From assembly GCA_965204725.1 (NCBI GenBank), contig OZ242005.1, forward strand, positions 3,808,001 through 3,872,000: a stretch of DNA of 64,000 bases, in the 5' to 3' direction. The notes under the pieces are model-generated. The model saw only the letters and a list, made by a program, of their open reading frames with translations. It did not search any database and was not told the DNA's origin. Shown piece after piece: positions 1 through 64,000 of this stretch. A program made the position numbers and the translations under genes. Within the stretch, counting starts at the first letter, position 1. Each line of letters opens with the position of its first letter. Origin of the DNA: Candidatus Latescibacterota bacterium. GTDB lineage: Bacteria; Latescibacterota; UBA2968; UBA8231.

Positions 1-556
1 TACCTTGGCGCGGATCGTAGAACTGGGTGGTAGTGGCGTTGGAAAATTCGCAGGTCTTAGTGCCCGTAAAGTAAAAATTGAAAAGGTCGGCCATCATCAG
101 GAAGGTCTGCGCCCATTCCAGCAGGGGCGAGTCGCGCAACGAAAGCAGTTGGTACAAGGTGTTGAGCTTCAAAAACTGTACGCCGGTGCGGGCAAAAATT
201 TCCTCGCGCGGCACCCGGGCGAAGGCTTCCGCTAACATGCCGTCGGTGCGCGGGTCGCGGTAGTTGCGCGGATTGTCCAAGAGCGCGTCGCCGGGGCCGA
301 GGAGGGCAAAATCGACTCCCCAGGTATCGACGCCAAGCGCATCGAGTTCTTGGCCGTGGGTGTGGGCGAAGAGGCCGAGGGCCTGTTTCATCTCGGCGAA
401 GAGGCGCAAAGGATCCCAGTAAAGACGGTCGAAAACTCGCACTGGCCCGTTTGCAAAGCGGTGCAGCGCTTCTAGCGCTAGGCGCTCACCGTCGAAATGC
501 CCGACGATGGCGCGGCCACTCTCGGCCCCTAGGTCAAAGGCGAGCAGCTTGCTCAT
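1..556 (-). CDS. rhaB: Rhamnulokinase / FGGY-family sugar kinase (5' part; runs off window start)
   Basis: Manual translation from ATG at 556: MSKLLAFDLGAESGRA...LGVDTWGVDFALL...NYRDPRT...TGVQFLKLNTLYQL...CEFSNATTTQ, typical RhaB motifs; absent from ORF track because it is truncated. Confidence 0.85.
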   Translation of the reverse strand, partial: MSKLLAFDLGAESGRAIVGHFDGERLALEALHRFANGPVRVFDRLYWDPLRLFAEMKQALGLFAHTHGQELDALGVDTWGVDFALLGPGDALLDNPRNYRDPRTDGMLAEAFARVPREEIFARTGVQFLKLNTLYQLLSLRDSPLLEWAQTFLMMADLFNFYFTGTKTCEFSNATTTQFYDPRQG

Positions 557-831
557 AGGTAGTTGAGGCCGAGTTCGGAGACGAGGGCGCGTGTGTCGTT
601 GTCGAGGAGGGCGCAGATAAGGGCGATGCTCAACTCGCGCTCCATGGCCGCGGCATACGCTGTGTGTTCGTCGCGGAAATTGATCCGCTGGAAGCCGCGG
701 ACGGCCTTTTTGAAATCCTCGCGCCGCTCGTAGAGGACTAGGTGGGCAATGGGCGCGTTGGCGAGTGCCTCGGCCACAAAGGAGACGCCGAAAATTTCCT
801 CCAAGACGTTTCTGAGTTGGCGATGCAGCAT
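553..831 (-). CDS. Hypothetical protein (92 aa)
   Basis: ORF with host-like codon usage; its stop overlaps the rhaB start (ATGA). Confidence 0.6.
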   Translation of the reverse strand: MLHRQLRNVLEEIFGVSFVAEALANAPIAHLVLYERREDFKKAVRGFQRINFRDEHTAYAAAMERELSIALICALLDNDTRALVSELGLNYL

Positions 832-838
832 TAGAGCA

Positions 839-1024
839 TTAGAAGGGATAGACCTCGTCGAGCCTGCGCTTGAGCGCGGTGCTGCGCTGCTCGCTGTCGT
901 CTTCGATCACGTACTGGACGATGGGGGTTCGCCGCCAATAGCTCAACATGGCCTCGAAATGGAGGGTGGGCTGATGAAACTCCAAGCGAAAGACCAAAAA
1001 GGCGCGGAGCAAGTTTTTGACCAT
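839..1024 (-). CDS. Small hypothetical protein (61 aa)
   Basis: Co-oriented ORF filling the gap between purC and the 92-aa ORF. Confidence 0.45.
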   Translation of the reverse strand: MVKNLLRAFLVFRLEFHQPTLHFEAMLSYWRRTPIVQYVIEDDSEQRSTALKRRLDEVYPF

Positions 1025-1073
1025 AGCACTCTAATCGCTGCTTGATTGCTGGGCGAGAGGCAAATGCCGCCCC

Positions 1074-2042
1074 TTAGCGAAGGTACTCGGAAATCCGCTC
1101 CTCAATGCGCTGCAAGACGGGCTTTGCGCCGAGTTCGGCTTTGAAGCCCGTGCCTGTAACCCGTTGAAAAAGGTCGATATAGCGCTCGGCAACTTGGATG
1201 CGGATCTCGTCGTTGAGTGCGGGGATATTGTCATCGGAAATGCCCTTGTCGCGGAGCCACAGGCGCAAAAACTCCTTGTCGAGGCTTTCGGGCTCTGCGC
1301 CGCGAGCGTGGCGCTCTGCGTAGGTATCGCTGATCCAGAAGCGCGACGAGTCGGGCGTGTGGATCTCGTCGGCGAGGGTGATGCGCCCGTCCGCGTCTAG
1401 CCCCATCTCGTACTTGGTATCCACGAGGATTAACCCTTGCTTGGCCGCTAGTTCCTCGCCGCGCGCAAAGAGCGCGAAGGCGATCTCCTCGACTTGGGCC
1501 CAAGTGTCTTCGGGCACCAAGCCTTGGGCGATGATCTCGTCGCGCGAAATCAGCTCGTCGTGGACTTCGTCCTTGGTCGTCGGCGTGATAATCGCTTCGT
1601 CGAAGGGCTGGTTTTTGACCATGCCGTCGGGCAACGTGTGGCCGCAATAGTGGCGGACGCCTCTGTTGTAGTGGGTCCAGATAGCGGTGTCCGAACTACC
1701 CGTTAGGTACTTGCGCACCACCACCTCGACGGGCAAGATACTTAGCTCGCGGGCGACGGTGACGTTGGCGTCGGGCACCGCGAGGACTTGATTGGGGGCG
1801 ATGTCTTGGGTCTGCTCAAACCAGTACTGAGCAATGCGGTTGAGCACTTGGCCTTTGAGGGGGATGGTGCCGAGCACGTGGTCGAACGCGCTCTGGCGGT
1901 CCGTAGTGATCAGGACGCGATGGTTGTCGAGCAGGTACATATCGCGCACCTTCCCGCGTTTGTAGCGAGCCTCCCACTGGGGGAATTTGGCCTCCAGCAG
2001 GCAGTTGTCGAGCTGGGATTGGATTTGTTCGCGCGTTACCAT
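1074..2042 (-). CDS. purC: Phosphoribosylaminoimidazole-succinocarboxamide (SAICAR) synthase
   Basis: GKVRD, TDRQSAFD, PVEVVVRKYLTGS, TPTTK, LVDTKYEMG, DEIHTPDSSRFW, LDKEFLR; start moved to MVTREQ (GAGGG RBS). Confidence 0.95.
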   Translation of the reverse strand: MVTREQIQSQLDNCLLEAKFPQWEARYKRGKVRDMYLLDNHRVLITTDRQSAFDHVLGTIPLKGQVLNRIAQYWFEQTQDIAPNQVLAVPDANVTVARELSILPVEVVVRKYLTGSSDTAIWTHYNRGVRHYCGHTLPDGMVKNQPFDEAIITPTTKDEVHDELISRDEIIAQGLVPEDTWAQVEEIAFALFARGEELAAKQGLILVDTKYEMGLDADGRITLADEIHTPDSSRFWISDTYAERHARGAEPESLDKEFLRLWLRDKGISDDNIPALNDEIRIQVAERYIDLFQRVTGTGFKAELGAKPVLQRIEERISEYLR

Positions 2043-2208
2043 AGAATAGATACCCTCAAGTGAGATCGTGGGATGCGAAAAATTGATATTATGAGCGCAC
2101 CTAAGCCCCGTCAATAGGTTCGGCGTAGAGAGTGCTTGATTTTCGCCTCTCTGCGGCGTATTTTGAGGCCGACAAAGCAGAGAATCTCACCCCTACAGGG
2201 AGGGTCTA

Positions 2209-2691
2209 ATGTCGAGAAAACTGGCTGTGTTGGTGTTGGCAGTGGGTCTGGTCGCCTGCGGTAGCGAGGAGGCGGAAAGACAGATCCTGATCGATTACGT
2301 AGAGCAGATGCAGAAACTAGACAACAAAAACAGGCAGGTTGTCGAGACCATTGAGCATTTGAGAAAACCGCTCTCCGAGATTGCTGAGCCGGACTTGGCT
2401 AAAGCGCGCCGACTCATCAACGACTATGTCACAGAGTTGAAAGGGCTCGTGCCAGACGATCTGGACTATAAAGAACTGCGCTTGGCCCACAACCTCTATG
2501 TCACAAAGGTAGCGGAAGCGATTCCACTGTCCGGGGACAAGGGCCGCGAGCTGCGGCGCGAAAAGAGCAACGTAGATATCGGGGTGCGCCACATTGAGAA
2601 GCTAACCAAACGGCATTACAAAGCTGTCGATATCTTATGGTTGCAGCGGAAGCTCACCGATCCCTATCCCCTCGCATGGCCTTCTAACTAA
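2209..2691 (+). CDS. Hypothetical lipoprotein
   Basis: Signal peptide with lipobox LVAC; GGAGG RBS; helical body. Confidence 0.75.
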   Translation: MSRKLAVLVLAVGLVACGSEEAERQILIDYVEQMQKLDNKNRQVVETIEHLRKPLSEIAEPDLAKARRLINDYVTELKGLVPDDLDYKELRLAHNLYVTKVAEAIPLSGDKGRELRREKSNVDIGVRHIEKLTKRHYKAVDILWLQRKLTDPYPLAWPSN

Positions 2692-2717
2692 CCGCATAAC
2701 CGCAATATCGCACGAAG

Positions 2718-2751
2718 AAAGCCCCCAGCCGCTCGTGGCCGGGGGCTTTTT
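2718..2751. terminator. Rho-independent terminator between convergent genes
   Basis: AAAGCCCCC...GGGGGCTTTTT hairpin. Confidence 0.7.
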
Positions 2752-2756
2752 GCATT

Positions 2757-4235
2757 TCAGGAGGCCCGGTGGAACCAGTGCTGGCCGCTGGAGAGCAAGC
2801 CGGTGTAGAGAAAGCCGGCGTGGAAGAGCAGCAGGAAGGGCATCCCCAAGTACAGGCCGGTCGCGTAGGCGTGATAGACAGCGACGACGAGGTAGAGCGC
2901 CATGCCCAGTTCGCCCAAAGACAGCAGGGGCCAGCGGCTTAGGTACTTGCGCGGCTGGCCTCGGTCGCGGCGGCCGGTAAGCCCGTATTTGGGGGTGCGA
3001 AGGAAATCGGTTTGGTGCCCGACGAGCCCCTCGATCACCGCCCGGGTGTTGTTTATGCAGAGGCTCATGCCAATGGCCATCAGCATGGGCAAGTACTTGA
3101 TCTGCCGCGGCCAATCCGGGTAGAGCACGCGCTGGGAGGTAATGTAGAAGCCGGAAATGGCCATGGTGGCAAAAGAAAACAGCGGCAGATCGATGATAAA
3201 GAGCCGCTCCCAGCCGAGTTGCGAGCGAATGGAGAGCACCGGCAGGGTCAACAGGGCCATCAAGAACATCATGATATAGCAGAGGTTGGCCGTCAGATGA
3301 AAGGTGGCCTCGATCTTGATCTTGGCTGGGAGCGCGGCGTGCCAGATTTGCGGCAGCACCTTCTTGGCCGTCTGCACCGCGCCCTTGGTCCAGCGGTGTT
3401 GTTGCGACTTGAAGGCATTGATCTCAACAGGGATTTCGCCGGGCACTTCAATTTCGGGCAGGTAGCGAAACTGCCAGCCCGCTAGCTGGGCGCGGTAGCT
3501 CAAGTCGAGGTCTTCCGTGAGCGTATCGTGCTGCCAGCCGCCGGCGTCGTAGATGGCTTTTTTGCGCCAGATCCCGGCGGTGCCGTTGAAGTTGAAGAAG
3601 CGGCCCGAGCGGTTGCGGGCCGTGTGCTCAACGACGAAGTGCCCGTCGAGAAAGATCGACTGGATGCGCGTTAGGAGCGAGTAGGAGCGATTGAGATGCC
3701 CCCACCGCATTTGGACCATGCCGATGGAGTCGTCTGTAAAGTAGTGAATAGCCCGTTGTAAGATGTCGGGCGGGGGCACGAAATCGGCGTCGAGGACCAA
3801 CACGAATTCGCCCCGGGCGCGCGCTAGTCCAGCGGCCAGTGCTCCGGCCTTAAAGCCGTGGCGCTCGGTGCGGCCCATGTACTCGACCTCTAGCGCTTGG
3901 GCCGTCAGCCGCGCGGCCCCTTCCCGCGCCTTGTCGCGGGTTTCGTCCTGAGAATCGTCGAGGATCTGGATTTGCAAGCGGTCGCGGGGATAGTCAATCC
4001 GGCCCACGGCCTCTAGCAGGCGCTCGATTACGTGGTATTCGTTGTAGAGCGGTAACTGGACCGTGACGAAGGGCAGCTCGGCAAAGCGGCTGGGCTCGGG
4101 AATCGGGGTTGGGTGATGCCGATAAAACAGGCGCAGTAGCTGGTAGCGGTGGAAGCCGTACACCCCGAGAACGGCGATGATCATGCTGTACACCACCAGA
4201 CAAAGTACTTCCCAGAAGGCCATGTCGCTTGCCAC
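2757..4235 (-). CDS. GT2 glycosyltransferase, cellulose-synthase-like, membrane-bound
   Basis: QLPLYNE, DDS, GFKAG, DADF, TEDLD, QQHRW (D,D,D,QxxRW) and transmembrane helices. Confidence 0.9.
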
Positions 4236-4238
4236 CGC

Positions 4239-7200
4239 TCAGGCATTGATGCCGTGGCAGCGCTTGTACTTCTTGCCGCTGCCGCAGGGACAAGGGGCGT
4301 TGCGCCCCACCTTGGGCTGGTTGCGGACGACCGGCTGGCGCACGGCTCGGCCCTCGCTGCTGCCGCCGCCCGACCCGCGCAGTTGTGCGGGCCGGCTGGG
4401 GCCGCCCGTCGGGGCCGACTCGACGCCGCGAAAGCCCATATTGGTGGCGTCTTGGTGAACCGCGTTGATGCGGCCTAGCGAGGGGGCCGGTCCCAAAGCC
4501 TCGGGGCCGATGGCGATGCGGAGCTGGAAGAGGTTCCGCAGCGTCTCTTGGGCAATGCGGCCGATTAGGCTCTCAAACATGTCGTAGGCCCCCCGCTTGT
4601 ATTCTATGAGGGGGTTTTTCCCGCCGACGCCGACAAAACCGATCCCGTCCCTGAGCTCGTCAATTTCGTGAAGGTGCTCCTGCCAGCAAGTGTCGATGGT
4701 GCGCAGGGCGATGCTCTTTTCAACTTCGCGAAAAATCTCCTCGCCGACGGCGTCGATGCGGCGCTGATAGGCTTCGCGGACGATGGCGAGCAGCTGTTCG
4801 CGCAGGCCCTCGACGCTGGCTTCGGCCCGCTCGTCTGCGGAGATGGTGCAACCCAAAAAGAAGGTGCTGCCAAACTCGGTTTGCAGGCCCTCCCAATCCC
4901 AGTCCTCGGCTGGGCCGTCTGCATTGATGGACGAGGCCAAGATGCCATCGACGCTCTCTTCGATCATGTCCGCGATTTGCTCATAAGCGCTCTCTTGCTC
5001 TAAAAGGTCGCGCCGGCGGTTGTAGATGACTTGGCGCTGCTGGTTCATGACGTCGTCGTAGTCGAGCACGTGCTTGCGCATCTCAAAGTTGCGGGCCTCG
5101 ACCTTCTTTTGCGCCCGCTCAATCGACCGCGTGACCATGCCGGCCTCAATGACCTCGCCCTCTTCAGCCCCGAGCTTATCCATGACGGCGGCGATGCGCT
5201 CCGAGCCAAAGAGCCGCATGAGGTCGTCCTCGAGACACAAGTAGAAGCGCGAGGAACCGGGGTCGCCTTGGCGGCCCGAGCGGCCGCGCAACTGGCGATC
5301 GATGCGCCGCGCCTCGTGGCGCTCGGTGCCGATGACCTGTAAGCCGCAGGGGTTTTCTTGCAGATACTGGCGCAGGCCCTCGCCAGAAGGCAGCTTGTCG
5401 TCGAGCGTGAGGTCGGACTCAATGCTCTGGCGGTCGAGGTGAACTACCTTGGGGGCCAGCTTAATGTCCGTGCCGCGCCCGGCCATATTGGTGGCAATGG
5501 TGACGGCACCGGCTCGGCCCGCTTCGGCGACGATTTGGGCCTCTTTGTCGTGGTGGCGGGCGTTGAGCAACTGGTGCTTGATGCCGCGTCGGCTGAGCAT
5601 CCGGCTGAGCAGCTCGGAGACCTCGACCGAGATGGTGCCGACTAACACCGGCAGGTCGAGCGCATGCAGACGGTCAATTTCCTCGATGATCGCGTTGTAC
5701 TTCTCGCGCTTGGTGCGGAATATCTGGTCCTCTTGGTCAAAGCGGCGAATCGGGCGGTTGGTGGGGATGACGGCCACGTCGAGCTTGTAAATCTCCCACA
5801 GTTCGCTGGCCTCGGTCTCGGCCGTACCGGTCATGCCGGCCAACTTGTGATACATGCGGAAGAGATTCTGCACGGTTATGGAGGCTACCGTGCGGGTTTC
5901 GTCTTGTAGCGTCACCCCCTCTTTAGCCTCTATCGCTTGGTGTATCCCATCGGCAAAGCGCCGGCCGGGCTGCGGGCGGCCCGTGGCTTCATCGACGATG
6001 ACCACCCGCCCGTCTTCGGAGACGAGGTACTGCACATCCTTCTCAAAGAGGGTATAGGCTTTCATCAGTTGGTTGATGTTGTGGACCGCTTGGCTTTTCT
6101 CGGCGTACGTGCGGTGGGCGTCCTCCTCTTGGCGGGCCTTTTCCTCGGCATTTAGGTCTGGGGCGTTGCGGATCGCATCGACCTCAATGCTAATATCGGG
6201 CAGCACGAAGAGGGCCTGCTCATTGGGTGAGAGCAAGTCGCGCCCCTTCTCGGTTAAGTCGATGGTGTTGGCCTTCTCATCGACGACGAAGAAGAGATCC
6301 TCGTCGATCTCGTTGAGGCGCTTGTCGCGCATGTAATCGGCCTCGATCCGGTTGATCAGCCGCTTGACGCCTTCCTCTTGCAAAATTTTGGCCAACCGGC
6401 GATTGGTAGGAGCCCCTCGGGTGGCCTTGAGTAGTCCGATCCCGGTGTCGTAGTCGTATTCGCCCGTTTCCTTGCTCGTCTGCCCGGCTCCGGCGATGAT
6501 TTTGTTGACCAAGTTGGTTTGTGCCCTCATTAGCCGCTCCACGAGGGGGCGCATCTCTTTGTATTGATTGGTGGAGTCGGGGACCGCCCCGGAGAGAATG
6601 AGCGGCGTCCGCGCCTCGTCGATGAGGATCGAGTCGGCTTCATCGACGATGGCGTAGTTGAATTCGCGCTGCATCAGGTCTTCGAGCTGCACGGCCGTGT
6701 TGTCGCGAAGGTAATCAAAGCCGACTTGGCTGTGATTGGCGTACACAATATCGGCATTGTACGCGGCCTTGTGGTCGGTCTGTTTCCAGCGAAATTCCTC
6801 GGGGACGCCCTCGGGTGCTTGGAGCAAAAAGGCCTCGGCCCCGGTCTGAAACACATCTTGGATAATACCCACGGACATCCCCAAGAAATTGTATATCGGC
6901 CCCATCCACATGGCGTCGCGCCGGGCGAGGTATTCGTTGTGGGTGACGAGGTGAACCCCGCGTTGGGGTATGGCGTTGAGGAAGAGGGGCATCGTCGCCA
7001 CGAGGGTCTTGCCCTCGCCGGTAGCCATTTCGGCGATCTTGCCTTGGTGCAGCGAGATGCCGCCGAATATCTGGACATCGTAGGGCACCATGTCCCACTC
7101 CACGGACTCGCCGGCGCGGTCCCACGCGCGACCCAAGAGCCGGCGGCACGTCTCGACCACCATGGCGAAGGCTTCGGGCATGATTTCGTCGAGGAAGGCG

Positions 7201-7499
7201 ACTTCCACGTCGCGGATGGTTTTGTCTAGCTCGCCGTACTGGTCGTTGAGCTGCTCGCGCTCTTCGGGGACTAGATCGCCGCGCAGACGCGCTTCGATTG
7301 CTTCGAGCTGCTGGCGGCTGTCCGCGTTGCGCGTGCGTAGATCTTGGCGGAAAGTCGCGGTTTTGGCTTGCAGCTGAGCGTCGCTCAGGGATTGGTACGA
7401 AGCCGCTAGCTGACTGATCTGGCTCACTTGGGGCTGAGTGCGCTTGAACTGGCGCGTAGCCTGCGAACCAAAGAACTTTTTTACGAACAAGTTGAACAT
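4239..7499 (-). CDS. secA: Preprotein translocase ATPase SecA
   Basis: [49 protein letters not shown]-terminal [17 protein letters not shown]; start at MFNLF (GAGG RBS). Confidence 0.97.
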
Positions 7500-7530
7500 G
7501 CTAAATCCTCTTGAAACGAGTGCCAGAACC

Positions 7531-7998
7531 TCAGACGCTGAGTCCCTTCTGGCGCACGACGCCATCGAGGACGCCATTGACGAAGGCATAGGACTTGTCG
7601 GTGCTGTACGACTTGGCGAGTTCGATCGCTTCAGAAATGGAGACCCGGACGGGAATTTCCTCGATAAAGAGCATTTCGGCCAAGGCCAAGCGCAGGATTA
7701 AGCGATCGATGCGGGCGACGCGCTCCCAGCGCCAGTGCTGGACCCGGGCCGCTGCCAGCGCGTCCAATTCGGCCGCATGTTCGGCCGCGCGACGCAAGAG
7801 TTCGGCCGCAAAGGATTGCACCTCCTGCGCCAAGCCAAAGCGCACGCAGAGCTGATCGAGTGCGCCGAGTGAATCGGCCTGTGCGCTCTGCTCCCAGTAC
7901 AGAGCCTGCAAGGCCACTTGGCGGGCGCCGTGGCGGTTGTTGGGAGGTGCCTCGTCGGCCGAGGTTCCATCGCCAAAAAAATCGTCTTCGCCGCTCAT
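7531..7998 (-). CDS. nusB: Transcription antitermination factor NusB
   Basis: [35 protein letters not shown]; follows ribH. Confidence 0.93.
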
Positions 7999-8462
7999 CC
8001 CAACTCGGCCATCAAGCTGGCCATTTCAACCGCATTGAGGGCCGCGTCCCAGCCGCGATTGCCGGCCTTGACGCCGGCGCGCTGCACGGCCTGCTCAACG
8101 GTGTCGGCCGTGATGACGCCAAAGATCACCGGAATGCCGCTGTCGAGGCCGACGCGGGCGATGCCCTTGGCCGACTCGCCAGCCACGTAGTCGAAGTGGG
8201 GAGTATCGCTGCGGACGATGGCCCCCAGACAGATGACGACGTCAAAGCGCCCCAAACTCGCCAACTTCTTGGCGGCAATGGGCAACTCAAAGGCCCCAGG
8301 AACCCAAGCGATCTCAATGTCGCTGCCGTCGCCCCCGTGTCGCTGGATGCAGTCCAACGCGCCATCGAGGAGCCGGGTGGTCACCAAGTCGTTGAAGCGG
8401 CTGACCGCAATGCCGAACCTGCGACCTCGGGCGTCGAGCTGTCCTTCATGCACTTTTGGCAT
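7995..8462 (-). CDS. ribH: 6,7-dimethyl-8-ribityllumazine synthase
   Basis: [28 protein letters not shown]. Confidence 0.96.
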
Positions 8463-8465
8463 CGT

Positions 8466-9695
8466 TTAGTCCTCAGCGGCTGCGCACTTGAGCAAGAGGG
8501 CGTGGCCCATCTTGTCGCGCTTGGTTGTTAGGTAGCGGATATTGTGCGGGTTGGGAGCGGCCTCAATAGGCACTTGCTCAACGACGGTTAGGCCGTAGGC
8601 CTCCAAGCCGACCCGCTTCTTGGGATTGTTGGTCAAAAAGCGCACTCGGCGCAATCCTAGATCGTAGAGCACTTGGGCACCAATGCCGTAGTCGCGCGAG
8701 TCCATGGGGTGGCCGAGGGCGTGGTTGGCCTCAATGGTGTCGAGCCCCTGTTGCTGTTGCAACTCATAAGCCTTGAGCTTGTGCAAAATGCCGATGCCGC
8801 GCCCTTCGTGGTGCTGGATATAGACGATGACGCCGCGTCCCTCGGCCGCAATGAGTTGCATGGATTGCGTGAGCTGTTCGCCGCAGTCGCATAGCAGTGA
8901 GCCGAGCGCGTCGCCCGTCAGACAACCGGAGTGCATGCGGACCAAGGTGTCGCGGCCATCGGCGACCTCGCCGTACACGAAAGCAAGGTACGGGTTGTCG
9001 TCCACCAAGCTGCGGTACGCATAGGCCGTGAATTCGCCGTAGCGGGTTGGCATGGGCGACTGAGCCTCTAGATGGATCAGTTTCTCGGTGCGGCGGCGAT
9101 GGGCAATGAGGTCGTGGATGGTGGTAATTTTGCAGCCGTGTTCGCGGGCGAAGCCGAGCAAGTAGGATGCGTCGGCCAGTGCCCCGGCTTCGTCGAGGAT
9201 GGCGGCGATCAAGGCCACGGGCTGGCAATCGGCCATCTGGGCCAAATCAACCGCGGCTTCAGTGTGCCCGGCGCGGCGCAACACCCCGCCCGGTTGGGCT
9301 TGGAGCGGCGTGACGTGCCCCGGCTGGACGAAGTCTTCGGGGACGCTGTTGGGATCGGCTAGTTTGCGAATAGTCGTAGCGCGGTCCTGAGCCGAAACGC
9401 CGGTGCCCTCCATGGCGCGGGCATTGACCGAGACCATGATCGAGGCGTCTAGAGGCTCGTGGGCCTTGGAGACCTGTAGGTGTAGTTCGAGGGCTTTGAG
9501 ATGCTCCCTAGCGGCGGCGACTACGGGCGGGCTGCTAGCACAGCGCGTCATGAAGTTGACTGAGGTGGCAGTGGCCCGCTCGGCGAGCATTACCAGTACG
9601 CCCTCGCCCACGGCTTCGCACTCGTCAACGAGCACGACCATGCGGCCGTTTTGCAGGTCTTCGACCACCTCTTCAATGGTATTGAAATCGAGCAT
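8466..9695 (-). CDS. ribBA: Bifunctional DHBP synthase / GTP cyclohydrolase II (DHBP domain degenerate)
   Basis: PGHV, RAGHTEA; RMHSGCLTGD, CDC, EGRGIG, RDYGIGAQ, LTNNPKK. Confidence 0.92.
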   Translation of the reverse strand: MLDFNTIEEVVEDLQNGRMVVLVDECEAVGEGVLVMLAERATATSVNFMTRCASSPPVVAAAREHLKALELHLQVSKAHEPLDASIMVSVNARAMEGTGVSAQDRATTIRKLADPNSVPEDFVQPGHVTPLQAQPGGVLRRAGHTEAAVDLAQMADCQPVALIAAILDEAGALADASYLLGFAREHGCKITTIHDLIAHRRRTEKLIHLEAQSPMPTRYGEFTAYAYRSLVDDNPYLAFVYGEVADGRDTLVRMHSGCLTGDALGSLLCDCGEQLTQSMQLIAAEGRGVIVYIQHHEGRGIGILHKLKAYELQQQQGLDTIEANHALGHPMDSRDYGIGAQVLYDLGLRRVRFLTNNPKKRVGLEAYGLTVVEQVPIEAAPNPHNIRYLTTKRDKMGHALLLKCAAAED

Positions 9696-9698
9696 TGC

Positions 9699-10328
9699 TC
9701 AGTATCCCATATCGCGCAAGTTCTCAAAGCTGAGTTGGGGTTTGTCGCCGAGCAAACGCTCGACATAGCGGGCGATCACATCCACTTCGAGGTTGACAGA
9801 ATCGCCGGTGCGCCGGTGGCTAAGCGTTGTATTAGCAAATGTATGCGGTATGACCGCAACCGTAAAGGCATCGCCGCTGACCTCGGCCACCGTCAGGCTG
9901 ATGCCGTCGAGGGCCACCGAGCCTTTGGCGGCGATGTAGCGGGCGAGCGCGGGCGGCGGCTCGATCTCGAAGCGATGCTCTTGGTCGCGCTCCGTGCGCC
10001 GGCGAATGCGGGCTACGCCATCAACGTGCCCCAAGACGAGGTGACCGTCGAGCCGCTGGTCGGCGCGGAGGGCGCGCTCTAGGTTGACGGCTTGCCCGAT
10101 GGCGAGGATGCCCAAGGTCGTGCGGGCGAGCGTTTCGGGGACCGTCTCGACCGCAAAGCCGCCCTCTGTGATGGTCACGACCGTCTGGCAAACCCCGTCG
10201 ATATTGACGCTGTCCCCCACCTGCAAGCCGGGGAGAACGCGCTCGGCCTCAATCTCCAACTGCTGGAACAGGCCTCGGCGCGCGCGGCCGCGCACCCTTC
10301 CCAGTTCTTCTATGAGTCCGGTGAACAA
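9699..10328 (-). CDS. ribE: Riboflavin synthase alpha chain
   Basis: MFTGLIEE, DGVCQTV, VNLERAL, GHVDG, KGSVALDGISLT, VNLEVD. Confidence 0.95.
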   Translation of the reverse strand: MFTGLIEELGRVRGRARRGLFQQLEIEAERVLPGLQVGDSVNIDGVCQTVVTITEGGFAVETVPETLARTTLGILAIGQAVNLERALRADQRLDGHLVLGHVDGVARIRRRTERDQEHRFEIEPPPALARYIAAKGSVALDGISLTVAEVSGDAFTVAVIPHTFANTTLSHRRTGDSVNLEVDVIARYVERLLGDKPQLSFENLRDMGY

Positions 10329-11407
10329 GTATATCGTACCTCAGCCGTGTAGAGCAGATCGGGACCGAGCCGCTGGGTGCGGCTGGACGCCAAGTGAATG
10401 GCCTCGGCTGCGCGTTCGATCCCCAAGTCGCCAATGGCAGCAACGCCTTCGCCCATCAGTCGCGGTGCGAGGTAGAGCAGGACTTGGTCGACGACGCGGT
10501 CGCTGAGTGCGGCCGCGGCCAACTGGCCACCGCCTTCAATGAGGACGCTGGTCATGCCCTCGCGCGCCATGCGTCCAAGCGGTTGGCGCAAGTCAATGCG
10601 CCCGGCAGCCGCCGGAAAAGTCCAAACCTCGGCTCCTTGGGCCGCGTAGGCTCGGCACTGGTCGGCGGGCGCGTCCTGTGCGGTGACGAGCACGGCACCG
10701 GGCCGCTGATAGACGCGCGCCTCGGGTGAAGTGCGCAAGCGACCGTCTATGACGATGGGCCGCGGATCGCGCCCGGGGACGTGGCGCACCGTCAGGAGGG
10801 GGTCGTCGGCTTGCACTGTGCCCGCGCCTACGGCTACGGCATCGACCCAAGAGCGCCAGCGGTGGACGTGACGCCGCGCTCGGGTGCCCGTGATCCAACG
10901 CGCATCGCCGCTGCGGGCCGCAATGCGACCATCGAGGGTCTGCGCGAGCTTGAGCAAGACCCAAGGCAGGTTTTGGGTGCGGTGTTTGATGTACGCTGCG
11001 TTGAGGCGGCGCGCCTCTTCAGCGCAAAGCCCGACTTCAACGACAACGCCTTTTTCCCGCAGCGCGGCGATTCCCCGCCCGGCCACCCGCTCGTCGGGGT
11101 CTTCCAGCGCACAGTAGAGCCTTTTAATGCCCGCGTGCAGCACGGCTTCGGTGCAGGGTGGGGTGCGGCCGTGGAAGGAGCAGGGCTCCAGCGTGACATA
11201 GAGATCGGCCCCCCGCGCCTCGGCCCCGGCCCCGCGCAGGGCGTGGACCTCGGCGTGGGAGCCGCCGACCTGCAAGTGGGCCCCTTCGCCGACGATGCGG
11301 TCCCCGCGCACCACAACCGCGCCGACCAAGGGATTAGGGCTAACCTTGCCTCGCCCTCGTTGCGCCAACCGCAGGGCGCGGCGCATGTATTGCGCGGGTG
11401 CGTTCAC
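10310..11407 (-). CDS. ribD: Diaminohydroxyphosphoribosylaminopyrimidine deaminase/reductase
   Basis: PNPLVG, HAE, TLEPC..GRTPPC, LDGRIA, EGG. Confidence 0.95.
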   Translation of the reverse strand: MNAPAQYMRRALRLAQRGRGKVSPNPLVGAVVVRGDRIVGEGAHLQVGGSHAEVHALRGAGAEARGADLYVTLEPCSFHGRTPPCTEAVLHAGIKRLYCALEDPDERVAGRGIAALREKGVVVEVGLCAEEARRLNAAYIKHRTQNLPWVLLKLAQTLDGRIAARSGDARWITGTRARRHVHRWRSWVDAVAVGAGTVQADDPLLTVRHVPGRDPRPIVIDGRLRTSPEARVYQRPGAVLVTAQDAPADQCRAYAAQGAEVWTFPAAAGRIDLRQPLGRMAREGMTSVLIEGGGQLAAAALSDRVVDQVLLYLAPRLMGEGVAAIGDLGIERAAEAIHLASSRTQRLGPDLLYTAEVRYTCSPDS

Positions 11408-13434
11408 TTGACTTGGACGACGATTTGCCGCACGCCGATGTTGTCGAGGGCGTCGATGGCCTGCACGACAATGACGTGCTCGCCCGACGCCAGCCCTTCA
11501 ACGGCAAAGCGCGCCTTTTCGCCGCGGCTGTCAAAGACGCCGTCCAACGGCGCGATGGGGTGCTGTTGTTCGTCGTAATCAATGGTGTAATAGGCTTTTT
11601 GCACCGCTGAGATGCGGTCGCTAATCGCCACTTCAACGACCGCTCCAGCGGCGTTGGTCTGCGCGTCGAGTTCAACGGTGGGCGGGCTGTTGTCGATGGC
11701 GAAGGGTGCGCTTTCGCGCTCGTCGCGCAAGCGTTCGGCCGCTGAGTTGTCTAGGCGATCGGAGGCGACCAGCTTGAGCTGGGTTTGGCCTTCGGGCATG
11801 GATTCGGTATCCCAGACAACCGAGGTTTGCGCGATGTTTTCTTCGACCAACTTCCACGCTTGCTGCCCCTCGCCTTTGAGATAGAGGTCGTACACCAGCC
11901 CGTCCTCGTTGGGGTCTTGAGCTTGCCAGCGCACTAGGCGCAGGCTCTTGGCATGAGGGGGACGGTTGTTGCGCCGCCCTTGGCCCGCTTGAGGGACGCC
12001 TTGGGATTGGCCGCCGTTGCCGGATTGTTGGGGCCGGAAGGGAAAGGTTTGCAGCTCGGTAATGCGGGGCTTGAGGTTGACTTGGACGCCGCGGATTTCA
12101 ATGGAACTGAGTCGGGGCGTGGCCTCGTCGTGGGTGGATTCCATCTCGACCCGGTATTGGATAAAGCGAGCGGGGGGGCTGGTGATGGTTTGGCCGCTCT
12201 CGGTCAGGGGCTCGGACCACGCGCTCCAAGTTTTGTCCGGCACCTCGCTGTTGCCGGTGCGCGTCTGCACGGTTAGGCGGGTGTCTGTGGGTTGGGTGCC
12301 GCGCCATTCGAGCGCACCCCACCGCGCGTGGATGGCAAAGTCCTCGACCGCTGATTCAAAGTGCCCACTGCGGCGGCCCGTCCCGGGCAGGACGGAGACG
12401 ACGGCTTTTTGCGCCCCGCCCAAATAGAGCGTGCCCCTTGGCCCGAACAAAAGGCGGCTGGGAACGAAGCTCTCGAATTGCACGACCAACGCCCGGCGGC
12501 CATCGGCACTCAGGCGCGAAAGCCGCGCCGGGCTAGCGGTGCTGAGCATCAGGTGTTCGCCGGCGGCAACGAGGCGGACGGACTGGGTTTCGGCGTCCTC
12601 CCAGATGGGATAGACCGCCCCCTCCGCGCCGACTCGGTACACGGCTGCTTGGCCCTTGTGGGAGTTTTCGCCGTTGCTCGGCGCGGGAATCGCGCTGGCG
12701 AAAATTTTTCCGTTGGCACCGGCCACTAGGTTGTGAATTTCTTCTTGCTCGCTTTCAAAGAGCAGCCGCCCGCGGCCCTCGCCATCGAGCGCGTAAATGC
12801 GGCCCTTGTCGGCCGTGCCGGCGTACAGGCGATCATCGTGGACGAGCAGCGTTATGACATGGCGATCTTCAGGAGCAAAAAAGACCTCGTGCGACCCATC
12901 GTTGGCGATTTTGAGCACTCGGCCGGGATCGCCCGTGGCCGCGTAGAGCTGGCCGTCCATTAGGGCGAAGTCCCACACGTAGTGGCTGCCGGTCTGGAGC
13001 AGGGTTTCGGCCGGCCCCTCGCCGTCGAGCGCGTAGATTAGGCCATCGGGGGCCGAGCCCGCGTAGAGCCGACCATCAGGGCCGACGATCAGGGCGTGGA
13101 GGACGAGTTCGGGCGAGTCGAACAGCAACTCGGCTTGCCCCTCGTCATCAACGGCAAAGAGCCGGCCCGAGTCGCCGGTGCCCACGTAAATTCCCCCTTT
13201 GGGGTTGGGGACTATGGACCAGACGCGCTCGGCGTCTAATGACGCGAGCTCGACGAGCGCGGGCGCGAGCGCGAGCGTGCCGTCTGCGGCAATGGAGATG
13301 CCTTCGCTCTCGCCTTGGGCGAAGTCGTCGTACGCGTGCTGCTTCCAAGCCTTGGTACGCCCCGCGTCGGTCGCGCTGGCCGCCAACAGGAGCAAGAAAA
13401 ACGAAAACAGGGCTGGGGTCGTAGTACGTATCAT
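11404..13434 (-). CDS. Secreted beta-propeller protein with C-terminal beta-sandwich/FN3-like domains
   Basis: Signal peptide; repeated G.LY(A/V)GTG..G.(L/I)Y blades; TRTG...WSAWS...RFIQYR module; DNSPP. Confidence 0.7.
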   Translation of the reverse strand: MIRTTTPALFSFFLLLLAASATDAGRTKAWKQHAYDDFAQGESEGISIAADGTLALAPALVELASLDAERVWSIVPNPKGGIYVGTGDSGRLFAVDDEGQAELLFDSPELVLHALIVGPDGRLYAGSAPDGLIYALDGEGPAETLLQTGSHYVWDFALMDGQLYAATGDPGRVLKIANDGSHEVFFAPEDRHVITLLVHDDRLYAGTADKGRIYALDGEGRGRLLFESEQEEIHNLVAGANGKIFASAIPAPSNGENSHKGQAAVYRVGAEGAVYPIWEDAETQSVRLVAAGEHLMLSTASPARLSRLSADGRRALVVQFESFVPSRLLFGPRGTLYLGGAQKAVVSVLPGTGRRSGHFESAVEDFAIHARWGALEWRGTQPTDTRLTVQTRTGNSEVPDKTWSAWSEPLTESGQTITSPPARFIQYRVEMESTHDEATPRLSSIEIRGVQVNLKPRITELQTFPFRPQQSGNGGQSQGVPQAGQGRRNNRPPHAKSLRLVRWQAQDPNEDGLVYDLYLKGEGQQAWKLVEENIAQTSVVWDTESMPEGQTQLKLVASDRLDNSAAERLRDERESAPFAIDNSPPTVELDAQTNAAGAVVEVAISDRISAVQKAYYTIDYDEQQHPIAPLDGVFDSRGEKARFAVEGLASGEHVIVVQAIDALDNIGVRQIVVQVK

Positions 13435-13438
13435 TGGA

Positions 13439-15181
13439 TCAGGGCTTTCTCAAAGTCATGTCGAGGCTTTGCTCGCCTAAGAGGACATAGTCCGTGCTCA
13501 CAGTGCGGCGGAGGACGACCTCGCCTTGTACCGGTCCCAGATGCCCGGCCGAGCGGTCCGCGCTCAGCACGGCCAACGCCGACGGAGGCAAACCGGGCAA
13601 CTCGCGCCCGTTTACCGTAAAGCCCGATCCAGCGCGAAAGATCTCGACGACCAGCTCGTCGGCCGCACTCGGGCGCTCGAGCAATGCGAGCAAGTCGGCG
13701 GCATTGCGCGGCACAAACGCATCGGGCTGACGTGCAGTTTCCCAACCTGTGCTCGCCACCCCGCTGCCGACGCGCACGACGAAGGGGCCGGGTTCGAGAT
13801 GCGTGGGCAAATCCAACGCCAGACGCTCTGTTACCGGCTCGGCGCGATACGGTTGCAACGTCGCTTGCAGCGAAACCCGCTGCCCGACCTTGGGATCGGG
13901 CGGCGACAGCCGCAGCCCGGTGATGCGAGCTTGGGCTAGGGTTTCGCCGATTTCCAACTCAAAGTGCAGCGAGTCTAACGCCAGCCCGGCGAAGGGGTTG
14001 TTGAGCAGCCTATCAACCGGCTGCACGGCGTCGATCACAGCACTGAGCGGCGCGATTCCGCTGCTGTACATTTGCTCGCGCTCCACCGTGCGACCATCGG
14101 CCAATGCGATGTGGCTACGCACCCGCAGCGTCGCGTCGCCAACGAGCTTTTCCGTTGTTTCAAGCGAGTTGAACAAAACCGAGCGCACGAAGGACGCGCT
14201 TAGCGCGGGGTGGCGCAGCACCTCGCAGCGGAAGGCGCGATTGCCAGCCGCTGACCGCAGGGCCACCCGCACGGGCAGCATGTCCGGCGCGTCGCCCAGC
14301 GTCCCGGCGATCGCCGGAAGGCGGTCTTGGCGCACCGCCCCCAGTGCGCCGGTCGGCGTCCCCAGCTTAAAGGAGGCGGTCTGAATGGGAATGACTTGGT
14401 GGATATAGGCGCCGGTGGCGGGCAGGTTGGTAGCCCCCAGAAAAAACATCGGATGCCCAAAGCCGACGAAGCGGCCAGCGCCGACCCAAGTAAGGGTGCC
14501 GATGGCCGCGGCGCTGTAATCGCCGCGGATTAGCTGCACGGCCAGCGAGGCCCCCGGCGCGATGGACGCCTCTTGGTCGGGCAGTACGCGCCCGGCCGGG
14601 CTGTCCAAAAGCTCGATGCCCGGCGCGTCGAGCGCGTCGCGCAACACCTGCCGCCCCCTCGGACTGAAACCGGCGACCGCTATGGGCATCCCCAGCGGCG
14701 CTAGGGTGCTGACGCCCTCGCCGCCGAGCAGGCGGGTGGTCTCTTCGTCTAGGTCTAAGACTTTTCCGTACTGGTTTGGCGTGGGGTCTTGGCGCGTGGC
14801 TACTTCGAGCATCTGGGCGATGGGGGTGATTCCGCCGATGGGGTCCTTGGAAAAGTACCAGCCGTAGGCGATGGCACCGATGAGCCGCCCATCGATGTAC
14901 ACCGGGCTGCCGCTCATGCCCCTTATCAGGCCCGTGTGCTCCAACGGGCCGCCCGAAAGCCGGGCGAGGATCATGTCCATGCGCGGCCCCAAGGCTCCTT
15001 TTAGCACCCCCAAAACTTCGACTTGGAAGGTGTCGATCGCAGTGCCTTGGAAGGTCGTCAGCCCAAAGCCGCTCATGCCGCGGCGCAACTCGCTGGGCGC
15101 CATGAGCGGTTGTGCGCCGAGCGCGGGAGCAGCCAAGAGCAACGACGCTAGCGCGACTAGTATGGGAAATGAGGTCTGCAC
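13439..15181 (-). CDS. SpoIVB/peptidase S55 domain protein
   Basis: Signal peptide; GMSGSPVYIDGRLIGAIAYGW; FGHPM. Confidence 0.85.
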   Translation of the reverse strand: MQTSFPILVALASLLLAAPALGAQPLMAPSELRRGMSGFGLTTFQGTAIDTFQVEVLGVLKGALGPRMDMILARLSGGPLEHTGLIRGMSGSPVYIDGRLIGAIAYGWYFSKDPIGGITPIAQMLEVATRQDPTPNQYGKVLDLDEETTRLLGGEGVSTLAPLGMPIAVAGFSPRGRQVLRDALDAPGIELLDSPAGRVLPDQEASIAPGASLAVQLIRGDYSAAAIGTLTWVGAGRFVGFGHPMFFLGATNLPATGAYIHQVIPIQTASFKLGTPTGALGAVRQDRLPAIAGTLGDAPDMLPVRVALRSAAGNRAFRCEVLRHPALSASFVRSVLFNSLETTEKLVGDATLRVRSHIALADGRTVEREQMYSSGIAPLSAVIDAVQPVDRLLNNPFAGLALDSLHFELEIGETLAQARITGLRLSPPDPKVGQRVSLQATLQPYRAEPVTERLALDLPTHLEPGPFVVRVGSGVASTGWETARQPDAFVPRNAADLLALLERPSAADELVVEIFRAGSGFTVNGRELPGLPPSALAVLSADRSAGHLGPVQGEVVLRRTVSTDYVLLGEQSLDMTLRKP

Positions 15182-15397
15182 GACCTTTTGCTTGCCTTTC
15201 CATAGAGAAAAGTACTGAAAAAAGCTATACTTGGGCTAGGGAAAAGTCAAGGTAAGTCGAGTGCTTATAGGCGTTGTAACATTTTGTTTGACAAGGAGTT
15301 GCTTCTCTTGGATTTGTGGGCCAGCCCTTGACAAACGCCGCGCTAGACGCCATTACTTTTGCTCTCGCCACCACCTACGTGCCAATAGGAGAAGATC

Positions 15398-16405
15398 ATG
15401 CTGAATATCGGTTTTATCGGCTGCGGCGGCATCGCCCGCCATCACGCCCAATGCCTGTCCCAAGTCCGGGGAGCGCGCATTTTCGCGGCTGCGGATGTCG
15501 TGGCCGACGCGGCCGCAGGGTTCGCCCGCGACTTCGGAGCCGAGCACCACTTCGCGGACTTTCGCGACCTGCTCGACCTGCCCGCGATCGACGCGGTGTG
15601 GATCTGTACCCCCACCTTCCAGCACCCCGCGCCGGTCATCGCCGCAGCCAAAGCCGGCAAGCACGTCTTCTGCGAGAAGCCCATGGCGCTGAAGGTGGCC
15701 GATGCGCGGCGCATGGCGAATGCTTGCCGCCAAGCCGATGTGCGGCTGACCATTGGCTTTGTGCGCCGCTTTGACGCTCAGTGGGGCAAGCTCAAGGAGA
15801 TCGTCCAATCCGGGGCCGTCGGCACCCCGGTCGTGTGGCGCTTTGCTGCGGGGGGCCGCCCGGGCCGCCCGTGGTTCCGCGATGAGAACAAAGGCGGCGG
15901 TCCGCTGATGGACGGTGCCGTACACAACTACGATTTCGCCTTGCAGATTTTCGGCCCGGCCGCTTCGGCGCAGGCCTCTTCCCTGCAATTCGATCCCACC
16001 AGCGTCGGCGCTGACACCGCCAGCGTCATCATCAACTTTGCCAGCGGCGACCAACACGCCCTGATCTGGTCGTGGGGCGTGACCGCTGGTACCCCCGTGG
16101 CGAGTCTCAACGACGTGATTGGTCCGGCCGGCACCCTGCAATTCGGCATGACCGCCCAGCAGGCCCCGGCGCGCTTCAACCCGCAAAAAAGCGGTGCCTT
16201 TACGCTCAAGACGGGCGAGGGCCGCGAGCGAGTGTACTCCTATCCGCTCAAGGACATGTTCGCCGAACAGGCCAAACACGTGGTCCGGTACTTTGCCAAG
16301 GGCGAACAGCCGCTGGTGACTGGCGACGACGGGATCGCCGCCTTGGAGGTTGCGACGGCTGTGTTGCGGGCAGGGAAGGGGCAGCGGACGGTGAAAATTG
16401 GTTAG
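15398..16405 (+). CDS. Gfo/Idh/MocA-family oxidoreductase
   Basis: GCGGIA Rossmann motif, GKHVFCEKP, GGGPLMDGAVH. Confidence 0.92.
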   Translation: MLNIGFIGCGGIARHHAQCLSQVRGARIFAAADVVADAAAGFARDFGAEHHFADFRDLLDLPAIDAVWICTPTFQHPAPVIAAAKAGKHVFCEKPMALKVADARRMANACRQADVRLTIGFVRRFDAQWGKLKEIVQSGAVGTPVVWRFAAGGRPGRPWFRDENKGGGPLMDGAVHNYDFALQIFGPAASAQASSLQFDPTSVGADTASVIINFASGDQHALIWSWGVTAGTPVASLNDVIGPAGTLQFGMTAQQAPARFNPQKSGAFTLKTGEGRERVYSYPLKDMFAEQAKHVVRYFAKGEQPLVTGDDGIAALEVATAVLRAGKGQRTVKIG

Positions 16406-16406
16406 A

Positions 16407-17292
16407 AACCAATGGTGCTAGTGTTTTATAATCCGAACTCCGCGATAGACAAGGCGACGAATCCGTTTTCATCGGCTTGTACTCCGTGCCACTGCACCAG
16501 CAGATTGAAGGCGGCCATGGCCAAGCCGAGATGGGCGGTGAAATACGCCCAAGCTCGATGGGTCTGCTGCTTAAATCGGCTGATTCGGGTGAGCATGGAA
16601 AAGACCGTCTCAAGGACCATCCGCTCGCCCCAGGTGTTACGGCGACACACTTTCAGATTGGCCGGATCGCCGGCTTGGGCATGAAAGCCTGGGTCGCTGA
16701 GGACGATCATCTGCTGTTGGAAGCGCCGGATCATCGGATGAAAGACCGTCTCAAGGACATTGGCCGTATTCCAATCCCAATCAACGATCCGGCCCCATTG
16801 ATTGACGATAACGCACAGCTTGCCTCCGACGATCCAGCGGTGATTGGACCGTCCTTTCTTACCGAGGGGGTGCCGCGCCCGCCCCTGACGCACCGGATGG
16901 ATCAACTCGATGCCATAGCTATCGACTACCCCCAACGTCGTCGGCTCCGCGCGGAAGCGGTCGGTCCAATCGGCATGGGTCGTGAACAGGCGAAACAAGC
17001 GGGTGCGCGACACCAAGCGCGGGAACAAGGCCTGCCAATCCCGCACCAGCCAGCGGTAAAATGCCCGTTTGCTGCCGCCTTTGAGCGCATACAACACCCC
17101 TAAGGTTACGACCTCGCTGGGGTATAAAAACGCTTGCGGATGTTTGGGTACGTCCAGCATGTGATTGTCAATGCGATAGAAGAGGGCTATTATAAAATCG
17201 GCTGTGGTCATCGGGACGATCCTCCGTTGAAAGGTGGGACCCCTCAGCGTAGGAACTACCGCGACCACGGTCAACTACTAGCACCATTAGTT
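16407..17292 (-). mobile_element. IS982-like insertion sequence
   Basis: Terminal inverted repeats with 12-bp core AATGGTGCTAGT (16411) / ACTAGCACCATT (17277) around a transposase; exact ends uncertain. Confidence 0.7.
16426..17211 (-). CDS. DDE transposase, IS982-like
   Basis: VDSYGIEL, WIVGGKL, LSDPGFH, RMVLETVFSML; start at MTTADF (GGAGG RBS). Confidence 0.8.
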   Translation of the reverse strand: MTTADFIIALFYRIDNHMLDVPKHPQAFLYPSEVVTLGVLYALKGGSKRAFYRWLVRDWQALFPRLVSRTRLFRLFTTHADWTDRFRAEPTTLGVVDSYGIELIHPVRQGRARHPLGKKGRSNHRWIVGGKLCVIVNQWGRIVDWDWNTANVLETVFHPMIRRFQQQMIVLSDPGFHAQAGDPANLKVCRRNTWGERMVLETVFSMLTRISRFKQQTHRAWAYFTAHLGLAMAAFNLLVQWHGVQADENGFVALSIAEFGL

Positions 17293-17297
17293 AGTAG

Positions 17298-17396
17298 TCG
17301 GCTGTGGTCATCGGGACGATCCTCCGTTGAAAGGTGGGACACCCTCAGCGTAGGAACTACCTTGACCACGGTCAACATACTAGCACCATATAGTTA
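17298..17396. repeat. Tandem degenerate duplicate of the IS end 17198-17293
   Basis: ~96-bp direct repeat with 100-bp period, single-base indels and a few substitutions. Confidence 0.9.
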
Positions 17397-17542
17397 TAAG
17401 CCCTTTTTTGGCGGCAAATTTGGTGCCGCCGGTTAGCGGACGAATGAGACATAATGGTTGATCTCTCCATATTAGACGGGGGCCTTGCTGCGAGTGCCCA
17501 GCCCTGTTGGGTGCTTGGAATTATCGTTGATTTAATGTTTCA

Positions 17543-17581
17543 TAAGTCATTGAAAAACAACGACTTACCCCCCCCCCCCCC
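17543..17581. repeat. Imperfect palindrome plus poly-C tract (copy 1)
   Basis: TAAGTCATTG-AAAAA-CAACGACTTA then C14; similar copy at 55758. Confidence 0.6.
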
Positions 17582-17878
17582 ACAAATTCTTCTCGACCAC
17601 TAAGCACCAAATTCTCCACTTCTCAGCATCGGCCAACCGATCGTGCGAGGCCGTTTGGCGTAGCGAGGGTCTTGCCGCACGGCCCCAAGGCCCTCGCAGT
17701 GCCGGGCGGCCTTCGTCATGTACGCCGGTGCGGCCTAAGGCTAGCCACGCCTCTTTTAGTGCTCCATTACCTTTCCCCCTTACTACACGACACTAGCGGC
17801 CGCCTTCCAAGGATCGAGAGCGGGACGCCCTCGATCCCGGACGCAGCGTCAACATCAGAAAAGGCGGACTCAACGTAA

Positions 17879-20437
17879 GTGTCGCGTATTAAGATTCCAG
17901 TGAACAAACGCACTTGTCGGGCCTTGTCGGTCTTGTTGTCGCTGTTGCTCGCCGCGGCGACGTTTGCCGACGAGGTTGATTGGCCGTACTACGGGGCCGA
18001 TTGGGGCGGCACCCGCTACACTCCGGCGGACCAAATCCACCGCGACAACTTCGATCAGTTGCGCGTGGTCTGGCACTATCGGCCTCGCGATCAGCAGATC
18101 TCGAGACAGCTAGAGCGAGGTGGTCGTTCTCGCCTCCGTTTCAGCAATAACCGGGGTACGCCACTCGCCGTGAATGGGGTGCTCTACTATGGATCGCCCT
18201 TCAACATCCTCTCGGCCATTGACGGCCAAAGCGGCGAGGAGTTGTGGGCTTTCGACCCGGAGGCTTGGCAGAATCGTTCTAGGTTTTTCGGCCGTTCGCG
18301 CGGGGTGAGCTATTGGACTGATGGTGAGGTTCCCCGACCGTACTCCCCCCGCCGCAGACGAAGTTCAGTACGTCCGCCAGCAGCCCGGCCTCGACGAAAG
18401 GTTGAGCGGATCTTTCTGGCTACTTCGACCGCTCATCTGTACTCCATAGACGCCAAGACCGGCATCCCGGACCCAAATTTTGGCGAGGGCGGGCGCGTCG
18501 ATTTGGGGGCCTCGTTGCGTCGGCCACTGAGCGACAGGGATCGCAGGGGCTACGGGGTTACCGCCCCGCCCGTGGTGTGCCGAGACGTGGTCGCCGTTGG
18601 CTCGGCGATCATGAGCGGATGGCTGCAAGATCACGGTGCTCGCCAGATCACCCCCGGCGATGTGCAAGCCTTCGATGTGCGTACCGGCGAGAAGGTGTGG
18701 GAGTTTCACACGATCCCGCAGGAGGGCGAGTACGGCAACGAGACGTGGGAAAACGAGGCGTGGAAGACCTACGGCGCAGCCAATGTCTGGGCGACGATGA
18801 CCGCCGACGAGGAGTTGGGGTATCTCTACCTGCCGGTGAGCACGGCCAGCCACGACTACTACGGCGGCGAGCGTCCCGGCGACAACCTGTTCAGCGAGTC
18901 GGTGGTCTGTCTAGAGGCCGAGACCGGCGAGCGGGTGTGGCACTATCAGTTGGTTCATCACGGTCTGTGGAACTATGACCCGCCAGCGGCCCCCCTGCTG
19001 TTGGACGTGGTCATCAATGGCCAAGCGCGCAAAATTGTCGCCCAGCTTACCAAACAGGCTTTCTGCTTCGTCTTTGACCGCGTCACTGGCGAGCCGATCT
19101 GGCCGATTGTCGAAAAGCCGGTTCCGCAGTCACAGGTAGCGGGGGAACAGACCTCGCCGACGCAGCCTTTTCCGACCAAACCAGCGGCCTTCGAGCGTCA
19201 AGGCATAAGCGAGGCCGACCTGATCGACTTCACGCCTGAGTTGCGCGAGGAAGCTAAGGCCATTCTCGCTAAATACGACTACGGCCCGCTCTACACGCCG
19301 CCGACCGAGAAGGGCGTCTTGTTGGTTCCTAGCCCAGATGGCGGTGCCGATTGGGCAGGCGGCGCGGCCGACCCGCGCACGGGTGTGCTCTATGTGCCGT
19401 CGCACCGTGTCGTCCACAACTTGGTGCTGTGGCCGGTGCGCGACCCGGACGCTTATTCGGCGTTTTCTGCCAGTGCCAGTTGGCGCATCCTCGGCCCTCG
19501 GGGTTTGCCGCTGGTCAAGCCGCCCTACGGCAGCATCACGGCCATTGACCTCAACAGCGGGGAGCATATATGGCGGACGACGGTGGGCAAAGGTCCGGTC
19601 GATCACCCGGCCCTCAAGGACCTCGACCTGCCGGATATGGGCTGGGGCAACCGCACCTTCGTCTTGGCCACGCCGAACCTCCTGTTGGCCACTTCGCAGG
19701 GCCCGCACGGCCTCGCTGATGCTGGCGAGGATTACTTCGTCGATCGCGATGCGTATCTGCGGGCGTACGATTTGGCGTCCGGTGCGGAGATAGGCCGCGT
19801 CGAACTGCCCAGCAACGCCTATGGTGCGCCGATGAGCTATACGGCCGGCGGTCGTCAGTACGTAGTCGTGCCGCTGGGCAACTCTCTAGGCGAGTTCGGT
19901 CGTCCGCCTGAATTGGTCGCCTTGGCCATTCCACGCGATGGCGAGGAACTGCCGCCTCAAGGCCGAGACCGCGGCGACGCTGACCACAAAGCCTATTACG
20001 AGGCGGTAGAAGCCCTTGATGCTGGCGACGTTGAGACCCTTCAGAAGTTGCTCGCCGAGTACCCCGAGCTAACGACGGCTCGCGGCTACTTCGACGAGTA
20101 TTACGAATACCCGTACTTTCGCGGTGCCACGCTCTTGCACCATCTGGCTGGCGAACCACAGCGAGTACCGCTGCCCGCAAACGCGGTTGAACTAGCCGCG
20201 GCTCTGCTCTCAGCCGGTGCCGATCCCAACGCCGCCACTCTTGATTCGGTCGCCGTGCTGGATTTGGTGATGAGAAGTGCCCAGCTTGAATGGGCCAAGA
20301 GCAAGTCCGAAATGGTCCAGCTCTTAGTCTCAGAGGGCGTGGATTTAGATTACTTGGATATGGATACCTCTAAGGCCCTTGACGAGTTGCTCAGAGCGCA
20401 CCATGAAGCCGCCGGAGGGCAGGCGGATGCAGACTAG
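17879..20437 (+). CDS. PQQ-dependent (glucose/quinate-type) dehydrogenase with C-terminal ankyrin-like domain
   Basis: DWPYYG, GTPL, WEFHTIP, GAANVW, GDNLFSES, WHYQLVHHGLWNYD, PTQPFP, KPPYG; C-terminal GATLLHH...LLSAGADPNA. Confidence 0.88.
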   Translation: MSRIKIPVNKRTCRALSVLLSLLLAAATFADEVDWPYYGADWGGTRYTPADQIHRDNFDQLRVVWHYRPRDQQISRQLERGGRSRLRFSNNRGTPLAVNGVLYYGSPFNILSAIDGQSGEELWAFDPEAWQNRSRFFGRSRGVSYWTDGEVPRPYSPRRRRSSVRPPAARPRRKVERIFLATSTAHLYSIDAKTGIPDPNFGEGGRVDLGASLRRPLSDRDRRGYGVTAPPVVCRDVVAVGSAIMSGWLQDHGARQITPGDVQAFDVRTGEKVWEFHTIPQEGEYGNETWENEAWKTYGAANVWATMTADEELGYLYLPVSTASHDYYGGERPGDNLFSESVVCLEAETGERVWHYQLVHHGLWNYDPPAAPLLLDVVINGQARKIVAQLTKQAFCFVFDRVTGEPIWPIVEKPVPQSQVAGEQTSPTQPFPTKPAAFERQGISEADLIDFTPELREEAKAILAKYDYGPLYTPPTEKGVLLVPSPDGGADWAGGAADPRTGVLYVPSHRVVHNLVLWPVRDPDAYSAFSASASWRILGPRGLPLVKPPYGSITAIDLNSGEHIWRTTVGKGPVDHPALKDLDLPDMGWGNRTFVLATPNLLLATSQGPHGLADAGEDYFVDRDAYLRAYDLASGAEIGRVELPSNAYGAPMSYTAGGRQYVVVPLGNSLGEFGRPPELVALAIPRDGEELPPQGRDRGDADHKAYYEAVEALDAGDVETLQKLLAEYPELTTARGYFDEYYEYPYFRGATLLHHLAGEPQRVPLPANAVELAAALLSAGADPNAATLDSVAVLDLVMRSAQLEWAKSKSEMVQLLVSEGVDLDYLDMDTSKALDELLRAHHEAAGGQADAD

Positions 20438-20603
20438 TGCCGCTCCTTCGAGGAAGGGGTGCATAGACGGGCCATGCGAATCGCTGTAGGCCGTGCCCAT
20501 TTCTAAAAGATGGAGCATACGGCACAATGAGAATACCGACGCCCATCATCATCCGCGTCTTAATTGCCTTCGGTCTTCGACGATGTGGGTTATGGATACA
20601 GTT

Positions 20604-21626
20604 CTAGGGCGGTCCGGGCTTATTCGTTGATGGATGAGCCTGTACGCCCGGGAGACGCTCTTTGATGGCGATGGCCAAATCCACTCCGTGGTTTCGTGTG
20701 TTATCCGTGACAACTTTCTTGGCCCTCGTCGCCTTAACGTACTCAAGCGTCTCATTGAAGTCCGCATGATTAGATAACGCCACCCTATAAGCCCGATCCG
20801 AATATGTCATCAGCGGATCATCGGTATTGGCCATGTACGCGCTGCATGTGACGCTTGTTTCGCCGATTAGTTCGTTGCCAAAACCATCTCCCTTTGAATA
20901 CAGTCGAATATAGGCTCGTTCCCTCATGGCAGATTGACCTGAGTCCGAGTCGAGTGCGTATAGGTCCCCGATAGCGGATCCGTAATTTTGATAGACCTTC
21001 ACTTCCCCAATGAGTCGTTCGCTGGCCAGAATCGGAACCCCTACGTTGACCCCGAGTACATGCAACACGCGCTCGATAGTTCCTCTGTGAGCTTTGACAT
21101 GCACAGAACCATGTCGCAGTCGCTCACATACGAGGTTTAACAGACACTCCTCCGCTTCCGCTTGGGTGTAGCGGCGTACGCTTCTGGGGCTCCCATAGGT
21201 GCTGTCCACAACAAGCTCATCGACTTGAATAACCTCATTGAGAGGCCAGCCGAAGTCACTTGAATAGCCGACTCGGAGGCCATCGGGTAATTCCAGCGCG
21301 ACTTGACACGAGCCGAGCATGTGGTTGGAGGGAAGAAGGGATAGCTTCGATCCGTCGTTGAGCACACGCTCGTCGCCTCGATTTACTTGGTGGATGTTGT
21401 CACGGAACTCAAGGTCTGCATTGAGTTCCTCTACCAGAAGTGCATATGTTTCTGGACTCATCAGAAAATCCTGAAAGCCCTTGCTCTTGTCGAATTCGCC
21501 CATGTGGTCATCGTGGATATGTGTCTGGACGCGGAAAGGGTATCCTTCGGCGAAACCATCACACACTACTTTTGACCCGAGGCAGACCGCACCACTCGCA
21601 AGAACGTCAACAATGGGGTCGGGCAT
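20604..21626 (-). CDS. MBL-fold / beta-CASP family nuclease
   Basis: THIHDDH, NHMLGS, YSSDF, LVVDSTYG, LSNHAD; start at MPDPIV. Confidence 0.8.
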   Translation of the reverse strand: MPDPIVDVLASGAVCLGSKVVCDGFAEGYPFRVQTHIHDDHMGEFDKSKGFQDFLMSPETYALLVEELNADLEFRDNIHQVNRGDERVLNDGSKLSLLPSNHMLGSCQVALELPDGLRVGYSSDFGWPLNEVIQVDELVVDSTYGSPRSVRRYTQAEAEECLLNLVCERLRHGSVHVKAHRGTIERVLHVLGVNVGVPILASERLIGEVKVYQNYGSAIGDLYALDSDSGQSAMRERAYIRLYSKGDGFGNELIGETSVTCSAYMANTDDPLMTYSDRAYRVALSNHADFNETLEYVKATRAKKVVTDNTRNHGVDLAIAIKERLPGVQAHPSTNKPGPP

Positions 21627-22329
21627 TCTCAACAGTCTCCGAGATGTGGATTCGAAGCCGCGCCTCAATGCTCTCCTTGCCAATGCTCTTCATTGACGCA
21701 TCAAAGCACTCGTTTCCGACTAGTGTGAAGAACCGCTTTCCGAGCCGACCGGATACTCCCTGGAGGTTGAGGAGATTGATACCAGACTCAAGAATCGAAT
21801 CTCTCTCCGTCTGTGTGAGCTCAGTGAGAGCGTCCCCGACATTCTGATCAACAACCGAACCGATGAAGACGTAGCGTCTTTCGATTACTGGCCGCATACC
21901 TAAGATTTCCTTTAGGCATGTGCAAATAGGACGTTTTGAGCGCATTCTGAGTTGAACGACCTGTCGGACCTCCTTTCCATTGAGGCCGTCTGCGAGGATC
22001 GAACTAGCGACGGTACGCTGATCGTCAAGGTCCTGAAGCCGTACCAACTCAATGGCGGACGAAAAGCCGATAGCGTCCTTGCCAGCTCCCCAATCAACTA
22101 GGTGCCGAAGATCGTGAGGTAGGTCGAGAATTCGTAAAAAACGACCTACGCCTGTTCCGTCAATGCGGGCCTCGGTTGCACAGTCCCTAAGAGATGCACC
22201 TGAATCGCGAGCTTTGCGGAAAAGTGATCCCACCTCTATGGGAGAGTACGGGCGCCCCTTCTTGTGTGTCCCGTAACCTATGGACATCCGAAGGCGTGCA
22301 AGTTCTAAGGTGCTCAACCCGGCCAGCAT
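21607..22329 (-). CDS. Hypothetical protein with ParB/Spo0J-like HTH region
   Basis: YSPIEVG...GASLRDCA...GVGRFLRILDLP resembles the ParB HTH; no N-terminal CTPase motif. Confidence 0.6.
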   Translation of the reverse strand: MLAGLSTLELARLRMSIGYGTHKKGRPYSPIEVGSLFRKARDSGASLRDCATEARIDGTGVGRFLRILDLPHDLRHLVDWGAGKDAIGFSSAIELVRLQDLDDQRTVASSILADGLNGKEVRQVVQLRMRSKRPICTCLKEILGMRPVIERRYVFIGSVVDQNVGDALTELTQTERDSILESGINLLNLQGVSGRLGKRFFTLVGNECFDASMKSIGKESIEARLRIHISETVENARPHC

Positions 22330-22334
22330 CGACT

Positions 22335-23162
22335 CTACTCCTCCTCTAAGAGGCCGCGGCCGATCAGTGCTTCTTCGATGAGGGCAGAAATCGCCTCGTC
22401 TTGGTTGGTACCTTCTTCTTGTGCAAATCTTCGGATAGCGTTGTGTGTGTCGTGGGTCACCGTCACCGTTATCTGCGTTACTCTAGCCCCAGTTTTCGCA
22501 TCCTCAATTTTGTCGTCAATTGGTTTGGCAGGGTTTTTCTTGAATTCCTCAGAAAATTTTGTGCGTTGGGGCCCCGTCATCTGTTCCATTTCTTGGGCTA
22601 ATTTAGTAGCGACATCAATGTCTGCCTCTCCGTCGTCCTTAGTGGCAGCATCTTGCGCCTTTAGGGCGACATTGACGTCGATTCGCCCTTCATCAACCAT
22701 CTCCTGCAATTTGGACTCCAACCGCGGGTACTTCACATAATCCCGCACGTTTTTGTAGGACAAGCCCGTGGCTTCTGTTACAGCCTTTGCAGTTCCATAG
22801 ATTTTGTACAAGTAAGTGACTCCTTCGATAAGCTCTTTCCCAGAGAGCTTTCGCCGAATAAGATTCTCGGTAATCGAGATGGCCTTGGCTTCGTGCTCTT
22901 CAACCCGTTCATCGAGAATAGCTGCCGTGATGCTTTCTCGTTTCAGAATCCTATGTGCCAAGAACCGCCGCTGGCCTGTGAGAATCTCCCACTTACCCGC
23001 TTCCCTCGCTGGGCAGACTACAATCGGCTGTAGCAGTCCTTGCGCTTTGATGCTTTCGGCCAAGTCTTCAATTTCCTTGCCGACGTCTTGGACCCGTGCC
23101 TGCCCCTTTCCAATAGTCAGGTCATCGAGCGGGATATCTTTATACTCAACGATCTTTGCCAT
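22335..23162 (-). CDS. ParB/RepB/Spo0J-family protein with C-terminal ribbon-helix-helix-like tail
   Basis: SIKAQGLLQPIVV, ILTGQRR, ENLIR; C-terminal VTVTHDTHNAIRRFAQEEG...ISALIEEAL. Confidence 0.85.
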   Translation of the reverse strand: MAKIVEYKDIPLDDLTIGKGQARVQDVGKEIEDLAESIKAQGLLQPIVVCPAREAGKWEILTGQRRFLAHRILKRESITAAILDERVEEHEAKAISITENLIRRKLSGKELIEGVTYLYKIYGTAKAVTEATGLSYKNVRDYVKYPRLESKLQEMVDEGRIDVNVALKAQDAATKDDGEADIDVATKLAQEMEQMTGPQRTKFSEEFKKNPAKPIDDKIEDAKTGARVTQITVTVTHDTHNAIRRFAQEEGTNQDEAISALIEEALIGRGLLEEE

Positions 23163-23166
23163 GACT

Positions 23167-24567
23167 TTAGTGCTCCTTTTTTTTGGGTTTGCGTGTCAGG
23201 AAGATGTCTCCAGTTTCGAGTTCCAAAATCTGCATCAATTCCTCCTTCGTGAAGCGGTGAGTAGTTGTCTCCGCAGATTCAATTACCTCATCGAATAGAC
23301 ATTTCTTTTGTTCAAGTATCGTTTCGATGCGCTCCTCGATCGAATCGGCTACGAGGAAACGAATAACGTGTAACGGCTCCTCTCGGTCAAAGCGGTGAGC
23401 CCGATAGATCGCTTGGACCTCGGCTGCGGGATTCCACCACCTGTCGAAAATCACGACGTGCGTCGCCTCGCCCAGATTCAGGCCCACTCCTCCGGCCCGA
23501 AGGGACACCAGAAGTCCCCGAGGCGTAGCTCCGGTCCTAAACTGGTTTATGGCAATCTGCCTCTCGGCAAGCGACATTGATCCTGTCAAGAGGTCGTGCG
23601 GAAGCTCGATCCTGTCCGAAATCCATCGCAGAGTTTCGACAAACTGCGAAAAGACAAGAATGCGAGCAGAATCTCCGACCCCTTCGCTAATCGTCTTCAG
23701 AGTATCCAATTTTGATGAGGCGTTCGCGGGCGCATCGAAATTACAGATAATCTTCAGTCGTGTGATGAGTCCGAGCAACGCGGTACTGCTATCTCCGTCA
23801 GATGAGTTTTTGCTGATGGTTTGGGCGCGATTTACCCACAGCTCGTCGTATCTTGTTCTCTGCGGTACTGAGAGTTCGATTTTCAAGTCTTGGAATATAA
23901 CTGGGGGCAGTTCGGCCCGAACGCCAGATTTTCGCCGCCGAAGCATCATCGACTCCAACTTTTTGACCAAGTACGATTTAGGAAGCCCTCGTCCAACCGA
24001 CGGGTCGAGAAAACTGAGAATAGACACAATATCGTTTTCGTCGTTTTCGAGAGGTGTAGCCGACAGTGCCCAAGCACGTTTGCGTGGCAGGAGCCGGCAG
24101 GCTAGTGCAGTAGTGGAATCCCTGTTTTTGATTCGTTGGGCCTCATCAAGGATCACGAGATCGAAGGTATCCGAGGGAATCCGGTCCAAGCCATCGGATC
24201 GAATTTGTTCGTAAGAACTCACGAGAACAGGGATTGGCAGTAGGTAAAACGCTTCACGGGCGCGTACAGTACCCTGTACGCGCCGCGTAGCCACCGATGG
24301 TGCCCAAGTTGAGAGCTCCATCATCCAGTTAGTCGTCAGCGATGCGGGTGCGATGATCACGGCTCGGCGTACCTCGCTCTGTCCGTTCAAGAGAAGCGCT
24401 AGTGCGACCGCGGTCTGGACAGTTTTCCCTAGCCCCATCTCGTCAGCGAGGAGGGCAGAGCGAGATCGATACAAGAACGCGACGCCCTCCCACTGGTAGC
24501 TATGGAGCGTCGCGGGAACGCCGAGTTGGCTTTCTGCGAGACGACGGAGTTGTAGCGTGTTAAGCAT
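23167..24567 (-). CDS. Stand-alone SNF2-family (SF2) helicase/ATPase
   Basis: LADEMGLGKT, DEAQRIKN, SATPLEN, FSQF, SLRAGGVGLNL, WWNPAAEVQAIYRAHR. Confidence 0.92.
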   Translation of the reverse strand: MLNTLQLRRLAESQLGVPATLHSYQWEGVAFLYRSRSALLADEMGLGKTVQTAVALALLLNGQSEVRRAVIIAPASLTTNWMMELSTWAPSVATRRVQGTVRAREAFYLLPIPVLVSSYEQIRSDGLDRIPSDTFDLVILDEAQRIKNRDSTTALACRLLPRKRAWALSATPLENDENDIVSILSFLDPSVGRGLPKSYLVKKLESMMLRRRKSGVRAELPPVIFQDLKIELSVPQRTRYDELWVNRAQTISKNSSDGDSSTALLGLITRLKIICNFDAPANASSKLDTLKTISEGVGDSARILVFSQFVETLRWISDRIELPHDLLTGSMSLAERQIAINQFRTGATPRGLLVSLRAGGVGLNLGEATHVVIFDRWWNPAAEVQAIYRAHRFDREEPLHVIRFLVADSIEERIETILEQKKCLFDEVIESAETTTHRFTKEELMQILELETGDIFLTRKPKKKEH

Positions 24568-26357
24568 CAATCGAACGTCCAGACTTGGATGGCTTGTTTC
24601 GCCATCTCTTGCTGTCTCTTTTCAATTAACGTCGGAGTCCAGTCATCATATTCGCCAAGCTTGCGCGTAAGCACGATTCCACTTTCTTGATAGCTCTCTC
24701 TCTTCTTCATAAAGTTACCATTATACTTCGGGCCAGGCTTATTGTCCGCCGGGCCCATAAGTGTCAGATTCCCGATTCTATGAACCCAATCACCAACAGT
24801 TTCGGGATCGAAACCGGGCCAAGAGTTCCAATGATGTGGAGACTCCGGCAGTATGTGCTCAACGGTACAGAAACGTTCGTCTAATAGCCGTGCATCACGT
24901 TGCATGTTGCCATTAATTCCGAGCAAGAATTGCTTAATTTTTGGATTTCCTGTCATTCTCGTTTCAAGTAGGGCATCCCGAAACTTAGAGTCGTCCAGCA
25001 CCCCATACGCCGAGCGGTCGCAATTGAGTAGGAAATCTGCAAATTCGGTGTCGGGAATATCGGCAGCCCCCGATATATCTTTGGCGTAGTCGGAAAACTG
25101 CGCTTCGAAGTGAGAGGGCTCGAATTTCGGTGCGATGAATGCTGTTCTGAGGACAAATGCCGTCAGACGCTTCAGGTTTTTGTTGGCGAGTCTCGCAATT
25201 CGCGGCTTTTTACGTCCATCCGACTCCCGAAGGTACCAAGCTAACGTAGCAAAGACCAGAGGTTGAGTAACTTTGTATCTACGCAGCTCACGAAGAAAGA
25301 CTGCCAAGTTCCTCGGTGATCTTGTTGTCCCGGAGGCAACCTCGAACGCCCGGATGAAATCAGGGTTTGGAGTCGTCGCCGTGATTGTGCGAAAGAGTTC
25401 CAAGGATTCGCCAGAAGTGACCTGCTCGGTTATCTTGAACACGTAGTCTGCCAAGGCAGCCTTTTCTTGTTCCTTTTTGTCTATCTGGTTACGAATAGCC
25501 TCCCGCACCTCGCGATAGAAATGATCCTTATGTAGAAAGCCGAATCTACATTGCAAATGACACCGCATGTATTCGGATGCCTTATTAGGGCCAGAAATAA
25601 TTGTGCGAATTCTCTCCAGATTTTCATGTACCGAATTTTTTCTTTCAGAATCATTTTCCGAATTAAAATGCGAGTACAGATAATTGCGGATGAGGTCTAA
25701 ATCGTCGAGTTGCTTACCTCTACAGTTGATCGTCTCATATACGGCGTTCGGATCGATGTGCGGTGGAACCCGCAGACATGCTACTTCGAGCTTCTTGGTA
25801 AGAAAGTCGAAGTACCGTTCTAATTCCTCGTAACTCAGGGGAGAGAAGAAGCTCTCGATCTCTGCCCACGCGGCCGTAAGGGGACCGTTGGTCCCAATCG
25901 TGTGCCCTCTGATCATAAGACGATATTGCATCGCGTCATTCTTTGGAGGAGAAATTCGAGGAGTATAACGCTCTGAGTCTTCCATAGTCCATGCGCTGTT
26001 GGCATCGAGATCGAAAAGCATCCGTAGTGCGAGCCCTTCCCGTTGCGAGCCCTTTATTTCGCGTACAAATCGGCGACAGAGGGCGGCGCACATTAACGAT
26101 ATTGTTACCATCCTTTGTTGGCCATCGTTGATTGCCCACCGTTGGTGTCCGACCTCTACTAGCATGATTGCACCAAGAAAGTAACAATCGCGTTCCTCTT
26201 TTATCGCATCTTCGATATCGTGGAGCAGTGCTTGAACATCGCTCGGCTTCCAATCGTAATAGCGCTGATGCCACGGGACGTCGAAATAGCCCTGTTGGAA
26301 CAAGTCCGAAAACAACATCGCTTCTGCCCCGACAACAGTCTGAGGTTTCTTTGTCAA
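24567..26357 (-). CDS. DUF262 + DUF1524 (HNH) protein, SspE/GmrSD-like modification-sensing nuclease
   Basis: PWHQRYYDW, DGQQR, YETINCRG (DUF262); VEHILP, IGNLTL..N (DUF1524 HNH). Confidence 0.88.
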   Translation of the reverse strand: MTKKPQTVVGAEAMLFSDLFQQGYFDVPWHQRYYDWKPSDVQALLHDIEDAIKEERDCYFLGAIMLVEVGHQRWAINDGQQRMVTISLMCAALCRRFVREIKGSQREGLALRMLFDLDANSAWTMEDSERYTPRISPPKNDAMQYRLMIRGHTIGTNGPLTAAWAEIESFFSPLSYEELERYFDFLTKKLEVACLRVPPHIDPNAVYETINCRGKQLDDLDLIRNYLYSHFNSENDSERKNSVHENLERIRTIISGPNKASEYMRCHLQCRFGFLHKDHFYREVREAIRNQIDKKEQEKAALADYVFKITEQVTSGESLELFRTITATTPNPDFIRAFEVASGTTRSPRNLAVFLRELRRYKVTQPLVFATLAWYLRESDGRKKPRIARLANKNLKRLTAFVLRTAFIAPKFEPSHFEAQFSDYAKDISGAADIPDTEFADFLLNCDRSAYGVLDDSKFRDALLETRMTGNPKIKQFLLGINGNMQRDARLLDERFCTVEHILPESPHHWNSWPGFDPETVGDWVHRIGNLTLMGPADNKPGPKYNGNFMKKRESYQESGIVLTRKLGEYDDWTPTLIEKRQQEMAKQAIQVWTFD

Positions 26358-27556
26358 GCCGAAGCCTCTTCAGGATTAGGAGTAATCGCTTCGTGCAGGG
26401 CCGAACGACAGTCTTGGCGAATTTGGTCTCGACGCCAGATGTCCTCGATGACGTCGAGTTCTGATTTGGTAATTAGCTGTTGTTCTGTGGCTTGTTCCAA
26501 AGCCTGCAATTCGCTCAGGATACGCCTGCGGACATCGAGTTTGAAAGGTCCCATGACAGGAGTTCCGTCGGCACGGGATTTCAAGTTTCCATCTCGCCGT
26601 ACGCGCTGACGATTTGCATCGTCTTCGCGGAGTTGGACTAGCCGCTCACGGAAGTCGAAGAGACGTGCGAAAACCTCTGCATCTTCGTGGCCAGAATCGA
26701 TTAAGCCACGCAAGCTCCGATCTTTACTAACGACGGTACATGTCCAGCAACCGAATCTAGGTGAGGTTGTTCCACATGAGGGCGCATCGTCCTTGGTCAG
26801 TACCAGCGGGCATTCCCCTCCACCAGCATTCCGATACAGAGTGATTAGATCGTGATGCGAGCCGCCCCATGGTGGCCTTCGTTGCATCAGGATCAGCCAC
26901 ACATCCTCGTCTTTGAATTCGGCGAGTGGTGCGAATATACGGCACCCCTCGACAGAACTGTGAGGATTCATCTTGGTTGCCGAAACCCCGTGCTTTGCCA
27001 TGTTGCGGCGACGGCTCTCGGACTCACTCTTGCGCGTTCCTACCAATAGCACAGTGCGCTTGTGCGTACGAACAAGACTTTCGAGTAGTTGGCTAGTTGG
27101 GACAATTTTCATTCGATCGGTACACCATCGAAAATTCCGTGTCGGGGGAATGTAGCCACGTCCAATCACGTTGACCCAGAAAGTTTGATCGATATGCGGC
27201 CTCGTGATCTGCGTCTCGATCGGCAGTTCGTTCTCGGTGGCAGCGGTGCTGATCGTCGATATGGTAGTTTTGAGATGCCGGATGACCAGCGGCGACTCGA
27301 CTAGCGTATCATTGCCTACGATATAGACCTTGCGCCGTCGCGAGTGAACAGGAAGCGATGCCAGCATCTCCCATATCAGTTGGAGCAGCAAGGTCGAATC
27401 CTTTCCACCAGAATAGGCCACTATCCACGGATCGAGATGCTTACGCAAGTATTCCCTCCGAATGATGTCCATGGTGGCGTTGAGCCGCTCGACGACACGG
27501 ACGATTCCATTATGGCTATCGCTTGCGCCGGATCTCTGCTGGGTGCGCTCGTTCAT
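26354..27556 (-). CDS. dndC: DNA phosphorothioation sulfurtransferase DndC (PAPS-reductase-like)
   Basis: [13 protein letters not shown]-loop, [53 protein letters not shown]. Confidence 0.9.
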
Positions 27557-28779
27557 GTCATCACTGTCGGCCGTACCCGAGGATACGGATTAGTGGCACG
27601 ACCACTTCGGCAAATTGCTCGCCACTGAGGGGACAACTGGCGCAAAGCGTCAACGGAGTTCCGTACACATGCTATCGCGAAGTCGACTTCCTCTTCGGTT
27701 GTGAATCGCCCGAGGCTGAAGCGGACTGAACAGCTTGCGAGATCCTCGGATAAGCCTAGCGACCTCAATACATAGGAAGGCTCTACACGCGATGACGTAC
27801 AGGCCGAACCAGATGAGATAGCAACGTCCTTCAACGACATCATTAGGGACTCACTCTCGACGCAAGCAAAGCCAATGTTCACGATTCCTGAAACGCGATT
27901 CGCTCCATTGCCGTTTACGAAGGAATACTCAATATCTGCAAGACGATCAAGCAAGAGGCGATCGAGCTTGGCAATAGCTTCGACATCGCGGCTTCGACGT
28001 TCGCGTGTCAACTGTGCGGCCGCGCCCATGCCGACTAGTTGATGTGTTGCCAGCGTCCCCGATCGGAGACCCTGCTCTTGGCCACCGCCGTGTATTTGAG
28101 GCTCGATCCGGATGCGGGGCCAGCGACGCACGTACAATGCTCCGACGCCCTTAGGTCCGTACATCTTGTGTCCGCTAAGTGAAATAAGATCCGCTTGCAT
28201 AGATCGCGTATCAAGCGATAGACGAGCGGCACTTTGAGCCGCGTCCACATGGAATGTGACCTCACGGGCGCGAGTTATTTTGCTTATCGCATTGACGTCG
28301 GTGATAGTGCCGACTTCGTTGTTCACATGCATAAGGGAGACAAGGATGGTGTCTTCCCTCAGCACTCTCTCCACGAGTTCTGGGGAGATTAGACCGTCCT
28401 GCTTAGGACTGATATAGGTAACCTCGAATCCTTCACGGGATAGCTTATCGCATGAATCCAGAACCGCTTTGTGCTCCAGACTTGAGGTTACAATATGTTT
28501 GCCTCGGTGGGCATATCCATGCGCTACGCCCTTGATAGCCAAGTTGACGGATTCGGTAGCTCCCGATGTCCAAACGATCTCGGACGGGTCAGCGTTGATG
28601 AGCTGGGCCACCTGATCCCGTGCCTTCTCCACTGCCGCTTCGGCTTCTTGGCCGAAGCGGTGTGAACGCGACGCGGCGTTGCCGAACGTCCCATCCAGCC
28701 CTAGGCACTGGGTCATCACCGCGATGACTTGCGGGTCGACAGGCGTCGTTGCGGCATAGTCCAAATAGACGGGGTACAT
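27553..28779 (-). CDS. dndA: Cysteine desulfurase (IscS/DndA-type)
   Basis: [32 protein letters not shown] (PLP Lys), SSGSACTS (catalytic Cys); stop overlaps dndC start; no iscR/iscU nearby. Confidence 0.85.
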
Positions 28780-28896
28780 GAGTCAGTGATCGTTTTTCCG
28801 TGAAGCGGCTGAATAAAGACAGGTCCTTAGTAAAGGGGGCGTGATCTCTAACCAAGAAAACCGATGCTGTTTCATCCAAGTAACCTGTTAGACTCA

Positions 28897-28924
28897 ATAG
28901 TATCGTATCCTCGCATCAGGTCAA
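28897..28924 (-). promoter_or_regulatory. Putative sigma70 promoter of the dndA-led operon
   Basis: Minus strand TTGACC-N16-TACTAT. Confidence 0.5.
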
Positions 28925-29006
28925 GCCTCGTCACCCTTGTTGCCGCCGCTCGCCCGTTGTGTCCCGGGTACAAAATGGCCAGCCTCATCACTTGAGGCTC
29001 ATAGAG

Positions 29007-29972
29007 TCAGTCGAGATTCGCCGCGACGATTTCGGCGTGAACTTGGAAGATATGGCTGTCGTTTGGATCGACGATCACCCGCAGCCAGTGGATCTCGGGC
29101 GTACCAAAAGGCTCGATGCGCGTGAAGCGCACCAGACGCTGGCTCGTGCCGGCCTGACGTAGCGGTTTATCTACGCGGAAATAGTGAGAGTCGCCGTGCG
29201 CTAGGGCCACCGGCCGGCCAAAGCGGACGACTTCTTGCTCTAGGGCCTGCAAAAAAGCTGCGTATGGTCCGTCCGGTTTGTTTTCCCGTTCCTCAAAGCG
29301 CGGGTTGGCGTGGATGATGAGGAAGATGGCGCGATGATCTTGTTCCGCAGCTTGGGCGAATGTTGTGCGCATCCAAGCAATGGCGGCGGCGGTGCGGCTT
29401 TTGACCTCCGCGTCGTTGGCCTGAGTGCGGCCTTCAAACGCGGCGGTGGCGTTGCCGCTGCCGACTATGTGCAACACTGCAAAGCTCGTCCGCCCGTGGG
29501 TCCAGCGCACGTGCTCGGGAAAGGTGTCCCCTTGGGTGCCGACGCGCATGGGATGCCGGCCCAGCGTCCAACCTGGGCGCGAAAAAAAGAGTGCCCGCAC
29601 TCGCGCCAGCCGGTCCAGCGGCTGGTATCCGCTCCGGTGGCAGTCGGTCCAGTCGTTGTCGCCCGGGACCAAAATGAAAGGGCGTTCAAACTGCTGGAAC
29701 CACTCGAAGCGGCTCTGCAGCAGGCCATCGGTACAGGGGCTGCTGCCGCCCTTGATATCGCCCACGTGGACGACCCATTCCAAGCCCTCGGCGCGGTTAA
29801 TTTTCTCGACGAGCCGACCAAAGCGGACGCTGTCGGTCGGAGAATACGGCATGTCCCCAATCAGGGCGAAGGCGAAGGTTTCCTCGGCGGGGTCCGCAAG
29901 CGGTAGGACTTGGGCACTGGCGGCGTCTAGCAGCGCGACGATTAGGGATAGACTCAGAAGATGCCGGGCCAT
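29007..29972 (-). CDS. Secreted calcineurin-like metallophosphoesterase
   Basis: Signal peptide; GDMPY, HVGDIK, PGDNDWTDCH, HGDSH. Confidence 0.85.
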   Translation of the reverse strand: MARHLLSLSLIVALLDAASAQVLPLADPAEETFAFALIGDMPYSPTDSVRFGRLVEKINRAEGLEWVVHVGDIKGGSSPCTDGLLQSRFEWFQQFERPFILVPGDNDWTDCHRSGYQPLDRLARVRALFFSRPGWTLGRHPMRVGTQGDTFPEHVRWTHGRTSFAVLHIVGSGNATAAFEGRTQANDAEVKSRTAAAIAWMRTTFAQAAEQDHRAIFLIIHANPRFEERENKPDGPYAAFLQALEQEVVRFGRPVALAHGDSHYFRVDKPLRQAGTSQRLVRFTRIEPFGTPEIHWLRVIVDPNDSHIFQVHAEIVAANLD

Positions 29973-30062
29973 TCATTTTCTCCGTTATAGTTGCAATATG
30001 TCCCTTGAGATTGGTTTTCTTGCGCGTATTTGGGGGACGCTACTTCTGCTTCATGCGCTGGC

Positions 30063-33000
30063 TCACTTGACCAGCGATACCTTGCGTTCCTGCACAGTGT
30101 CGCCCGCTCGCAAGCGCACCACATATACCCCACTGGCGAGTTCGCCCGCGTCCCAGCGCACCCGGTAAGCTCCTCGTTTGTGCCACGCCTCGACCAGCTT
30201 TTCCACCCGCTGTCCAGTTGGGCCGAAAACCTCCAGCCGCACCATCCCGGCCCTCCCCACGTTGAAATCGATATGCACCTGACTGTTGAAGGGGTTTGGA
30301 TAGGGCGGATGTAGATCCGTTTTCTGCGGCGTCCGCTCCAAAGCCTGTACGGCGGTAGCGGCCTCCTCCCCCACATACACCTTTACATAGCCGTCCGTGG
30401 TCGTCACCACGATGTCCAGAAAACCGTCCCTATCTACATCGGCCAAGGCAATATCGCTGCTGCGGCCCTCCACCTCTAGCGTCCAAGCCCGGCGCAGGGT
30501 GCCTTCCTCCTGTTCCACGCAGATCAGCTTGGTGCCGCTGCCAAACAGGAACTCGTCGCGCCCATCGCCGTCCACGTCGCCGGAGACCACGTCCGTATAG
30601 GCCCGAACCCCATCGTCGAACTCCAGCAAAACCGCGCCGTCCGTCGCTCGGAAAAGGCGGACGCCCTCGGCCGTGGAAGCGAGTAGTTCCACGGTCCCAT
30701 CGCCATCGCTGTCGCCCACTCCCATCAAGGATTGCACTTCGGTGTTGTTGCGGTACGGGGTCTGCCAGATGCGCTGACCATCGCCGTCCAAAACGGCGTT
30801 CAAATAGCCGCAGTGCCCCCAGAGGAGCTCCGGCCGGCCGTCGCCGAATAAATCGACCACCGCTGGGAACGCATAGCCGACAAAGGAATCGCTCTCAAAC
30901 AGCGGATTGAGTCCGTACCCATAAGCTTGGCGCACCACCTGCGCCGTGCCCGTGACTCCATCGACGATGTGCAGGCGGTCGGGCCACATCACCACGATCT
31001 CCTCTAAGCCATCGCTGTCCACATCCCCGGCCGCGCTGGGATGGCCCCCCAGACTGCGGCCACTGCCGTCCTCGGGCAGGGTGAAACCATTGGATTCCCA
31101 GACGATTTCACCGCTACGCCCGTCGAGCAAAAAGCCCACTTCGCTGCCCAACTTGCCTCGCCGCAGACTGGCGAATACATCCATGTACTCGTTGCTGCGG
31201 AAGTACCCAGCACTCCAGTAGGACAGGCCGCTGAAATTCCATATAGGCATACTGCCGTCAAAGCCGACGAACTCGGTCTGCCAGCGGATGGAACCATCGG
31301 CCGCGAGTGCGACCAAGCTGGCGTTGCCGCTGGCCGCCTCACGCGCCGCCAGTACTTCCCGGCGGCCATCGCCATCCACATCGGCCGCGACCACTCCCCA
31401 GTGGTAAGGCGCGTTGTTGGTTTGGCCGTAGCCCAGCACCTGCCACCGCAGCCGGGGTGCGCCCCCGCCCGCTCCCAGATCCTGTAGGCACAGCACTTCT
31501 CGAGTCGCGGTCTGCACGACCACTTCCATTCGACCATCCCCCTCCAAATCAGCTACTACGGGTGTGCCGGCCGGGGTAAATGCTTGGCGGCTCCACTGGT
31601 GCAACTCACCCGAAGCCCGCTCCAGCACCAGCGTCTGGCCCGGAAGCCCACTCCCTTTGAGATACAGCAAGGCCGCCCCGTTGTCCGCGACCGTGGCCGT
31701 CTCCAAGGTCATCCCGGCCGGACCGCGCACCGACCAGCGCGGCTCGATGCGTCCCGCACGGTCGCTGCCCAAGGCGACCAACACTTCGCCGGCCCCGTCT
31801 GGCGCGAGTGCGAAGAAATCGCGCCGACCATCGCCATCCACATCGCCGGTTGACACCGTGCGCAATCCGTCGGCCGCCCCGGTGCTCACTGTTAGGGGCA
31901 GTTGATTCAGCAGTACCGTACTGAAGCGCCCTCGCTCGTGACTCCAGCGCACGGTTGGCCCCCCCGCCGCCAAGGACCAGACCGCCAGCGGCGCGTAGGT
32001 TGGCAGGGCCTCGCCCGTCGTAGCCGAGACGAACAACTCCAAGCGTCCGTCGCCGTCCACATCGGCCATGCCGTGCAAATGGTGCTGCGGGAAGTCAAAA
32101 CGGGTCTCGCCGCTGAGCGCATCGACGCCGACGACATGCCACTGGCCATCGCCTTGGTCGTTGTAGATGCTGTACACCAGTTCAAAGCGCCCATCGCCAT
32201 CTACATCAACGAGGGCCTGCGGTTTGGGCCGCACCACTTTGGTTGATTGCGATGGGTCGGGCTGAATGTCGCGCAGCCAGCGCAGGGTCAATTCCGTCCC
32301 GTCATTGTCAATGACCTCGGCGTGCATGCTGAAATCAGCCACCACGCCAAATTCGGGATATGGATCGTCGTCGATGTTGGCGGCCCCGAACCAGCCGTAG
32401 TTGCGGTACCCGTGGTACTGCAACTGCATTTTGGTTTCCCCGGTGACCCCGTCGAAGACGAGGATGCGATAATGGGTGGCCACGACGATATCGAGCTGGC
32501 CATCTGCATCGACATCGACCACTAAGACATTGGGGTCCCAAGTGTTGGTAAAGAACTCGGTCTCCCAGACTACCCGGGCCTCGCCGTTGTTGTATGCGAG
32601 CAGCCTGCCTTGCTTGGGATCGGCCCCGCCGTCGCTAAAGGAATTTCCCATCTCAAAGCGCTGCAAGCCCGCCGCCCCGGGCAGGATCTGAGCCACCTTG
32701 AAGACGTTGTCCAGCGGCATAGCCACCTCGACGACGCCGAGGTCAAAAATCGGTGGCCCAACCCCCCAATCCCGCCCGTGGCTGCCGATGTAATTAGGAG
32801 CTACCGGGGCGGCAAAGGGTAAGGCCACCGAGGCGTCGCCCTTGTGAGCGGCCACTTCCACATAGCCCTCCCAAGCGGCGATGTCGTAGCACCAGCGCTC
32901 TTGCGGCGGGCCGTGCATTTGACCGACCCCCGAGGCTTGGCCGCTCATAAAGCGGTCGCCGCGCAGTTGCAGCCACTCGCTCGTTTGCCCGGGCGTCCAT

Positions 33001-33065
33001 CCCGCCAGTAGCAGCAAAACCATTGCCGACGCATTTGCTCTACTGTCTTTGGGAAAGCCTATCAT
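30063..33065 (-). CDS. FG-GAP/VCBS-repeat secreted protein with C-terminal PNPFN (T9SS-A/FlgD-like) tail
   Basis: Many D(V/L)DGDG..E repeats; C-terminal PYPNPFN...WDA..LASGVY..RL; start uncertain. Confidence 0.8.
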   Translation of the reverse strand: MIGFPKDSRANASAMVLLLLAGWTPGQTSEWLQLRGDRFMSGQASGVGQMHGPPQERWCYDIAAWEGYVEVAAHKGDASVALPFAAPVAPNYIGSHGRDWGVGPPIFDLGVVEVAMPLDNVFKVAQILPGAAGLQRFEMGNSFSDGGADPKQGRLLAYNNGEARVVWETEFFTNTWDPNVLVVDVDADGQLDIVVATHYRILVFDGVTGETKMQLQYHGYRNYGWFGAANIDDDPYPEFGVVADFSMHAEVIDNDGTELTLRWLRDIQPDPSQSTKVVRPKPQALVDVDGDGRFELVYSIYNDQGDGQWHVVGVDALSGETRFDFPQHHLHGMADVDGDGRLELFVSATTGEALPTYAPLAVWSLAAGGPTVRWSHERGRFSTVLLNQLPLTVSTGAADGLRTVSTGDVDGDGRRDFFALAPDGAGEVLVALGSDRAGRIEPRWSVRGPAGMTLETATVADNGAALLYLKGSGLPGQTLVLERASGELHQWSRQAFTPAGTPVVADLEGDGRMEVVVQTATREVLCLQDLGAGGGAPRLRWQVLGYGQTNNAPYHWGVVAADVDGDGRREVLAAREAASGNASLVALAADGSIRWQTEFVGFDGSMPIWNFSGLSYWSAGYFRSNEYMDVFASLRRGKLGSEVGFLLDGRSGEIVWESNGFTLPEDGSGRSLGGHPSAAGDVDSDGLEEIVVMWPDRLHIVDGVTGTAQVVRQAYGYGLNPLFESDSFVGYAFPAVVDLFGDGRPELLWGHCGYLNAVLDGDGQRIWQTPYRNNTEVQSLMGVGDSDGDGTVELLASTAEGVRLFRATDGAVLLEFDDGVRAYTDVVSGDVDGDGRDEFLFGSGTKLICVEQEEGTLRRAWTLEVEGRSSDIALADVDRDGFLDIVVTTTDGYVKVYVGEEAATAVQALERTPQKTDLHPPYPNPFNSQVHIDFNVGRAGMVRLEVFGPTGQRVEKLVEAWHKRGAYRVRWDAGELASGVYVVRLRAGDTVQERKVSLVK

Positions 33066-33090
33066 TGGGCATGCCGCTGCGGAGGGGTAG

Positions 33091-34263
33091 TTATAGCGGC
33101 CTATCGGCATTGACCTCGGCCGCGTAGTTGATGCCCGCAAAGCCAAAGCCGAAAAGCCCCAGAAACTCCGTGCGATAACTCTCGATGTCCGACAGAGCTT
33201 TGAGGTTGTCGGTGTTGACTTGCTCCCACAGTGCCGCGACTTCCCGCTGCACATCCTCGCGCATTTCGCGGTCGTCAATGCGGATGCGCCCCTCGGAGTC
33301 GGATTCGGCATCTGCATAGAGGCGATCGGCGAAGAGGCGGTGCATCTGCTCGATGCAGCTTTCGTGGCAGCCTTTTTCCTTCATCACCTTGTACAGCAGC
33401 GAGATATAGAGCGGCACGACGGGGATGGCGGCACTCGATTGGGTCACCATGGCCTTGTTGACGGAGATGTGGGCACGACCGCTTTTGGCTTGCAGACGTT
33501 TGTCGAGTGCCTCGGCCGTCTTTTCTAGGTGGTTCTTAGCTTGGCCGATGGTCCCATCGCGATAGACCGGGTGAGTAACCTCTGGGCCGATATAGGTGTA
33601 AGCGACCGTGCGAACGCCGTCGGCGAGCACACCCGCCTCGTCGAGGGCTTCGATCCACATCTGCCAGTCTTCCCCGCCCATGACCGCGATGGTATGGGCG
33701 ATCTCTTCTGCGCTCGCCGGGTCAATGGCAATGTCGGAGACCTCGCCGGTTTGGACGTGGACGGTCTTGCTGGTATAGGAGTGGCCGATGGGCTTGAGGA
33801 CGGAGCTGAAGTTTTCGCCGGTGCGCGGGTGAGTCCGCCGCGGCGAAGCTAAGCTGTAAACGACCAAGTCAACTTCTTGCAGGTCCTCGCGGATGGCGGC
33901 GATGGTCGCGGCCTTGATCTCGTCGGAGAAGGCATCGCCGTTGATGCTGCGGGCGTAGTGCCCAGCGTTGCGTGCGGCCTCGTGAAAGGCCGCGCTATTG
34001 TACCACCCGGCCGTTGCCGTGCGGTTGCCGGCCGCTGGTCGCTCAAAGAAGATCCCGAGCGTGGCCGCCCCCGCGCCAAAGCAGGTGGCGATGCGCGATG
34101 CAAGCCCGTAGCCGGTGGAAGCGCCGACGACGAGGACTTTTTTGGGGCCGTTGAAGGGGGGGTGGCGTTTGACCGAGTCGATCTGGTCTTGGATGGCGCG
34201 AGCGCAGCCGTCGGGATGGGCCGTAGTGCATATAAAGCCGCGAACTTTGGGTCGGATGATCAT
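33091..34263 (-). CDS. fabV: Enoyl-ACP reductase FabV / trans-2-enoyl-CoA reductase
   Basis: MIIRPKVRGFICTTAHP, GASTGYGLA, YSLASPRR, VMGGEDW, Y..GTIGQAK, FGF. Confidence 0.93.
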   Translation of the reverse strand: MIIRPKVRGFICTTAHPDGCARAIQDQIDSVKRHPPFNGPKKVLVVGASTGYGLASRIATCFGAGAATLGIFFERPAAGNRTATAGWYNSAAFHEAARNAGHYARSINGDAFSDEIKAATIAAIREDLQEVDLVVYSLASPRRTHPRTGENFSSVLKPIGHSYTSKTVHVQTGEVSDIAIDPASAEEIAHTIAVMGGEDWQMWIEALDEAGVLADGVRTVAYTYIGPEVTHPVYRDGTIGQAKNHLEKTAEALDKRLQAKSGRAHISVNKAMVTQSSAAIPVVPLYISLLYKVMKEKGCHESCIEQMHRLFADRLYADAESDSEGRIRIDDREMREDVQREVAALWEQVNTDNLKALSDIESYRTEFLGLFGFGFAGINYAAEVNADRPL

Positions 34264-34286
34264 GGGATTTCCTTGGTTGAGTAAGC

Positions 34287-36887
34287 CTAGAAGTTGTAGC
34301 TGTACTTTGTGTACCAGAATGCGCCGCCAAAGCCATAAGGGCTGTACTCGCCGAAAGGCCGGCCGACTACAGGCCCCCAATCAGGCCCATCCGTGAGATT
34401 GTCCGGCTCGACATTGAGGAGGTTTTGGACGCCAATAGCGACCGTCGATTGAGGATCTAGCGAGAAGCTGGTCTCGAGGTCGAGCAAAAGGGCGTGACCA
34501 AAGACTTGGGCCGCGGGCCCGAAAGCCCACTCACTCCAAGACTCGTAAAAACTGACGCGCCCGAGGGCAGCCAAATTATCGCTCAGGGCTTGGGTCAGGG
34601 TCAAGTTCCAGCGGTGTCTGGGAAGCCCCTTCTCCAACAGCGTGATGCGTTGGTCGTCGAGCAGGAGCGTATCGTACTGGGTAACTTCGGTGCTCGTGAA
34701 GTTATACGTGTAGCTCAGTTCACCCGCAGCCACGGGAGCCGTGACAACCAAGTCGATGCCTTGGGTGTGCGTTGCAAAGTCGTTGGTGAAAAAGCGAAAC
34801 TCCTGTAGGTTGCGTGCGTTTATGCCCGTAGCCTCCAACTGTTCGATCTGTCCCTCCGTAAGCTGCTTGTCGCTGGAGACCGTCATGCGATCCTCCACCT
34901 CGATGTTGAAGTAGTCGATCGTTAGGCTCAGCGCGTCACTACCCACAACAGCACCCACCGTGAAGTTCTTCGACTTTTCAGGCTCGAGCCCCTTGCCGCC
35001 GACCAGTTCGGCCGCTGAATGCGTGGAAGGAATCGTGCCCTTATTGACCAGTATGAAATTGCCCTCGCTGTCTTCGCCGAATTCGGTCGTCACGTTAAAG
35101 GCGTTTTGCTGGCCGGGGGTCGGTGCCCTAAAGCCGGTGCTGTAGCTGCCGCGCACCTTCAGTTGGTCGGTAAAGCCGTAGTTGGTCGCCAACTTGTAGT
35201 TGGTGGTGCCGCCAAAGTCGTCGAAGTTTTCATAGCGCAACGCACCGGCCAGCAACCAGTTTTCAAGTGGGTAGAGCTCGGCCTCGACATAGAAGGCAGA
35301 ATTGGAGCGGCTCCAAGTGCCGGCCGCAATGGCGGGGAATCCGGGAAAACCATTAGACCCCGAGCTGAAGCCCTGCTCGGCTAGCGGGCCGATTTGCCAA
35401 GACGTGCTGTCGCCCGTCGCGATTTCAAACTCTTCGGTGCGATACTCGGCACCCGCAGCGAGGAACAACTGGTCGTTGATCGGGAGGGTAAAATCGAGGT
35501 TCAAGTTGGTATCCGTCTGGATGTAGTCTCCCGGATCGAACGACGTCGGCGAGTCAGGCCCCAGCGAGGCGTTTACGGTATTGAAAATGAAGAAGTCGGA
35601 GTGATGGCGGCCATAGGAGGCACTTAGATCCCAAGTAATCGTCGGGTTGGGAACCGTTCCTTGAATGCCCAACAAAACGGCGCGATCGGTGGTGTTGCCG
35701 CCAAAGCGAGGCGTGAAGCCTCCCGGTCTGCCGGGGAAACCGCCCTGTGCTTCCCGGAAGGTGAAACAATTGTCGTCGGCAAAAACCTGCTTTAGGAGGT
35801 CGGGGTCCGGCACGTTGTCGATTATGGGCACCGTGGGACAATCGTCCCCCTCGCCCACGCCATCCAGATCGCCTACAAGCAAGGTGTTACCTTCGTCAAT
35901 ACTAAACACGGCCGGCCGCGTATTGGGGTTGCGGAAGTAGAACCCGCCTTCCACCTCCTTGCTGGCATAGTTGGCGTGCCCATACAGCCCGAGGTTGTCG
36001 TTGAGATTCGCGCCGTAGTTGGCGAAGAACTTTATGTCGTTCCTGATGATAGGTTGACCCCAAGGTTGGGCCGGGTCGGCCACGTCGGCATTGCCGGCCT
36101 CTATCAGAGCCGCGGCATCCGCTCGTTGCACGGACCGGTCGGTCTCATCGGCGTTGCCGTACTCTAGGCTGAGGTTGGCCCAAGCATTTTCGCTGCCCAA
36201 GCCGATATTGCCCGCGGCGCTGTAGGTGAAACCATCGCCCGCTTGAAAAATACCGGGCTTAATCTGAAAAGAAGCTCCTTCAGAATGGTCCTTGAGCTGA
36301 AAGTTCAGCACCCCGGCAATGGCGTCGGAGCCGTACTGGGCCGAGGCCCCGTCGCGCAGCACTTCCACCCGCTTGAGGGCAATGGCCGGGATCGGGGAGA
36401 TGTCTGGCCCCTGCGCTGCATCGGAGTAGCCATTACCCAGCCAGTAGATCACAGAGGCGCGGTGGCGGCGCTTGCCATTGACCAGCACGAGCGCATGGTC
36501 CGGTGCCAGTCCCCGCAGATTGGGGGGACGGACGACGGTGGCCGCATCGCTGATCGGCTGGAGCGCGATGTTGTAGGAAGGGACGACGTTTCTCAGCAGG
36601 TCTGGCAGGTCTGTGCCGCCTTGCTTGACGAAATGTTCGCCGCGAACTACGTCGACCGGCACGGCCGAATCCGTCACCGAGCGCGGTTGCCGCGCCCCGG
36701 TCACGACCTGCTCTTCAAGCTCTACTACCCCTTCGAGCATTGCCTCTTCGGCCGGGGCTACCTCCTCTGCTGCGGTCGTATCCTCCTCGGCCACAGCGTT
36801 GAGGGAAAGGGACACAGCGATGCCGAGCGCGAGGGCTGTCGGCTTAAAGAGAGACTTCCGTAGCGTAGCGAGTATATGCAGAGTCAT
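34287..36887 (-). CDS. TonB-dependent receptor
   Basis: Signal peptide, VVTGAR, LRGL, LVNGKRR, RVEVLRDGASAQYGSDAIAGVLN, GFRAP, PEKS, C-terminal YNF. Confidence 0.93.
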   Translation of the reverse strand: MTLHILATLRKSLFKPTALALGIAVSLSLNAVAEEDTTAAEEVAPAEEAMLEGVVELEEQVVTGARQPRSVTDSAVPVDVVRGEHFVKQGGTDLPDLLRNVVPSYNIALQPISDAATVVRPPNLRGLAPDHALVLVNGKRRHRASVIYWLGNGYSDAAQGPDISPIPAIALKRVEVLRDGASAQYGSDAIAGVLNFQLKDHSEGASFQIKPGIFQAGDGFTYSAAGNIGLGSENAWANLSLEYGNADETDRSVQRADAAALIEAGNADVADPAQPWGQPIIRNDIKFFANYGANLNDNLGLYGHANYASKEVEGGFYFRNPNTRPAVFSIDEGNTLLVGDLDGVGEGDDCPTVPIIDNVPDPDLLKQVFADDNCFTFREAQGGFPGRPGGFTPRFGGNTTDRAVLLGIQGTVPNPTITWDLSASYGRHHSDFFIFNTVNASLGPDSPTSFDPGDYIQTDTNLNLDFTLPINDQLFLAAGAEYRTEEFEIATGDSTSWQIGPLAEQGFSSGSNGFPGFPAIAAGTWSRSNSAFYVEAELYPLENWLLAGALRYENFDDFGGTTNYKLATNYGFTDQLKVRGSYSTGFRAPTPGQQNAFNVTTEFGEDSEGNFILVNKGTIPSTHSAAELVGGKGLEPEKSKNFTVGAVVGSDALSLTIDYFNIEVEDRMTVSSDKQLTEGQIEQLEATGINARNLQEFRFFTNDFATHTQGIDLVVTAPVAAGELSYTYNFTSTEVTQYDTLLLDDQRITLLEKGLPRHRWNLTLTQALSDNLAALGRVSFYESWSEWAFGPAAQVFGHALLLDLETSFSLDPQSTVAIGVQNLLNVEPDNLTDGPDWGPVVGRPFGEYSPYGFGGAFWYTKYSYNF

Positions 36888-36931
36888 TTTGACCTCCTTA
36901 GAATGGGTGGAACTTCCCGCCTAGTATTATG

Positions 36932-36962
36932 GACCACGGTCAAATACTAGCACCATTAGTTA
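36932..36962. repeat. Orphan fragment of the IS982-like end
   Basis: GACCACGGTCAAATACTAGCACCATTAGTTA matches 17263-17293 at 30 of 31 positions. Confidence 0.8.
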
Positions 36963-37021
36963 ATAACTTCCATGTAAATATAACATGGAAATTTCAGAAA
37001 TTCAGCAGTGTTCTCGCTGTT

Positions 37022-38305
37022 TTACTCCCGCACGAACTTCGGCCCACCGGCGCCGTCGTTGACCACGTAGCTGCGCGCTGGAATCGCCGCTTGGTCGGGA
37101 ATGACCAAATCCAGCGGCGACGCGTTCTCAATGACCGTGCCGGCCCCCACCCGCACTCCGGCCCCCAATTTAATCGCTCCGGGCCGCACCTCCCCCGCCC
37201 TGAGCGTACCGATAGAGACCGACACGCCGATCCGACAATCCGGGCCGATTGCGACGATGCCGTTGATTTCGGTGTTGGCCCCAATCGCCGTGCGGTCGCC
37301 CACCTGCACGGGGCCGAAAATCCCGGCATCCGTACCGATAAACACATAGTCGCCGATGGTGGGATGGCGCTGCTGCACCTTGCCGCTGAGGCCGCCCAAA
37401 GTACACGGATAGATATGGCAGCCGTTGCCAATGATACCGGTCTGGCCGGTGGTTATGCCGCGATGGGGATGGTCGAGGAAGTTGGCGTCGCCCATTTGCG
37501 TTTCGGGATGGATGTCGGCTTGATAGTAGCGCCCCCCCAACTCGGCAATGGCCCGCGGCAGCAGGGGCACCGGCCGCCGCGTCAGCCCGGATTCGCCCTG
37601 CACAGGGCCGGAGCGCGTTAGGGCGTGGGCAATATCGTGGTAGAACAGCACTCGCCAGCCCGGATAGGTACTCATCACGAGCTGCATTTGGTAGTCGAAA
37701 ATAAAGTCGCACTCCAGCGCGTCGAGAAAGCGGCGATAGTGGTCGAAGTCGCGGCGGCGAATGGTCTCGTCCAAGGCGGCCCGGAAGTCGATCTTGAGCA
37801 ACTGCTCCTGATTCAACCCGCAGTTGTCGAGCAAATAGGCGTCCCAAACGGCCGGATCCCTCAGCGCGGCAAAGCGGTTCCAGTGGGCGCGGGTCTTGTA
37901 GGCGGGCAATTCCCACAGCAAGCAGCAGGTGTTCATCAGGGCCTTCTCCTCGGCTCCTTCGCTCTCGCCGACCGCCAAAAGCGACTGGGCGATCATCGCG
38001 TAGAGCTGGTCGGCAATCTCGCCGATGGCCTCGTCGAGCGACGGCTTTTGCGGCCTCGCCCCCAAGGCGTTGTGCGACCCCGGGGCGACGCATTCGAGCA
38101 AGTTGCCCAACACCGTTTCGAGCAGGTCGCGATTGACAAACCCGCGCCCAGAACGCTGCGAGAGAATGTCCCGATCCACCGCGTCAATGCGGAGCGCGGC
38201 GACCTCCTCCGAAGTGTAGATCGGGATCAGCCGCTCTAGCAGCCGCTCTAGCAACGCCCACTTGCGGCGTTGATACGAAGTGTTAAAAAGCGTGGAATTG
38301 TTCAT
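37022..38305 (-). CDS. Serine O-acetyltransferase-like hexapeptide-repeat protein with long N-terminal extension
   Basis: ADIHP, FLDH, TLGG, RHPTIGD.V.IG; start at MNNSTL. Confidence 0.75.
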   Translation of the reverse strand: MNNSTLFNTSYQRRKWALLERLLERLIPIYTSEEVAALRIDAVDRDILSQRSGRGFVNRDLLETVLGNLLECVAPGSHNALGARPQKPSLDEAIGEIADQLYAMIAQSLLAVGESEGAEEKALMNTCCLLWELPAYKTRAHWNRFAALRDPAVWDAYLLDNCGLNQEQLLKIDFRAALDETIRRRDFDHYRRFLDALECDFIFDYQMQLVMSTYPGWRVLFYHDIAHALTRSGPVQGESGLTRRPVPLLPRAIAELGGRYYQADIHPETQMGDANFLDHPHRGITTGQTGIIGNGCHIYPCTLGGLSGKVQQRHPTIGDYVFIGTDAGIFGPVQVGDRTAIGANTEINGIVAIGPDCRIGVSVSIGTLRAGEVRPGAIKLGAGVRVGAGTVIENASPLDLVIPDQAAIPARSYVVNDGAGGPKFVRE

Positions 38306-38396
38306 CGGTTGCTCCCCATTCTTCCTCCTCATACCTTCTAACGAAACTTACGGAACGCACGTCGGGTTGCAACCCGGCTCATCACAGGGAGAAACC

Positions 38397-39182
38397 ATGC
38401 ACCCGTTTGAATCGCTGATAGTACCCGAAGGCGCGGTCGGCCTCCACTGGTTTGGCCAGAGCACGTTTGGCCTCAAGGACGCGCCGGGGACCATCGTCCA
38501 AGTCGATCCCTACTACCCCCGCGAGCGGCCCGCCGACCGCTTCATCCACGCCCGGCCCCCGCTCCACGAGGCGTCCCTGCACACGGATTTTGTGCTCCTG
38601 ACCCACGACCACGGCGACCACACGTGTCCAGAGTCCATTGCGCGCATTGCCGCGGCCTATCCCGCCGTGCAGATCGTCGGTCCGGCCGAGAGCATCGAGC
38701 GCGTCCGCGCCGCGAGCATTGCCGCCGCAACAACGACGGTTGCCGCCGGCGACGCAGCCGAGTTGGGCACGATGACGGCTCACGCCGTGTACGCCAAGCC
38801 CCCCGAGGGCCTGCCTAGCGACGACATCGCCCCACCCGATGTGACCCACCTCGGCTACGTGCTAGAGGCCAGTGGGGTGCGCGTGTACATCTCCGGCGAC
38901 CCGGTCAACACGTTTGCCGAGCACGAAGCCCTCCTCGCGCCCATCCGCGCCCTAGCACCCGACATCGGGCTGCTGACCAATCACCCCAGCGAAGGGGAAT
39001 TTCCCTTCTTTGCCGGCTCGGCCAAAATGGCCGCAGCGCTCGGCCTCCAAGCCGCGGTGCCGGCCCATTACGCCTGCTTTGTCGCGCGCAACTACGATCC
39101 CCAACAATGGGCGGCCGCGCTCGCCGGGGTCGAGCCGTTGATCATCCCGTACAACCAATCCGCAGTCTATGCGCCCGGCTAG
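38397..39182 (+). CDS. MBL-fold metallo-hydrolase (UlaG-like)
   Basis: WFGQS, VDPY, THDHGDH, YISGD, VPAHY; GGGAG RBS. Confidence 0.85.
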   Translation: MHPFESLIVPEGAVGLHWFGQSTFGLKDAPGTIVQVDPYYPRERPADRFIHARPPLHEASLHTDFVLLTHDHGDHTCPESIARIAAAYPAVQIVGPAESIERVRAASIAAATTTVAAGDAAELGTMTAHAVYAKPPEGLPSDDIAPPDVTHLGYVLEASGVRVYISGDPVNTFAEHEALLAPIRALAPDIGLLTNHPSEGEFPFFAGSAKMAAALGLQAAVPAHYACFVARNYDPQQWAAALAGVEPLIIPYNQSAVYAPG

Positions 39183-39299
39183 CGCACCGGGGCCGGGCAA
39201 CCGCAAAAATCGACTTTGGCCGAAGTGCCGGCGCATTGCCAAATTTTGGGCGCGTAAGGGCGTCCGGCAGCACACCAAATACAAGCCCTACCAACGTGC

Positions 39300-40555
39300 T
39301 TGGGGTTTGGCGAAAATCCGCTACTCAAGGCAGTACAGGGCCGCGCAAACGGCGAAATTCGTTCAATCCCTCAGAGCGACAACACCCAACGTGCGATCCT
39401 TGAGCACGTCCCTAGCGGTTGCCGCGTCCGCTGTATCGCCAGCGACCCCCGGCGGGCGCACGGGTTGCGGCCAAGCCTTGTAATCGCGGACGAACCGGCC
39501 CAATGACCGCAATCGACTGCGGACGCCGTGTATGCCGCTCTGAGTACGGCGTTGGGCAAGGTCCCTAACTCAAGGCTCGTGGCTATTGGCACACGTAGCG
39601 CGGATAGCGGCCATTGGTTTGAACGGCTATTGAAGGACGCCGACTTCTCGCTGTGCCATGCAGCGGACGCCGAAGATGACCCCTTTGACGAATCGACGTG
39701 GCTAAAGGCATGTCCTCAGTTGAAACGCTTGCCCCATCTACTCAAGGCGTTCCGGGAGGAAGCACGAGCGGCCCAACGTGATCCGGCCTTGCTTGCCCAA
39801 TTCAAGGCGTTGCGCTTGAACATGGGCGTCAGCGACGTGGTCGTCCTCTACTTGGTAACTCCTGACGAATGGTTGGCCGTAGAGGACGAAGTAACGACAA
39901 GCGCGAACAAGACCGGCCCTTGTGTTTGGGGCATTGACTTAGGGGCAACTGCGGCAATGAGCGCCGTTGCCGCATACTACCCGGAAACGGGGCGCATGGA
40001 CGCCATCGCAGCATTCCCCAATGACCCGCCGTTGGGCGTCCGGGAGCGTTTCGATGGCGTAAAACCGGGCTTGTATCAGAATATGGCGGATCGCGCCGAA
40101 TTGCTCCTGTTGGGTGACAAGGTGGTTCCGGTTGGGCAACTACTGAACGCCGCGCAACAGCGGTTGGGCTACCCGGACGCCATCGCTTGCGATAGATGGC
40201 GGTTGGGCGAACTAGAGGACGCTATGACGGACGCCGCACTCCTTGCCCCCGTCCAAGCGCGGGGCATGGGCTTTAGGGATGGGAGCGAAGACGTGCGCTT
40301 GTTCAAGACGGCCCTACTATGAAGGGCGCGTAACCCCCGTCCGCTCGCTCCTGCTGCGTTCCGCAGTTTCAGAAACAACGGCTCGTGCAAGACCCGGCGG
40401 GCAATGCGAAGATCGCAAAAAGCGGCGAGGGTGCTAGACGGCGCTATGGCCGCGACGACCCGGCCGTAGCCGGTGTGCTTGCTGTTGCCCTCGCTGAACG
40501 AATGCCGAAGAAGGTGGCCGTAGCGTTTGACCATATTCCGCTTGACCAGCTTTGA
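39300..40555 (+). pseudogene. Phage terminase large subunit, N-terminally truncated, with nonsense codon and frameshifts
   Basis: AHGLRPSLVIADEPAQ*(TGA 39504-39506), then in-frame ...GIDLG..., CDRWR; frameshifts near 40320 and 40390 lead to DPAGNAKI...GRDDPAVA. Confidence 0.8.
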
Positions 40556-40759
40556 CATCACAGAGGACAAACTCTATGGTCTTGCGCGCCCCGGCCTCAT
40601 TGAAGAGACGCCCTTTGACGGGTTGGCGTCAATCCTGTATGCTGGTCGTGCGCCCCGGCCTCATTGAAGGAAGGAAGGGAAGGCCGCCGAACCAACGATA
40701 ACTAGAGTTATCGTTGGTTACAGCACTTCGACACCACAGAGTTTGTCCTCTATGGTGTC
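40554..40759. repeat. Pair of inverted 30-bp palindromic sites (12-bp arms, 6-bp spacer)
   Basis: GACATCACAGAG-GACAAA-CTCTATGGTCTT (40554-40583) and GACACCACAGAG-TTTGTC-CTCTATGGTGTC (40730-40759). Confidence 0.8.
40577..40669 (+). CRISPR. Putative degenerate CRISPR mini-array (two partial repeats, one ~37-bp spacer)
   Basis: Exact 20-nt GCGCCCCGGCCTCATTGAAG at 40586 and 40650; 3' end resembles type I-G(I-U) repeats; no cas genes in window. Confidence 0.5.
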
Positions 40760-40878
40760 CACCTTGACGCCCCAAAGGGCGATTAACAAGCTGCTGTCCG
40801 CTCCCTACCCTATCAGTCTCATACCCTTCGGCGCACTCAAGGCGGGTGCGCCATTAACCCAAACAAGGAGATACTCCT

Positions 40879-41712
40879 ATGTTTAAGTCTTTCAAAAACC
40901 TACTTGGCCTCAGCCTGCTGGCTTTCTTCGGCGTGTGGATGGGGTGCTCGTCCGAATCCTCGCCCGTCAGCCCTTCAAACAAGGCCGTGACGGACGATGA
41001 CGGATCAGCAACACAAGTATCGACGTTTACTGTTTCGACCGAGGTTTCCATTCCCGACGACAGTCTAAGGGTAGCGGTTACTCAAGGACTCTGGGCTTTG
41101 GTGGCAGAAGGGAAACTCGACATTCCTACGGGGTCAAACCCGCTTACAACGGCAAACCTTGCAAAGCTAGAAACGCTTTCCGCTGGCAGCAAAGGGATTG
41201 CGAATTTGAGCGGCCTTGAGCACGCTACCGACTTGAAAAGCCTGAACCTAAACGGGAACAACGTTGAGGACCTAGCGCCTTTGGCCAATCTGACCAAGTT
41301 GGAATATCTGAACTTGGAAAATAATCTCATTCCCCAAACGGGTTATTCTCATTTGGCTAATCTGACCAAGTTGACAAATCTTAGGATAGGCGGCCACAGA
41401 AACGCCGACATTGGCAGCGACACCCTAGAGGTGGTGGTTGAGAACATGACCAAGTTGACCGCTCTAAAGGTGAACCACATGGGGCTTACGGATATTTCTT
41501 TTTTGGAAAAGGAAAATCTGAAAGAGTTGCGATACTTAAACCTAAATGGCAACCGGGAGATTACGAATCTCAAACCGCTTGCTTGTCTGCCGAATCTGAA
41601 CGATTTGCGCGTAGAGAGGGTTGGTGCTGCTTACAACACCGTTACCGGCGAGGTAAATAAACTTCTCCTATTCTTGATAGGGGAAGGGGTATATGTAGAT
41701 TACATTACTTAG
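40879..41712 (+). CDS. Internalin-like leucine-rich-repeat lipoprotein (phage cargo)
   Basis: AAGGAG RBS, lipobox WMGC, IPDDSLR cap, L..L..L.L..N repeats; lower GC. Confidence 0.85.
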   Translation: MFKSFKNLLGLSLLAFFGVWMGCSSESSPVSPSNKAVTDDDGSATQVSTFTVSTEVSIPDDSLRVAVTQGLWALVAEGKLDIPTGSNPLTTANLAKLETLSAGSKGIANLSGLEHATDLKSLNLNGNNVEDLAPLANLTKLEYLNLENNLIPQTGYSHLANLTKLTNLRIGGHRNADIGSDTLEVVVENMTKLTALKVNHMGLTDISFLEKENLKELRYLNLNGNREITNLKPLACLPNLNDLRVERVGAAYNTVTGEVNKLLLFLIGEGVYVDYIT

Positions 41713-42042
41713 CCCCATGCAGTAGATCGTCCTCTACGCAGAGGACGCCCAACGCCCCGTTGCCGCTTGCCGGTGACGGGGCGTTGCTATGCCGCTCCAA
41801 TACGCCGCTCGTTGGCGTCCGCGCACGATAGACCATTGACCGCCCCCGGCGCACGGGCGATATTGGCAATCCTGTCCTTGAGAGAGACAGGTAGCGCGGC
41901 GCGGCTGACCTACCGGCAGAGTAAACCGGGCGCACGGAAAGTGAAGGGCGGCGTTGGTTGGGCCGATTGCGTAAGCGCGGCCACCGGGTCTAACATCCCC
42001 GGCTTCTTGGGCCAACGCCGCTTTTTTATGCCTTGCCCCGTC

Positions 42043-42260
42043 CGCCCCCGGATTTTGTGCAGTGAACAACCCAGCTTGGTTTTGTAAATGGCCGTCACCT
42101 GTTTGGGTTGCCAAACTAGTCGAGCACCAACCCCAACATATAGGGCCTGCGTTGGGCCGAAGCGATACAACATATAGGGGTTGACGCCCTTTGGCCGCGC
42201 TTGCCGATCCGCTACGACCGCGCGCCCCCGGATTTTGTGCAGTGAACATTCAAGCTTGGT
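42043..42260. repeat. 38-bp direct repeats (180-bp period) with an internal 12-bp repeat pair
   Basis: CGCCCCCGGATTTTGTGCAGTGAACA....AGCTTGGT at 42043 and 42223; CAACATATAGGG at 42134 and 42168. Confidence 0.85.
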
Positions 42261-42431
42261 GGTCAATCGACGACCACTAAACATCCTCATCGAGTAAAAA
42301 TCTTCTCGCTAACGCCCCCCCAAGCCCCAAGCGCCAATACCCCAACTACCCGCCCAAACCGCTTAGGCGGCGTTACAGCGGTCCTCAAGCCCTTGCATGG
42401 GTTATGCCCGTCCACCATCGTCCTTCTCATA

Positions 42432-42755
42432 ATGTCCACTTCGGCAGAGAGAGCAGAAGTCTATCTGACGCGGCGTTGGCAGCGGTTGCGAGCGGACGTC
42501 CTCAAGCGCGCCAACTGGCTTTGTCAGTGCAGCGACTGCCGACAGCATGGCCGGACGAAGCAGGCCGATTTGGTCCACCACGTGGAACGATGGCAAGCGG
42601 CGTCCGGTGACCGGCGGCAAGAGTTGGCTTTCAATCCTGACAATCTCTTGGCCGTCAACTTCGACTGCCATGCTCGCATACATGCAGCGGACGCCCGGAC
42701 GCCCGAAGATCGGGCATGGGCAACCGCCGTTCATTCACTAATCGACGAGGTTTGA
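42432..42755 (+). CDS. Phage HNH endonuclease (cos-packaging associated type)
   Basis: RWQRLR..VL.R..WLCQC..C, VHHV, NL.AVNFDCHARIH. Confidence 0.8.
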   Translation: MSTSAERAEVYLTRRWQRLRADVLKRANWLCQCSDCRQHGRTKQADLVHHVERWQAASGDRRQELAFNPDNLLAVNFDCHARIHAADARTPEDRAWATAVHSLIDEV

Positions 42756-42759
42756 AGTA

Positions 42760-44013
42760 ATGACCAACTCCCAAAAACTGGCACTTCGGTTAAGCGAGGT
42801 TCGCCAGAAACTCAACGAGCTGCTCGCAATCGACAACCCGAATGACGAGCAGAGGGCCGAACTTGCTCAACTGAGCGGCGAATATCCGGGGCTTGAAACC
42901 CAGTATAGGGCCGCAGTAATCGCGGAAAGCGAAGAAAGCGAAACCCGCACAATCGACGACGACGCCCAAAGCGCGGAATACCGGCAGCTGGTGGACCGGG
43001 TAGAGTTGGGCGCGTATCTCATTGAAGCGGCAACGGGGCGTCCGGTGGACGGGGCCGAACAAGAGTTGCGCGCCGAAGTGTTTGGCGACGACGCCCGACA
43101 GAACCTAGTACCGTGGGAAGCGTTGCTACCCCGTGACGAGGACGAAGATCGCGCCGACAGCCCCGTCAATATCGGCAGCACTTCGGGCGTTGGCGTCAAT
43201 CAGCAAACCATCTTGGCGCGTGTGTTCGCGGATACGGCGGCCATGTTCGCGGGCGTTACTATGCCCAACGTGGGCATTGGGGATGCGTCTTACCCGGTAT
43301 TCGAGGACGGCGCAACCGCCGAATTGACCGCCAAAGGGACGGCCAAAGACGCCGAGGCCGCGACGATTACGGCTAAGGTGCTCAATCCAACTCGCTTGAC
43401 CGCTCGCTACGTCCTCAGAGTAGAGGACGCAAACAGGCTAATGGGCTTAGAAGAAAGCCTACGTGCCGACTTGCGCGGCACGTTGGGCGAACAACTGGAC
43501 AAGCAGATAATCGCTGGGGATGGAACCAGCCCGAACTTCGCGGGGTTTTTCGACGATGGGGCGTCCATTTCTTCGGCTACGGCCCCGACCGCGCAATCCA
43601 AGTACGAGGACGTTGCCGTCCTCGCGGCCAATGCCATTGACGGCAAGTACTGCCGGTCCGCAATGGGCGCGCGGTTGCTTTTCAATGTTACGGGCATACA
43701 GCGGGCGTCCGCGCTATTCCTAACCAACGGCGGGTATTCGGCAGCGGACTATTTGGCCGAACATTCGGGCGGTATCATGGCGTCCGCACACGCCCCGGTG
43801 AAAGCGAGCAAGAAAAGCAAAATCCTGACCTACCGAATGGACCGGGGCGCGGGGAGTGCGGTGTGTCCGGTGTGGCAAGGTCTTGAGATTATCCGAGACC
43901 AATTCAGCGGCGCAATGCGCGGCGAAATCGCCTTGACCGCCATAGCCCTACATTCGTTTGCGATCTTGCGGACCGACGCCTACTACATCCAAGAAATCCA
44001 AGAGGACGCCTAG
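42760..44013 (+). CDS. Phage major capsid protein (HK97-like, with N-terminal scaffold region)
   Basis: Coiled-coil N-terminus, LDKQIIAGDG..PNFAG, EIIRDQFS..MRGEIALTA; context of HNH and protease. Confidence 0.75.
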   Translation: MTNSQKLALRLSEVRQKLNELLAIDNPNDEQRAELAQLSGEYPGLETQYRAAVIAESEESETRTIDDDAQSAEYRQLVDRVELGAYLIEAATGRPVDGAEQELRAEVFGDDARQNLVPWEALLPRDEDEDRADSPVNIGSTSGVGVNQQTILARVFADTAAMFAGVTMPNVGIGDASYPVFEDGATAELTAKGTAKDAEAATITAKVLNPTRLTARYVLRVEDANRLMGLEESLRADLRGTLGEQLDKQIIAGDGTSPNFAGFFDDGASISSATAPTAQSKYEDVAVLAANAIDGKYCRSAMGARLLFNVTGIQRASALFLTNGGYSAADYLAEHSGGIMASAHAPVKASKKSKILTYRMDRGAGSAVCPVWQGLEIIRDQFSGAMRGEIALTAIALHSFAILRTDAYYIQEIQEDA

Positions 44014-44063
44014 GCCATGTTGGACGAGCCCTTGAACTTGACGAGCGGCGTTTCCAAGTAGCC

Positions 44064-44507
44064 GAATGGCGCGAAACTCAAGACGGCGTGGTAGTTGAAG
44101 GGGTTGCCGTTCCGTATGCCCCTTCAACTGCCGACATCGCGGGCATGTTCAAGGAGCAATTCTTGCCGGGCGCTTTTGGCGATCTATCGGATGCGGACGT
44201 CCTCGTAAATCGACAGCATGACCGCGCTATGCCCCTTGCCCGTTCCGGCAAAGACGGCGGTGAAACCAGAATACCGCCATCAAAGATCGTGCCTTTTCCG
44301 GTGGGCGGTGAACCAGACAACCGCAAGCGGTTTCAATCGCAACTGAGCAAGGGCGGGATTATCACCATGCCAACCGACAGCGGGTTTCCGTCAGTGCAAC
44401 CGAGCAACGCCAACATTCTACGTCCGGCAACTGTGGGCGCGAATCCTGACCCCTCGCTTGTCGATCTTCGGCAGCAGTTGATGACCAGCGAGATTTTTGC
44501 GTATTGA
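44064..44507 (+). pseudogene. Fused fragments of HK97 prohead protease and probable portal protein
   Basis: VEGVAVPY...FKEQFLPGAF...VNRQHDRAMPLAR (protease N-terminus) switches to unrelated sequence ending GANPDPSLVDLR (portal-like, tentative). Confidence 0.6.
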
Positions 44508-44594
44508 TTCTCTTGGTCTCATTTATTTATACTATGACGCAATTAGCGCGTCGTAGGTTTTAAGTACTCACTTCAAACGCAAGGAGTTAGGATT

Positions 44595-45542
44595 ATGCGG
44601 CGATTTGCAATCGCAGGGGTTTTCAGCCTCGCCCTCGTGGGGGCGGCGAATGCCCAGTTTTTCGATCCGCCGGCCCTCGAGGATCGCAACGGCAGTCAGG
44701 GATTTTGGTTTTACATGCTCGAAGTCCCCGACCCTGGGGCCATCACCATCGATGCCCAGAGCGACGACTGGGCTTGGTTCGACCCGGAGTACACCCTGAC
44801 CATGGACGAGTGGCGCGACGAAGGCGACCGCCCGGCCCCCGACCGCGACGACCTGTTCATCACCACCTTCATGGGCTGGAAGGGCGGCGACGACAACCGC
44901 TGGTACTGCTTTTTGGAAGCGGTTGACGACGTGCTGGCACACGCCGGCACCAATATCGCCCGCTGGGACGGCGACATGCTACAAGTCGGCCTCGATCCGC
45001 AGGATCACGGCCGCGAGCGCAGCCCGGCTTCGGGCTACACCATGGAGTGGCTGATGGCGCCGGGCGACCTCAGCCCGCCGACCAACGTCGCTTTCCGCTA
45101 CACCGAGCAAGAGGCGTGGGCCGAGTACGGCGAATCGCCGTGGATTGAAATGGCCGTGCGCGTCGATCCGCCCGAAGCGTGGGCGGCCGACCTGTGGGCC
45201 GAGGGCGGCACCACGTACTACGAGTGGAGCGTCAAGGTCCTCGCCTTCCAAGAGGACGCCGGCCCATCGGCAAGTGAGGAGTGGCAGCTCGACGCAGTCG
45301 CTGGTGAAGAGGGCACGGGCCTGCCTTTCGCCATGTGGTACGAAGACGGCGAAGGGCCGGATTCGAGCTTCTCGCCCAACGACGACGGCACCCCGGGTGG
45401 CCGCAACGACTGGACTACTCGCGGGCCTGAAGCCTCGGCTCGGCAGTACTACTCCATTGCCAAGCTGCTGCGAGTCGGCGAGTACACCAGTGCCACATCG
45501 GTCGAAGCATCGACTTGGGGCAAGATCAAGGACTCGTTCTAA
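44595..45542 (+). CDS. Secreted protein, CBM9-like fold, with C-terminal TSVEASTWGKIK motif
   Basis: AAGGAG RBS, signal peptide, ITIDAQSDDW, acidic and Trp-rich. Confidence 0.7.
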   Translation: MRRFAIAGVFSLALVGAANAQFFDPPALEDRNGSQGFWFYMLEVPDPGAITIDAQSDDWAWFDPEYTLTMDEWRDEGDRPAPDRDDLFITTFMGWKGGDDNRWYCFLEAVDDVLAHAGTNIARWDGDMLQVGLDPQDHGRERSPASGYTMEWLMAPGDLSPPTNVAFRYTEQEAWAEYGESPWIEMAVRVDPPEAWAADLWAEGGTTYYEWSVKVLAFQEDAGPSASEEWQLDAVAGEEGTGLPFAMWYEDGEGPDSSFSPNDDGTPGGRNDWTTRGPEASARQYYSIAKLLRVGEYTSATSVEASTWGKIKDSF

Positions 45543-45609
45543 GCAACAAGCACCGCAACACGCAAGAAGCACTCTTAAAATCCCTTTTGAGAACGCTTCG
45601 CAAGAATCC

Positions 45610-45649
45610 GTCGGGCCAATTAGAACCTTAATTGGCCTGACTTCTTTTT
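45610..45649 (+). terminator. Intrinsic terminator after first gene of the secreted cluster
   Basis: GTCGGGCCAATTA-loop-TAATTGGCCTGAC followed by TTCTTTTT. Confidence 0.75.
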
Positions 45650-45661
45650 AGGGGGTGCATC

Positions 45662-46378
45662 GTGCATAAACGGCTCTGGGCTTGGTCCTTCCTGTTGATC
45701 CCGTTGGTGGGGGCTTGCGGTCGCTACTTTCACACGCCGCTTCAGCCGGCCAGCCGCCAAGCCGAGGGCATGACCATCAACGACGACGGCTCCATCGCCT
45801 ACGCCCTCGACCGCTTGTCGATAGAGCTCAAGCCCATGACGGACGCGGAATTAAACCGCCTCGCGCCCGGGCCCGACCCGTCGGTCAACCCCTATACCTT
45901 TGGCGAGTGGACTGCCCCGGGCGACACGTGGACGCCGCCGCGCTTTACCGTCTTTCGGCTCAAGGTCAGCAACTATCAATTTCCCAAGGTCGAGATCGAC
46001 CCGCTCAAGGCGCGGATTAGCGCGGCCAACACCCGGCAGTATCAGGTGCTGAGCTACGCCCAATTATACCACTATTTTCGCTCGTATTGGCTGGGCCGCA
46101 CCGGCCAAGGGCGCAAGACCTTTCAGGCCCGCACGGATGCACTCAAGCGGACGCTGTACAGCGGGACCTTAGTTTTCAGCGGCAGCGAAGAACAAGGGTA
46201 TTTGGTCTTTCCCCGCCTCGCCGACGATGTGCGGGCGATCCAAGTACACCTCGAGGACATCGTCTTGCGCTTCGACTATGCGGACGAGCCGGTAGAGGCG
46301 ATTGACCTGAGCTTCTCCTTCCAGCGCGACATCCTGCAAGGGTACGACCCCTCGGCCGCAGTGCGGATCAACCGATGA
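45662..46378 (+). CDS. Hypothetical lipoprotein
   Basis: Lipobox VGAC; stop overlaps next start. Confidence 0.7.
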   Translation: MHKRLWAWSFLLIPLVGACGRYFHTPLQPASRQAEGMTINDDGSIAYALDRLSIELKPMTDAELNRLAPGPDPSVNPYTFGEWTAPGDTWTPPRFTVFRLKVSNYQFPKVEIDPLKARISAANTRQYQVLSYAQLYHYFRSYWLGRTGQGRKTFQARTDALKRTLYSGTLVFSGSEEQGYLVFPRLADDVRAIQVHLEDIVLRFDYADEPVEAIDLSFSFQRDILQGYDPSAAVRINR

Positions 46379-48363
46379 CCGCCTCTGCGCCCAGAGCCGT
46401 CGTCGGCACGGTCCTAGCGGTGCTTGGCGGACTCGTGCCGAGCGGTGCTCAAGTCGAGGTGTGGCACATCGGCAAGGGGGGGCTTTCGTGGGCCTCGCAG
46501 GCCCAAACGCAGATCGGCGCCTTGGACGTCGCTGGCGGCCTACAGCCCTTGCGGCTCCAAGCCGGAGAAAACCTCATCGAGCTGCTCCGCGCTTCGGGCC
46601 AACGCTTTCTCAACGGTCAACCCCGCGACTTCACACTCGGCGGCCAGCCGCGGGCGTGGTCCAACGATGGCTTCTTCAATCAGGTGGCGGGTTCCCTCGA
46701 CCTGATTGACGGCGATCCAACGACCTCCTCATCGGGCGTGTTCAAAACCGCCCAAAGCCAAGCCGGGGCGACCTTCTTCTGGGATTTGGGCGCGCCCTTC
46801 CCGGTCAACCGCATTCGCTTCTTTCCCGCTCCCGACGATGACGCCTTTGTCAAAGCCTTTGAGCTGCGGGTCAACGACGGCGAAACCTTCAACGACATCA
46901 ACCGACCGCAATACGAACTCTTGCGGCGGGTTGATGTCAACCGCGAATCCATCGTAGATATTGAATTTGCTCCCTTGCAGGGCCGCTTCCTCCGGCTGCT
47001 CGTGCTGTCGAAGACGGCGTTCAACATCGCGGAGTTTGAAATCTATGGGCAGGGCTTTGTGCCGGTCGCTAGCTACGAGTCCGCGCTGCACTCCTTTGGC
47101 GGCCCGGTCAACTACGGCCGCTTGCGCATCTACGCGACAAAACTCGGCACGACCGGGGCCGCGACCGCGGCGATTCAGATGCGGACCGGGGCCGACGACA
47201 GCCCGCTGGCGTACTTTCGCCGCGACCGCGACACGGGCCGCCAGCAGGAGGTGCCAGCAGCCGAATACAACACCCGCCTGCCGCGGCGCACCCTGTTCCG
47301 CCAAGACCCGGTCACCGGCGAGCTATTAGAGGAACTAGACCGGGCCGACTATCTCAACCTGCCGGTCGAGGAGCAAGGGCCGGTGCGCGACTTCGTCAAG
47401 GGCGACATCCGCGACGATGTAGCCAACTGGAGCGCGTGGTCGCCGAGTACGCCCATCGCCGGCACGGGCGCGATCTCCGTGCCCATAGAGTTGCCCAGCC
47501 CGCGGGAGTTCATGCAGTTCCGCATCCTATTCGATGGCGACGCTGAAAACGCCGTGCGGATCGACACCTTTCAGGTGGAGTTTTCGCCCGGGCTCGTCGG
47601 CCAAGCGGTCGGCGAGGTCGCGCTCGCCACCGATCCCTTTCCCGCCCGCGGCCTGCTCCAAGTCGAAGGCGGGATCGACACGACCTTTACCTACGACATC
47701 CGCACCGAGTTCGCCGCGGACGCCGTGGGGTATCGCGGCGTCCGCATTGAGGCGTTTCCACCGCCGGTGTTCGAGAGCCTGCACATGGGCGAGCCTCTCG
47801 CGGCCATAGAAGACGTTGCGTGGGCGGCAACCGCCAGCGGCTTCGACGTGTTCTTCGCGCCCATTGCCGCCGACAACAACCAGCCCCTGCGGATAACCTT
47901 CCGCCTGCGGCTTTTGGAGCACAATACTCCGATCAACGCCTATCTGCTCGGGGCGGAGGGCGTCCCACCGCATCCCATTGCCCCGGGCAATGCCAGCCCG
48001 TTGGCGGGCACAGACGCGACCAACGCCTTTGCGACTCAGGCGCGGCCCGAATTGCAACTAGCCCTTTCAGCGGCCATTATCTCGCCCAATGGGGATGGCC
48101 GCAACGATGCAGTCGCCATTGATCTCGTGTTGTCCCAGTTTGCCGCCGCTACCGCAGTGACCGTCGAGATCTTCGACCTCAGCGGCCGGCGGGTGCGCCA
48201 GCTCGTCTCCGAGCTGCGCCCGGCCGGCTTTTACGCGGAAATCTGGGATGGTCGCGACGAACAGGGCGCGTTGGTCTGCCCGGGCCTGTACTTGTGCCGC
48301 GTCGGCGTGGAGGCCGATTTCGACGTGTTTGCCGCTGTAGAGCCTATTGGGGTGGTCTATTGA
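46375..48363 (+). CDS. Secreted protein with discoidin-like domain and C-terminal SPNGDG/FlgD Ig-like domain (paralog 1)
   Basis: WDLGAPFPVNRIRFFP, IAEFEIYG, WSAWS, ISPNGDG.ND, WDGRD..G...PGLY. Confidence 0.75.
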   Translation: MTASAPRAVVGTVLAVLGGLVPSGAQVEVWHIGKGGLSWASQAQTQIGALDVAGGLQPLRLQAGENLIELLRASGQRFLNGQPRDFTLGGQPRAWSNDGFFNQVAGSLDLIDGDPTTSSSGVFKTAQSQAGATFFWDLGAPFPVNRIRFFPAPDDDAFVKAFELRVNDGETFNDINRPQYELLRRVDVNRESIVDIEFAPLQGRFLRLLVLSKTAFNIAEFEIYGQGFVPVASYESALHSFGGPVNYGRLRIYATKLGTTGAATAAIQMRTGADDSPLAYFRRDRDTGRQQEVPAAEYNTRLPRRTLFRQDPVTGELLEELDRADYLNLPVEEQGPVRDFVKGDIRDDVANWSAWSPSTPIAGTGAISVPIELPSPREFMQFRILFDGDAENAVRIDTFQVEFSPGLVGQAVGEVALATDPFPARGLLQVEGGIDTTFTYDIRTEFAADAVGYRGVRIEAFPPPVFESLHMGEPLAAIEDVAWAATASGFDVFFAPIAADNNQPLRITFRLRLLEHNTPINAYLLGAEGVPPHPIAPGNASPLAGTDATNAFATQARPELQLALSAAIISPNGDGRNDAVAIDLVLSQFAAATAVTVEIFDLSGRRVRQLVSELRPAGFYAEIWDGRDEQGALVCPGLYLCRVGVEADFDVFAAVEPIGVVY

Positions 48364-48377
48364 CCGCTCCGATCAAC

Positions 48378-50414
48378 ATGCGGTGGCTGGTGCTGGTCCT
48401 CGCCCTCAGCGGCCGGGTGGTCGCACAACCGCCCTCGGCTTGGGTCGTGGGCGCGAGCGGCGAGCCGTGGGCCGGGGCCGTAGAACGCTGGATCGCCCTA
48501 GACGACTCCGCGCGCACCGGATCGATTCAGCCGCGGGCCATTCCGCTGGGCCATTCCGTGACGCGCCAACTCGTGCGCACCGGCATTGCCACGACGCAGC
48601 GCAACCTGTTTGGCTATCGCTGGAGCTTGTACAAGGGGCCGCGCCAAATTGAGGCCGACACCTTAGAGGTCGGGTGGCATCCGCGCCTGTGGCTGGGGGG
48701 CGGCACCAATGCCAACGCCCCGGAGGTCATGCGCGGGCTCGTCGACGGCGATGTGCTCACCGCGAGCTTTACCCACCGGGCGCGGGCCGATGGCCGCCCC
48801 AACAGCGTACAGTTCATCACGCTGGACCTCGGCGTCCCCGTGCCGGTAGATAGCATCGTGTTCTTTCCGCCGCAGACCGGGCTGACCAGCGACAACCAGC
48901 GGCAGCGCGAGTTGTTCGCCCGCGCTTATGAGGTCAGCCGGACCAACGTGCCGGTCGAATGGCTGATCTTTGAGGACGAGACCGCATCGACCGGGTCGGC
49001 GGGGTATCACCCCCTCGACGAGGTTCTCGCCAGCACCTTTGCCAACAACACGAGCGTCGTCTCCCTCGCCACCGAGCTGCGCTTTACCCGCTTTCTCCGC
49101 TTCAAGTTCGGGGAAGTCTCCACCACTACCTTGCTCGCCGAAATCGAGGTCTTTGGCCGCGGCTACCCCCAAGAGGCCCGCTACCTCTCCGCGCCCCATT
49201 CTTTCGGCCAAGCCGTGAGCTTTGGGCGGGTCTGGTGGAAATTCACCCGCTATCGCCAATTGCCTTCCGGCGCGGTCACCGCCGACCCCACCGCCCCCGT
49301 CGCGCTAAACGTGCAGACCCGCGCTGGCTTCGACGCCGACCCGAAGACGTACTTCATTTTCGACGACCTCGGCCGGCTGGTGGAAGTCGATGAGAAGACC
49401 TATTTCGCCGCGCCGCGCGTGGTAGAACGGTTTTCCGAGGGGATCGCCGGCTTCCGGGCCAAGCGCGACGACGACGTGGAGAATTGGAACAACTGGTCGG
49501 TCGCCTACCAAGCGTCGGGCGACGAGATCCGCTCCTCGGACGGCGCCGAATTTCTCCAGTTTCGCTTTGTCATCACCACCGAAGACCCGCTGGCCTTTGG
49601 CGTCCTCGACAGCTTGGCTTTTGAGGTCTCGCCCCTGTTGGCCGACCGCGCCTTAGCGGAAATTGCCCTCGACGGACGCGCCGCAACCAACGGCGTTGTC
49701 GAGGTGCCCCTCGGAGTCGTCGAACGCTTTGCCTATCACATTCGCACGGTGGCCGGCCCAACCGAGCGCAGCGGCTTCGACGGCATCGAGTTGGAGGTTC
49801 CGCCAGCCGCGCGCTTCCTCGACCTAACCATCGACGACCAGCCGGCGACCGAGGGCGTGGATTTTTCCCTCGCCGCCCACGACGGGCGTTTGCGCTTCAC
49901 CTTTCCCGCCCCGTTCCGCCAAGACAAGGCGTTTCGCGTGCGCTTTCAAGGCGCGGTCTTTCAGCCGTCGGTCTTTTTGGCCAGCCGCCTTTTTAACACC
50001 TTGGCGGCGGGCTTGCCCCAGTCCGTTGAGGCCGGCGATGCCAACGCCGACGTGGGTAGCAACAGCATCCAAGTCGTCTCCAGCGATGCGGCGCTGGGCA
50101 TTCTCGGGGCGATTGAGTTGTCGGCCCCGGTGGTCACGCCCAACGGCGATGGGACCAACGAGCGGGTCGCGATTGAATTCGATTTGTTCGGCGTCGCCGG
50201 GGGCGCGTTGCGAGTAGAGGTGCGCGACTTGAGCGGCCAGCACCGCGCCGCGATCTTGGCCGCGCCGGCCACAGCCGGGCCGTACGCGCTGCGGTGGGAT
50301 GCGCGGGACGAGCACGGGCAACTCGTCCCCCCAGGGCTGTACCTAATCCGCGTTGAGGTCGAAGTGGATCGCGGCGCGTTCGCCCGCCTAGCCGCGCTCG
50401 GCGTCGCATACTAA
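48378..50414 (+). CDS. Secreted FlgD-tail protein (paralog 2)
   Basis: LDLGVPVPVDSIVFFP, LAEIEVFG.GY, WNNWS, TPNGDG, WDARD..G..VPPGLY; start at MRWLV. Confidence 0.75.
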   Translation: MRWLVLVLALSGRVVAQPPSAWVVGASGEPWAGAVERWIALDDSARTGSIQPRAIPLGHSVTRQLVRTGIATTQRNLFGYRWSLYKGPRQIEADTLEVGWHPRLWLGGGTNANAPEVMRGLVDGDVLTASFTHRARADGRPNSVQFITLDLGVPVPVDSIVFFPPQTGLTSDNQRQRELFARAYEVSRTNVPVEWLIFEDETASTGSAGYHPLDEVLASTFANNTSVVSLATELRFTRFLRFKFGEVSTTTLLAEIEVFGRGYPQEARYLSAPHSFGQAVSFGRVWWKFTRYRQLPSGAVTADPTAPVALNVQTRAGFDADPKTYFIFDDLGRLVEVDEKTYFAAPRVVERFSEGIAGFRAKRDDDVENWNNWSVAYQASGDEIRSSDGAEFLQFRFVITTEDPLAFGVLDSLAFEVSPLLADRALAEIALDGRAATNGVVEVPLGVVERFAYHIRTVAGPTERSGFDGIELEVPPAARFLDLTIDDQPATEGVDFSLAAHDGRLRFTFPAPFRQDKAFRVRFQGAVFQPSVFLASRLFNTLAAGLPQSVEAGDANADVGSNSIQVVSSDAALGILGAIELSAPVVTPNGDGTNERVAIEFDLFGVAGGALRVEVRDLSGQHRAAILAAPATAGPYALRWDARDEHGQLVPPGLYLIRVEVEVDRGAFARLAALGVAY

Positions 50415-50425
50415 ATGGAGGCTCC

Positions 50426-52783
50426 ATGAAAACACGACCGCTAGCGGTTGCTTTCCTCCTCCTCGCGGGCGCGGCGAGCGGCCAGAACCTGCGCTTTGCC
50501 GGGTCGGACTTTGCTTCTTGGGCCCATCCGCAGGGGCTGGTCGAGGTCTTGCCGCAAGGCATTGCGGTGAAGCGCTTTGGGAAGCGGTTCAACGCCGTGG
50601 CCAACGCCCGCGCGTTTTCCGCCCAAGCCATCGGCGAATACGGGCAGCGCTTTGCCCGCACACCGTCCAACCAGCAGCAGGCCGACTTAGCTGGCGACCA
50701 AGACCCCAATACTTGGTGGCAGCCGGATCCAACCACCCCGGTGCAGTCGTGGTGGTTAGAACTGGACTTGGGGCGCTCAGTCGTGGCCGACAAGGTGCGC
50801 GTCCGCTTTCCCAATCGCGCCGGGGCCAAGCCCTTTAATTTTTTCTCGGTGTACGTCAGCCCGGGCATTCCAGTATTCGGCGGCCGGGCCAAGCGCATCG
50901 TCTATCGGCGGCTGGGCCGGCCCATCAACAACAACACCGAGTCCTTGGTCGAGTTCGACCTCAAGACCACCGGCCTCGCCCCAGCCACCGGCGAGCATTT
51001 GAGCGCGAGCGAGGTCCTCAACTTCGACGTGGTGCGCTTCGTGCGCTTTGAAGCGGCTGGCGCGACGCCCGAGGCCGCGCTCGCCGAAATAGAGGTAGAT
51101 GGCATTGGCTTCAACCTCGCCTCCATGGTGCAAACCGAGGATCGCACCGAGCATTGGGGCGGCCGGACGTGGACATCCAAGCACCGCGACTGCGAGGGCT
51201 GCGGCAAGGGCAGCGGGGCCGAGGCCCTCATCGACCAAGACGTGGGATTTCGCGGCTGGAACATCGAGGGCTCAGACAAGGGCAACTGGCGCGATTCAGG
51301 CGTCTGGTCCGTAGTCGATTTCGGCAACGTCTTCCGCGTCGATCGCCTTATATGGCTGCCGATTGTGTCGGGCCGAGGCCCGTTCCTCTACGGCTTCCAG
51401 CGCGACAAGCAGGGCAGTTGGCCTAGCTTCGACTTCTTCGTCTCCGACGGCACCCCCAGCAACCGCGCCGATCCAGTCGTCGAAGGCCCCTTCCACTACG
51501 AATTGCTGTCCTCGGTCGCCAACGAAGGGCGCTATTTGTTCGACTTTGAGTTCGAGCCGCGCCCCCTGCGGCTGCTGTTGTGGCGCGTGACCCAGCCGCA
51601 GCAGTTCCACCGCGCCGCCCAACTGTTCGTCTTTCACAGCGAGGGCTATCCCGCGCAAATCGAGCTGGAGTCCGAGGATATTTTCCTCGGTGGCGCCCGC
51701 AGCCTGCGCTTCGTCGAATGGGACGCCGACCAGCCCCTCGGAACGCGCATTGAAGTGGAAACCCAAACCGGCAACGGCTTCCAGACCGTCCAGCGCTACT
51801 TCCTCGCCAACGGCAAAGAAGTGACCAAACGAGCCTACGAGTCGGCCAAGTCCCGCAACCGCGGCGACATCGTCGAGGAACAGGTCCGCGACGACACTTG
51901 GAGTGCGTATAGCCAGCCCCATCGGTTTTCGGGCCAAGCCTTTCTCTCGCCGTCGCCGCGGCAGTGGTTGCGGGCGCGGGTGCGGCTCATCAGCGACGAT
52001 CCAGCGGCCTTCCCCACCCTGCGCTCGCTCGTGTTTGTAGCCAATGCGCCGGTCATCACGGCGGGCCTGACCGGCCGCATCTTCCCCCGCGAAGCCGCCA
52101 TGGACTCTTTGCAGGTGTTTCGCTACACCATCGCGCCGGTCGCCTTCCGCCGCCAAGACCCCGGGTTCGACCGCGCCCTCATTCTGCTCCCGCCCGGCAG
52201 CGGCTCAGACGCCGCATTCATCAGCGCGTCCGTCGGAGGAGCGGAGGTTGCAGCCACCGGCTCGTTGCGGGGGGATTCGCTGAGGGTGGAACTGCCGCTG
52301 CCGCTGGTGCGGCGGGATTCGGTCGCCATCGCCTTTTCCGCTCGCCTGTCCCACAGCCCCACCGTCTTTAATGCGTTTGTCTTTAACTCGGCCGCCAGCG
52401 ACAACCTCCAAGGCGTGGTCCCCGCTGAGTTCGGCGCCGATTTGGTCTTTGTGCCCGAAGCGGTCGCCGGCGGCTCGTTGATCCGCAACGTCGAGCACAC
52501 TCGTGCAATAACCCCCAACGGCGACGGCGCAAACGACCAATGCGAACTGCAATTCACCGTCGTCAAGACCGAGCAAGCGCCGCAAGTACAGGTCTTTACC
52601 CTAGATGGCCGGCCCGTAGTCAAGCTGGCGAGCCAAGGCTCGCCCGGGCGGCGCGCCCGCTACGTCTGGGATGGCCGGCGCGCCGGCCGGCCGGTGCCAC
52701 CCGGCACTTATGTCCTGCGCGTTGCACTCACAGCCGATGCCCGCGTCGATCGCGTCTATCGGCTCGTGCATGTTGCTTATTGA
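50426..52783 (+). CDS. Secreted FlgD-tail protein (paralog 3)
   Basis: GGAGG RBS, signal peptide, LDLGRS, LAEIEVDG, WSAYS, TPNGDG, WDGR...PPGTY. Confidence 0.75.
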   Translation: MKTRPLAVAFLLLAGAASGQNLRFAGSDFASWAHPQGLVEVLPQGIAVKRFGKRFNAVANARAFSAQAIGEYGQRFARTPSNQQQADLAGDQDPNTWWQPDPTTPVQSWWLELDLGRSVVADKVRVRFPNRAGAKPFNFFSVYVSPGIPVFGGRAKRIVYRRLGRPINNNTESLVEFDLKTTGLAPATGEHLSASEVLNFDVVRFVRFEAAGATPEAALAEIEVDGIGFNLASMVQTEDRTEHWGGRTWTSKHRDCEGCGKGSGAEALIDQDVGFRGWNIEGSDKGNWRDSGVWSVVDFGNVFRVDRLIWLPIVSGRGPFLYGFQRDKQGSWPSFDFFVSDGTPSNRADPVVEGPFHYELLSSVANEGRYLFDFEFEPRPLRLLLWRVTQPQQFHRAAQLFVFHSEGYPAQIELESEDIFLGGARSLRFVEWDADQPLGTRIEVETQTGNGFQTVQRYFLANGKEVTKRAYESAKSRNRGDIVEEQVRDDTWSAYSQPHRFSGQAFLSPSPRQWLRARVRLISDDPAAFPTLRSLVFVANAPVITAGLTGRIFPREAAMDSLQVFRYTIAPVAFRRQDPGFDRALILLPPGSGSDAAFISASVGGAEVAATGSLRGDSLRVELPLPLVRRDSVAIAFSARLSHSPTVFNAFVFNSAASDNLQGVVPAEFGADLVFVPEAVAGGSLIRNVEHTRAITPNGDGANDQCELQFTVVKTEQAPQVQVFTLDGRPVVKLASQGSPGRRARYVWDGRRAGRPVPPGTYVLRVALTADARVDRVYRLVHVAY

Positions 52784-52796
52784 GAGGGAATGCCCT

Positions 52797-55442
52797 GTGA
52801 GACGCCGAATTTTCGCCTTACTAATGTGTCCACTCGCATGGATGACGCCGCAAGCGGCAAACGCCCAACGCACCACCGGGTACGACAACCCCTATTACAC
52901 CACGGGCACGGAAGTCTCTCCGGCGACGCTCGTGCCCTCGGTGCGCAAGTGGTACTTGCCGCAGCGGCTGTACGCGCTGTACGACTGGCGTCAAGAGCAA
53001 TACTCCAACTACGCCCGCAACTACTACGAGCGCTACACCGAAGTCTTCTTGGAAGGTTCGCCGTTTTACGACGTGTACGGCGATTACATCACCCAAGGCT
53101 GGCTGGTGTACGACTGGACCGAAGACTACCCAGAGGACAACGGCAGCATTATCACCAAAAATCCGCGCTTTCGGTCGTGGTTCAACAACCTGCTCGTATC
53201 GTCGAGCCATGCCGGGCAGTTCCACTCGGCCCTAATGGTCGGCGACGGCATTCGCACCACCCTGACGCCGCTGACGTTTTCCAAGCCGCGCTTCGACGGC
53301 ATTCAATGGGACCTTACGACCGACAAGTACGCCCTGACCATGCTGTCGTCGCGGGTCAGCAACACCGGAGAAATTTCCGCCAGTGAAGTTGGGGGGGGCG
53401 TCCAGGCCAATACCTTCACCACCCTGATGGCCGCTAGGGGGCGGGTGCAGGTCGGGGATTTTGCCGCCCTCGGCGCGACCTTTGTCAATGCGGCGCATCG
53501 CAACTCCAACCTGCCGTTTGGCGACAACTCGCTCAGCGGCCTGCTCAGCGGCCCGATGAACACCGACTTTGTGCGCTCCATCGTCGTGCGCATTTCCGAC
53601 GATTCGCCCGAAGACGGCGAGGGCGGCGCGCTGCTGTCGCGCTGGCGCGTTTTCGTCAACGGCGTCGAGCACACCAGAGACATCGTGCCCGTGGTGGAGG
53701 GCGGCATTCGCCGCGGCGGCGCGATTGTGGCCAGCGGCCCGGATGTCATCACCCTGACTTATAACATCGAAGACTTCTCCCCGAGCACGGACGACGCCAT
53801 CGACGATTTCCGCGAGATCGAGCGCATTGAGATCGGCCTCGTGCTCGCCAACGACTACAAGGTCGAAGTGACCTCCAACAAGCAGACCAACAACCTCGGT
53901 ACGCCCGTATTCCTGCCGGTGCTGCGCGCGGCCGGCAACGTCAAGGACGGCTCGAATCAGGCGTTTCATCGGTTCAGCTACGGCCTGCCGACCGGGACCC
54001 GCATGTTGGGCTTTGACCTCGCCATTGCCGACCTGCAAGGCTTTGACTTCCGGGGCGAGTTCGTCCGCAACTTTCAGTATCGCCGCTTTCCCAACGAGAA
54101 CATGGCCAAGGACCAGACGCTGGCGACCCACGAGGCCCAAGCCTTCTACGCGACCGCGCAGAAGCGCAGCTATCCCTACACGTTTTTCGCCGAGGTGTTC
54201 AGCATCGACGCGGAGTACTCCACCCGCGCCTTCATCCCCAACGCCGAGGGGCAGGTGTTTTACGACAACGAGCAACGGCACTTGTACGAATTCGTCGATG
54301 ACAACGACGATCAAGACGAGCTGCCAGACTGGACGCGGCGCACGTTTGGCAGCCGCGTCAACACGCGGCAGGGGCAGCAGTTGCTGACCGACGCTGCGGT
54401 GTTCCCGGGCATTGACGAGGACAACGACGACATTTCGGATTTCAACCGGAACTTCAACACCCAGCCCGACTACGAGGAGCCGTTTTTGCGCTTTGACGTG
54501 GACCCGCCGGAGTTTTTGTTCGGCATGGACATGAACAGCAACGGCGTCATCGACCGCTTTGAGGACGACGGGGAAGCCGATTACCCCTACAAGCGCGGTC
54601 GCCGCGGGTTCAATAGCTATGCAGCCGTCGAAATCCTGCCGAGCACGACCCTCATGCTCGGCTATCTCGACCAGCGGCTGCTAGAAACGGCCCGCGAAAA
54701 CCAAGCCGCGTACCTGCTGCTGACCGCGAAAAAGGAGTTTCCCGCCAAGGATTTCAGCGCGTGGCTGATTGCCAATCCGCGCAAGGTCCGCGACGACATT
54801 CCCGACGATGTGCTGTTGTGGCGCGATCTGCCCGGCACGCGGGGCCGCTCGGTTTTCACGCGCGACATTCTGCCGGCCCGCGACGCCTTCGTCAACACCA
54901 CGTACCTCGAACTACACTACGACCGCTACCTGCCCTTGACGGCCAAGGTCAAACACGAATTCTATCGGCAGTTGGGGAATCGGGAAGGCGAGTTGCGCGA
55001 CCAGCGTTTCTTGGGCATTGTCGCCAAAGGGGAGTACTCCACCCACATTCGCGGCTGGACTTTAGTGCCCAAGTGGAAACAGCTTTACAACAGCCGGGTG
55101 CCGGCCCAGCGCAGCGCGCTCAAAATCCGCGAACTAACGGAAATTTTTTCCCTGCAAGCCGTGCGTAGCATCAACCGAAACATGCGCTTCATCGTCGGGG
55201 CCGAGTGCGAGCTGTTCAACAACCTCCGCCCCGAGCCAGACCCCCTGCCCTCGGGCTACCTCCTCGACGGCACGACGTGGGTGCTCGCCGGCCAAGTCGC
55301 CAACGACTCCGCGTACTTGGGCTACGCCCTGACGACGAATATCGGGGCGCGCTGGATTCGCAACGACCTCGACGGGTCGCCAGCCTCGTCCGAGCTGCTC
55401 TCCTTCATCACGGTGTACGCGGGCTTGGGCACCGATCGCTAA
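52797..55442 (+). CDS. Large exported / putative outer-membrane protein
   Basis: GTG start after GAGAGGG, signal peptide, amphipathic beta-strand C-terminus, D-rich Ca-binding-like loops (DDNDDQD, DMNSNG). Confidence 0.65.
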   Translation: MRRRIFALLMCPLAWMTPQAANAQRTTGYDNPYYTTGTEVSPATLVPSVRKWYLPQRLYALYDWRQEQYSNYARNYYERYTEVFLEGSPFYDVYGDYITQGWLVYDWTEDYPEDNGSIITKNPRFRSWFNNLLVSSSHAGQFHSALMVGDGIRTTLTPLTFSKPRFDGIQWDLTTDKYALTMLSSRVSNTGEISASEVGGGVQANTFTTLMAARGRVQVGDFAALGATFVNAAHRNSNLPFGDNSLSGLLSGPMNTDFVRSIVVRISDDSPEDGEGGALLSRWRVFVNGVEHTRDIVPVVEGGIRRGGAIVASGPDVITLTYNIEDFSPSTDDAIDDFREIERIEIGLVLANDYKVEVTSNKQTNNLGTPVFLPVLRAAGNVKDGSNQAFHRFSYGLPTGTRMLGFDLAIADLQGFDFRGEFVRNFQYRRFPNENMAKDQTLATHEAQAFYATAQKRSYPYTFFAEVFSIDAEYSTRAFIPNAEGQVFYDNEQRHLYEFVDDNDDQDELPDWTRRTFGSRVNTRQGQQLLTDAAVFPGIDEDNDDISDFNRNFNTQPDYEEPFLRFDVDPPEFLFGMDMNSNGVIDRFEDDGEADYPYKRGRRGFNSYAAVEILPSTTLMLGYLDQRLLETARENQAAYLLLTAKKEFPAKDFSAWLIANPRKVRDDIPDDVLLWRDLPGTRGRSVFTRDILPARDAFVNTTYLELHYDRYLPLTAKVKHEFYRQLGNREGELRDQRFLGIVAKGEYSTHIRGWTLVPKWKQLYNSRVPAQRSALKIRELTEIFSLQAVRSINRNMRFIVGAECELFNNLRPEPDPLPSGYLLDGTTWVLAGQVANDSAYLGYALTTNIGARWIRNDLDGSPASSELLSFITVYAGLGTDR

Positions 55443-55757
55443 TATAGCCGTCCTAAGTGGATTGCTATAGAACCCAGCCAAAAGAGTGCATAGCGAGTTT
55501 TTTTCGTGAAGCTATCTGATAAATACCCGAATCGGTGAAAATCGCCTTTCGCCCTCCTCCGATGCGTTCTTGACACGCCTCCTCTTTGGCGTTCTCTTAT
55601 GCTTGTAGCTCTGAAGCGGAGCGCACTGTTCCGCCCGTCGGACGGACCGGAAGATGAGAAACTACCCCCCATTGGCGATGCCGTTGCCGCTGGCCCAACC
55701 CGCCGCGCCGACCCCCTCGTACTACCAGTGCCAAGATTTTACTTTCAATAAATGCTG

Positions 55758-55793
55758 TAAGTCTTTGAAAAACAGGCAGTTATCCCCCCCCCC
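55758..55793. repeat. Imperfect palindrome plus poly-C tract (copy 2)
   Basis: TAAGTCTTTGAAAAACAGGCAGTTA then T and C10; 20/25 identical to 17543-17567. Confidence 0.55.
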
Positions 55794-56573
55794 TTTTCCG
55801 TTAGACTACGATCTTTTAGCACTACTCAAAGGCTGGATGATCGCTTCGCTGATGCGCGGCGATTGGGCAAAACGACCGTCCCTCGGGGCCGGACCGCCGA
55901 AATCGCAGGGGCCGTGGGGTGATTGAAAAGAGCGGTAAGCTGCTGTTGGTCGTTGCCAGTTTGGCCGTTAGTGCGCTCGTGGTTGAAGTCTCTTTTTGGC
56001 TCCTCGCTCAGGCCGAGCCGATCTATCCCATGATCGATTACTATACGGACGAGCCAAGCCTTCGTTTGATGTGCTACGACGACCACTTTGCGGGTACGCC
56101 CGACTGGGATCTACGGCGGGCACACCCGTTTGGGGAGTTGACCCATTGGTATAATGCCAACAGAGATCCCGCCCTCGCCAATCTATCGCCGCGCAAAGTG
56201 CCCAATGCCATTGAGGTACGCTACAACGAAACCAGAATGCGCGAGCGGCCTATGGCTGCGTTCGATGCGGGGCGGGACAAAATCGTCGTGTTGGTTGGCG
56301 ACTCCTTCTGCTTTGGTCAAGGGGTGCGGGTGGTGGATCGCTTTTCAAATGTCTTGGAGACCCGCTTAAATCGGGAGTACCCCGCCGAACGCTATCGCAT
56401 CTTCAATGCCTGTAGGCGGGGCAGGAATATCGAGCGGATCGCCGAGTTCATGGAGCATTATGTCGAGTACTTTGCTCGGGTTGATCGCGTCGTGTATTCG
56501 TTTGTCCTAAACGATCCAATAAGAAGAGGGCGTCTGGAGGAGTGGAGAAAAGAATTGTTGGAAGGTGAATTTA

Positions 56574-57502
56574 GAGGCTGTCTGAAAACTCCATTTTCTA
56601 TTTGATTCTTTTGAGTAACAGGTGGATCATAGCAATCTGGATCAAGGCTTCGCTATGGCGGGTCAACACCTCATAATCTCGGGCATGACGGCGCGAGTTC
56701 ATCACCCATGCCAAGGTACGCTCGACGACCCAACGGCGTTTGAGTACGGTAAATCCGGGGCCTTGTTTGGCGACGACTTCCAAGTCAATCTTGTGCGTCT
56801 TTTTTAGGTTGGCCACCCATGTTCGGATCGCCTCGCCTCGATAGCCGCCATCGCCCCACAGTTTGCGTAACCGGGCTACGCCGGACGTCCCCAAGCGGGT
56901 CAACACCTGCTGCAAGCCGTCTCGATCGGATACATCGGCGGCGGTGACCACCACCTGTCGAAGCAAGCCTGAGGCGTCGACCAGCAGATGCCGTTTTCGG
57001 CCTTGAACCTTCTTGCCCGCGTCGTAACCGGTTGTTTTACCATGGGTTGCCGTTTTGATGGTCTGACTATCGATACAGCCCGCCGAGGGCGTGGCCGGCC
57101 GGCCGTTGCGGCGGCGTTCCTGCTGGGTGAGCCGTTCCAACACCCGCGGCCAGACCCCGTGCCGGCTCCAGCGACGGAAGTAATCATACACCGTTTTCCA
57201 CGGGCCAAAACAAGCCGGTAACAACGCCCAAGGACACCCCGTCTTGTTCAGATACAAAAGCCCGTTGACGATCGGACGCCGATCCCGCGGCGGCCGACCC
57301 GGACCGTTGGGGCGCCACCGCGGAGCCGGCAGCAACGGTTCGATCTGCTGCCATTGCACATCGGTTACATCGGTTGCATATTGGCCACTGGGCGTACTCA
57401 TCATACGAGCCTTTCTGTTCAGATTTTGTGGTGAAACCTGAATATGGCCTGATGAGTACGCCGATTCAAATACGACTACATAATGGGTTTTCAGACAGCC
57501 TC
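56574..57502 (-). mobile_element. IS5-family element (IS1031-like)
   Basis: IRs GAGGCTGTCTGAAAAC / GTTTTCAGACAGCCTC; 3-bp TTA target duplication. Confidence 0.93.
56598..57404 (-). CDS. IS5-family transposase
   Basis: Y.TDVTD.QW, TGCPW, IDSQT, GRKRHLLVD, DGGY, RWVVERT. Confidence 0.93.
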   Translation of the reverse strand: MMSTPSGQYATDVTDVQWQQIEPLLPAPRWRPNGPGRPPRDRRPIVNGLLYLNKTGCPWALLPACFGPWKTVYDYFRRWSRHGVWPRVLERLTQQERRRNGRPATPSAGCIDSQTIKTATHGKTTGYDAGKKVQGRKRHLLVDASGLLRQVVVTAADVSDRDGLQQVLTRLGTSGVARLRKLWGDGGYRGEAIRTWVANLKKTHKIDLEVVAKQGPGFTVLKRRWVVERTLAWVMNSRRHARDYEVLTRHSEALIQIAMIHLLLKRIK

Positions 57503-57997
57503 TTAACGATTTTATGCACTCGGGGTCTCGGTCCAAGGCAGACTCCGCCCGATTTTTGGCGGGACGGAACAGCTATACCGTGCGTTGGTTTGCCCGGCGC
57601 TTGCAGCGGCGGCAGATCGCCGGCGATACCGTTGAATGGTATCGACAACTCTACACCAACAACCCCCAGTGGCCCCAGACCCAGCAGTTGCTCCGCCGGA
57701 TGAAGAAGTATTGCTCGGCGAAGGGGATTGCCTTCTCTTTAGTCGTCTGGCCTATATTCTACCAACTGGACGCTTATCCCCTAACAGAGGTACACGAAAT
57801 CATTGAGGCTGTGGCGCGGCAAGAGGGGATCCACCACGTGGACTTGCTCCCGCTATTCGCTGGCAAGGACGCCCGGGACTATTGGGTTCACCCGACGGAT
57901 TTTCATCCCAACAGTCGGGCACACGCCGAGGCAGCGGCTTTTCTGTACGACGCCATTCCTTGGTAGTACGGCGTCTAAAGGGGCGAGTTCGCGAAAC

Positions 57998-58028
57998 GGG
58001 GCCTCACTTTTGAGAGAGGTCCCCTTTT
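57998..58028. terminator. Putative terminator between convergent genes
   Basis: GGGGCCTC...GAGGTCCCC followed by TTTT. Confidence 0.5.
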
Positions 58029-58063
58029 GCTACTCTATAAGCAACTGCTTTAGCGGTCAGAGT

Positions 58064-59422
58064 TCACTCAAACGCTTTCTCTAACGCCGCTGGAAACACG
58101 TGTATTTGGCTTCCATACTCTTTTCGCAACTCGGCCAATAGCGCGTCCATGGCCTCGGTTTCGGCCCGTTGCCGCAGGGCCGCGCGAATGCTCTCCCGCA
58201 CCAAAGCAAAATCCGCTACCCGGCCATCGGCGCGGGTAAACGCATCGAGGTGCTGGTCGTAAAAGGCTCGCACCGCTTCGTCGCCGATTTCCCCGACCTG
58301 CTCGGCCTCGGCTTGGTAGAGCCGCTTGACCAACAGCGCGTCTCGTTCCCGTGCGACGCTGGCGCGGATAGCCGCATCGTCGGCGATCCCCAATTTGCGA
58401 GCTTCCGCCACCATGATCTGCTTGCCAGCGAGGTTATCGACCGCCTTGTACAGGCGCGCGCTGTCGAGTTCGGCCGGGTGCGGTGCGCGGCCCTGCTCGA
58501 CTAAGGAGAGGTACTCCTGCGCGATGAGCTGGCCGCCGCGCCATGTGAGCAGCGGCGCGTCCCCTCCACCCCACTGCGTCGATTGCGGCGCGATGGCGCG
58601 CAACGCGGCAAAAACCTCCGCGTCCAGTGCCAACTGATACCGCTGGCGCAGGGTGCCGACGTAGTGCTCCATATCGTCGGCCCGGCTCTGGACGAGGGCC
58701 TTTTTCTCGACCCACTCGCGGACCGCGGCAAAATTGACGGGACGCCGTTCCCCAAGCCTGAAGACGTGATAGCCACTCTCGGTCTGCACGGGATCGGGAT
58801 ACACGCTGCCAATGGGCATGGTCGCCAGAGGCACCTTTAGCCCCTCGTACACCTCGCCGATCTTGAACCAGCCGACCCAACCGCCGGGGCCGAAGCGCTG
58901 CTGGATGTTCGGGAGCGAATAGGGCCGGATCAGGGACTCAAAAGGCGTCCCTTCCCCAAGCAGCTCGAGGACGAGCCGGGCCTCTTCTGCGGTGGCGCAA
59001 ACGATGTGCTGGCTGCGCACTTCCACGTCGTATTGCCGTTGGGCAAAAAACGCCCGCAACTCGGCGTCTGAAAACGAATACGACTCCTGCACAGCCTCTT
59101 GCTCGTAGAGCTTTTTCATCAACGCCTTGCGCTCGCTCTTGGCCACGGCTTGAGCGATAGCCGCATCGCGGTCGTACCCGCGCCGCAGGGCCTCGGCAAT
59201 GAGCAATTCCCGCGCAATGACGCCGTCGAGTAGCTCCTGCTTGCCTTGGCTGTTTAGCTCCTCGACGTGGCTATAGCCGGTCTCCCGCAGCTTGCGCGCT
59301 GTGTGCTCAAACTCCTCGACTGATACGCGCTTATCGCCGACGCGCACGACCGTCTCGGCCGCGCTCCGGGCCGCGCTGCCCAAGACGAGGAGCACGAAGA
59401 TGCCAACGAGCGAGTGTTTCAT
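58064..59422 (-). CDS. PpiC/parvulin-type peptidyl-prolyl isomerase (SurA/PrsA-like)
   Basis: Signal peptide, VRSQHIV, GGWVGWF, PVQTESGYHVF; start at MKHSL. Confidence 0.8.
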   Translation of the reverse strand: MKHSLVGIFVLLVLGSAARSAAETVVRVGDKRVSVEEFEHTARKLRETGYSHVEELNSQGKQELLDGVIARELLIAEALRRGYDRDAAIAQAVAKSERKALMKKLYEQEAVQESYSFSDAELRAFFAQRQYDVEVRSQHIVCATAEEARLVLELLGEGTPFESLIRPYSLPNIQQRFGPGGWVGWFKIGEVYEGLKVPLATMPIGSVYPDPVQTESGYHVFRLGERRPVNFAAVREWVEKKALVQSRADDMEHYVGTLRQRYQLALDAEVFAALRAIAPQSTQWGGGDAPLLTWRGGQLIAQEYLSLVEQGRAPHPAELDSARLYKAVDNLAGKQIMVAEARKLGIADDAAIRASVARERDALLVKRLYQAEAEQVGEIGDEAVRAFYDQHLDAFTRADGRVADFALVRESIRAALRQRAETEAMDALLAELRKEYGSQIHVFPAALEKAFE

Positions 59423-59487
59423 TTTGCCAAAGAACCTCTCAGCGGCACGATAATTATGTAGGATTGTTTGGCACGGCATATACACCG

Positions 59488-60162
59488 CTACCGTGTGATC
59501 TTCGGACCGATGTACACGACATAAAGTGGATCGGCTGCCGTTACAGGCCACGAAAAATGAATGCGGAGAGGAGGGTGGTAATTAACCTTTCCGTGCCAAG
59601 GGCAGAACAGGTCTTTTCCCGGAATATCTGGATGTGGAAACGTCATCTCGGTTTTGAACTTGCTCCGTTCAGTGGGTGATGAAGGAGAAAACCACGCTCG
59701 CTTCCCAGTAAAGTGTTTTTGGTAGAGCTTGTGTCCCTCGGCGGTGCGGTTCCCTGCTGAGTCAAAGCACGTCTTGAGTTGATCTAGTGCCTCAAGGCGG
59801 CTGAGCACGTCTTGGGCAGCCTTAGAGACGAAAGGATACCCTTGGAGCGGGCCAAAGCAATCTGAAGAAAACGTCAACTGCGTACAGCGAGCCTTCGACA
59901 CGTCTGCCAGCATCTCCCACGACGTAATTTGAGGGGATGCCGCACGTAACGCGGCTTCCACCACACGGGCGTCCCGATAGTTGACGACCTCAATCCTTTC
60001 TGCTTCTTCATCGCTCTTTCGCCACTCGGCTGCCACCGGGGAGAAGTCCCACGAAGACGGAATCAGGCTCACGAGACAGGTGCCGATTCCATTCAAACAG
60101 CGATAGGCCGCTTCTCCGATAGCGGTATCGGTAACAACTTTTCCGTTACATTCAAAGTATTC
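59488..60162 (-). pseudogene. C-terminal fragment of a hypothetical protein truncated by IS5
   Basis: Frame stays open up to the IS end (FEYFECNG...AAYRCLNGIG); C-terminus WHGKV...RIHF..VVYIGPKIT. Confidence 0.6.
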
Positions 60163-61006
60163 GAAGCTATCTCATAAATAGTCTGGCCGTGCAAAGTTAG
60201 TGGTATTCCCTTTCGGAGGTATCTCTTATGGATCTTACAGACGAACAGTGGTCGATAGCGTCCCCGCTGCTGCCGGCGTGTCCCAAACGCCGCGATGGTC
60301 GGGGTCGTCCTTGGCGTTGTAACCGGGCGGTGCTCAATGGTATTCTGTGGATTCTCCGCACCGGGGCCCCTGGGCATGACCTGCCTGCTCGCTATCCGTC
60401 CTACCAGACCTGCCATCGTCGATTCCAACAGTGGTCGTCTGATGGCACCTTTGAACATATTCTGCGCACCCTCGCGCACGACTTACATGAGCGGGGGGGC
60501 CTCGATCTGAGCGAATGCTTCATCGACGGCCTGTTTGTCGCGGCGAAAAAAGGGGGGACCAAGTGGGTCCGACCAAGCGGGGCAAAGGTACGAAGCTCAT
60601 GGCAGTGGCAGACCGCGCTGGTCTTCCTATCGCCGTACTCATCCAAAGTGCTTCGCCCCACGAAGTCACCCTCGTAGAAGCCACCTTGGAAAACCGATGG
60701 GTCCAGCCCCGACCACAACGACTCATCGGGGACCGAGCCTACGACTCGGATCGATTGGATGCGAGCCTGGCCAACCAAGGCATTGAGATGATCGCCCCGC
60801 ATCGCCGCAATCGCACGCAGGCCAAAACCCAGGACGGGCGGCGCTTGCGGGGCTACAAAAGACGCTGGAAAGTAGAAAGACTGTTTGCTTGGTTGCAGAA
60901 CTTTCGCCGAATCGGGGTTCGATACGAATACTATGCCGAAAACTACCTCGGCTTTGTACAACTCGGATGCATCCTCATATTGCTACGGTATTTATGAGAT
61001 AGCTTC
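60163..61006 (+). mobile_element. IS5-family element (IS427-like, two ORFs joined by -1 frameshift)
   Basis: Perfect 18-bp IRs GAAGCTATCTCATAAATA / TATTTATGAGATAGCTTC; slippery A6G6 run near 60546. Confidence 0.9.
60228..60997 (+). CDS. IS5 transposase (OrfA 60228-60677 plus OrfB to 60997 via frameshift)
   Basis: [19 protein letters not shown]; [24 protein letters not shown]. Confidence 0.88.
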
Positions 61007-61889
61007 TCGTCACTTCATAGCCATCCTCAACTCGAGATTCGTCAACTACGTTTTGATCCGGATATTTCCTGATATGCCAATCTATCAATTTATTCGTTTT
61101 TTTTCGATAGACTAAAACATATTCTGTTACAGGTACGGCCTTGTACTGCAACGGATTTCTATCAGCCGCAAATCTTCTGCCTCGTCCCGTTGCCCAGCCA
61201 GCCCCTTCCGGTTTTACCCATATTATGTCATCAATAAACTCAAATCCTTCTTCAATAAAAATTCTATGAAAATCAAAAGGAACAGCTATTCTTTTAGAAG
61301 ACTCACTCCGGCTTGCACGGCGAATAAGCACTGGTGATATATTTATGACAAAAAACCTACCTTCGTTTAGAACCCTATGGCATTGGTGTATTATTTTTTT
61401 CATTTTGAGCAAGTATTCATCGTATTGAATATAATCAGAATACTCGGGTCGAGCATTATAGTAGGGTAGAGAAGTAAAGACAAGATCTATAGATTCAGAA
61501 GGTGTCTGCAAAAGCAACTCCTCACTATCTCCCCAACCAACCGTATTTCTCAATTTTGAAACTCTGGGTACTTCTGTTTTTTTCCGCTTCTTGGTTGTAC
61601 CATTTGCACGGCCGAGTAGCCTCGCCTCTAAGATCTCCTTTTGCGTCGTCTTCTTTTCTTGTATTAAGCTCGTATAAGCATCAATCACAATTTCGCCAAC
61701 CTTATGGCCCCCTTTACCTTTCAAGGGCACCCGCCAGATATGATAGCGATCATCTACTTCTGGAAGTCCAAACTGAATCGCATTTTCGAGATCAATATCT
61801 TTTAGATAATTCACAGAAACTCTCTTCGCATCCTCGACATTTTTTACGCGATACTTTCGTCTATCATAGACTGTTGATTTCTGTAGCAT
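61007..61889 (-). pseudogene. N4/N6 DNA methyltransferase (beta class), C-terminus removed by IS
   Basis: IDLVFTSLPYY (SPPY variant), DIIWVKP; lacks the HP..P and FxGxG region; AT-rich; N-terminal PepSY-like extension. Confidence 0.8.
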
Positions 61890-62122
61890 AATACCTCCAA
61901 TAAATCTAGATACTGACCCTGAACAGAGCCAACGGCGTGTTTGATCGCGGGACCCTATATATGGACCGATCTCCGCCGGCCTGAGACAATTAGGAATATA
62001 TTCGCAGAGGTATGAAAGTCAATCTCGGATCGGCGAGATGGTAGAAGTCTAGGGAATGTCTCTGTGCGGAGCGATCTGACATGGGCTAGCGCGATTAACA
62101 GTCTAAGACGAAGCGCGCTGGC

Positions 62123-62994
62123 CTACCGGCGATACTGGTCGAGCGGCCCTCGCCTCGGATCGAAGGTCGTAGCGTGGTTCCACGAAGCGTCGTGCTTGTA
62201 CATCACGTCCCGGATTAGGCGACGGCGGTAGAGGCTGTCGAGGTTGGCGGCGGCCATTTTATCGGGGTCGAAGCGGTCTAAAATCAGCCCGCGCAAGTGC
62301 GTCTCAACTGCGGTGTGCTCGGCTGCACCGGCGAGGTTGTTCCACTCGCCGGGATCGTTCTCCAAGTCAAAAAGCTGTGGCTGGTGGCCGTGGATATAAT
62401 TGTATTTGAACCGGCCCTCGCGGACCATGATGCAGGGGGCACCCACGGCCTCGTGAGCTTGGGCGAAGATGTGGCGTTCAGCTTGCTGGCCCTCAATGAT
62501 TGGCAGGAGGCTGGTGCCATCGTGGGGCAAGCTCGCCTCGGCACCGGCTAATTCGCAAAAGGTCGGCAGCAGGTCGAGGAGTGAGGTCGGCGTTCCGACA
62601 GCGGTGCCGGCCTGCCATTGGTCGGGGAAGCGGACGAGGAGGGGGACTCGGCAGGACCACTCGTAAAAACAGCGCTTCTGCACCATCTCCTTTTCGCACA
62701 ACATATCGCCGTGATCGGAGGTAAAGACCACAACCGTATTGTCGAGGAGGCCCATTTGCTCCAAGGTCGTCAGCAGACAACCGACCTTGTCGTCGAGGTA
62801 CGTCACCAAGCCGTAGTACGCACGGCGCAGGCGGCGCAGGCTCTCGGGCTCGCGCAAGTTGAAGCAAAGCGGACGCCTTCGGCCGCGAGGCGCTTCAAGT
62901 GCGGCGTCTGGACGACCGGGTGGCCGTAGGCACCGGTCAGAGCGGCGATGAGTTGATCGGACATTACGAAGAGGATGTTGGGGCGGTCGGGCAT
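62123..62994 (-). pseudogene. Sulfatase (choline-sulfatase-like) with internal deletion and frameshift
   Basis: N-terminal RPNILFVMSDQ...TPHLKRLA.EGVRF joins in another frame to AYYGLVTYLDDKVG...FTSDHGDM...LFDLENDPGE; CxPxR region missing. Confidence 0.85.
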
Positions 62995-63032
62995 GGCTTA
63001 GCTCCAGCGATAGGCGGATTGCATGTAAATTT

Positions 63033-64000
63033 TTACGGCCTAAGCAGGCCCTGCAGATAGGCGACCGAGGCTTCGAGTTGGGCCATTTCATACTCTACTC
63101 GGGCCTCGGGGGATTCACCGCGCTCGTGCGGCGTTTGCCAGTCCTCGGGGTCACCAGCCGCCTGATGCAGGGTGCGGATGGCACGTATGGCCTCTGGGAG
63201 CGGTCTGTGGGGAAAGGCCGCCCACCAGTCCTCTTCCAAAAGGCGAATGTGGCGGGCGACACTCGCGCCAAGTTCAATGCAGCCCTCGACATGCGGCACC
63301 TCGCGGTCGAATAGCGCGATGATCTCCGGCCAATCAACGACCCCGTCGCCGATGGCACAGCGCTTGAGGCGATAGCCCGAGGGCGTGGGGTGGACCGCGT
63401 AGTCCTTGATGTGGACGTGTTTGAGGATGGGCAAGATGCGCTTGGCAAAGGATAGGGGATGCTCGCCGACGGCAAGGGCATTGCCTACATCCAAGGTGAC
63501 GCCCAACTGCGGGCTGCCGACTTTTTCGCACAGCGACAGCAATTCCCACGAGCACAGATCTTGGTGGTTTTCAATACCCACCGGAATACCGTATTCCTCG
63601 GCGAGTGGCATGACTTCTTTGAAGGGCTGTACCAAGGCTTCGATGTAAGCCCGCATCCCCTCGGCACCATACTCGGTGCGGTTGCCTTCGAGGAGGCGGC
63701 TGACCGTGGTGCGCACAGCGCGGGCACCGGTTTGGTGCGCGGTCTCAATGGCTTGGCGCAGCGGCGCGATGTCTGCGGCGTAGTTGTCGCCGCCCGTGTC
63801 CAAAAACAGATTGAGACCAGCGCGCGTCTCGGCAAAAACCGCCCGCTCCTCGGGCGAGCAGTCGCCCAGCCATTGGGCTGCGAATTCGACGCTGCGGAGG
63901 CCCTGGTCCTTAGCCAAGCGCGTCAGGCCCTCGGGAGTGTGGGGATCCATGGCGCGACCGGCTTGGCGGTGGACGCCGGTAAAGCTCCAAGCGCAGAGGC
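63033..64000 (-). CDS. Sugar phosphate isomerase/epimerase (xylose-isomerase-like TIM barrel), start beyond window end
   Basis: GIENHQD, LDVGN, HVHIKD, GDGVVDW; frame open to the window edge. Confidence 0.85.
   Translation of the reverse strand, partial: LCAWSFTGVHRQAGRAMDPHTPEGLTRLAKDQGLRSVEFAAQWLGDCSPEERAVFAETRAGLNLFLDTGGDNYAADIAPLRQAIETAHQTGARAVRTTVSRLLEGNRTEYGAEGMRAYIEALVQPFKEVMPLAEEYGIPVGIENHQDLCSWELLSLCEKVGSPQLGVTLDVGNALAVGEHPLSFAKRILPILKHVHIKDYAVHPTPSGYRLKRCAIGDGVVDWPEIIALFDREVPHVEGCIELGASVARHIRLLEEDWWAAFPHRPLPEAIRAIRTLHQAAGDPEDWQTPHERGESPEARVEYEMAQLEASVAYLQGLLRP

Follow-up and report, generated by a model that had tools for sequence, protein, structure and literature searches.

A horizontally acquired operon with a short DndC, a DndI-like protein and an SNF2-ParB-nuclease cassette, probably a new arm of the DNA-sulfur anti-virus systems

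In the available text of a 2025 review, a PAPS reductase, an ATPase and a DNA-recognition protein are core to the writing of phosphorothioate (PT), and only three restriction branches are described (PMC12707154). The dndFGH genes were reported nearby in just 340 of 568 dndBCD genomes (PMC11662687), and most dnd clusters are without a known restriction partner. The IscS-DndBCDE-DndI system of Salmonella enterica Cerro 87, as presented in PMC11662687, resembles the operon analyzed here in having a desulfurase, DndC and a 596-aa protein with DUF262 and DUF1524 domains; this protein, DndI, was experimentally shown to be a PT-sensing NTPase and nickase (PMC11662687; PDB 9JFL). DndB is also shared with that system by sister loci of our operon. 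However, our operon contains neither DndD nor a recognizable DndE, its DndC lacks the docking tail, the DndI-like gene (G) directly follows and is coupled to dndC, and His replaces Tyr25 of DndI. SspABCD-SspE likewise combines a desulfurase, a PAPS-reductase writer and a DUF262 plus DUF1524 PT-sensing nickase, although our writer matches DndC (1e-115) rather than SspD (5e-7), SspB and SspC are missing, and G resembles SspE weakly.

Other described systems resemble parts of the locus. The DndCDEA-PbeABCD system of Haloterrigena jeotgali includes a conserved, independently mobile four-gene module that follows the writer and has a helicase-type motor, as does the cassette described below; however, its proteins are different (PbeA with PLD and helicase domains, PbeB of 66 aa, SMC-like PbeC and PbeD of 152 aa), and 320 of 553 Pbe cassettes were solitary, without dndCD (PMC6459918, as far as its text describes them). 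TdpABC (An et al., Nat Chem Biol 2025) is reported as a compact PT system in which writing needs tdpC alone, as cited in PMC12914056 and PMC13223576; TdpA and TdpB are its restriction pair. By the description in these citing papers, it is a precedent for a writer without DndD and DndE, but it was reported from extreme thermophiles, whereas the short DndC clade found here comes for the most part from MAGs with names suggesting sponge symbionts. A DUF262 gene beside dndC was flagged as a candidate new PT system in PMC12914056 (Nat Commun 2026), and the neighborhood of dndC, a P-loop NTPase gene and a DUF262 gene is similar to ours; in the text available, the mention consists of one sentence and a Sulfurimonas node in a figure, with no cassette described and no validation, and our comparison is with this description. 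Finally, the Dpd 7-deazaguanine system is a DNA-modification defence with a ParB-like NTPase (DpdB) and an SNF2 helicase (DpdE), but as described in PMC12839542 it lacks both TGT-independent sulfur chemistry and a beta-CASP nuclease, and its gene set is another one.

The window analyzed here is a stretch of 64,000 nucleotides from Candidatus Latescibacterota bacterium (contig OZ242005.1, positions 3,808,001 to 3,872,000). Seven tightly coupled minus-strand open reading frames occupy positions 20604-28779 (Table 1), and the coordinates and domains named in an earlier sequence-only reading were confirmed. We designate the genes A (desulfurase), C (short DndC), G (DUF262/HNH), S (SNF2), P (ParB), H (ParB-HTH) and M (nuclease), and the cassette of the last four SPHM.

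Table 1. Features of the operon, numbered from the first nucleotide of the window
Feature	Positions	Strand	Basis
A: IscS/DndA-like cysteine desulfurase, 408 aa	27553-28779	-	PF00266, PADLOC SspA/DndA, NF010611
C: short DndC, PP-loop/4Fe-4S sulfurtransferase, 400 aa	26354-27556	-	TIGR03183, PADLOC DndC
G: DndI-like GmrSD-family protein, DUF262 NTPase + DUF1524 HNH nickase, 596 aa	24567-26357	-	PF03235, PF07510
S: minimal SNF2 ATPase without extra domain, 467 aa	23167-24570	-	PF00176, PF00271
P: ParB-type protein, 275 aa	22335-23162	-	PF02195, TIGR00180
H: ParB/KorB-type DNA-binding protein without NTPase domain, 240 aa	21607-22329	-	HTH_ParB, fold match
M: SNM1/Artemis-like beta-CASP metallo-beta-lactamase nuclease, 340 aa from Met20	20604-21626	-	SNM1A, TIGR04122
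Promoter-like hexamers upstream of A, TTGACC-16-TACTAT	28897-28924	-	consensus match only
Low-GC block containing the operon	20001-29000		GC 0.49-0.55

The junctions A/C, C/G and G/S are 4-nt overlaps according to the coordinates, S overlapping the stop codon of G, and gaps of 4 nt (S/P) and 5 nt (P/H) follow. The M frame is readable from 21683 (359 aa); the alignment of ten M proteins and one H-M fusion protein places its true start at Met20 (about 21626), and thus H and M overlap by about 20 nt. The coupling by overlaps or gaps of 5 bp or less proposed earlier holds, with a longer overlap at H/M. The single promoter proposed for all seven genes is a consensus match, and such matches in the region are as numerous as expected by chance (7 seen, 6.2 expected), so that the match upstream of A is no evidence. 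The arrangement itself is beyond chance, since the gene order is conserved in other genomes. The lower GC content noted earlier was borne out (0.49-0.55 over 20001-29000 against 0.61-0.66 in the flanks), short DndC was absent from all 18 other genomes of the same genus that were searched, and the operon is horizontally acquired.

The motifs read as intact in the earlier reading are present in A, C, G, S, P and M. Protein A (PF00266, E 4e-82; PADLOC SspA 5.6e-158 and DndA 5.9e-156) exceeds the cut-off of the IscS model NF010611 (585 bits against 548) and retains the PLP Lys and SSGSAC; it is an island-borne second copy, another IscS-like gene (48% identical) being located at C1:1978222 in the same genome. 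Protein C passes the DndC model TIGR03183 (344.9 bits, cut-off 290.4) and matches PADLOC DndC over profile positions 9-382 of 481, but scores 398 bits on NF005316, a stricter model in NCBIfam with a cut-off of 536, and does not pass it. SGGKDS and Cys145, 205, 249, 261, 270 and 273 are invariant in 19 relatives, the CWTC motif is intact, and mean column identity among 19 short DndC sequences is 72%. Protein C aligns to residues 8-381 of a 479-aa canonical DndC, which extends about 98 residues further. The part absent from C is where E. coli B7A DndC has its surfaces for binding DndD, reported as residues 433-482 and the last helix (PMC12193691). The predicted model of C resembles NcsA/TtuA, and sequence profile and fold searches matched no solved DndC- or TdpC-like structure to it.

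As in the earlier reading, dndB, dndD, dndFGH, sspB/C and pbe were not recognizable in the operon with PADLOC and NCBIfam, the DndFGH/SspFGH search including kinase-like DndF, DndG and FtsK-type ATPase DndH. None of the seven proteins matched the PADLOC Pbe models, and this library does recognize PbeA and PbeC in another locus, L144. A whole-genome search for DndD gave at best 21 bits (cut-off 245.85), and the same search gave 234-270 bits in three DndD-bearing genomes. DndD was also absent genome-wide from the genome of L001, one of the loci with all seven genes. The operon has no DndE match and no unassigned room for one; the genome-wide search also found none, though it missed DndE in two of three dndCD genomes, so that its sensitivity is low. 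DndB (PF14072) had no match in the window's genome.

Relatives in other genomes show that the absence of DndD is shared. Among loci with a close DndC (56-71% identical), G follows short DndC in 28 of 31, from at least nine phyla. A DndD gene turned up in none of these 31 loci and in 35 of 49 loci with a more distant DndC; because of this contrast, we regard the short DndC trio as a conserved DndD-less architecture, and rejected a deletion derivative of a dnd locus, which the sequence-only reading had tied to relatives always carrying dndD/E. In the phylogeny, all G-linked DndCs group in a single clade (SH-like support 100) made up of 31 such rows and one other. A dedicated desulfurase is linked in 20 and DndB in 18 of the 31 loci. 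In some of these loci, A-C-G is found with GIY-YIG and DndB where SPHM would sit: the position after G holds only DndB in 16, only SPHM in seven, both in two and neither in one, and is cut or partial in two. The synteny search suggested earlier revealed all seven genes in six genome loci (L001, L003, L013, L019, L025 and L029) and two metagenome loci (L082 and L085).

Protein G contains PF03235 and PF07510 (GmrSD_N and GmrSD_C). Its best solved relative is DndI (PDB 9JFL, also 596 aa), to which both domains align with an E value of 5e-13. DGQQR (residues 78-82 of G) and the HNH region, including the Asn equivalent to N541, are conserved. The PT-sensing Tyr is not matched: a HMMER alignment pairs Tyr25 of DndI (Y30 in SspE) with His30 of G. 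Since the aromatic Tyr24 is near His30, the pocket of G may differ from that of DndI. Judged from these alignments, G belongs at the family level with the described PT reader DndI. In PADLOC, G matches HEC-06 (3.5e-69), a stand-alone candidate, more closely than Orf5 (7e-48), with SspE models weak (5.7e-14); therefore it might have the role of an ordinary type IV enzyme.

The proteins of the cassette have recognizable domains. S has SNF2 and Helicase_C domains (PF00176, 7e-42; PF00271, 3.5e-20) with intact GLGKT and DEAQ, and in PADLOC matches just the helicase parts of ZorD and DpdE (DpdE models at 5e-58). P (PF02195 ParB_N, 1.3e-14; TIGR00180, 76.5 bits, cut-off 58.45) comprises an NTP-binding domain at the N terminus, an HTH, and a ribbon-helix-helix at the C terminus, the last with a weak RHH_6 match. 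The GQRR..A and EN motifs do not vary among 15 relatives (GQRRFLA and ENLIRR in the window), and by its GxxRxxA, ENxxR and HTH features, P is a member of the ParB/Srx NTPase clamp family. H matches HTH_ParB weakly in Pfam (E 0.002; Atlas score 0.95). In its predicted model (pLDDT 93), residues 1-134 match the DNA-binding domains of Spo0J, ParB and KorB (Z 12.2, 11.7 and 9.8), and residues 148-240 form a small C-terminal alpha/beta domain with fold matches of Z 6 or less. The H family comprises 323 clusters at E<=1e-30. M has SNM1A as its best solved relative (E 2.7e-4) and matches TIGR04122 (E 9e-16); HxHxDH (HIHDDH in the window), H121, D143, D160 and H306 are invariant in ten relatives. On the best match to SNM1A alone, M would be placed in the SNM1/Artemis DNA branch of the beta-CASP nucleases. 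The H-M fusion protein has 582 aa. PADLOC 2.0, NCBIfam and Pfam contain no model for SPHM, and the literature searched gave no account of it.

SPHM loci were collected through M itself, so that the sample consists of cassettes with M of limited divergence. Of 80 metagenome loci, 42 have the genes in the order S-P-H-M, and most of the others are contigs cut short. Thirteen loci have at least 5 kb on both flanks; 12 of these have P-H-M, and all 12, about nine of which are independent cases since several are near-copies, carry a PAPS-reductase writer, namely canonical dnd(B)CDE(A) in eight, the short DndC trio in three and sspABCD in one. Six loci have SPHM in the interval from dndE to dndA, many canonical loci hold DndB and SPHM together, and in shorter loci pbeABCD adjoins SPHM, both occurring together in L144 and G023. 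H was strongly matched in two of 31 related genomes, near a writer in both. In L132 and L133, S, P and H do not accompany the M homologue. SPHM is a mobile four-gene cassette, mostly beside canonical dndBCDE, and the window locus consists of two separable modules, A-C-G and S-P-H-M. Thus, the seven-gene synteny proposed earlier exists, but not as one seven-gene system; likewise, in the proposed new reader/effector set, SPHM is the new part, while the DUF262/HNH protein is of the already described DndI type.

We hold with moderate confidence that the locus is a horizontally acquired island for PT-based self/non-self discrimination with two modules, a PT writer with a DndI-type reader and a PT-linked effector cassette; to judge from sequence, the SPHM-bearing operon is probably a new arm of the DNA-sulfur anti-virus systems. 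Gene content, intact motifs, the conservation and separability of the modules and the link of SPHM with PT writers are observed; how PT is made, which DNA is spared and what P, H, S and M do are inferred as follows. The island's own desulfurase A would load sulfur onto short DndC, which would write PT without DndD and DndE, either alone, as reported for TdpC, or aided by G. By analogy with DndI and SspE, G would recognize PT, let go of self DNA that bears it and nick DNA that does not. P, as an NTP-binding clamp, and H, as a ParB-HTH binder, would survey DNA, S would translocate along it, and M would degrade DNA without the mark. SPHM would then complement G as a second PT-dependent effector, in the way that DndFGH accompanies DndI in Salmonella. 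If the cassette follows every kind of PT writer, it would be a new restriction branch, with a ParB-type clamp in a role so far not known for defence.

A rather unlikely alternative is that SPHM is no effector but helps with PT DNA or its maintenance. In that case the SNF2 and ParB proteins would open sites to the writer or regulate its expression, like DndB, and the SNM1-like nuclease would process nicks or oxidized PT sites. The frequent location of SPHM inside the modification operon, including the dndE/dndA interval, is consistent with this, as are the nearest named family of M, a ligase-associated DNA-damage exonuclease, and the repair function of SNM1A. Since the slot after G holds either GIY-YIG with DndB or SPHM, ParB could replace DndB, itself a ParB-superfamily regulator; however, the many canonical loci with both argue that P is no simple substitute. 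Furthermore, most PT systems function without such a module, and a helicase with a nuclease is typical of restriction modules, as in PbeA or ZorD. It is improbable that SPHM is an independent, PT-free defence system merely sharing islands with dnd or ssp. Defence systems do cluster, solitary Pbe cassettes were reported as mentioned above (PMC6459918), and L116 has no writer in 7.8 kb downstream, its upstream side being cut. Nevertheless, each of the 12 loci with both flanks holds a writer, of one of three kinds, the junctions are operon-like with translation coupled to G in the window, and M relatives were not found in viral contigs and gave one weak match on plasmids.

We also consider it improbable that A-C makes no PT, short DndC instead catalyzing another ATP- and sulfur-dependent nucleic-acid modification or being inactive without DndD/E, and that G works by itself as a GmrSD type IV enzyme directed at modified phage DNA. 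Short DndC has no partners of the kind held to be core, that is, an ATPase and a DNA-recognition component, in the available text of PMC12707154; in addition, the best PADLOC match of G is the single-gene candidate HEC-06, and His replaces the PT-sensing Tyr. However, short DndC passes the DndC equivalog cut-off with high column identity and all catalytic motifs kept, a dedicated desulfurase and DndB, a dnd-specific family, are each linked in more than half of the close loci, and tdpC is a reported single-gene PT writer, as cited in PMC12914056.

The island reading with a PT-linked effector can be extended, although we regard the extension as doubtful: SPHM would be a further class of PT-dependent effector next to DndFGH/SspFGH, DndI/SspE, PbeABCD and TdpAB, and short DndC with G a two-protein PT machine spread horizontally among sponge symbionts. 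A ParB-type sliding clamp would let SPHM read the backbone mark, and the cassette could join Dnd, Ssp and DndD-less writers alike; G would supply the NTPase and nicking functions of DndD and DndE and also read the mark. A DndC lineage without DndD/E and the docking tail bears on the minimal requirements for PT installation and site choice, and the presence of the trio in phyla so diverse, in MAGs with names suggestive of sponge symbionts, points to strong selection in that habitat.

All seven minus-strand reading frames of the operon were recovered by the ORF listing exactly where the sequence-only reading had placed them, and domain searches and motif inspection bore out the domain content and intact motifs as first described (see the table; the genes are called A, C, G, S, P, H and M). 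Their tight coupling, by overlaps or gaps of at most 5 bp, also stands: A/C, C/G and G/S each overlap by 4 nt, S/P and P/H are separated by 4 and 5 nt, respectively, and H overlaps M. The lower-GC block around them is equally clear (0.49-0.55 within 20001-29000 versus 0.61-0.66 on either side), and this island is flanked by ordinary chromosomal genes. A single putative promoter had been suggested as well; promoter and terminator scans of the region gave matches at chance level, which is no evidence for it. At the island borders, flanking direct repeats were looked for and none was convincing, and no tRNA was found; within the window, no Rfam family reached its gathering score. The transposase fragment near the M end may have a bearing on the arrival of the low-GC block.

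Genes of the operon and neighbouring features, in window coordinates
Feature	Position	Strand	Length	Remark
A, IscS/DndA-type cysteine desulfurase	27553-28779	-	408 aa	
C, short DndC	26354-27556	-	400 aa	
G, GmrSD_N + GmrSD_C protein	24567-26357	-	596 aa	
S, SNF2 ATPase	23167-24570	-	467 aa	
P, ParB	22335-23162	-	275 aa	
H, ParB/Spo0J/KorB-type DNA-binding domain protein	21607-22329	-	240 aa	
M, metallo-beta-lactamase	20604-21683	-	359 aa as ORF	
PQQ dehydrogenase	17879-20437			one flank of the island
DDE transposase fragment	16426-17274	-		PF13612, E 1.5e-6; 3 kb from the M end of the island
Metallophosphoesterase	29007-29972			other flank of the island
FG-GAP protein with T9SS sorting domain				metallophosphoesterase side of the island

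In the desulfurase A, the PLP lysine and the active-site motif SSGSAC are both present. The genome has another IscS-like gene elsewhere, 48% identical to A, so that the island carries A as an additional copy. C scores above the cut-off of TIGR03183, the equivalog model for DndC (344.9 bits versus 290.4), and contains the SGGKDS and CWTC motifs. It spans only positions 9-382 of the 481-position DndC profile and aligns to residues 8-381 of a canonical 479-aa DndC, which runs about 98 residues further. In the DndC of E. coli B7A, the DndD-binding surfaces were assigned to residues 433-482 and the last helix on the basis of an AlphaFold3 model and pull-downs with point mutants (PMC12193691). No solved DndC or TdpC structure matched C by sequence, profile or Foldseek, and the predicted model of C is moderate (pLDDT 68).

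Short forms of DndC are common, and the best 120 clusters in the database are 66-100% identical and 372-432 aa long. A scan with one genome per species returned 80 DndC loci, which split by DndC identity into 31 close loci (56-71%) and 49 more distant ones (44-53%). G lies directly downstream of C in 28 of the close loci (tblastn) and A upstream of C in 20; among the distant loci, G was found in one. We looked for the case in which homologous loci always carry dndD/E, and found DndD in none of the 31 close loci, as against 35 of the 49 distant ones. Genome-wide, the DndD model scored no higher than 21 bits in the window's genome (94% complete), and it had no match in the genome of locus L001, with 234-270 bits in three control genomes that have a DndD-linked DndC. 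The DndE model found nothing in the window's genome, and it also missed DndE in two of the three control genomes; the operon leaves no unassigned room for a DndE gene. In a FastTree phylogeny of 105 sequences, the G-linked DndCs fall into one clade (31 G-linked rows and one other, local support 100). Short DndC lacks the docking tail and DndD is absent; the two losses thus go together, and the DndD-less arrangement is a derived yet stable architecture, not a recent deletion. Its carriers belong to at least nine phyla, sponge-associated lineages are named for many of the records, and four "sponge metagenome" runs of one study contain 84-93% of the operon's sampled words. None of the 18 other genomes searched from the window's own genus yielded a short DndC, which fits horizontal acquisition.

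G has GmrSD_N and GmrSD_C domains and a DGQQR motif. Its closest solved relative is 9JFL, the DndI of Salmonella Cerro 87, a 596-aa DUF262+DUF1524 protein with a phosphorothioate (PT)-stimulated ATPase that nicks DNA and, together with IscS-DndBCDE, protects E. coli from phages (PMC11662687). The alignment extends over both domains, and the DGQQR and HNH residues are kept; however, His30 of G pairs with the PT-sensing Tyr25 of DndI. Judged by sequence, G is a DndI-type protein. The initial description of an SspE/GmrSD-like nuclease was right as to the domains, but this member of the proposed new set belongs with a reader that had already been described. In PADLOC, G matches the Orf5 models (7e-48), which we infer to be the same family as DndI, and better the stand-alone candidate HEC-06 (3.5e-69). 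It is the fastest evolving gene of the set (34-62% identity versus 56-73% for C).

The genes following G vary. Among the 28 loci, G is followed in 16 by a small GIY-YIG nuclease, a DndB-family protein (PF14072, 99-125 bits) or the two together, in seven by S-P-H-M and in two by both of these sets; two loci are cut or partial and one has neither. Therefore, the seven genes of the window represent two modules, the trio A-C-G and the cassette S-P-H-M (SPHM). Synteny of the complete set does recur, in six genome loci (L001, L003, L013, L019, L025 and L029) and two metagenome loci (L082 and L085), but the modules are separable. A sister architecture, IscS-short DndC-G-GIY-YIG-DndB, was observed in L004, L005, L007-L011, L014, L016-L018, L022, L024 and L026-L028. 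The GIY-YIG nuclease just after G is 110-128 aa long and is kept in 16 of the 31 loci, and PADLOC has no model for it; it might nick DNA for the writer or act as a back-up effector. In L016, from a Dehalococcoidia MAG, a Cas3 HD-helicase gene (14497-16176, minus strand) stands beside the trio, which suggests that the trio there is within defence islands.

Metagenomes scanned with the alignment of M yielded 94 relatives; among the best 80 of these, 42 loci have all four genes in the order S-P-H-M; the others are mostly short contigs that end inside the cassette. Thirteen loci are flanked on both sides by at least 5 kb (11 S-P-H-M, one P-H-M and one M alone), and all 12 with at least P-H-M contain a PAPS-reductase writer. 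In eight of the 12, DndC is full-length (479-524 aa where tested) and is accompanied by DndD (488-524 bits) and DndE, frequently with DndB and DndA too; three have the short-DndC trio and one has SspA-D. Such a writer is also present in 21 of the 25 loci with at least 8 kb of total flank, and the tie of SPHM to PT writers is strong. Near-copies occur among the loci (L087 and L090; L122 and L123; L104, L106 and L109), and we estimate about nine independent lineages among the 12. The cassette lies between dndE and dndA in six loci, and follows SspB-SspC-SspD in L118 and PbeA-PbeC-(dnd_assoc_4) in L144. In an independent look, strong H matches were found in two of 31 related genomes, the window's own and G023, in which P-H-M without an SNF2 gene directly follows PbeABCD and an SspD-like gene (L184, C1:3733000-3752900); the PbeA of G023 has its own helicase. 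L129 also has P-H-M without SNF2, with an XerC/D-like recombinase in the S position. In the S+M tree, the trio-linked cassettes form a group of 12 (SH-aLRT 87), plus L013 elsewhere, and are nested beside six dndCDE-linked cassettes (support 100); therefore, at least two transfers of the cassette from canonical dnd contexts to the trio took place. In L132 (10001-10870) and L133 (10001-10855), an M homologue (54-55% identity across about 80% of its length) has no S, P or H nearby and no PT writer within 10 kb; either this homologue is a paralogue that stands alone, or the cassette has decayed there.

S consists of an SNF2 ATPase with no further domain and contains GLGKT and DEAQ. In P, a ParB with a ribbon-helix-helix at its C terminus, the GQRR..A and EN..R motifs are invariant. 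P has weak PADLOC matches only (best PD-Lambda-5_A, E 9.1e-06); H and M have none. H belongs to no strong Pfam family; its confident predicted model (pLDDT 93) identifies residues 1-134 as a ParB/Spo0J/KorB DNA-binding domain by fold match (Z 12.2, 11.7 and 9.8), and fold matches of the small C-terminal domain (residues 148-240) all have Z of 6 or less. A search of 1.84 billion representatives assigned 323 clusters to the H family at E<=1e-30, and 540 at E<=1e-10. M, a metallo-beta-lactamase that has HIHDDH, is closest among solved structures to the beta-CASP DNA nuclease SNM1A, and alignment of ten relatives places its start at Met20. Its relatives are named only "hypothetical protein" or "putative mRNA 3-end processing factor"; none was found in viral contigs, and plasmids gave one weak match (24.5% identity). 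One of the 323 H-family clusters, P0153 (582 aa), is a predicted H-M fusion (H, residues 1-233; M, 241-574, 49% identical to the window's M). Either it is a natural fusion, which would support the view that the two proteins act together, or the gene prediction ran through the usual H/M overlap. Complex prediction of P and M with H as partner gave no answer (score 0.00) and carries no weight either way.

The reading of the operon as a self/non-self PT system with a new reader/effector set is thus upheld in part: what was observed stands, but in two modules, the first of them a DndD-less trio of putative writer and reader genes. The analysis shows the genes that are present, their motifs, their conservation, their modularity and the linkage to PT writers, and the locus is best read as a variant of PT-based defence. 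A would supply sulfur to short DndC, which might modify DNA without DndD/E, either alone or with G providing NTPase and nicking activity; G may read PT, by analogy with DndI. P and H would bind and survey DNA, S would translocate, and M would degrade unmarked DNA. The main rival for SPHM is that it takes part in writing or repairs PT sites, with which its position inside modification operons and its alternation with DndB would agree equally well; the effector function given to SPHM in the defence reading is putative. A 2025 review recognises three branches of restriction and counts an ATPase and a DNA-recognition protein among the core parts of the writing machinery (PMC12707154).

The trio has partial precedent only: a one-sentence "DUF262" dndC neighbourhood in PMC12914056, and tdpC as a single-gene writer, cited in the same paper. 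Apart from that sentence, the full-text literature searched has no description of a DndD-less DndC-DndI clade, a point on which subscription papers and supplements may bear. Nor does it describe a cassette of the SNF2/ParB/beta-CASP type together with dnd or ssp genes, and subscription papers and supplementary tables may again bear on this. A comparative study of dnd neighbourhoods names HKD, HNH, REase, URI, HEPN and PIN nucleases; its text has no SNF2/ParB/MBL set, and its supplementary tables may list such loci (PMC10853773). Identity of SPHM with PbeABCD was ruled out by PADLOC models and by Pbe composition (PLD-helicase, 66-aa protein, SMC-like ATPase and 152-aa protein; PMC6459918), and identity with SspFGH, which resembles DndFGH, or with DndFGH itself was rejected as well, no PADLOC or NCBIfam match having been found.

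Elsewhere in the window, a 304-aa N6/N4 DNA methylase (60975-61889, minus strand; PF01555, E 3e-18) lies in a sharp GC trough (0.41 over 61001-62000 versus about 0.6 around it); this DNA-modification gene, too, was probably acquired horizontally. At a distance of about 11 kb from the island, plus-strand ORFs encode a terminase large-subunit nuclease domain (39528-40322) and, beyond an intervening leucine-rich-repeat protein, a phage capsid domain (42760-44013). Together (39528-44013) they look like a prophage remnant or a phage-derived element.

Follow-up and report, generated by a model that had tools for sequence, protein, structure and literature searches.

A cassette of two degenerate type I-G CRISPR-like repeats in a phage remnant of Candidatus Latescibacterota

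A 198-bp insertion in a decayed phage element

The window, by which we mean the whole stretch of 64,000 nucleotides of Candidatus Latescibacterota DNA that was analysed, contains a small cassette located between a broken terminase gene and a gene for an LRR lipoprotein-like product. The genes that surround the cassette are arranged as follows.

39528..40549, + strand: terminase large-subunit fragment, nuclease domain only (Pfam TerL_nuclease), with a stop at 40320-40322
40879..41712, + strand: LRR lipoprotein-like gene (Pfam LRR_4), downstream of the cassette, with four paralogues in the genome
42393-42755, + strand: HNH endonuclease gene of the phage remnant
42760-44013, + strand: major capsid gene of the phage remnant

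The terminase fragment corresponds to PHROG 9 over profile positions 337-590 of 812, and its homology with a paralogue continues to 40539. Tail, portal and integrase genes were not recognised among the open reading frames (ORFs) scanned. A terminase fragment that is accompanied by HNH and capsid genes, and by no recognised tail, portal or integrase gene, thus represents a decayed phage remnant, and the phage setting given in the preliminary description of this DNA is borne out. No match to the cassette turned up among 50,697 phage records and 72,556 plasmid records, and a search of IMG/VR based on the terminase returned only relatives of 28-34% identity, none of which was useful.

Both the terminase fragment and the LRR gene are duplicated at C1:4093187-4095001, where they share 85% and 78% identity, respectively, with the copies in the window. 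Window positions 39766-40539 align to C1:4095001-4094230, and positions 40738-41785 align to C1:4094228-4093187. Because these two flanks are adjacent in the paralogue, the nucleotides that separate them in the window constitute an insertion relative to the paralogous copy. The parts of this cassette, including an inverted repeat whose right arm reaches beyond the insertion, are listed below.

40540..40737, + strand: entire cassette, a 198-bp insertion relative to the paralogous terminase-LRR junction
40552..40580, + strand: P1 promoter-like site (TTGACA, 17 nt, TATGGT), 10 of 12 consensus positions
40554..40580: left arm of a 27-nt inverted repeat, itself a near-palindrome, overlapping P1
40577..40605, + strand: pseudo-repeat copy 1 (TGGTC, 4 nt, 20-nt core), an I-G 3' half with no hairpin
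40606..40642, + strand: spacer-like segment of 37 nt, with the palindrome TTGACG-6 nt-CGTCAA and P2 within it
40615..40643, + strand: P2 promoter-like site (TTGACG, 17 nt, TATGCT), 9 of 12
40637..40669, + strand: pseudo-repeat copy 2, almost as long as the full repeat, retaining the 20-nt core and a weak stem of 4-5 bp
40670..40689, + strand: purine-rich tract beginning GAAGGAAGGGAAGG, 3' of copy 2
40690..40719, + strand: perfect 14-bp hairpin, its arms 2 nt apart, not followed by a T-run
40728..40756, + strand: P3 promoter-like site (TCGACA, 17 nt, TATGGT), 9 of 12, facing the LRR gene
40733..40759: right arm of the 27-nt inverted repeat, overlapped by P3, its hairpin part common to the paralogue

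The two copies of the 20-mer GCGCCCCGGCCTCATTGAAG reside on the + strand at positions 40586-40605 and 40650-40669, such that their starts are 64 nt apart, and there are exactly two copies in the window. TGGTC precedes each of them, at 40577-40581 for copy 1 (with a gap of 4 nt) and at 40643-40647 for copy 2 (with a gap of 2 nt), and a segment of 37 nt (40606-40642) separates copy 1 from the second TGGTC. All of these elements were found where they had initially been reported. Even when up to three mismatches are permitted, the window contains only these two matches, compared with 0.02 expected, and none of 100 shuffles carried at least two matches to the 20-mer. The exact 20-mer has no further copies in the whole 5.43-Mb genome. 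We discarded the possibility that the 20-mer is a coding repeat, since a spacing of 64 nt is not divisible by 3 and the copies lie in different frames.

An identical stretch, without any difference across the cassette, was present in contigs X1 (933 nt) and X3 (599 nt), which derive from two public runs of different studies and thus rule out an assembly artefact of one data set. The comparison took in four runs, and the contigs from X4 and X7 do not cover positions 40592-40675. A single low-depth joint from 40536 to 40698 was seen in X7, with 39 nt on one side, for which another organism or a paralogue is a possible source.

A consensus scan over a region of 1.2 kb located three sites of the sigma-70 type, all on the + strand and together spanning 205 bp, compared with 0.5 expected over the scanned region. 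The -10 boxes of P1 and P2 end 6 and 7 nt, respectively, before their 20-mers, and therefore transcription is predicted to start where the conserved 20-mer begins in both units. Scores of at least 9 of 12 were obtained for 17 of the 48 tRNA upstream regions in this genome, versus 1 of 48 antisense controls and 33 of 2000 random 120-mers, which indicates that promoters of the TTGACA/TATAAT type are in use in this organism.

The hairpin at 40690-40719 has a predicted stability of -20.3 kcal/mol (z -7.8), and none of 200 shuffles was equally stable. An intrinsic terminator was not called at this position, and the fold of the whole predicted cassette RNA does not rise significantly above that of shuffled sequences (z -1.77). 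The arms of the inverted repeat, which bound the insertion, are complementary at 24 of 27 positions with 152 nt between them, a value that was not reached in any of 20 shuffles (best 21). Alternatively, the ends of the cassette can be viewed as a direct duplication of 31 nt in which the loop is inverted.

Relation to type I-G repeats and loss of the host system

Both copies of the 20-mer match the 3' end of a 36-nt repeat, ATTTCCGGGGTGGAAACGCCCCGGCCTCATTGAAGC, at 19 of 20 positions. This repeat is used by CRISPR arrays in two genomes of the same genus: G002 has an array with six repeats, and G006 has a two-repeat mini-array in addition to a long array. Genes for Cas3g, Cas8g2, Cas7g/Csb1, Csb2 and Cas4g/Cas1g, named by NCBIfam in these two annotated genomes, lie beside the arrays of both. 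The 3' end of the genuine repeat reads ...CCCCGGCCTCATTGAAG(C), and both pseudo-repeat copies match it. It is the 3' end of a CRISPR repeat that gives rise to the 5' handle of the crRNA. The preliminary description had called the units type I-G-like and had proposed comparing them with real repeats, and it had counted a lack of type I systems in related genomes as evidence to the contrary; on each of these points the comparison agreed, with similarity to a genuine repeat family and I-G loci present in relatives of the same genus.

The distribution of the sequence likewise follows the lineage. The 15-mer core CCGGCCTCATTGAAG is present in 18 of 31 genomes of the genus, ten of which have arrays of 6-90 copies and seven of which have a single copy, with three copies in G000. 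In a phylum sample of 168 genomes, the 20-mer (with at most one mismatch) was found in 14, every one a member of the same family, and it was absent from all 92 sampled genomes of the phylum outside the family. The exact variant of the 20-mer that begins with G occurs only in this genome among the 168 sampled. CRISPR-DR16, whose consensus ends in ...cCGGCCUCAUUGAAaC, is the best Rfam family for both copies, with scores of 17.6 bits for copy 2 and 15.7 bits for copy 1 that fall below the gathering score of 35. An Rfam match to the lysine riboswitch (16 bits, gathering score 30) is weak and was taken as noise. From these comparisons, a type I-G origin of the 20-mer pair is supported.

Each copy is nonetheless far more degenerate than a working repeat. 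We built a covariance model with a 6-bp stem from 15 distinct aligned genuine repeats, and the resulting scores are given below together with those of the cassette copies.

Genuine or solitary full repeats: 47-60 bits
Degenerate second repeat of a cas-locus mini-array: 41 bits
Viral pseudo-repeats: 18-32 bits
Two other stray repeat fragments in this genome: 20-21 bits
Cassette copy 2: 14.4 bits (E 0.16), the top match in the window
Cassette copy 1: 10.5 bits (E 2.5 in the window)

The 5' half of the repeat has been lost in both copies, copy 2 being closer to full length, and neither retains the CCGGGG/CCCCGG stem of 6-8 bp that characterizes the full 36-nt repeat. Folding gave an 8-bp stem for a real repeat, a weak stem of 4-5 pairs for copy 2 and none for copy 1. 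The 5' part of copy 2 (GGTCGT, 3 nt, CCCCGG) is similar to the degenerate second repeat found in the cas-locus mini-arrays of G006 and G002, a likeness that does not amount to proof. With two copies, where an array would have three or more repeats, and with a period of 64 nt, versus 72-75 nt in the real arrays of these relatives, the cassette departs from a genuine CRISPR array.

The genome that harbours the cassette has lost nearly all of its own I-G system. A tblastn search with nine Cas proteins from G002 and G006 recovered only the N-terminal part of cas3g, at C1:1208519-1209609. This stump consists of two ORFs that cover NCBIfam positions 2-353 of the 854-position Cas3g model (about 350-400 residues). 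No match to the Cas1 family was found in the genome, whose assembly is estimated to be 94% complete, and a k-mer scan found no CRISPR array anywhere in it. Intact orthologues of the stump are present in G019, G013 and G136, where they are 90-94% identical and have open frames of 823-831 aa (the closest intact relative has a G019-type locus, with a Cas3g 94% identical to the stump), and therefore the lineage once had an I-G system and deleted most of it here.

Several repeat-derived sequences remain. Three elements come after the cas3g stump, namely a full solitary repeat (47.6 bits), then a gene that matches PDC-S28, a candidate defence helicase, and finally a terminal pseudo-repeat. The last of these has the flank TAGGTCTGGCTATATTGGAGGCC, which is also found 3' of solitary or terminal repeats in seven other genomes of the genus. 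Stray repeat fragments lie elsewhere in the genome at 824 kb and 2957 kb. The early observation that no cas genes accompany the cassette was correct, and the suggested check for a host I-G locus gave a divided answer, since a remnant exists in the form of the cas3g stump and solitary repeats, whereas the effector genes and Cas1 were not found.

Repeat-derived units also occur just 5' of two of the four LRR lipoprotein paralogues. A repeat-like unit is located 35 bp upstream of a second paralogue. Similarity between the cassette and the region upstream of the third paralogue is not significant (59 of 300 shuffles were equally good), and in the comparison with the fourth the 17-nt repeat core alone is common to both.

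Viral counterparts and searches for a spacer target

Viral contigs in IMG/VR share the layout of the cassette, in that a degenerate repeat is followed by a spacer of about 37 nt and a repeat. For example, in L075 and L077 a degenerate repeat precedes a spacer of 37 nt, and these are accompanied by the repeat of the genus in its exact form and a hairpin that by eye looks terminator-like. Related repeat units were found in L045, L048, L069 and L094. The records for L077 (record G047) and L045 represent complete phage genomes with terminal repeats, and the L077 phage has a G+C content of 60%, like that of this host. These loci were drawn from IMG/VR loci with the 15-mer, of which 80 of 91 were examined. 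The number of single 15-mer matches in IMG/VR, 91, is about that expected by chance. The capsid protein of the remnant had no match in four viral records with I-G-like repeats, and the spacer of phage G047 had none in 76 genomes of the family.

If the 37-nt segment of the cassette were a true spacer, its length would be unexceptional, as the spacers of relatives are 34-44 nt long. No target for it was found in its own genome or in the 31 genomes of the genus, where the best match was 26 of 37. Comparison with the I-G loci of seven relatives and with the I-G remnant of this genome (nine stretches in total) gave only chance-level runs of 11-12 nt, a search for cas-promoter matches that is incomplete for this host because the cognate I-G locus has been deleted. 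A run of 13 nt in a coding region resembling the enolase superfamily, at C1:2667888, was dismissed, since chance alone would give about four of this kind. The cassette spacer agrees with the spacer of the mini-array in the G006 cas locus at 9 of 14 bases, not contiguously, and 425 of 5000 shuffles attained the same global score.

A search of viromes with the spacer had been suggested in the preliminary description, and no target emerged from IMG/VR or the JGI metagenomes. One search pattern gave no matches in IMG/VR. A second pattern matched a single viral family (six contigs) at 24 of 26 positions, covering only the 3' part of the spacer and leaving the seed unmatched; with a database of approximately 10^11 bases, a size estimated from the 91 matches to a 15-mer, this agreement is about at chance level. 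The JGI metagenomes provided one match, which was unrelated. The phage and plasmid records mentioned above likewise held no match to the cassette. Sampling of the viruses that infect this host lineage is probably poor. Conversely, none of 164 spacers from the arrays of relatives matches the phage remnant, and thus there is no sign that I-G was ever directed against this phage.

Possible functions of the cassette and its place among CRISPR mimics

The features described above suggest how the cassette might have operated. It would represent a small device, derived from the type I-G repeat of the family and sited in a prophage that has since decayed, in which each pseudo-repeat retains the 3' 20 nt and a sigma-70-type promoter overlaps its 5' half or takes the place of it. 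The products would be one or two small RNAs starting with the handle sequence. The first is predicted to consist of the handle, the 37-nt spacer and the weak hairpin of copy 2, and the second to consist of the handle, about 20 nt and the strong 14-bp hairpin. In a cell with an I-G system, these RNAs could be bound by the Cas7g/Csb2 backbone proteins and thereby displace real crRNAs. Most likely they would act as a decoy and sequester components of Cascade in the manner of RNA anti-CRISPRs (Racr), and service as a guide is less likely. The sequence itself shows the homology to the I-G repeat, the architecture, the insertion and the loss of cas genes; transcription, Cas loading and inhibition by the cassette RNAs are steps that we infer.

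We estimate a probability of about 0.5 that the original role of the cassette was that of a Racr-type RNA decoy that is now orphaned. The decoy role fits because it needs no target and because the handle is fused to a promoter, and it is supported by the recurrence of the same layout in phages. It is weakened by the poor hairpins of the two copies. The loss of the partner Cas proteins, the low repeat scores, the period of 64 nt, the unremarkable fold of the whole RNA and the lack of spacers in relatives that match the phage remnant also count against it. In addition, the hairpin at 40690-40719 lacks a T-run, and hence the promoters might simply read into the LRR gene. The preliminary description had envisaged a small RNA that co-opts or inhibits the Cascade of the present host, and that part of the proposal is not supported for this host as it stands: no I-G effector genes were found in the genome but only a cas3g stump, both copies fall short of full repeats, and no target emerged for the spacer. 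With I-G reduced to this stump, the cassette would be an orphan, the fossil of a conflict between phage and CRISPR, and it is probably no longer in use.

Several known systems resemble the cassette in part. Like Racr and solitary repeat units, it is an intergenic repeat mimic in phage DNA that has no adjoining cas genes, lies directly behind a predicted promoter and belongs to the repeat family of the host lineage. It differs from the Racr elements of Camara-Wilpert et al. 2023 (PMC10651486), whose screen picked candidates by structural similarity to the repeat, in having two tandem units rather than one. Moreover, the cassette copies are mostly without the hairpin half, copy 2 retaining a weak hairpin that is followed by an unrelated strong one, and the subtype is I-G, a term that is absent from the main text of PMC10651486. 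The present host also lacks cognate Cas proteins, and the element that bears the cassette is decayed.

Interviral mini-arrays likewise reside on mobile elements that lack cas genes, and they place a single spacer, of a length normal for the subtype, between two repeats. However, as reviewed in PMC11656645, their repeats are identical to those of the host and most of their spacers match related viruses, whereas the cassette has degenerate repeats and a spacer for which no target was found.

The order of pseudo-repeat, spacer and pseudo-repeat is shared with CreA, CreR and Cracr RNAs, and the likeness of copy 2 to the degenerate second repeat of the cas-locus mini-arrays of relatives is a further parallel. 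Regulatory mini-arrays and prophage copies of them are described by Shmakov et al. 2023 (PMC10120712), one prophage mini-array being situated between direct repeats as the cassette may be, and a table there lists 235 I-G loci, 4% of them with a mini-array. Unlike these regulators, the cassette spacer has no match that we could find to a cas or toxin promoter, nor the at least nine PAM-proximal bases of a CreA/CreR spacer. The viral Cracr candidates reported by Liu et al. (bioRxiv 10.1101/2024.10.29.618823) belong to subtypes V-A, I-F, I-E, I-C and I-B, and not to I-G, and I-G mini-arrays figure in that survey, as in Shmakov et al., only in a row of a table. The genuine I-G arrays of its own family have the same spacer length as the cassette and the same 3' 20 nt in their repeat, but the cassette has only two copies and lacks the CCGGGG/CCCCGG stem, a leader and a cas operon. 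The texts cited here and a literature search gave no description of an I-G mimic on a mobile element. On these sequence comparisons, the cassette appears to join the known mobile-element mini-arrays, solitary repeat units and RNA anti-CRISPRs, as a member that is now orphaned.

The decoy reading has to be weighed against three others. The cassette might never have been an RNA gene, but rather a dead relic: a scrap of an I-G array or of a cas-locus mini-array that arrived through recombination or stray spacer integration and then decayed. Such an origin accords with the fact that the two copies are the most degenerate pseudo-repeats that were scored, in a host that has lost I-G, and within a prophage that is broken and duplicated as a pseudogene block. 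The stray fragments at 824 kb and 2957 kb would be further debris of this sort, and the 31-nt direct duplication of the target hairpin that flanks the cassette is what a one-off insertion would leave. If the cassette had simply decayed, however, it is difficult to see why the two 20-mers still do not differ from one another when the neighbouring terminase fragment is 15% diverged from its paralogue, why a good promoter match precedes both copies in the same register, or why the layout recurs in complete phage genomes. A stray insertion by an I-G integrase should also duplicate about 36 nt, whereas only 27-29 nt align. We regard a relic as unlikely, but as the most probable of the three rivals.

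A true guide, which we consider somewhat less probable than a relic, would make the cassette either a mini-array whose spacer directs a host I-G Cascade to a competing phage, in an interviral conflict, or a regulator like Cracr, CreR or CreA, with a spacer that partly matches the promoter of a cas or toxin gene. PMC11656645 and bioRxiv 10.1101/2024.10.29.618823 describe viral Cracr RNAs and viral mini-arrays that act against related viruses. Regulatory crRNA-like RNAs typically have degenerate repeats, the 37 nt between the pseudo-repeats match the normal I-G spacer length, and mini-arrays reside inside the I-G loci of relatives, with one spacer conserved between two species. This reading suffers from a spacer for which no target was found in the genome, in the 31 genus genomes, in the I-G loci, in IMG/VR or in the JGI metagenomes, whose similarity to the G006 mini-array spacer is not significant, and which is palindromic with a promoter-like site, an unusual property for a captured spacer.

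The least probable of these readings, to which we give very little credence, is that the cassette is an ordinary regulatory block that drives the LRR gene, composed of tandem promoters and operators or of an invertible promoter switch between the 27-nt inverted repeats, with its CRISPR likeness being secondary. Such a block would be consistent with three co-oriented promoter-like sites 5' of the LRR gene that have no intervening terminator, and also with the non-random inverted repeat, the operator-like palindrome TTGACG-6 nt-CGTCAA and the repeat-like unit upstream of a second LRR paralogue. To the contrary, the match to a family-specific I-G repeat is far above chance and occurs twice; in addition, LRR paralogues without this block drive the same gene. 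For a switch in particular, no serine recombinase was found in the genome, the three tyrosine recombinases are all far from the window, and a single orientation was seen in contigs, where a minority form would be invisible.

A bolder form of the decoy reading can also be entertained, even though we consider it improbable. The cassette could be a working I-G RNA anti-CRISPR of a new build, in which a promoter replaces the hairpin half of each repeat and two tandem RNAs begin directly with the handle, such that no Cas6-type processing would be needed. Beyond that, RNAs of CRISPR origin might have come to regulate genes for host interaction in this bacterium, which is apparently associated with sponges, given the units 5' of two of the four LRR paralogues. 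The idea that an LRR lipoprotein might be controlled in this way comes from Francisella, in which a lipoprotein is reportedly repressed by Cas9 and scaRNA.

If the cassette proves to be only a relic, it would be a commonplace trace of an earlier conflict and hold little additional interest. If the decoy reading is true, mobile-element CRISPR mimics would extend to subtype I-G, and one genome would hold both a phage-borne mimic and a host locus cut down to a stump, while sister species retain the intact system. The intact loci of these relatives (G019, G013 and G136), together with the complete phages in IMG/VR that carry I-G mini-arrays, provide material with which to ask whether a handle-only RNA titrates the I-G Cascade.

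Repeat-derived sequences elsewhere in the source genome

Outside the window, the source genome (contig coordinates, C1) carries a decayed type I-G CRISPR-Cas locus and two stray repeat units, whose bit scores refer to a covariance model of genuine I-G repeats.

C1:1208519-1212690 (L017 15529-19700), decayed I-G locus
C1:2957770-2957802 (L018 7771-7803), solitary repeat-like unit, 20.5 bits
C1:824305-824330 (L019 5295-5330), stray half repeat CAACGACCCGGCCTCATTGAAGC, 21.3 bits

Within the decayed locus, cas3g is reduced to a stump split over two ORFs. The locus also contains one full-length solitary repeat, a helicase of 867 aa matching candidate defence family PDC-S28, and a terminal pseudo-repeat, after which comes a flank conserved genus-wide. 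The solitary repeat-like unit retains a perfect 12-nt handle end and departs from the consensus in its stem, where a compensatory change replaces G-C with T-A. It precedes, by 35 bp and in antisense orientation, a further paralogue of the leucine-rich repeat (LRR) gene found downstream of the window's mini-array, and therefore two of the four LRR paralogues have a repeat-derived unit no more than 250 bp upstream. The ORF whose end carries the stray half repeat is 77 aa long and has no Pfam match.

Other features of the window and a relative's spacer

The interior of the LRR gene in the window (41280-41459) contains direct repeats with 72- and 84-nt periods. They are units of the LRR coding sequence and not CRISPR-like. 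Located 3ʹ of the capsid gene is a block of five ORFs that may lie outside the phage remnant. It is paralogous (66-70%) to C1:2864509-2869813, one of its ORFs carries T9SS-type C-terminal domains, and none has a PHROG match.

Window 44622-49978, five-ORF block

One array spacer of the related genome G014 matches paralogous PQQ-dependent dehydrogenase genes of the source genome; this target is of a chromosomal type and not obviously a mobile element.

C1:4203838-4203870 and C1:4206936-4206968, spacer matches, 33 nt, one mismatch each
Window 18295-18318, spacer match, 24/24

Mini-arrays in phages and in cas loci of relatives

Mini-arrays of I-G type are also present in two complete phage genomes (IMG/VR records with terminal repeats).

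L077 561-689, mini-array of G047 (39.4 kb)
L045, mini-array of G049 (39.5 kb)

The G049 mini-array has its spacer between a 3ʹ repeat half and a complementary 5ʹ half, in that order; base pairing of these halves across the spacer could yield a split repeat.

Mini-arrays with degenerate repeats were likewise found inside the I-G cas loci of six related genomes.

L010 1485-1592, G006
L011 1188-1297, G002
L169 about 9000-9090, reverse complement, G013
L031 1697-1807, G014
L032, G042
L030, G044

The spacers of the G006 and G002 mini-arrays are nearly identical, and that of G006 has a 13-nt exact match within cas8g2. The cas-locus mini-arrays represent candidate CreR/CreA-like regulators for subtype I-G.
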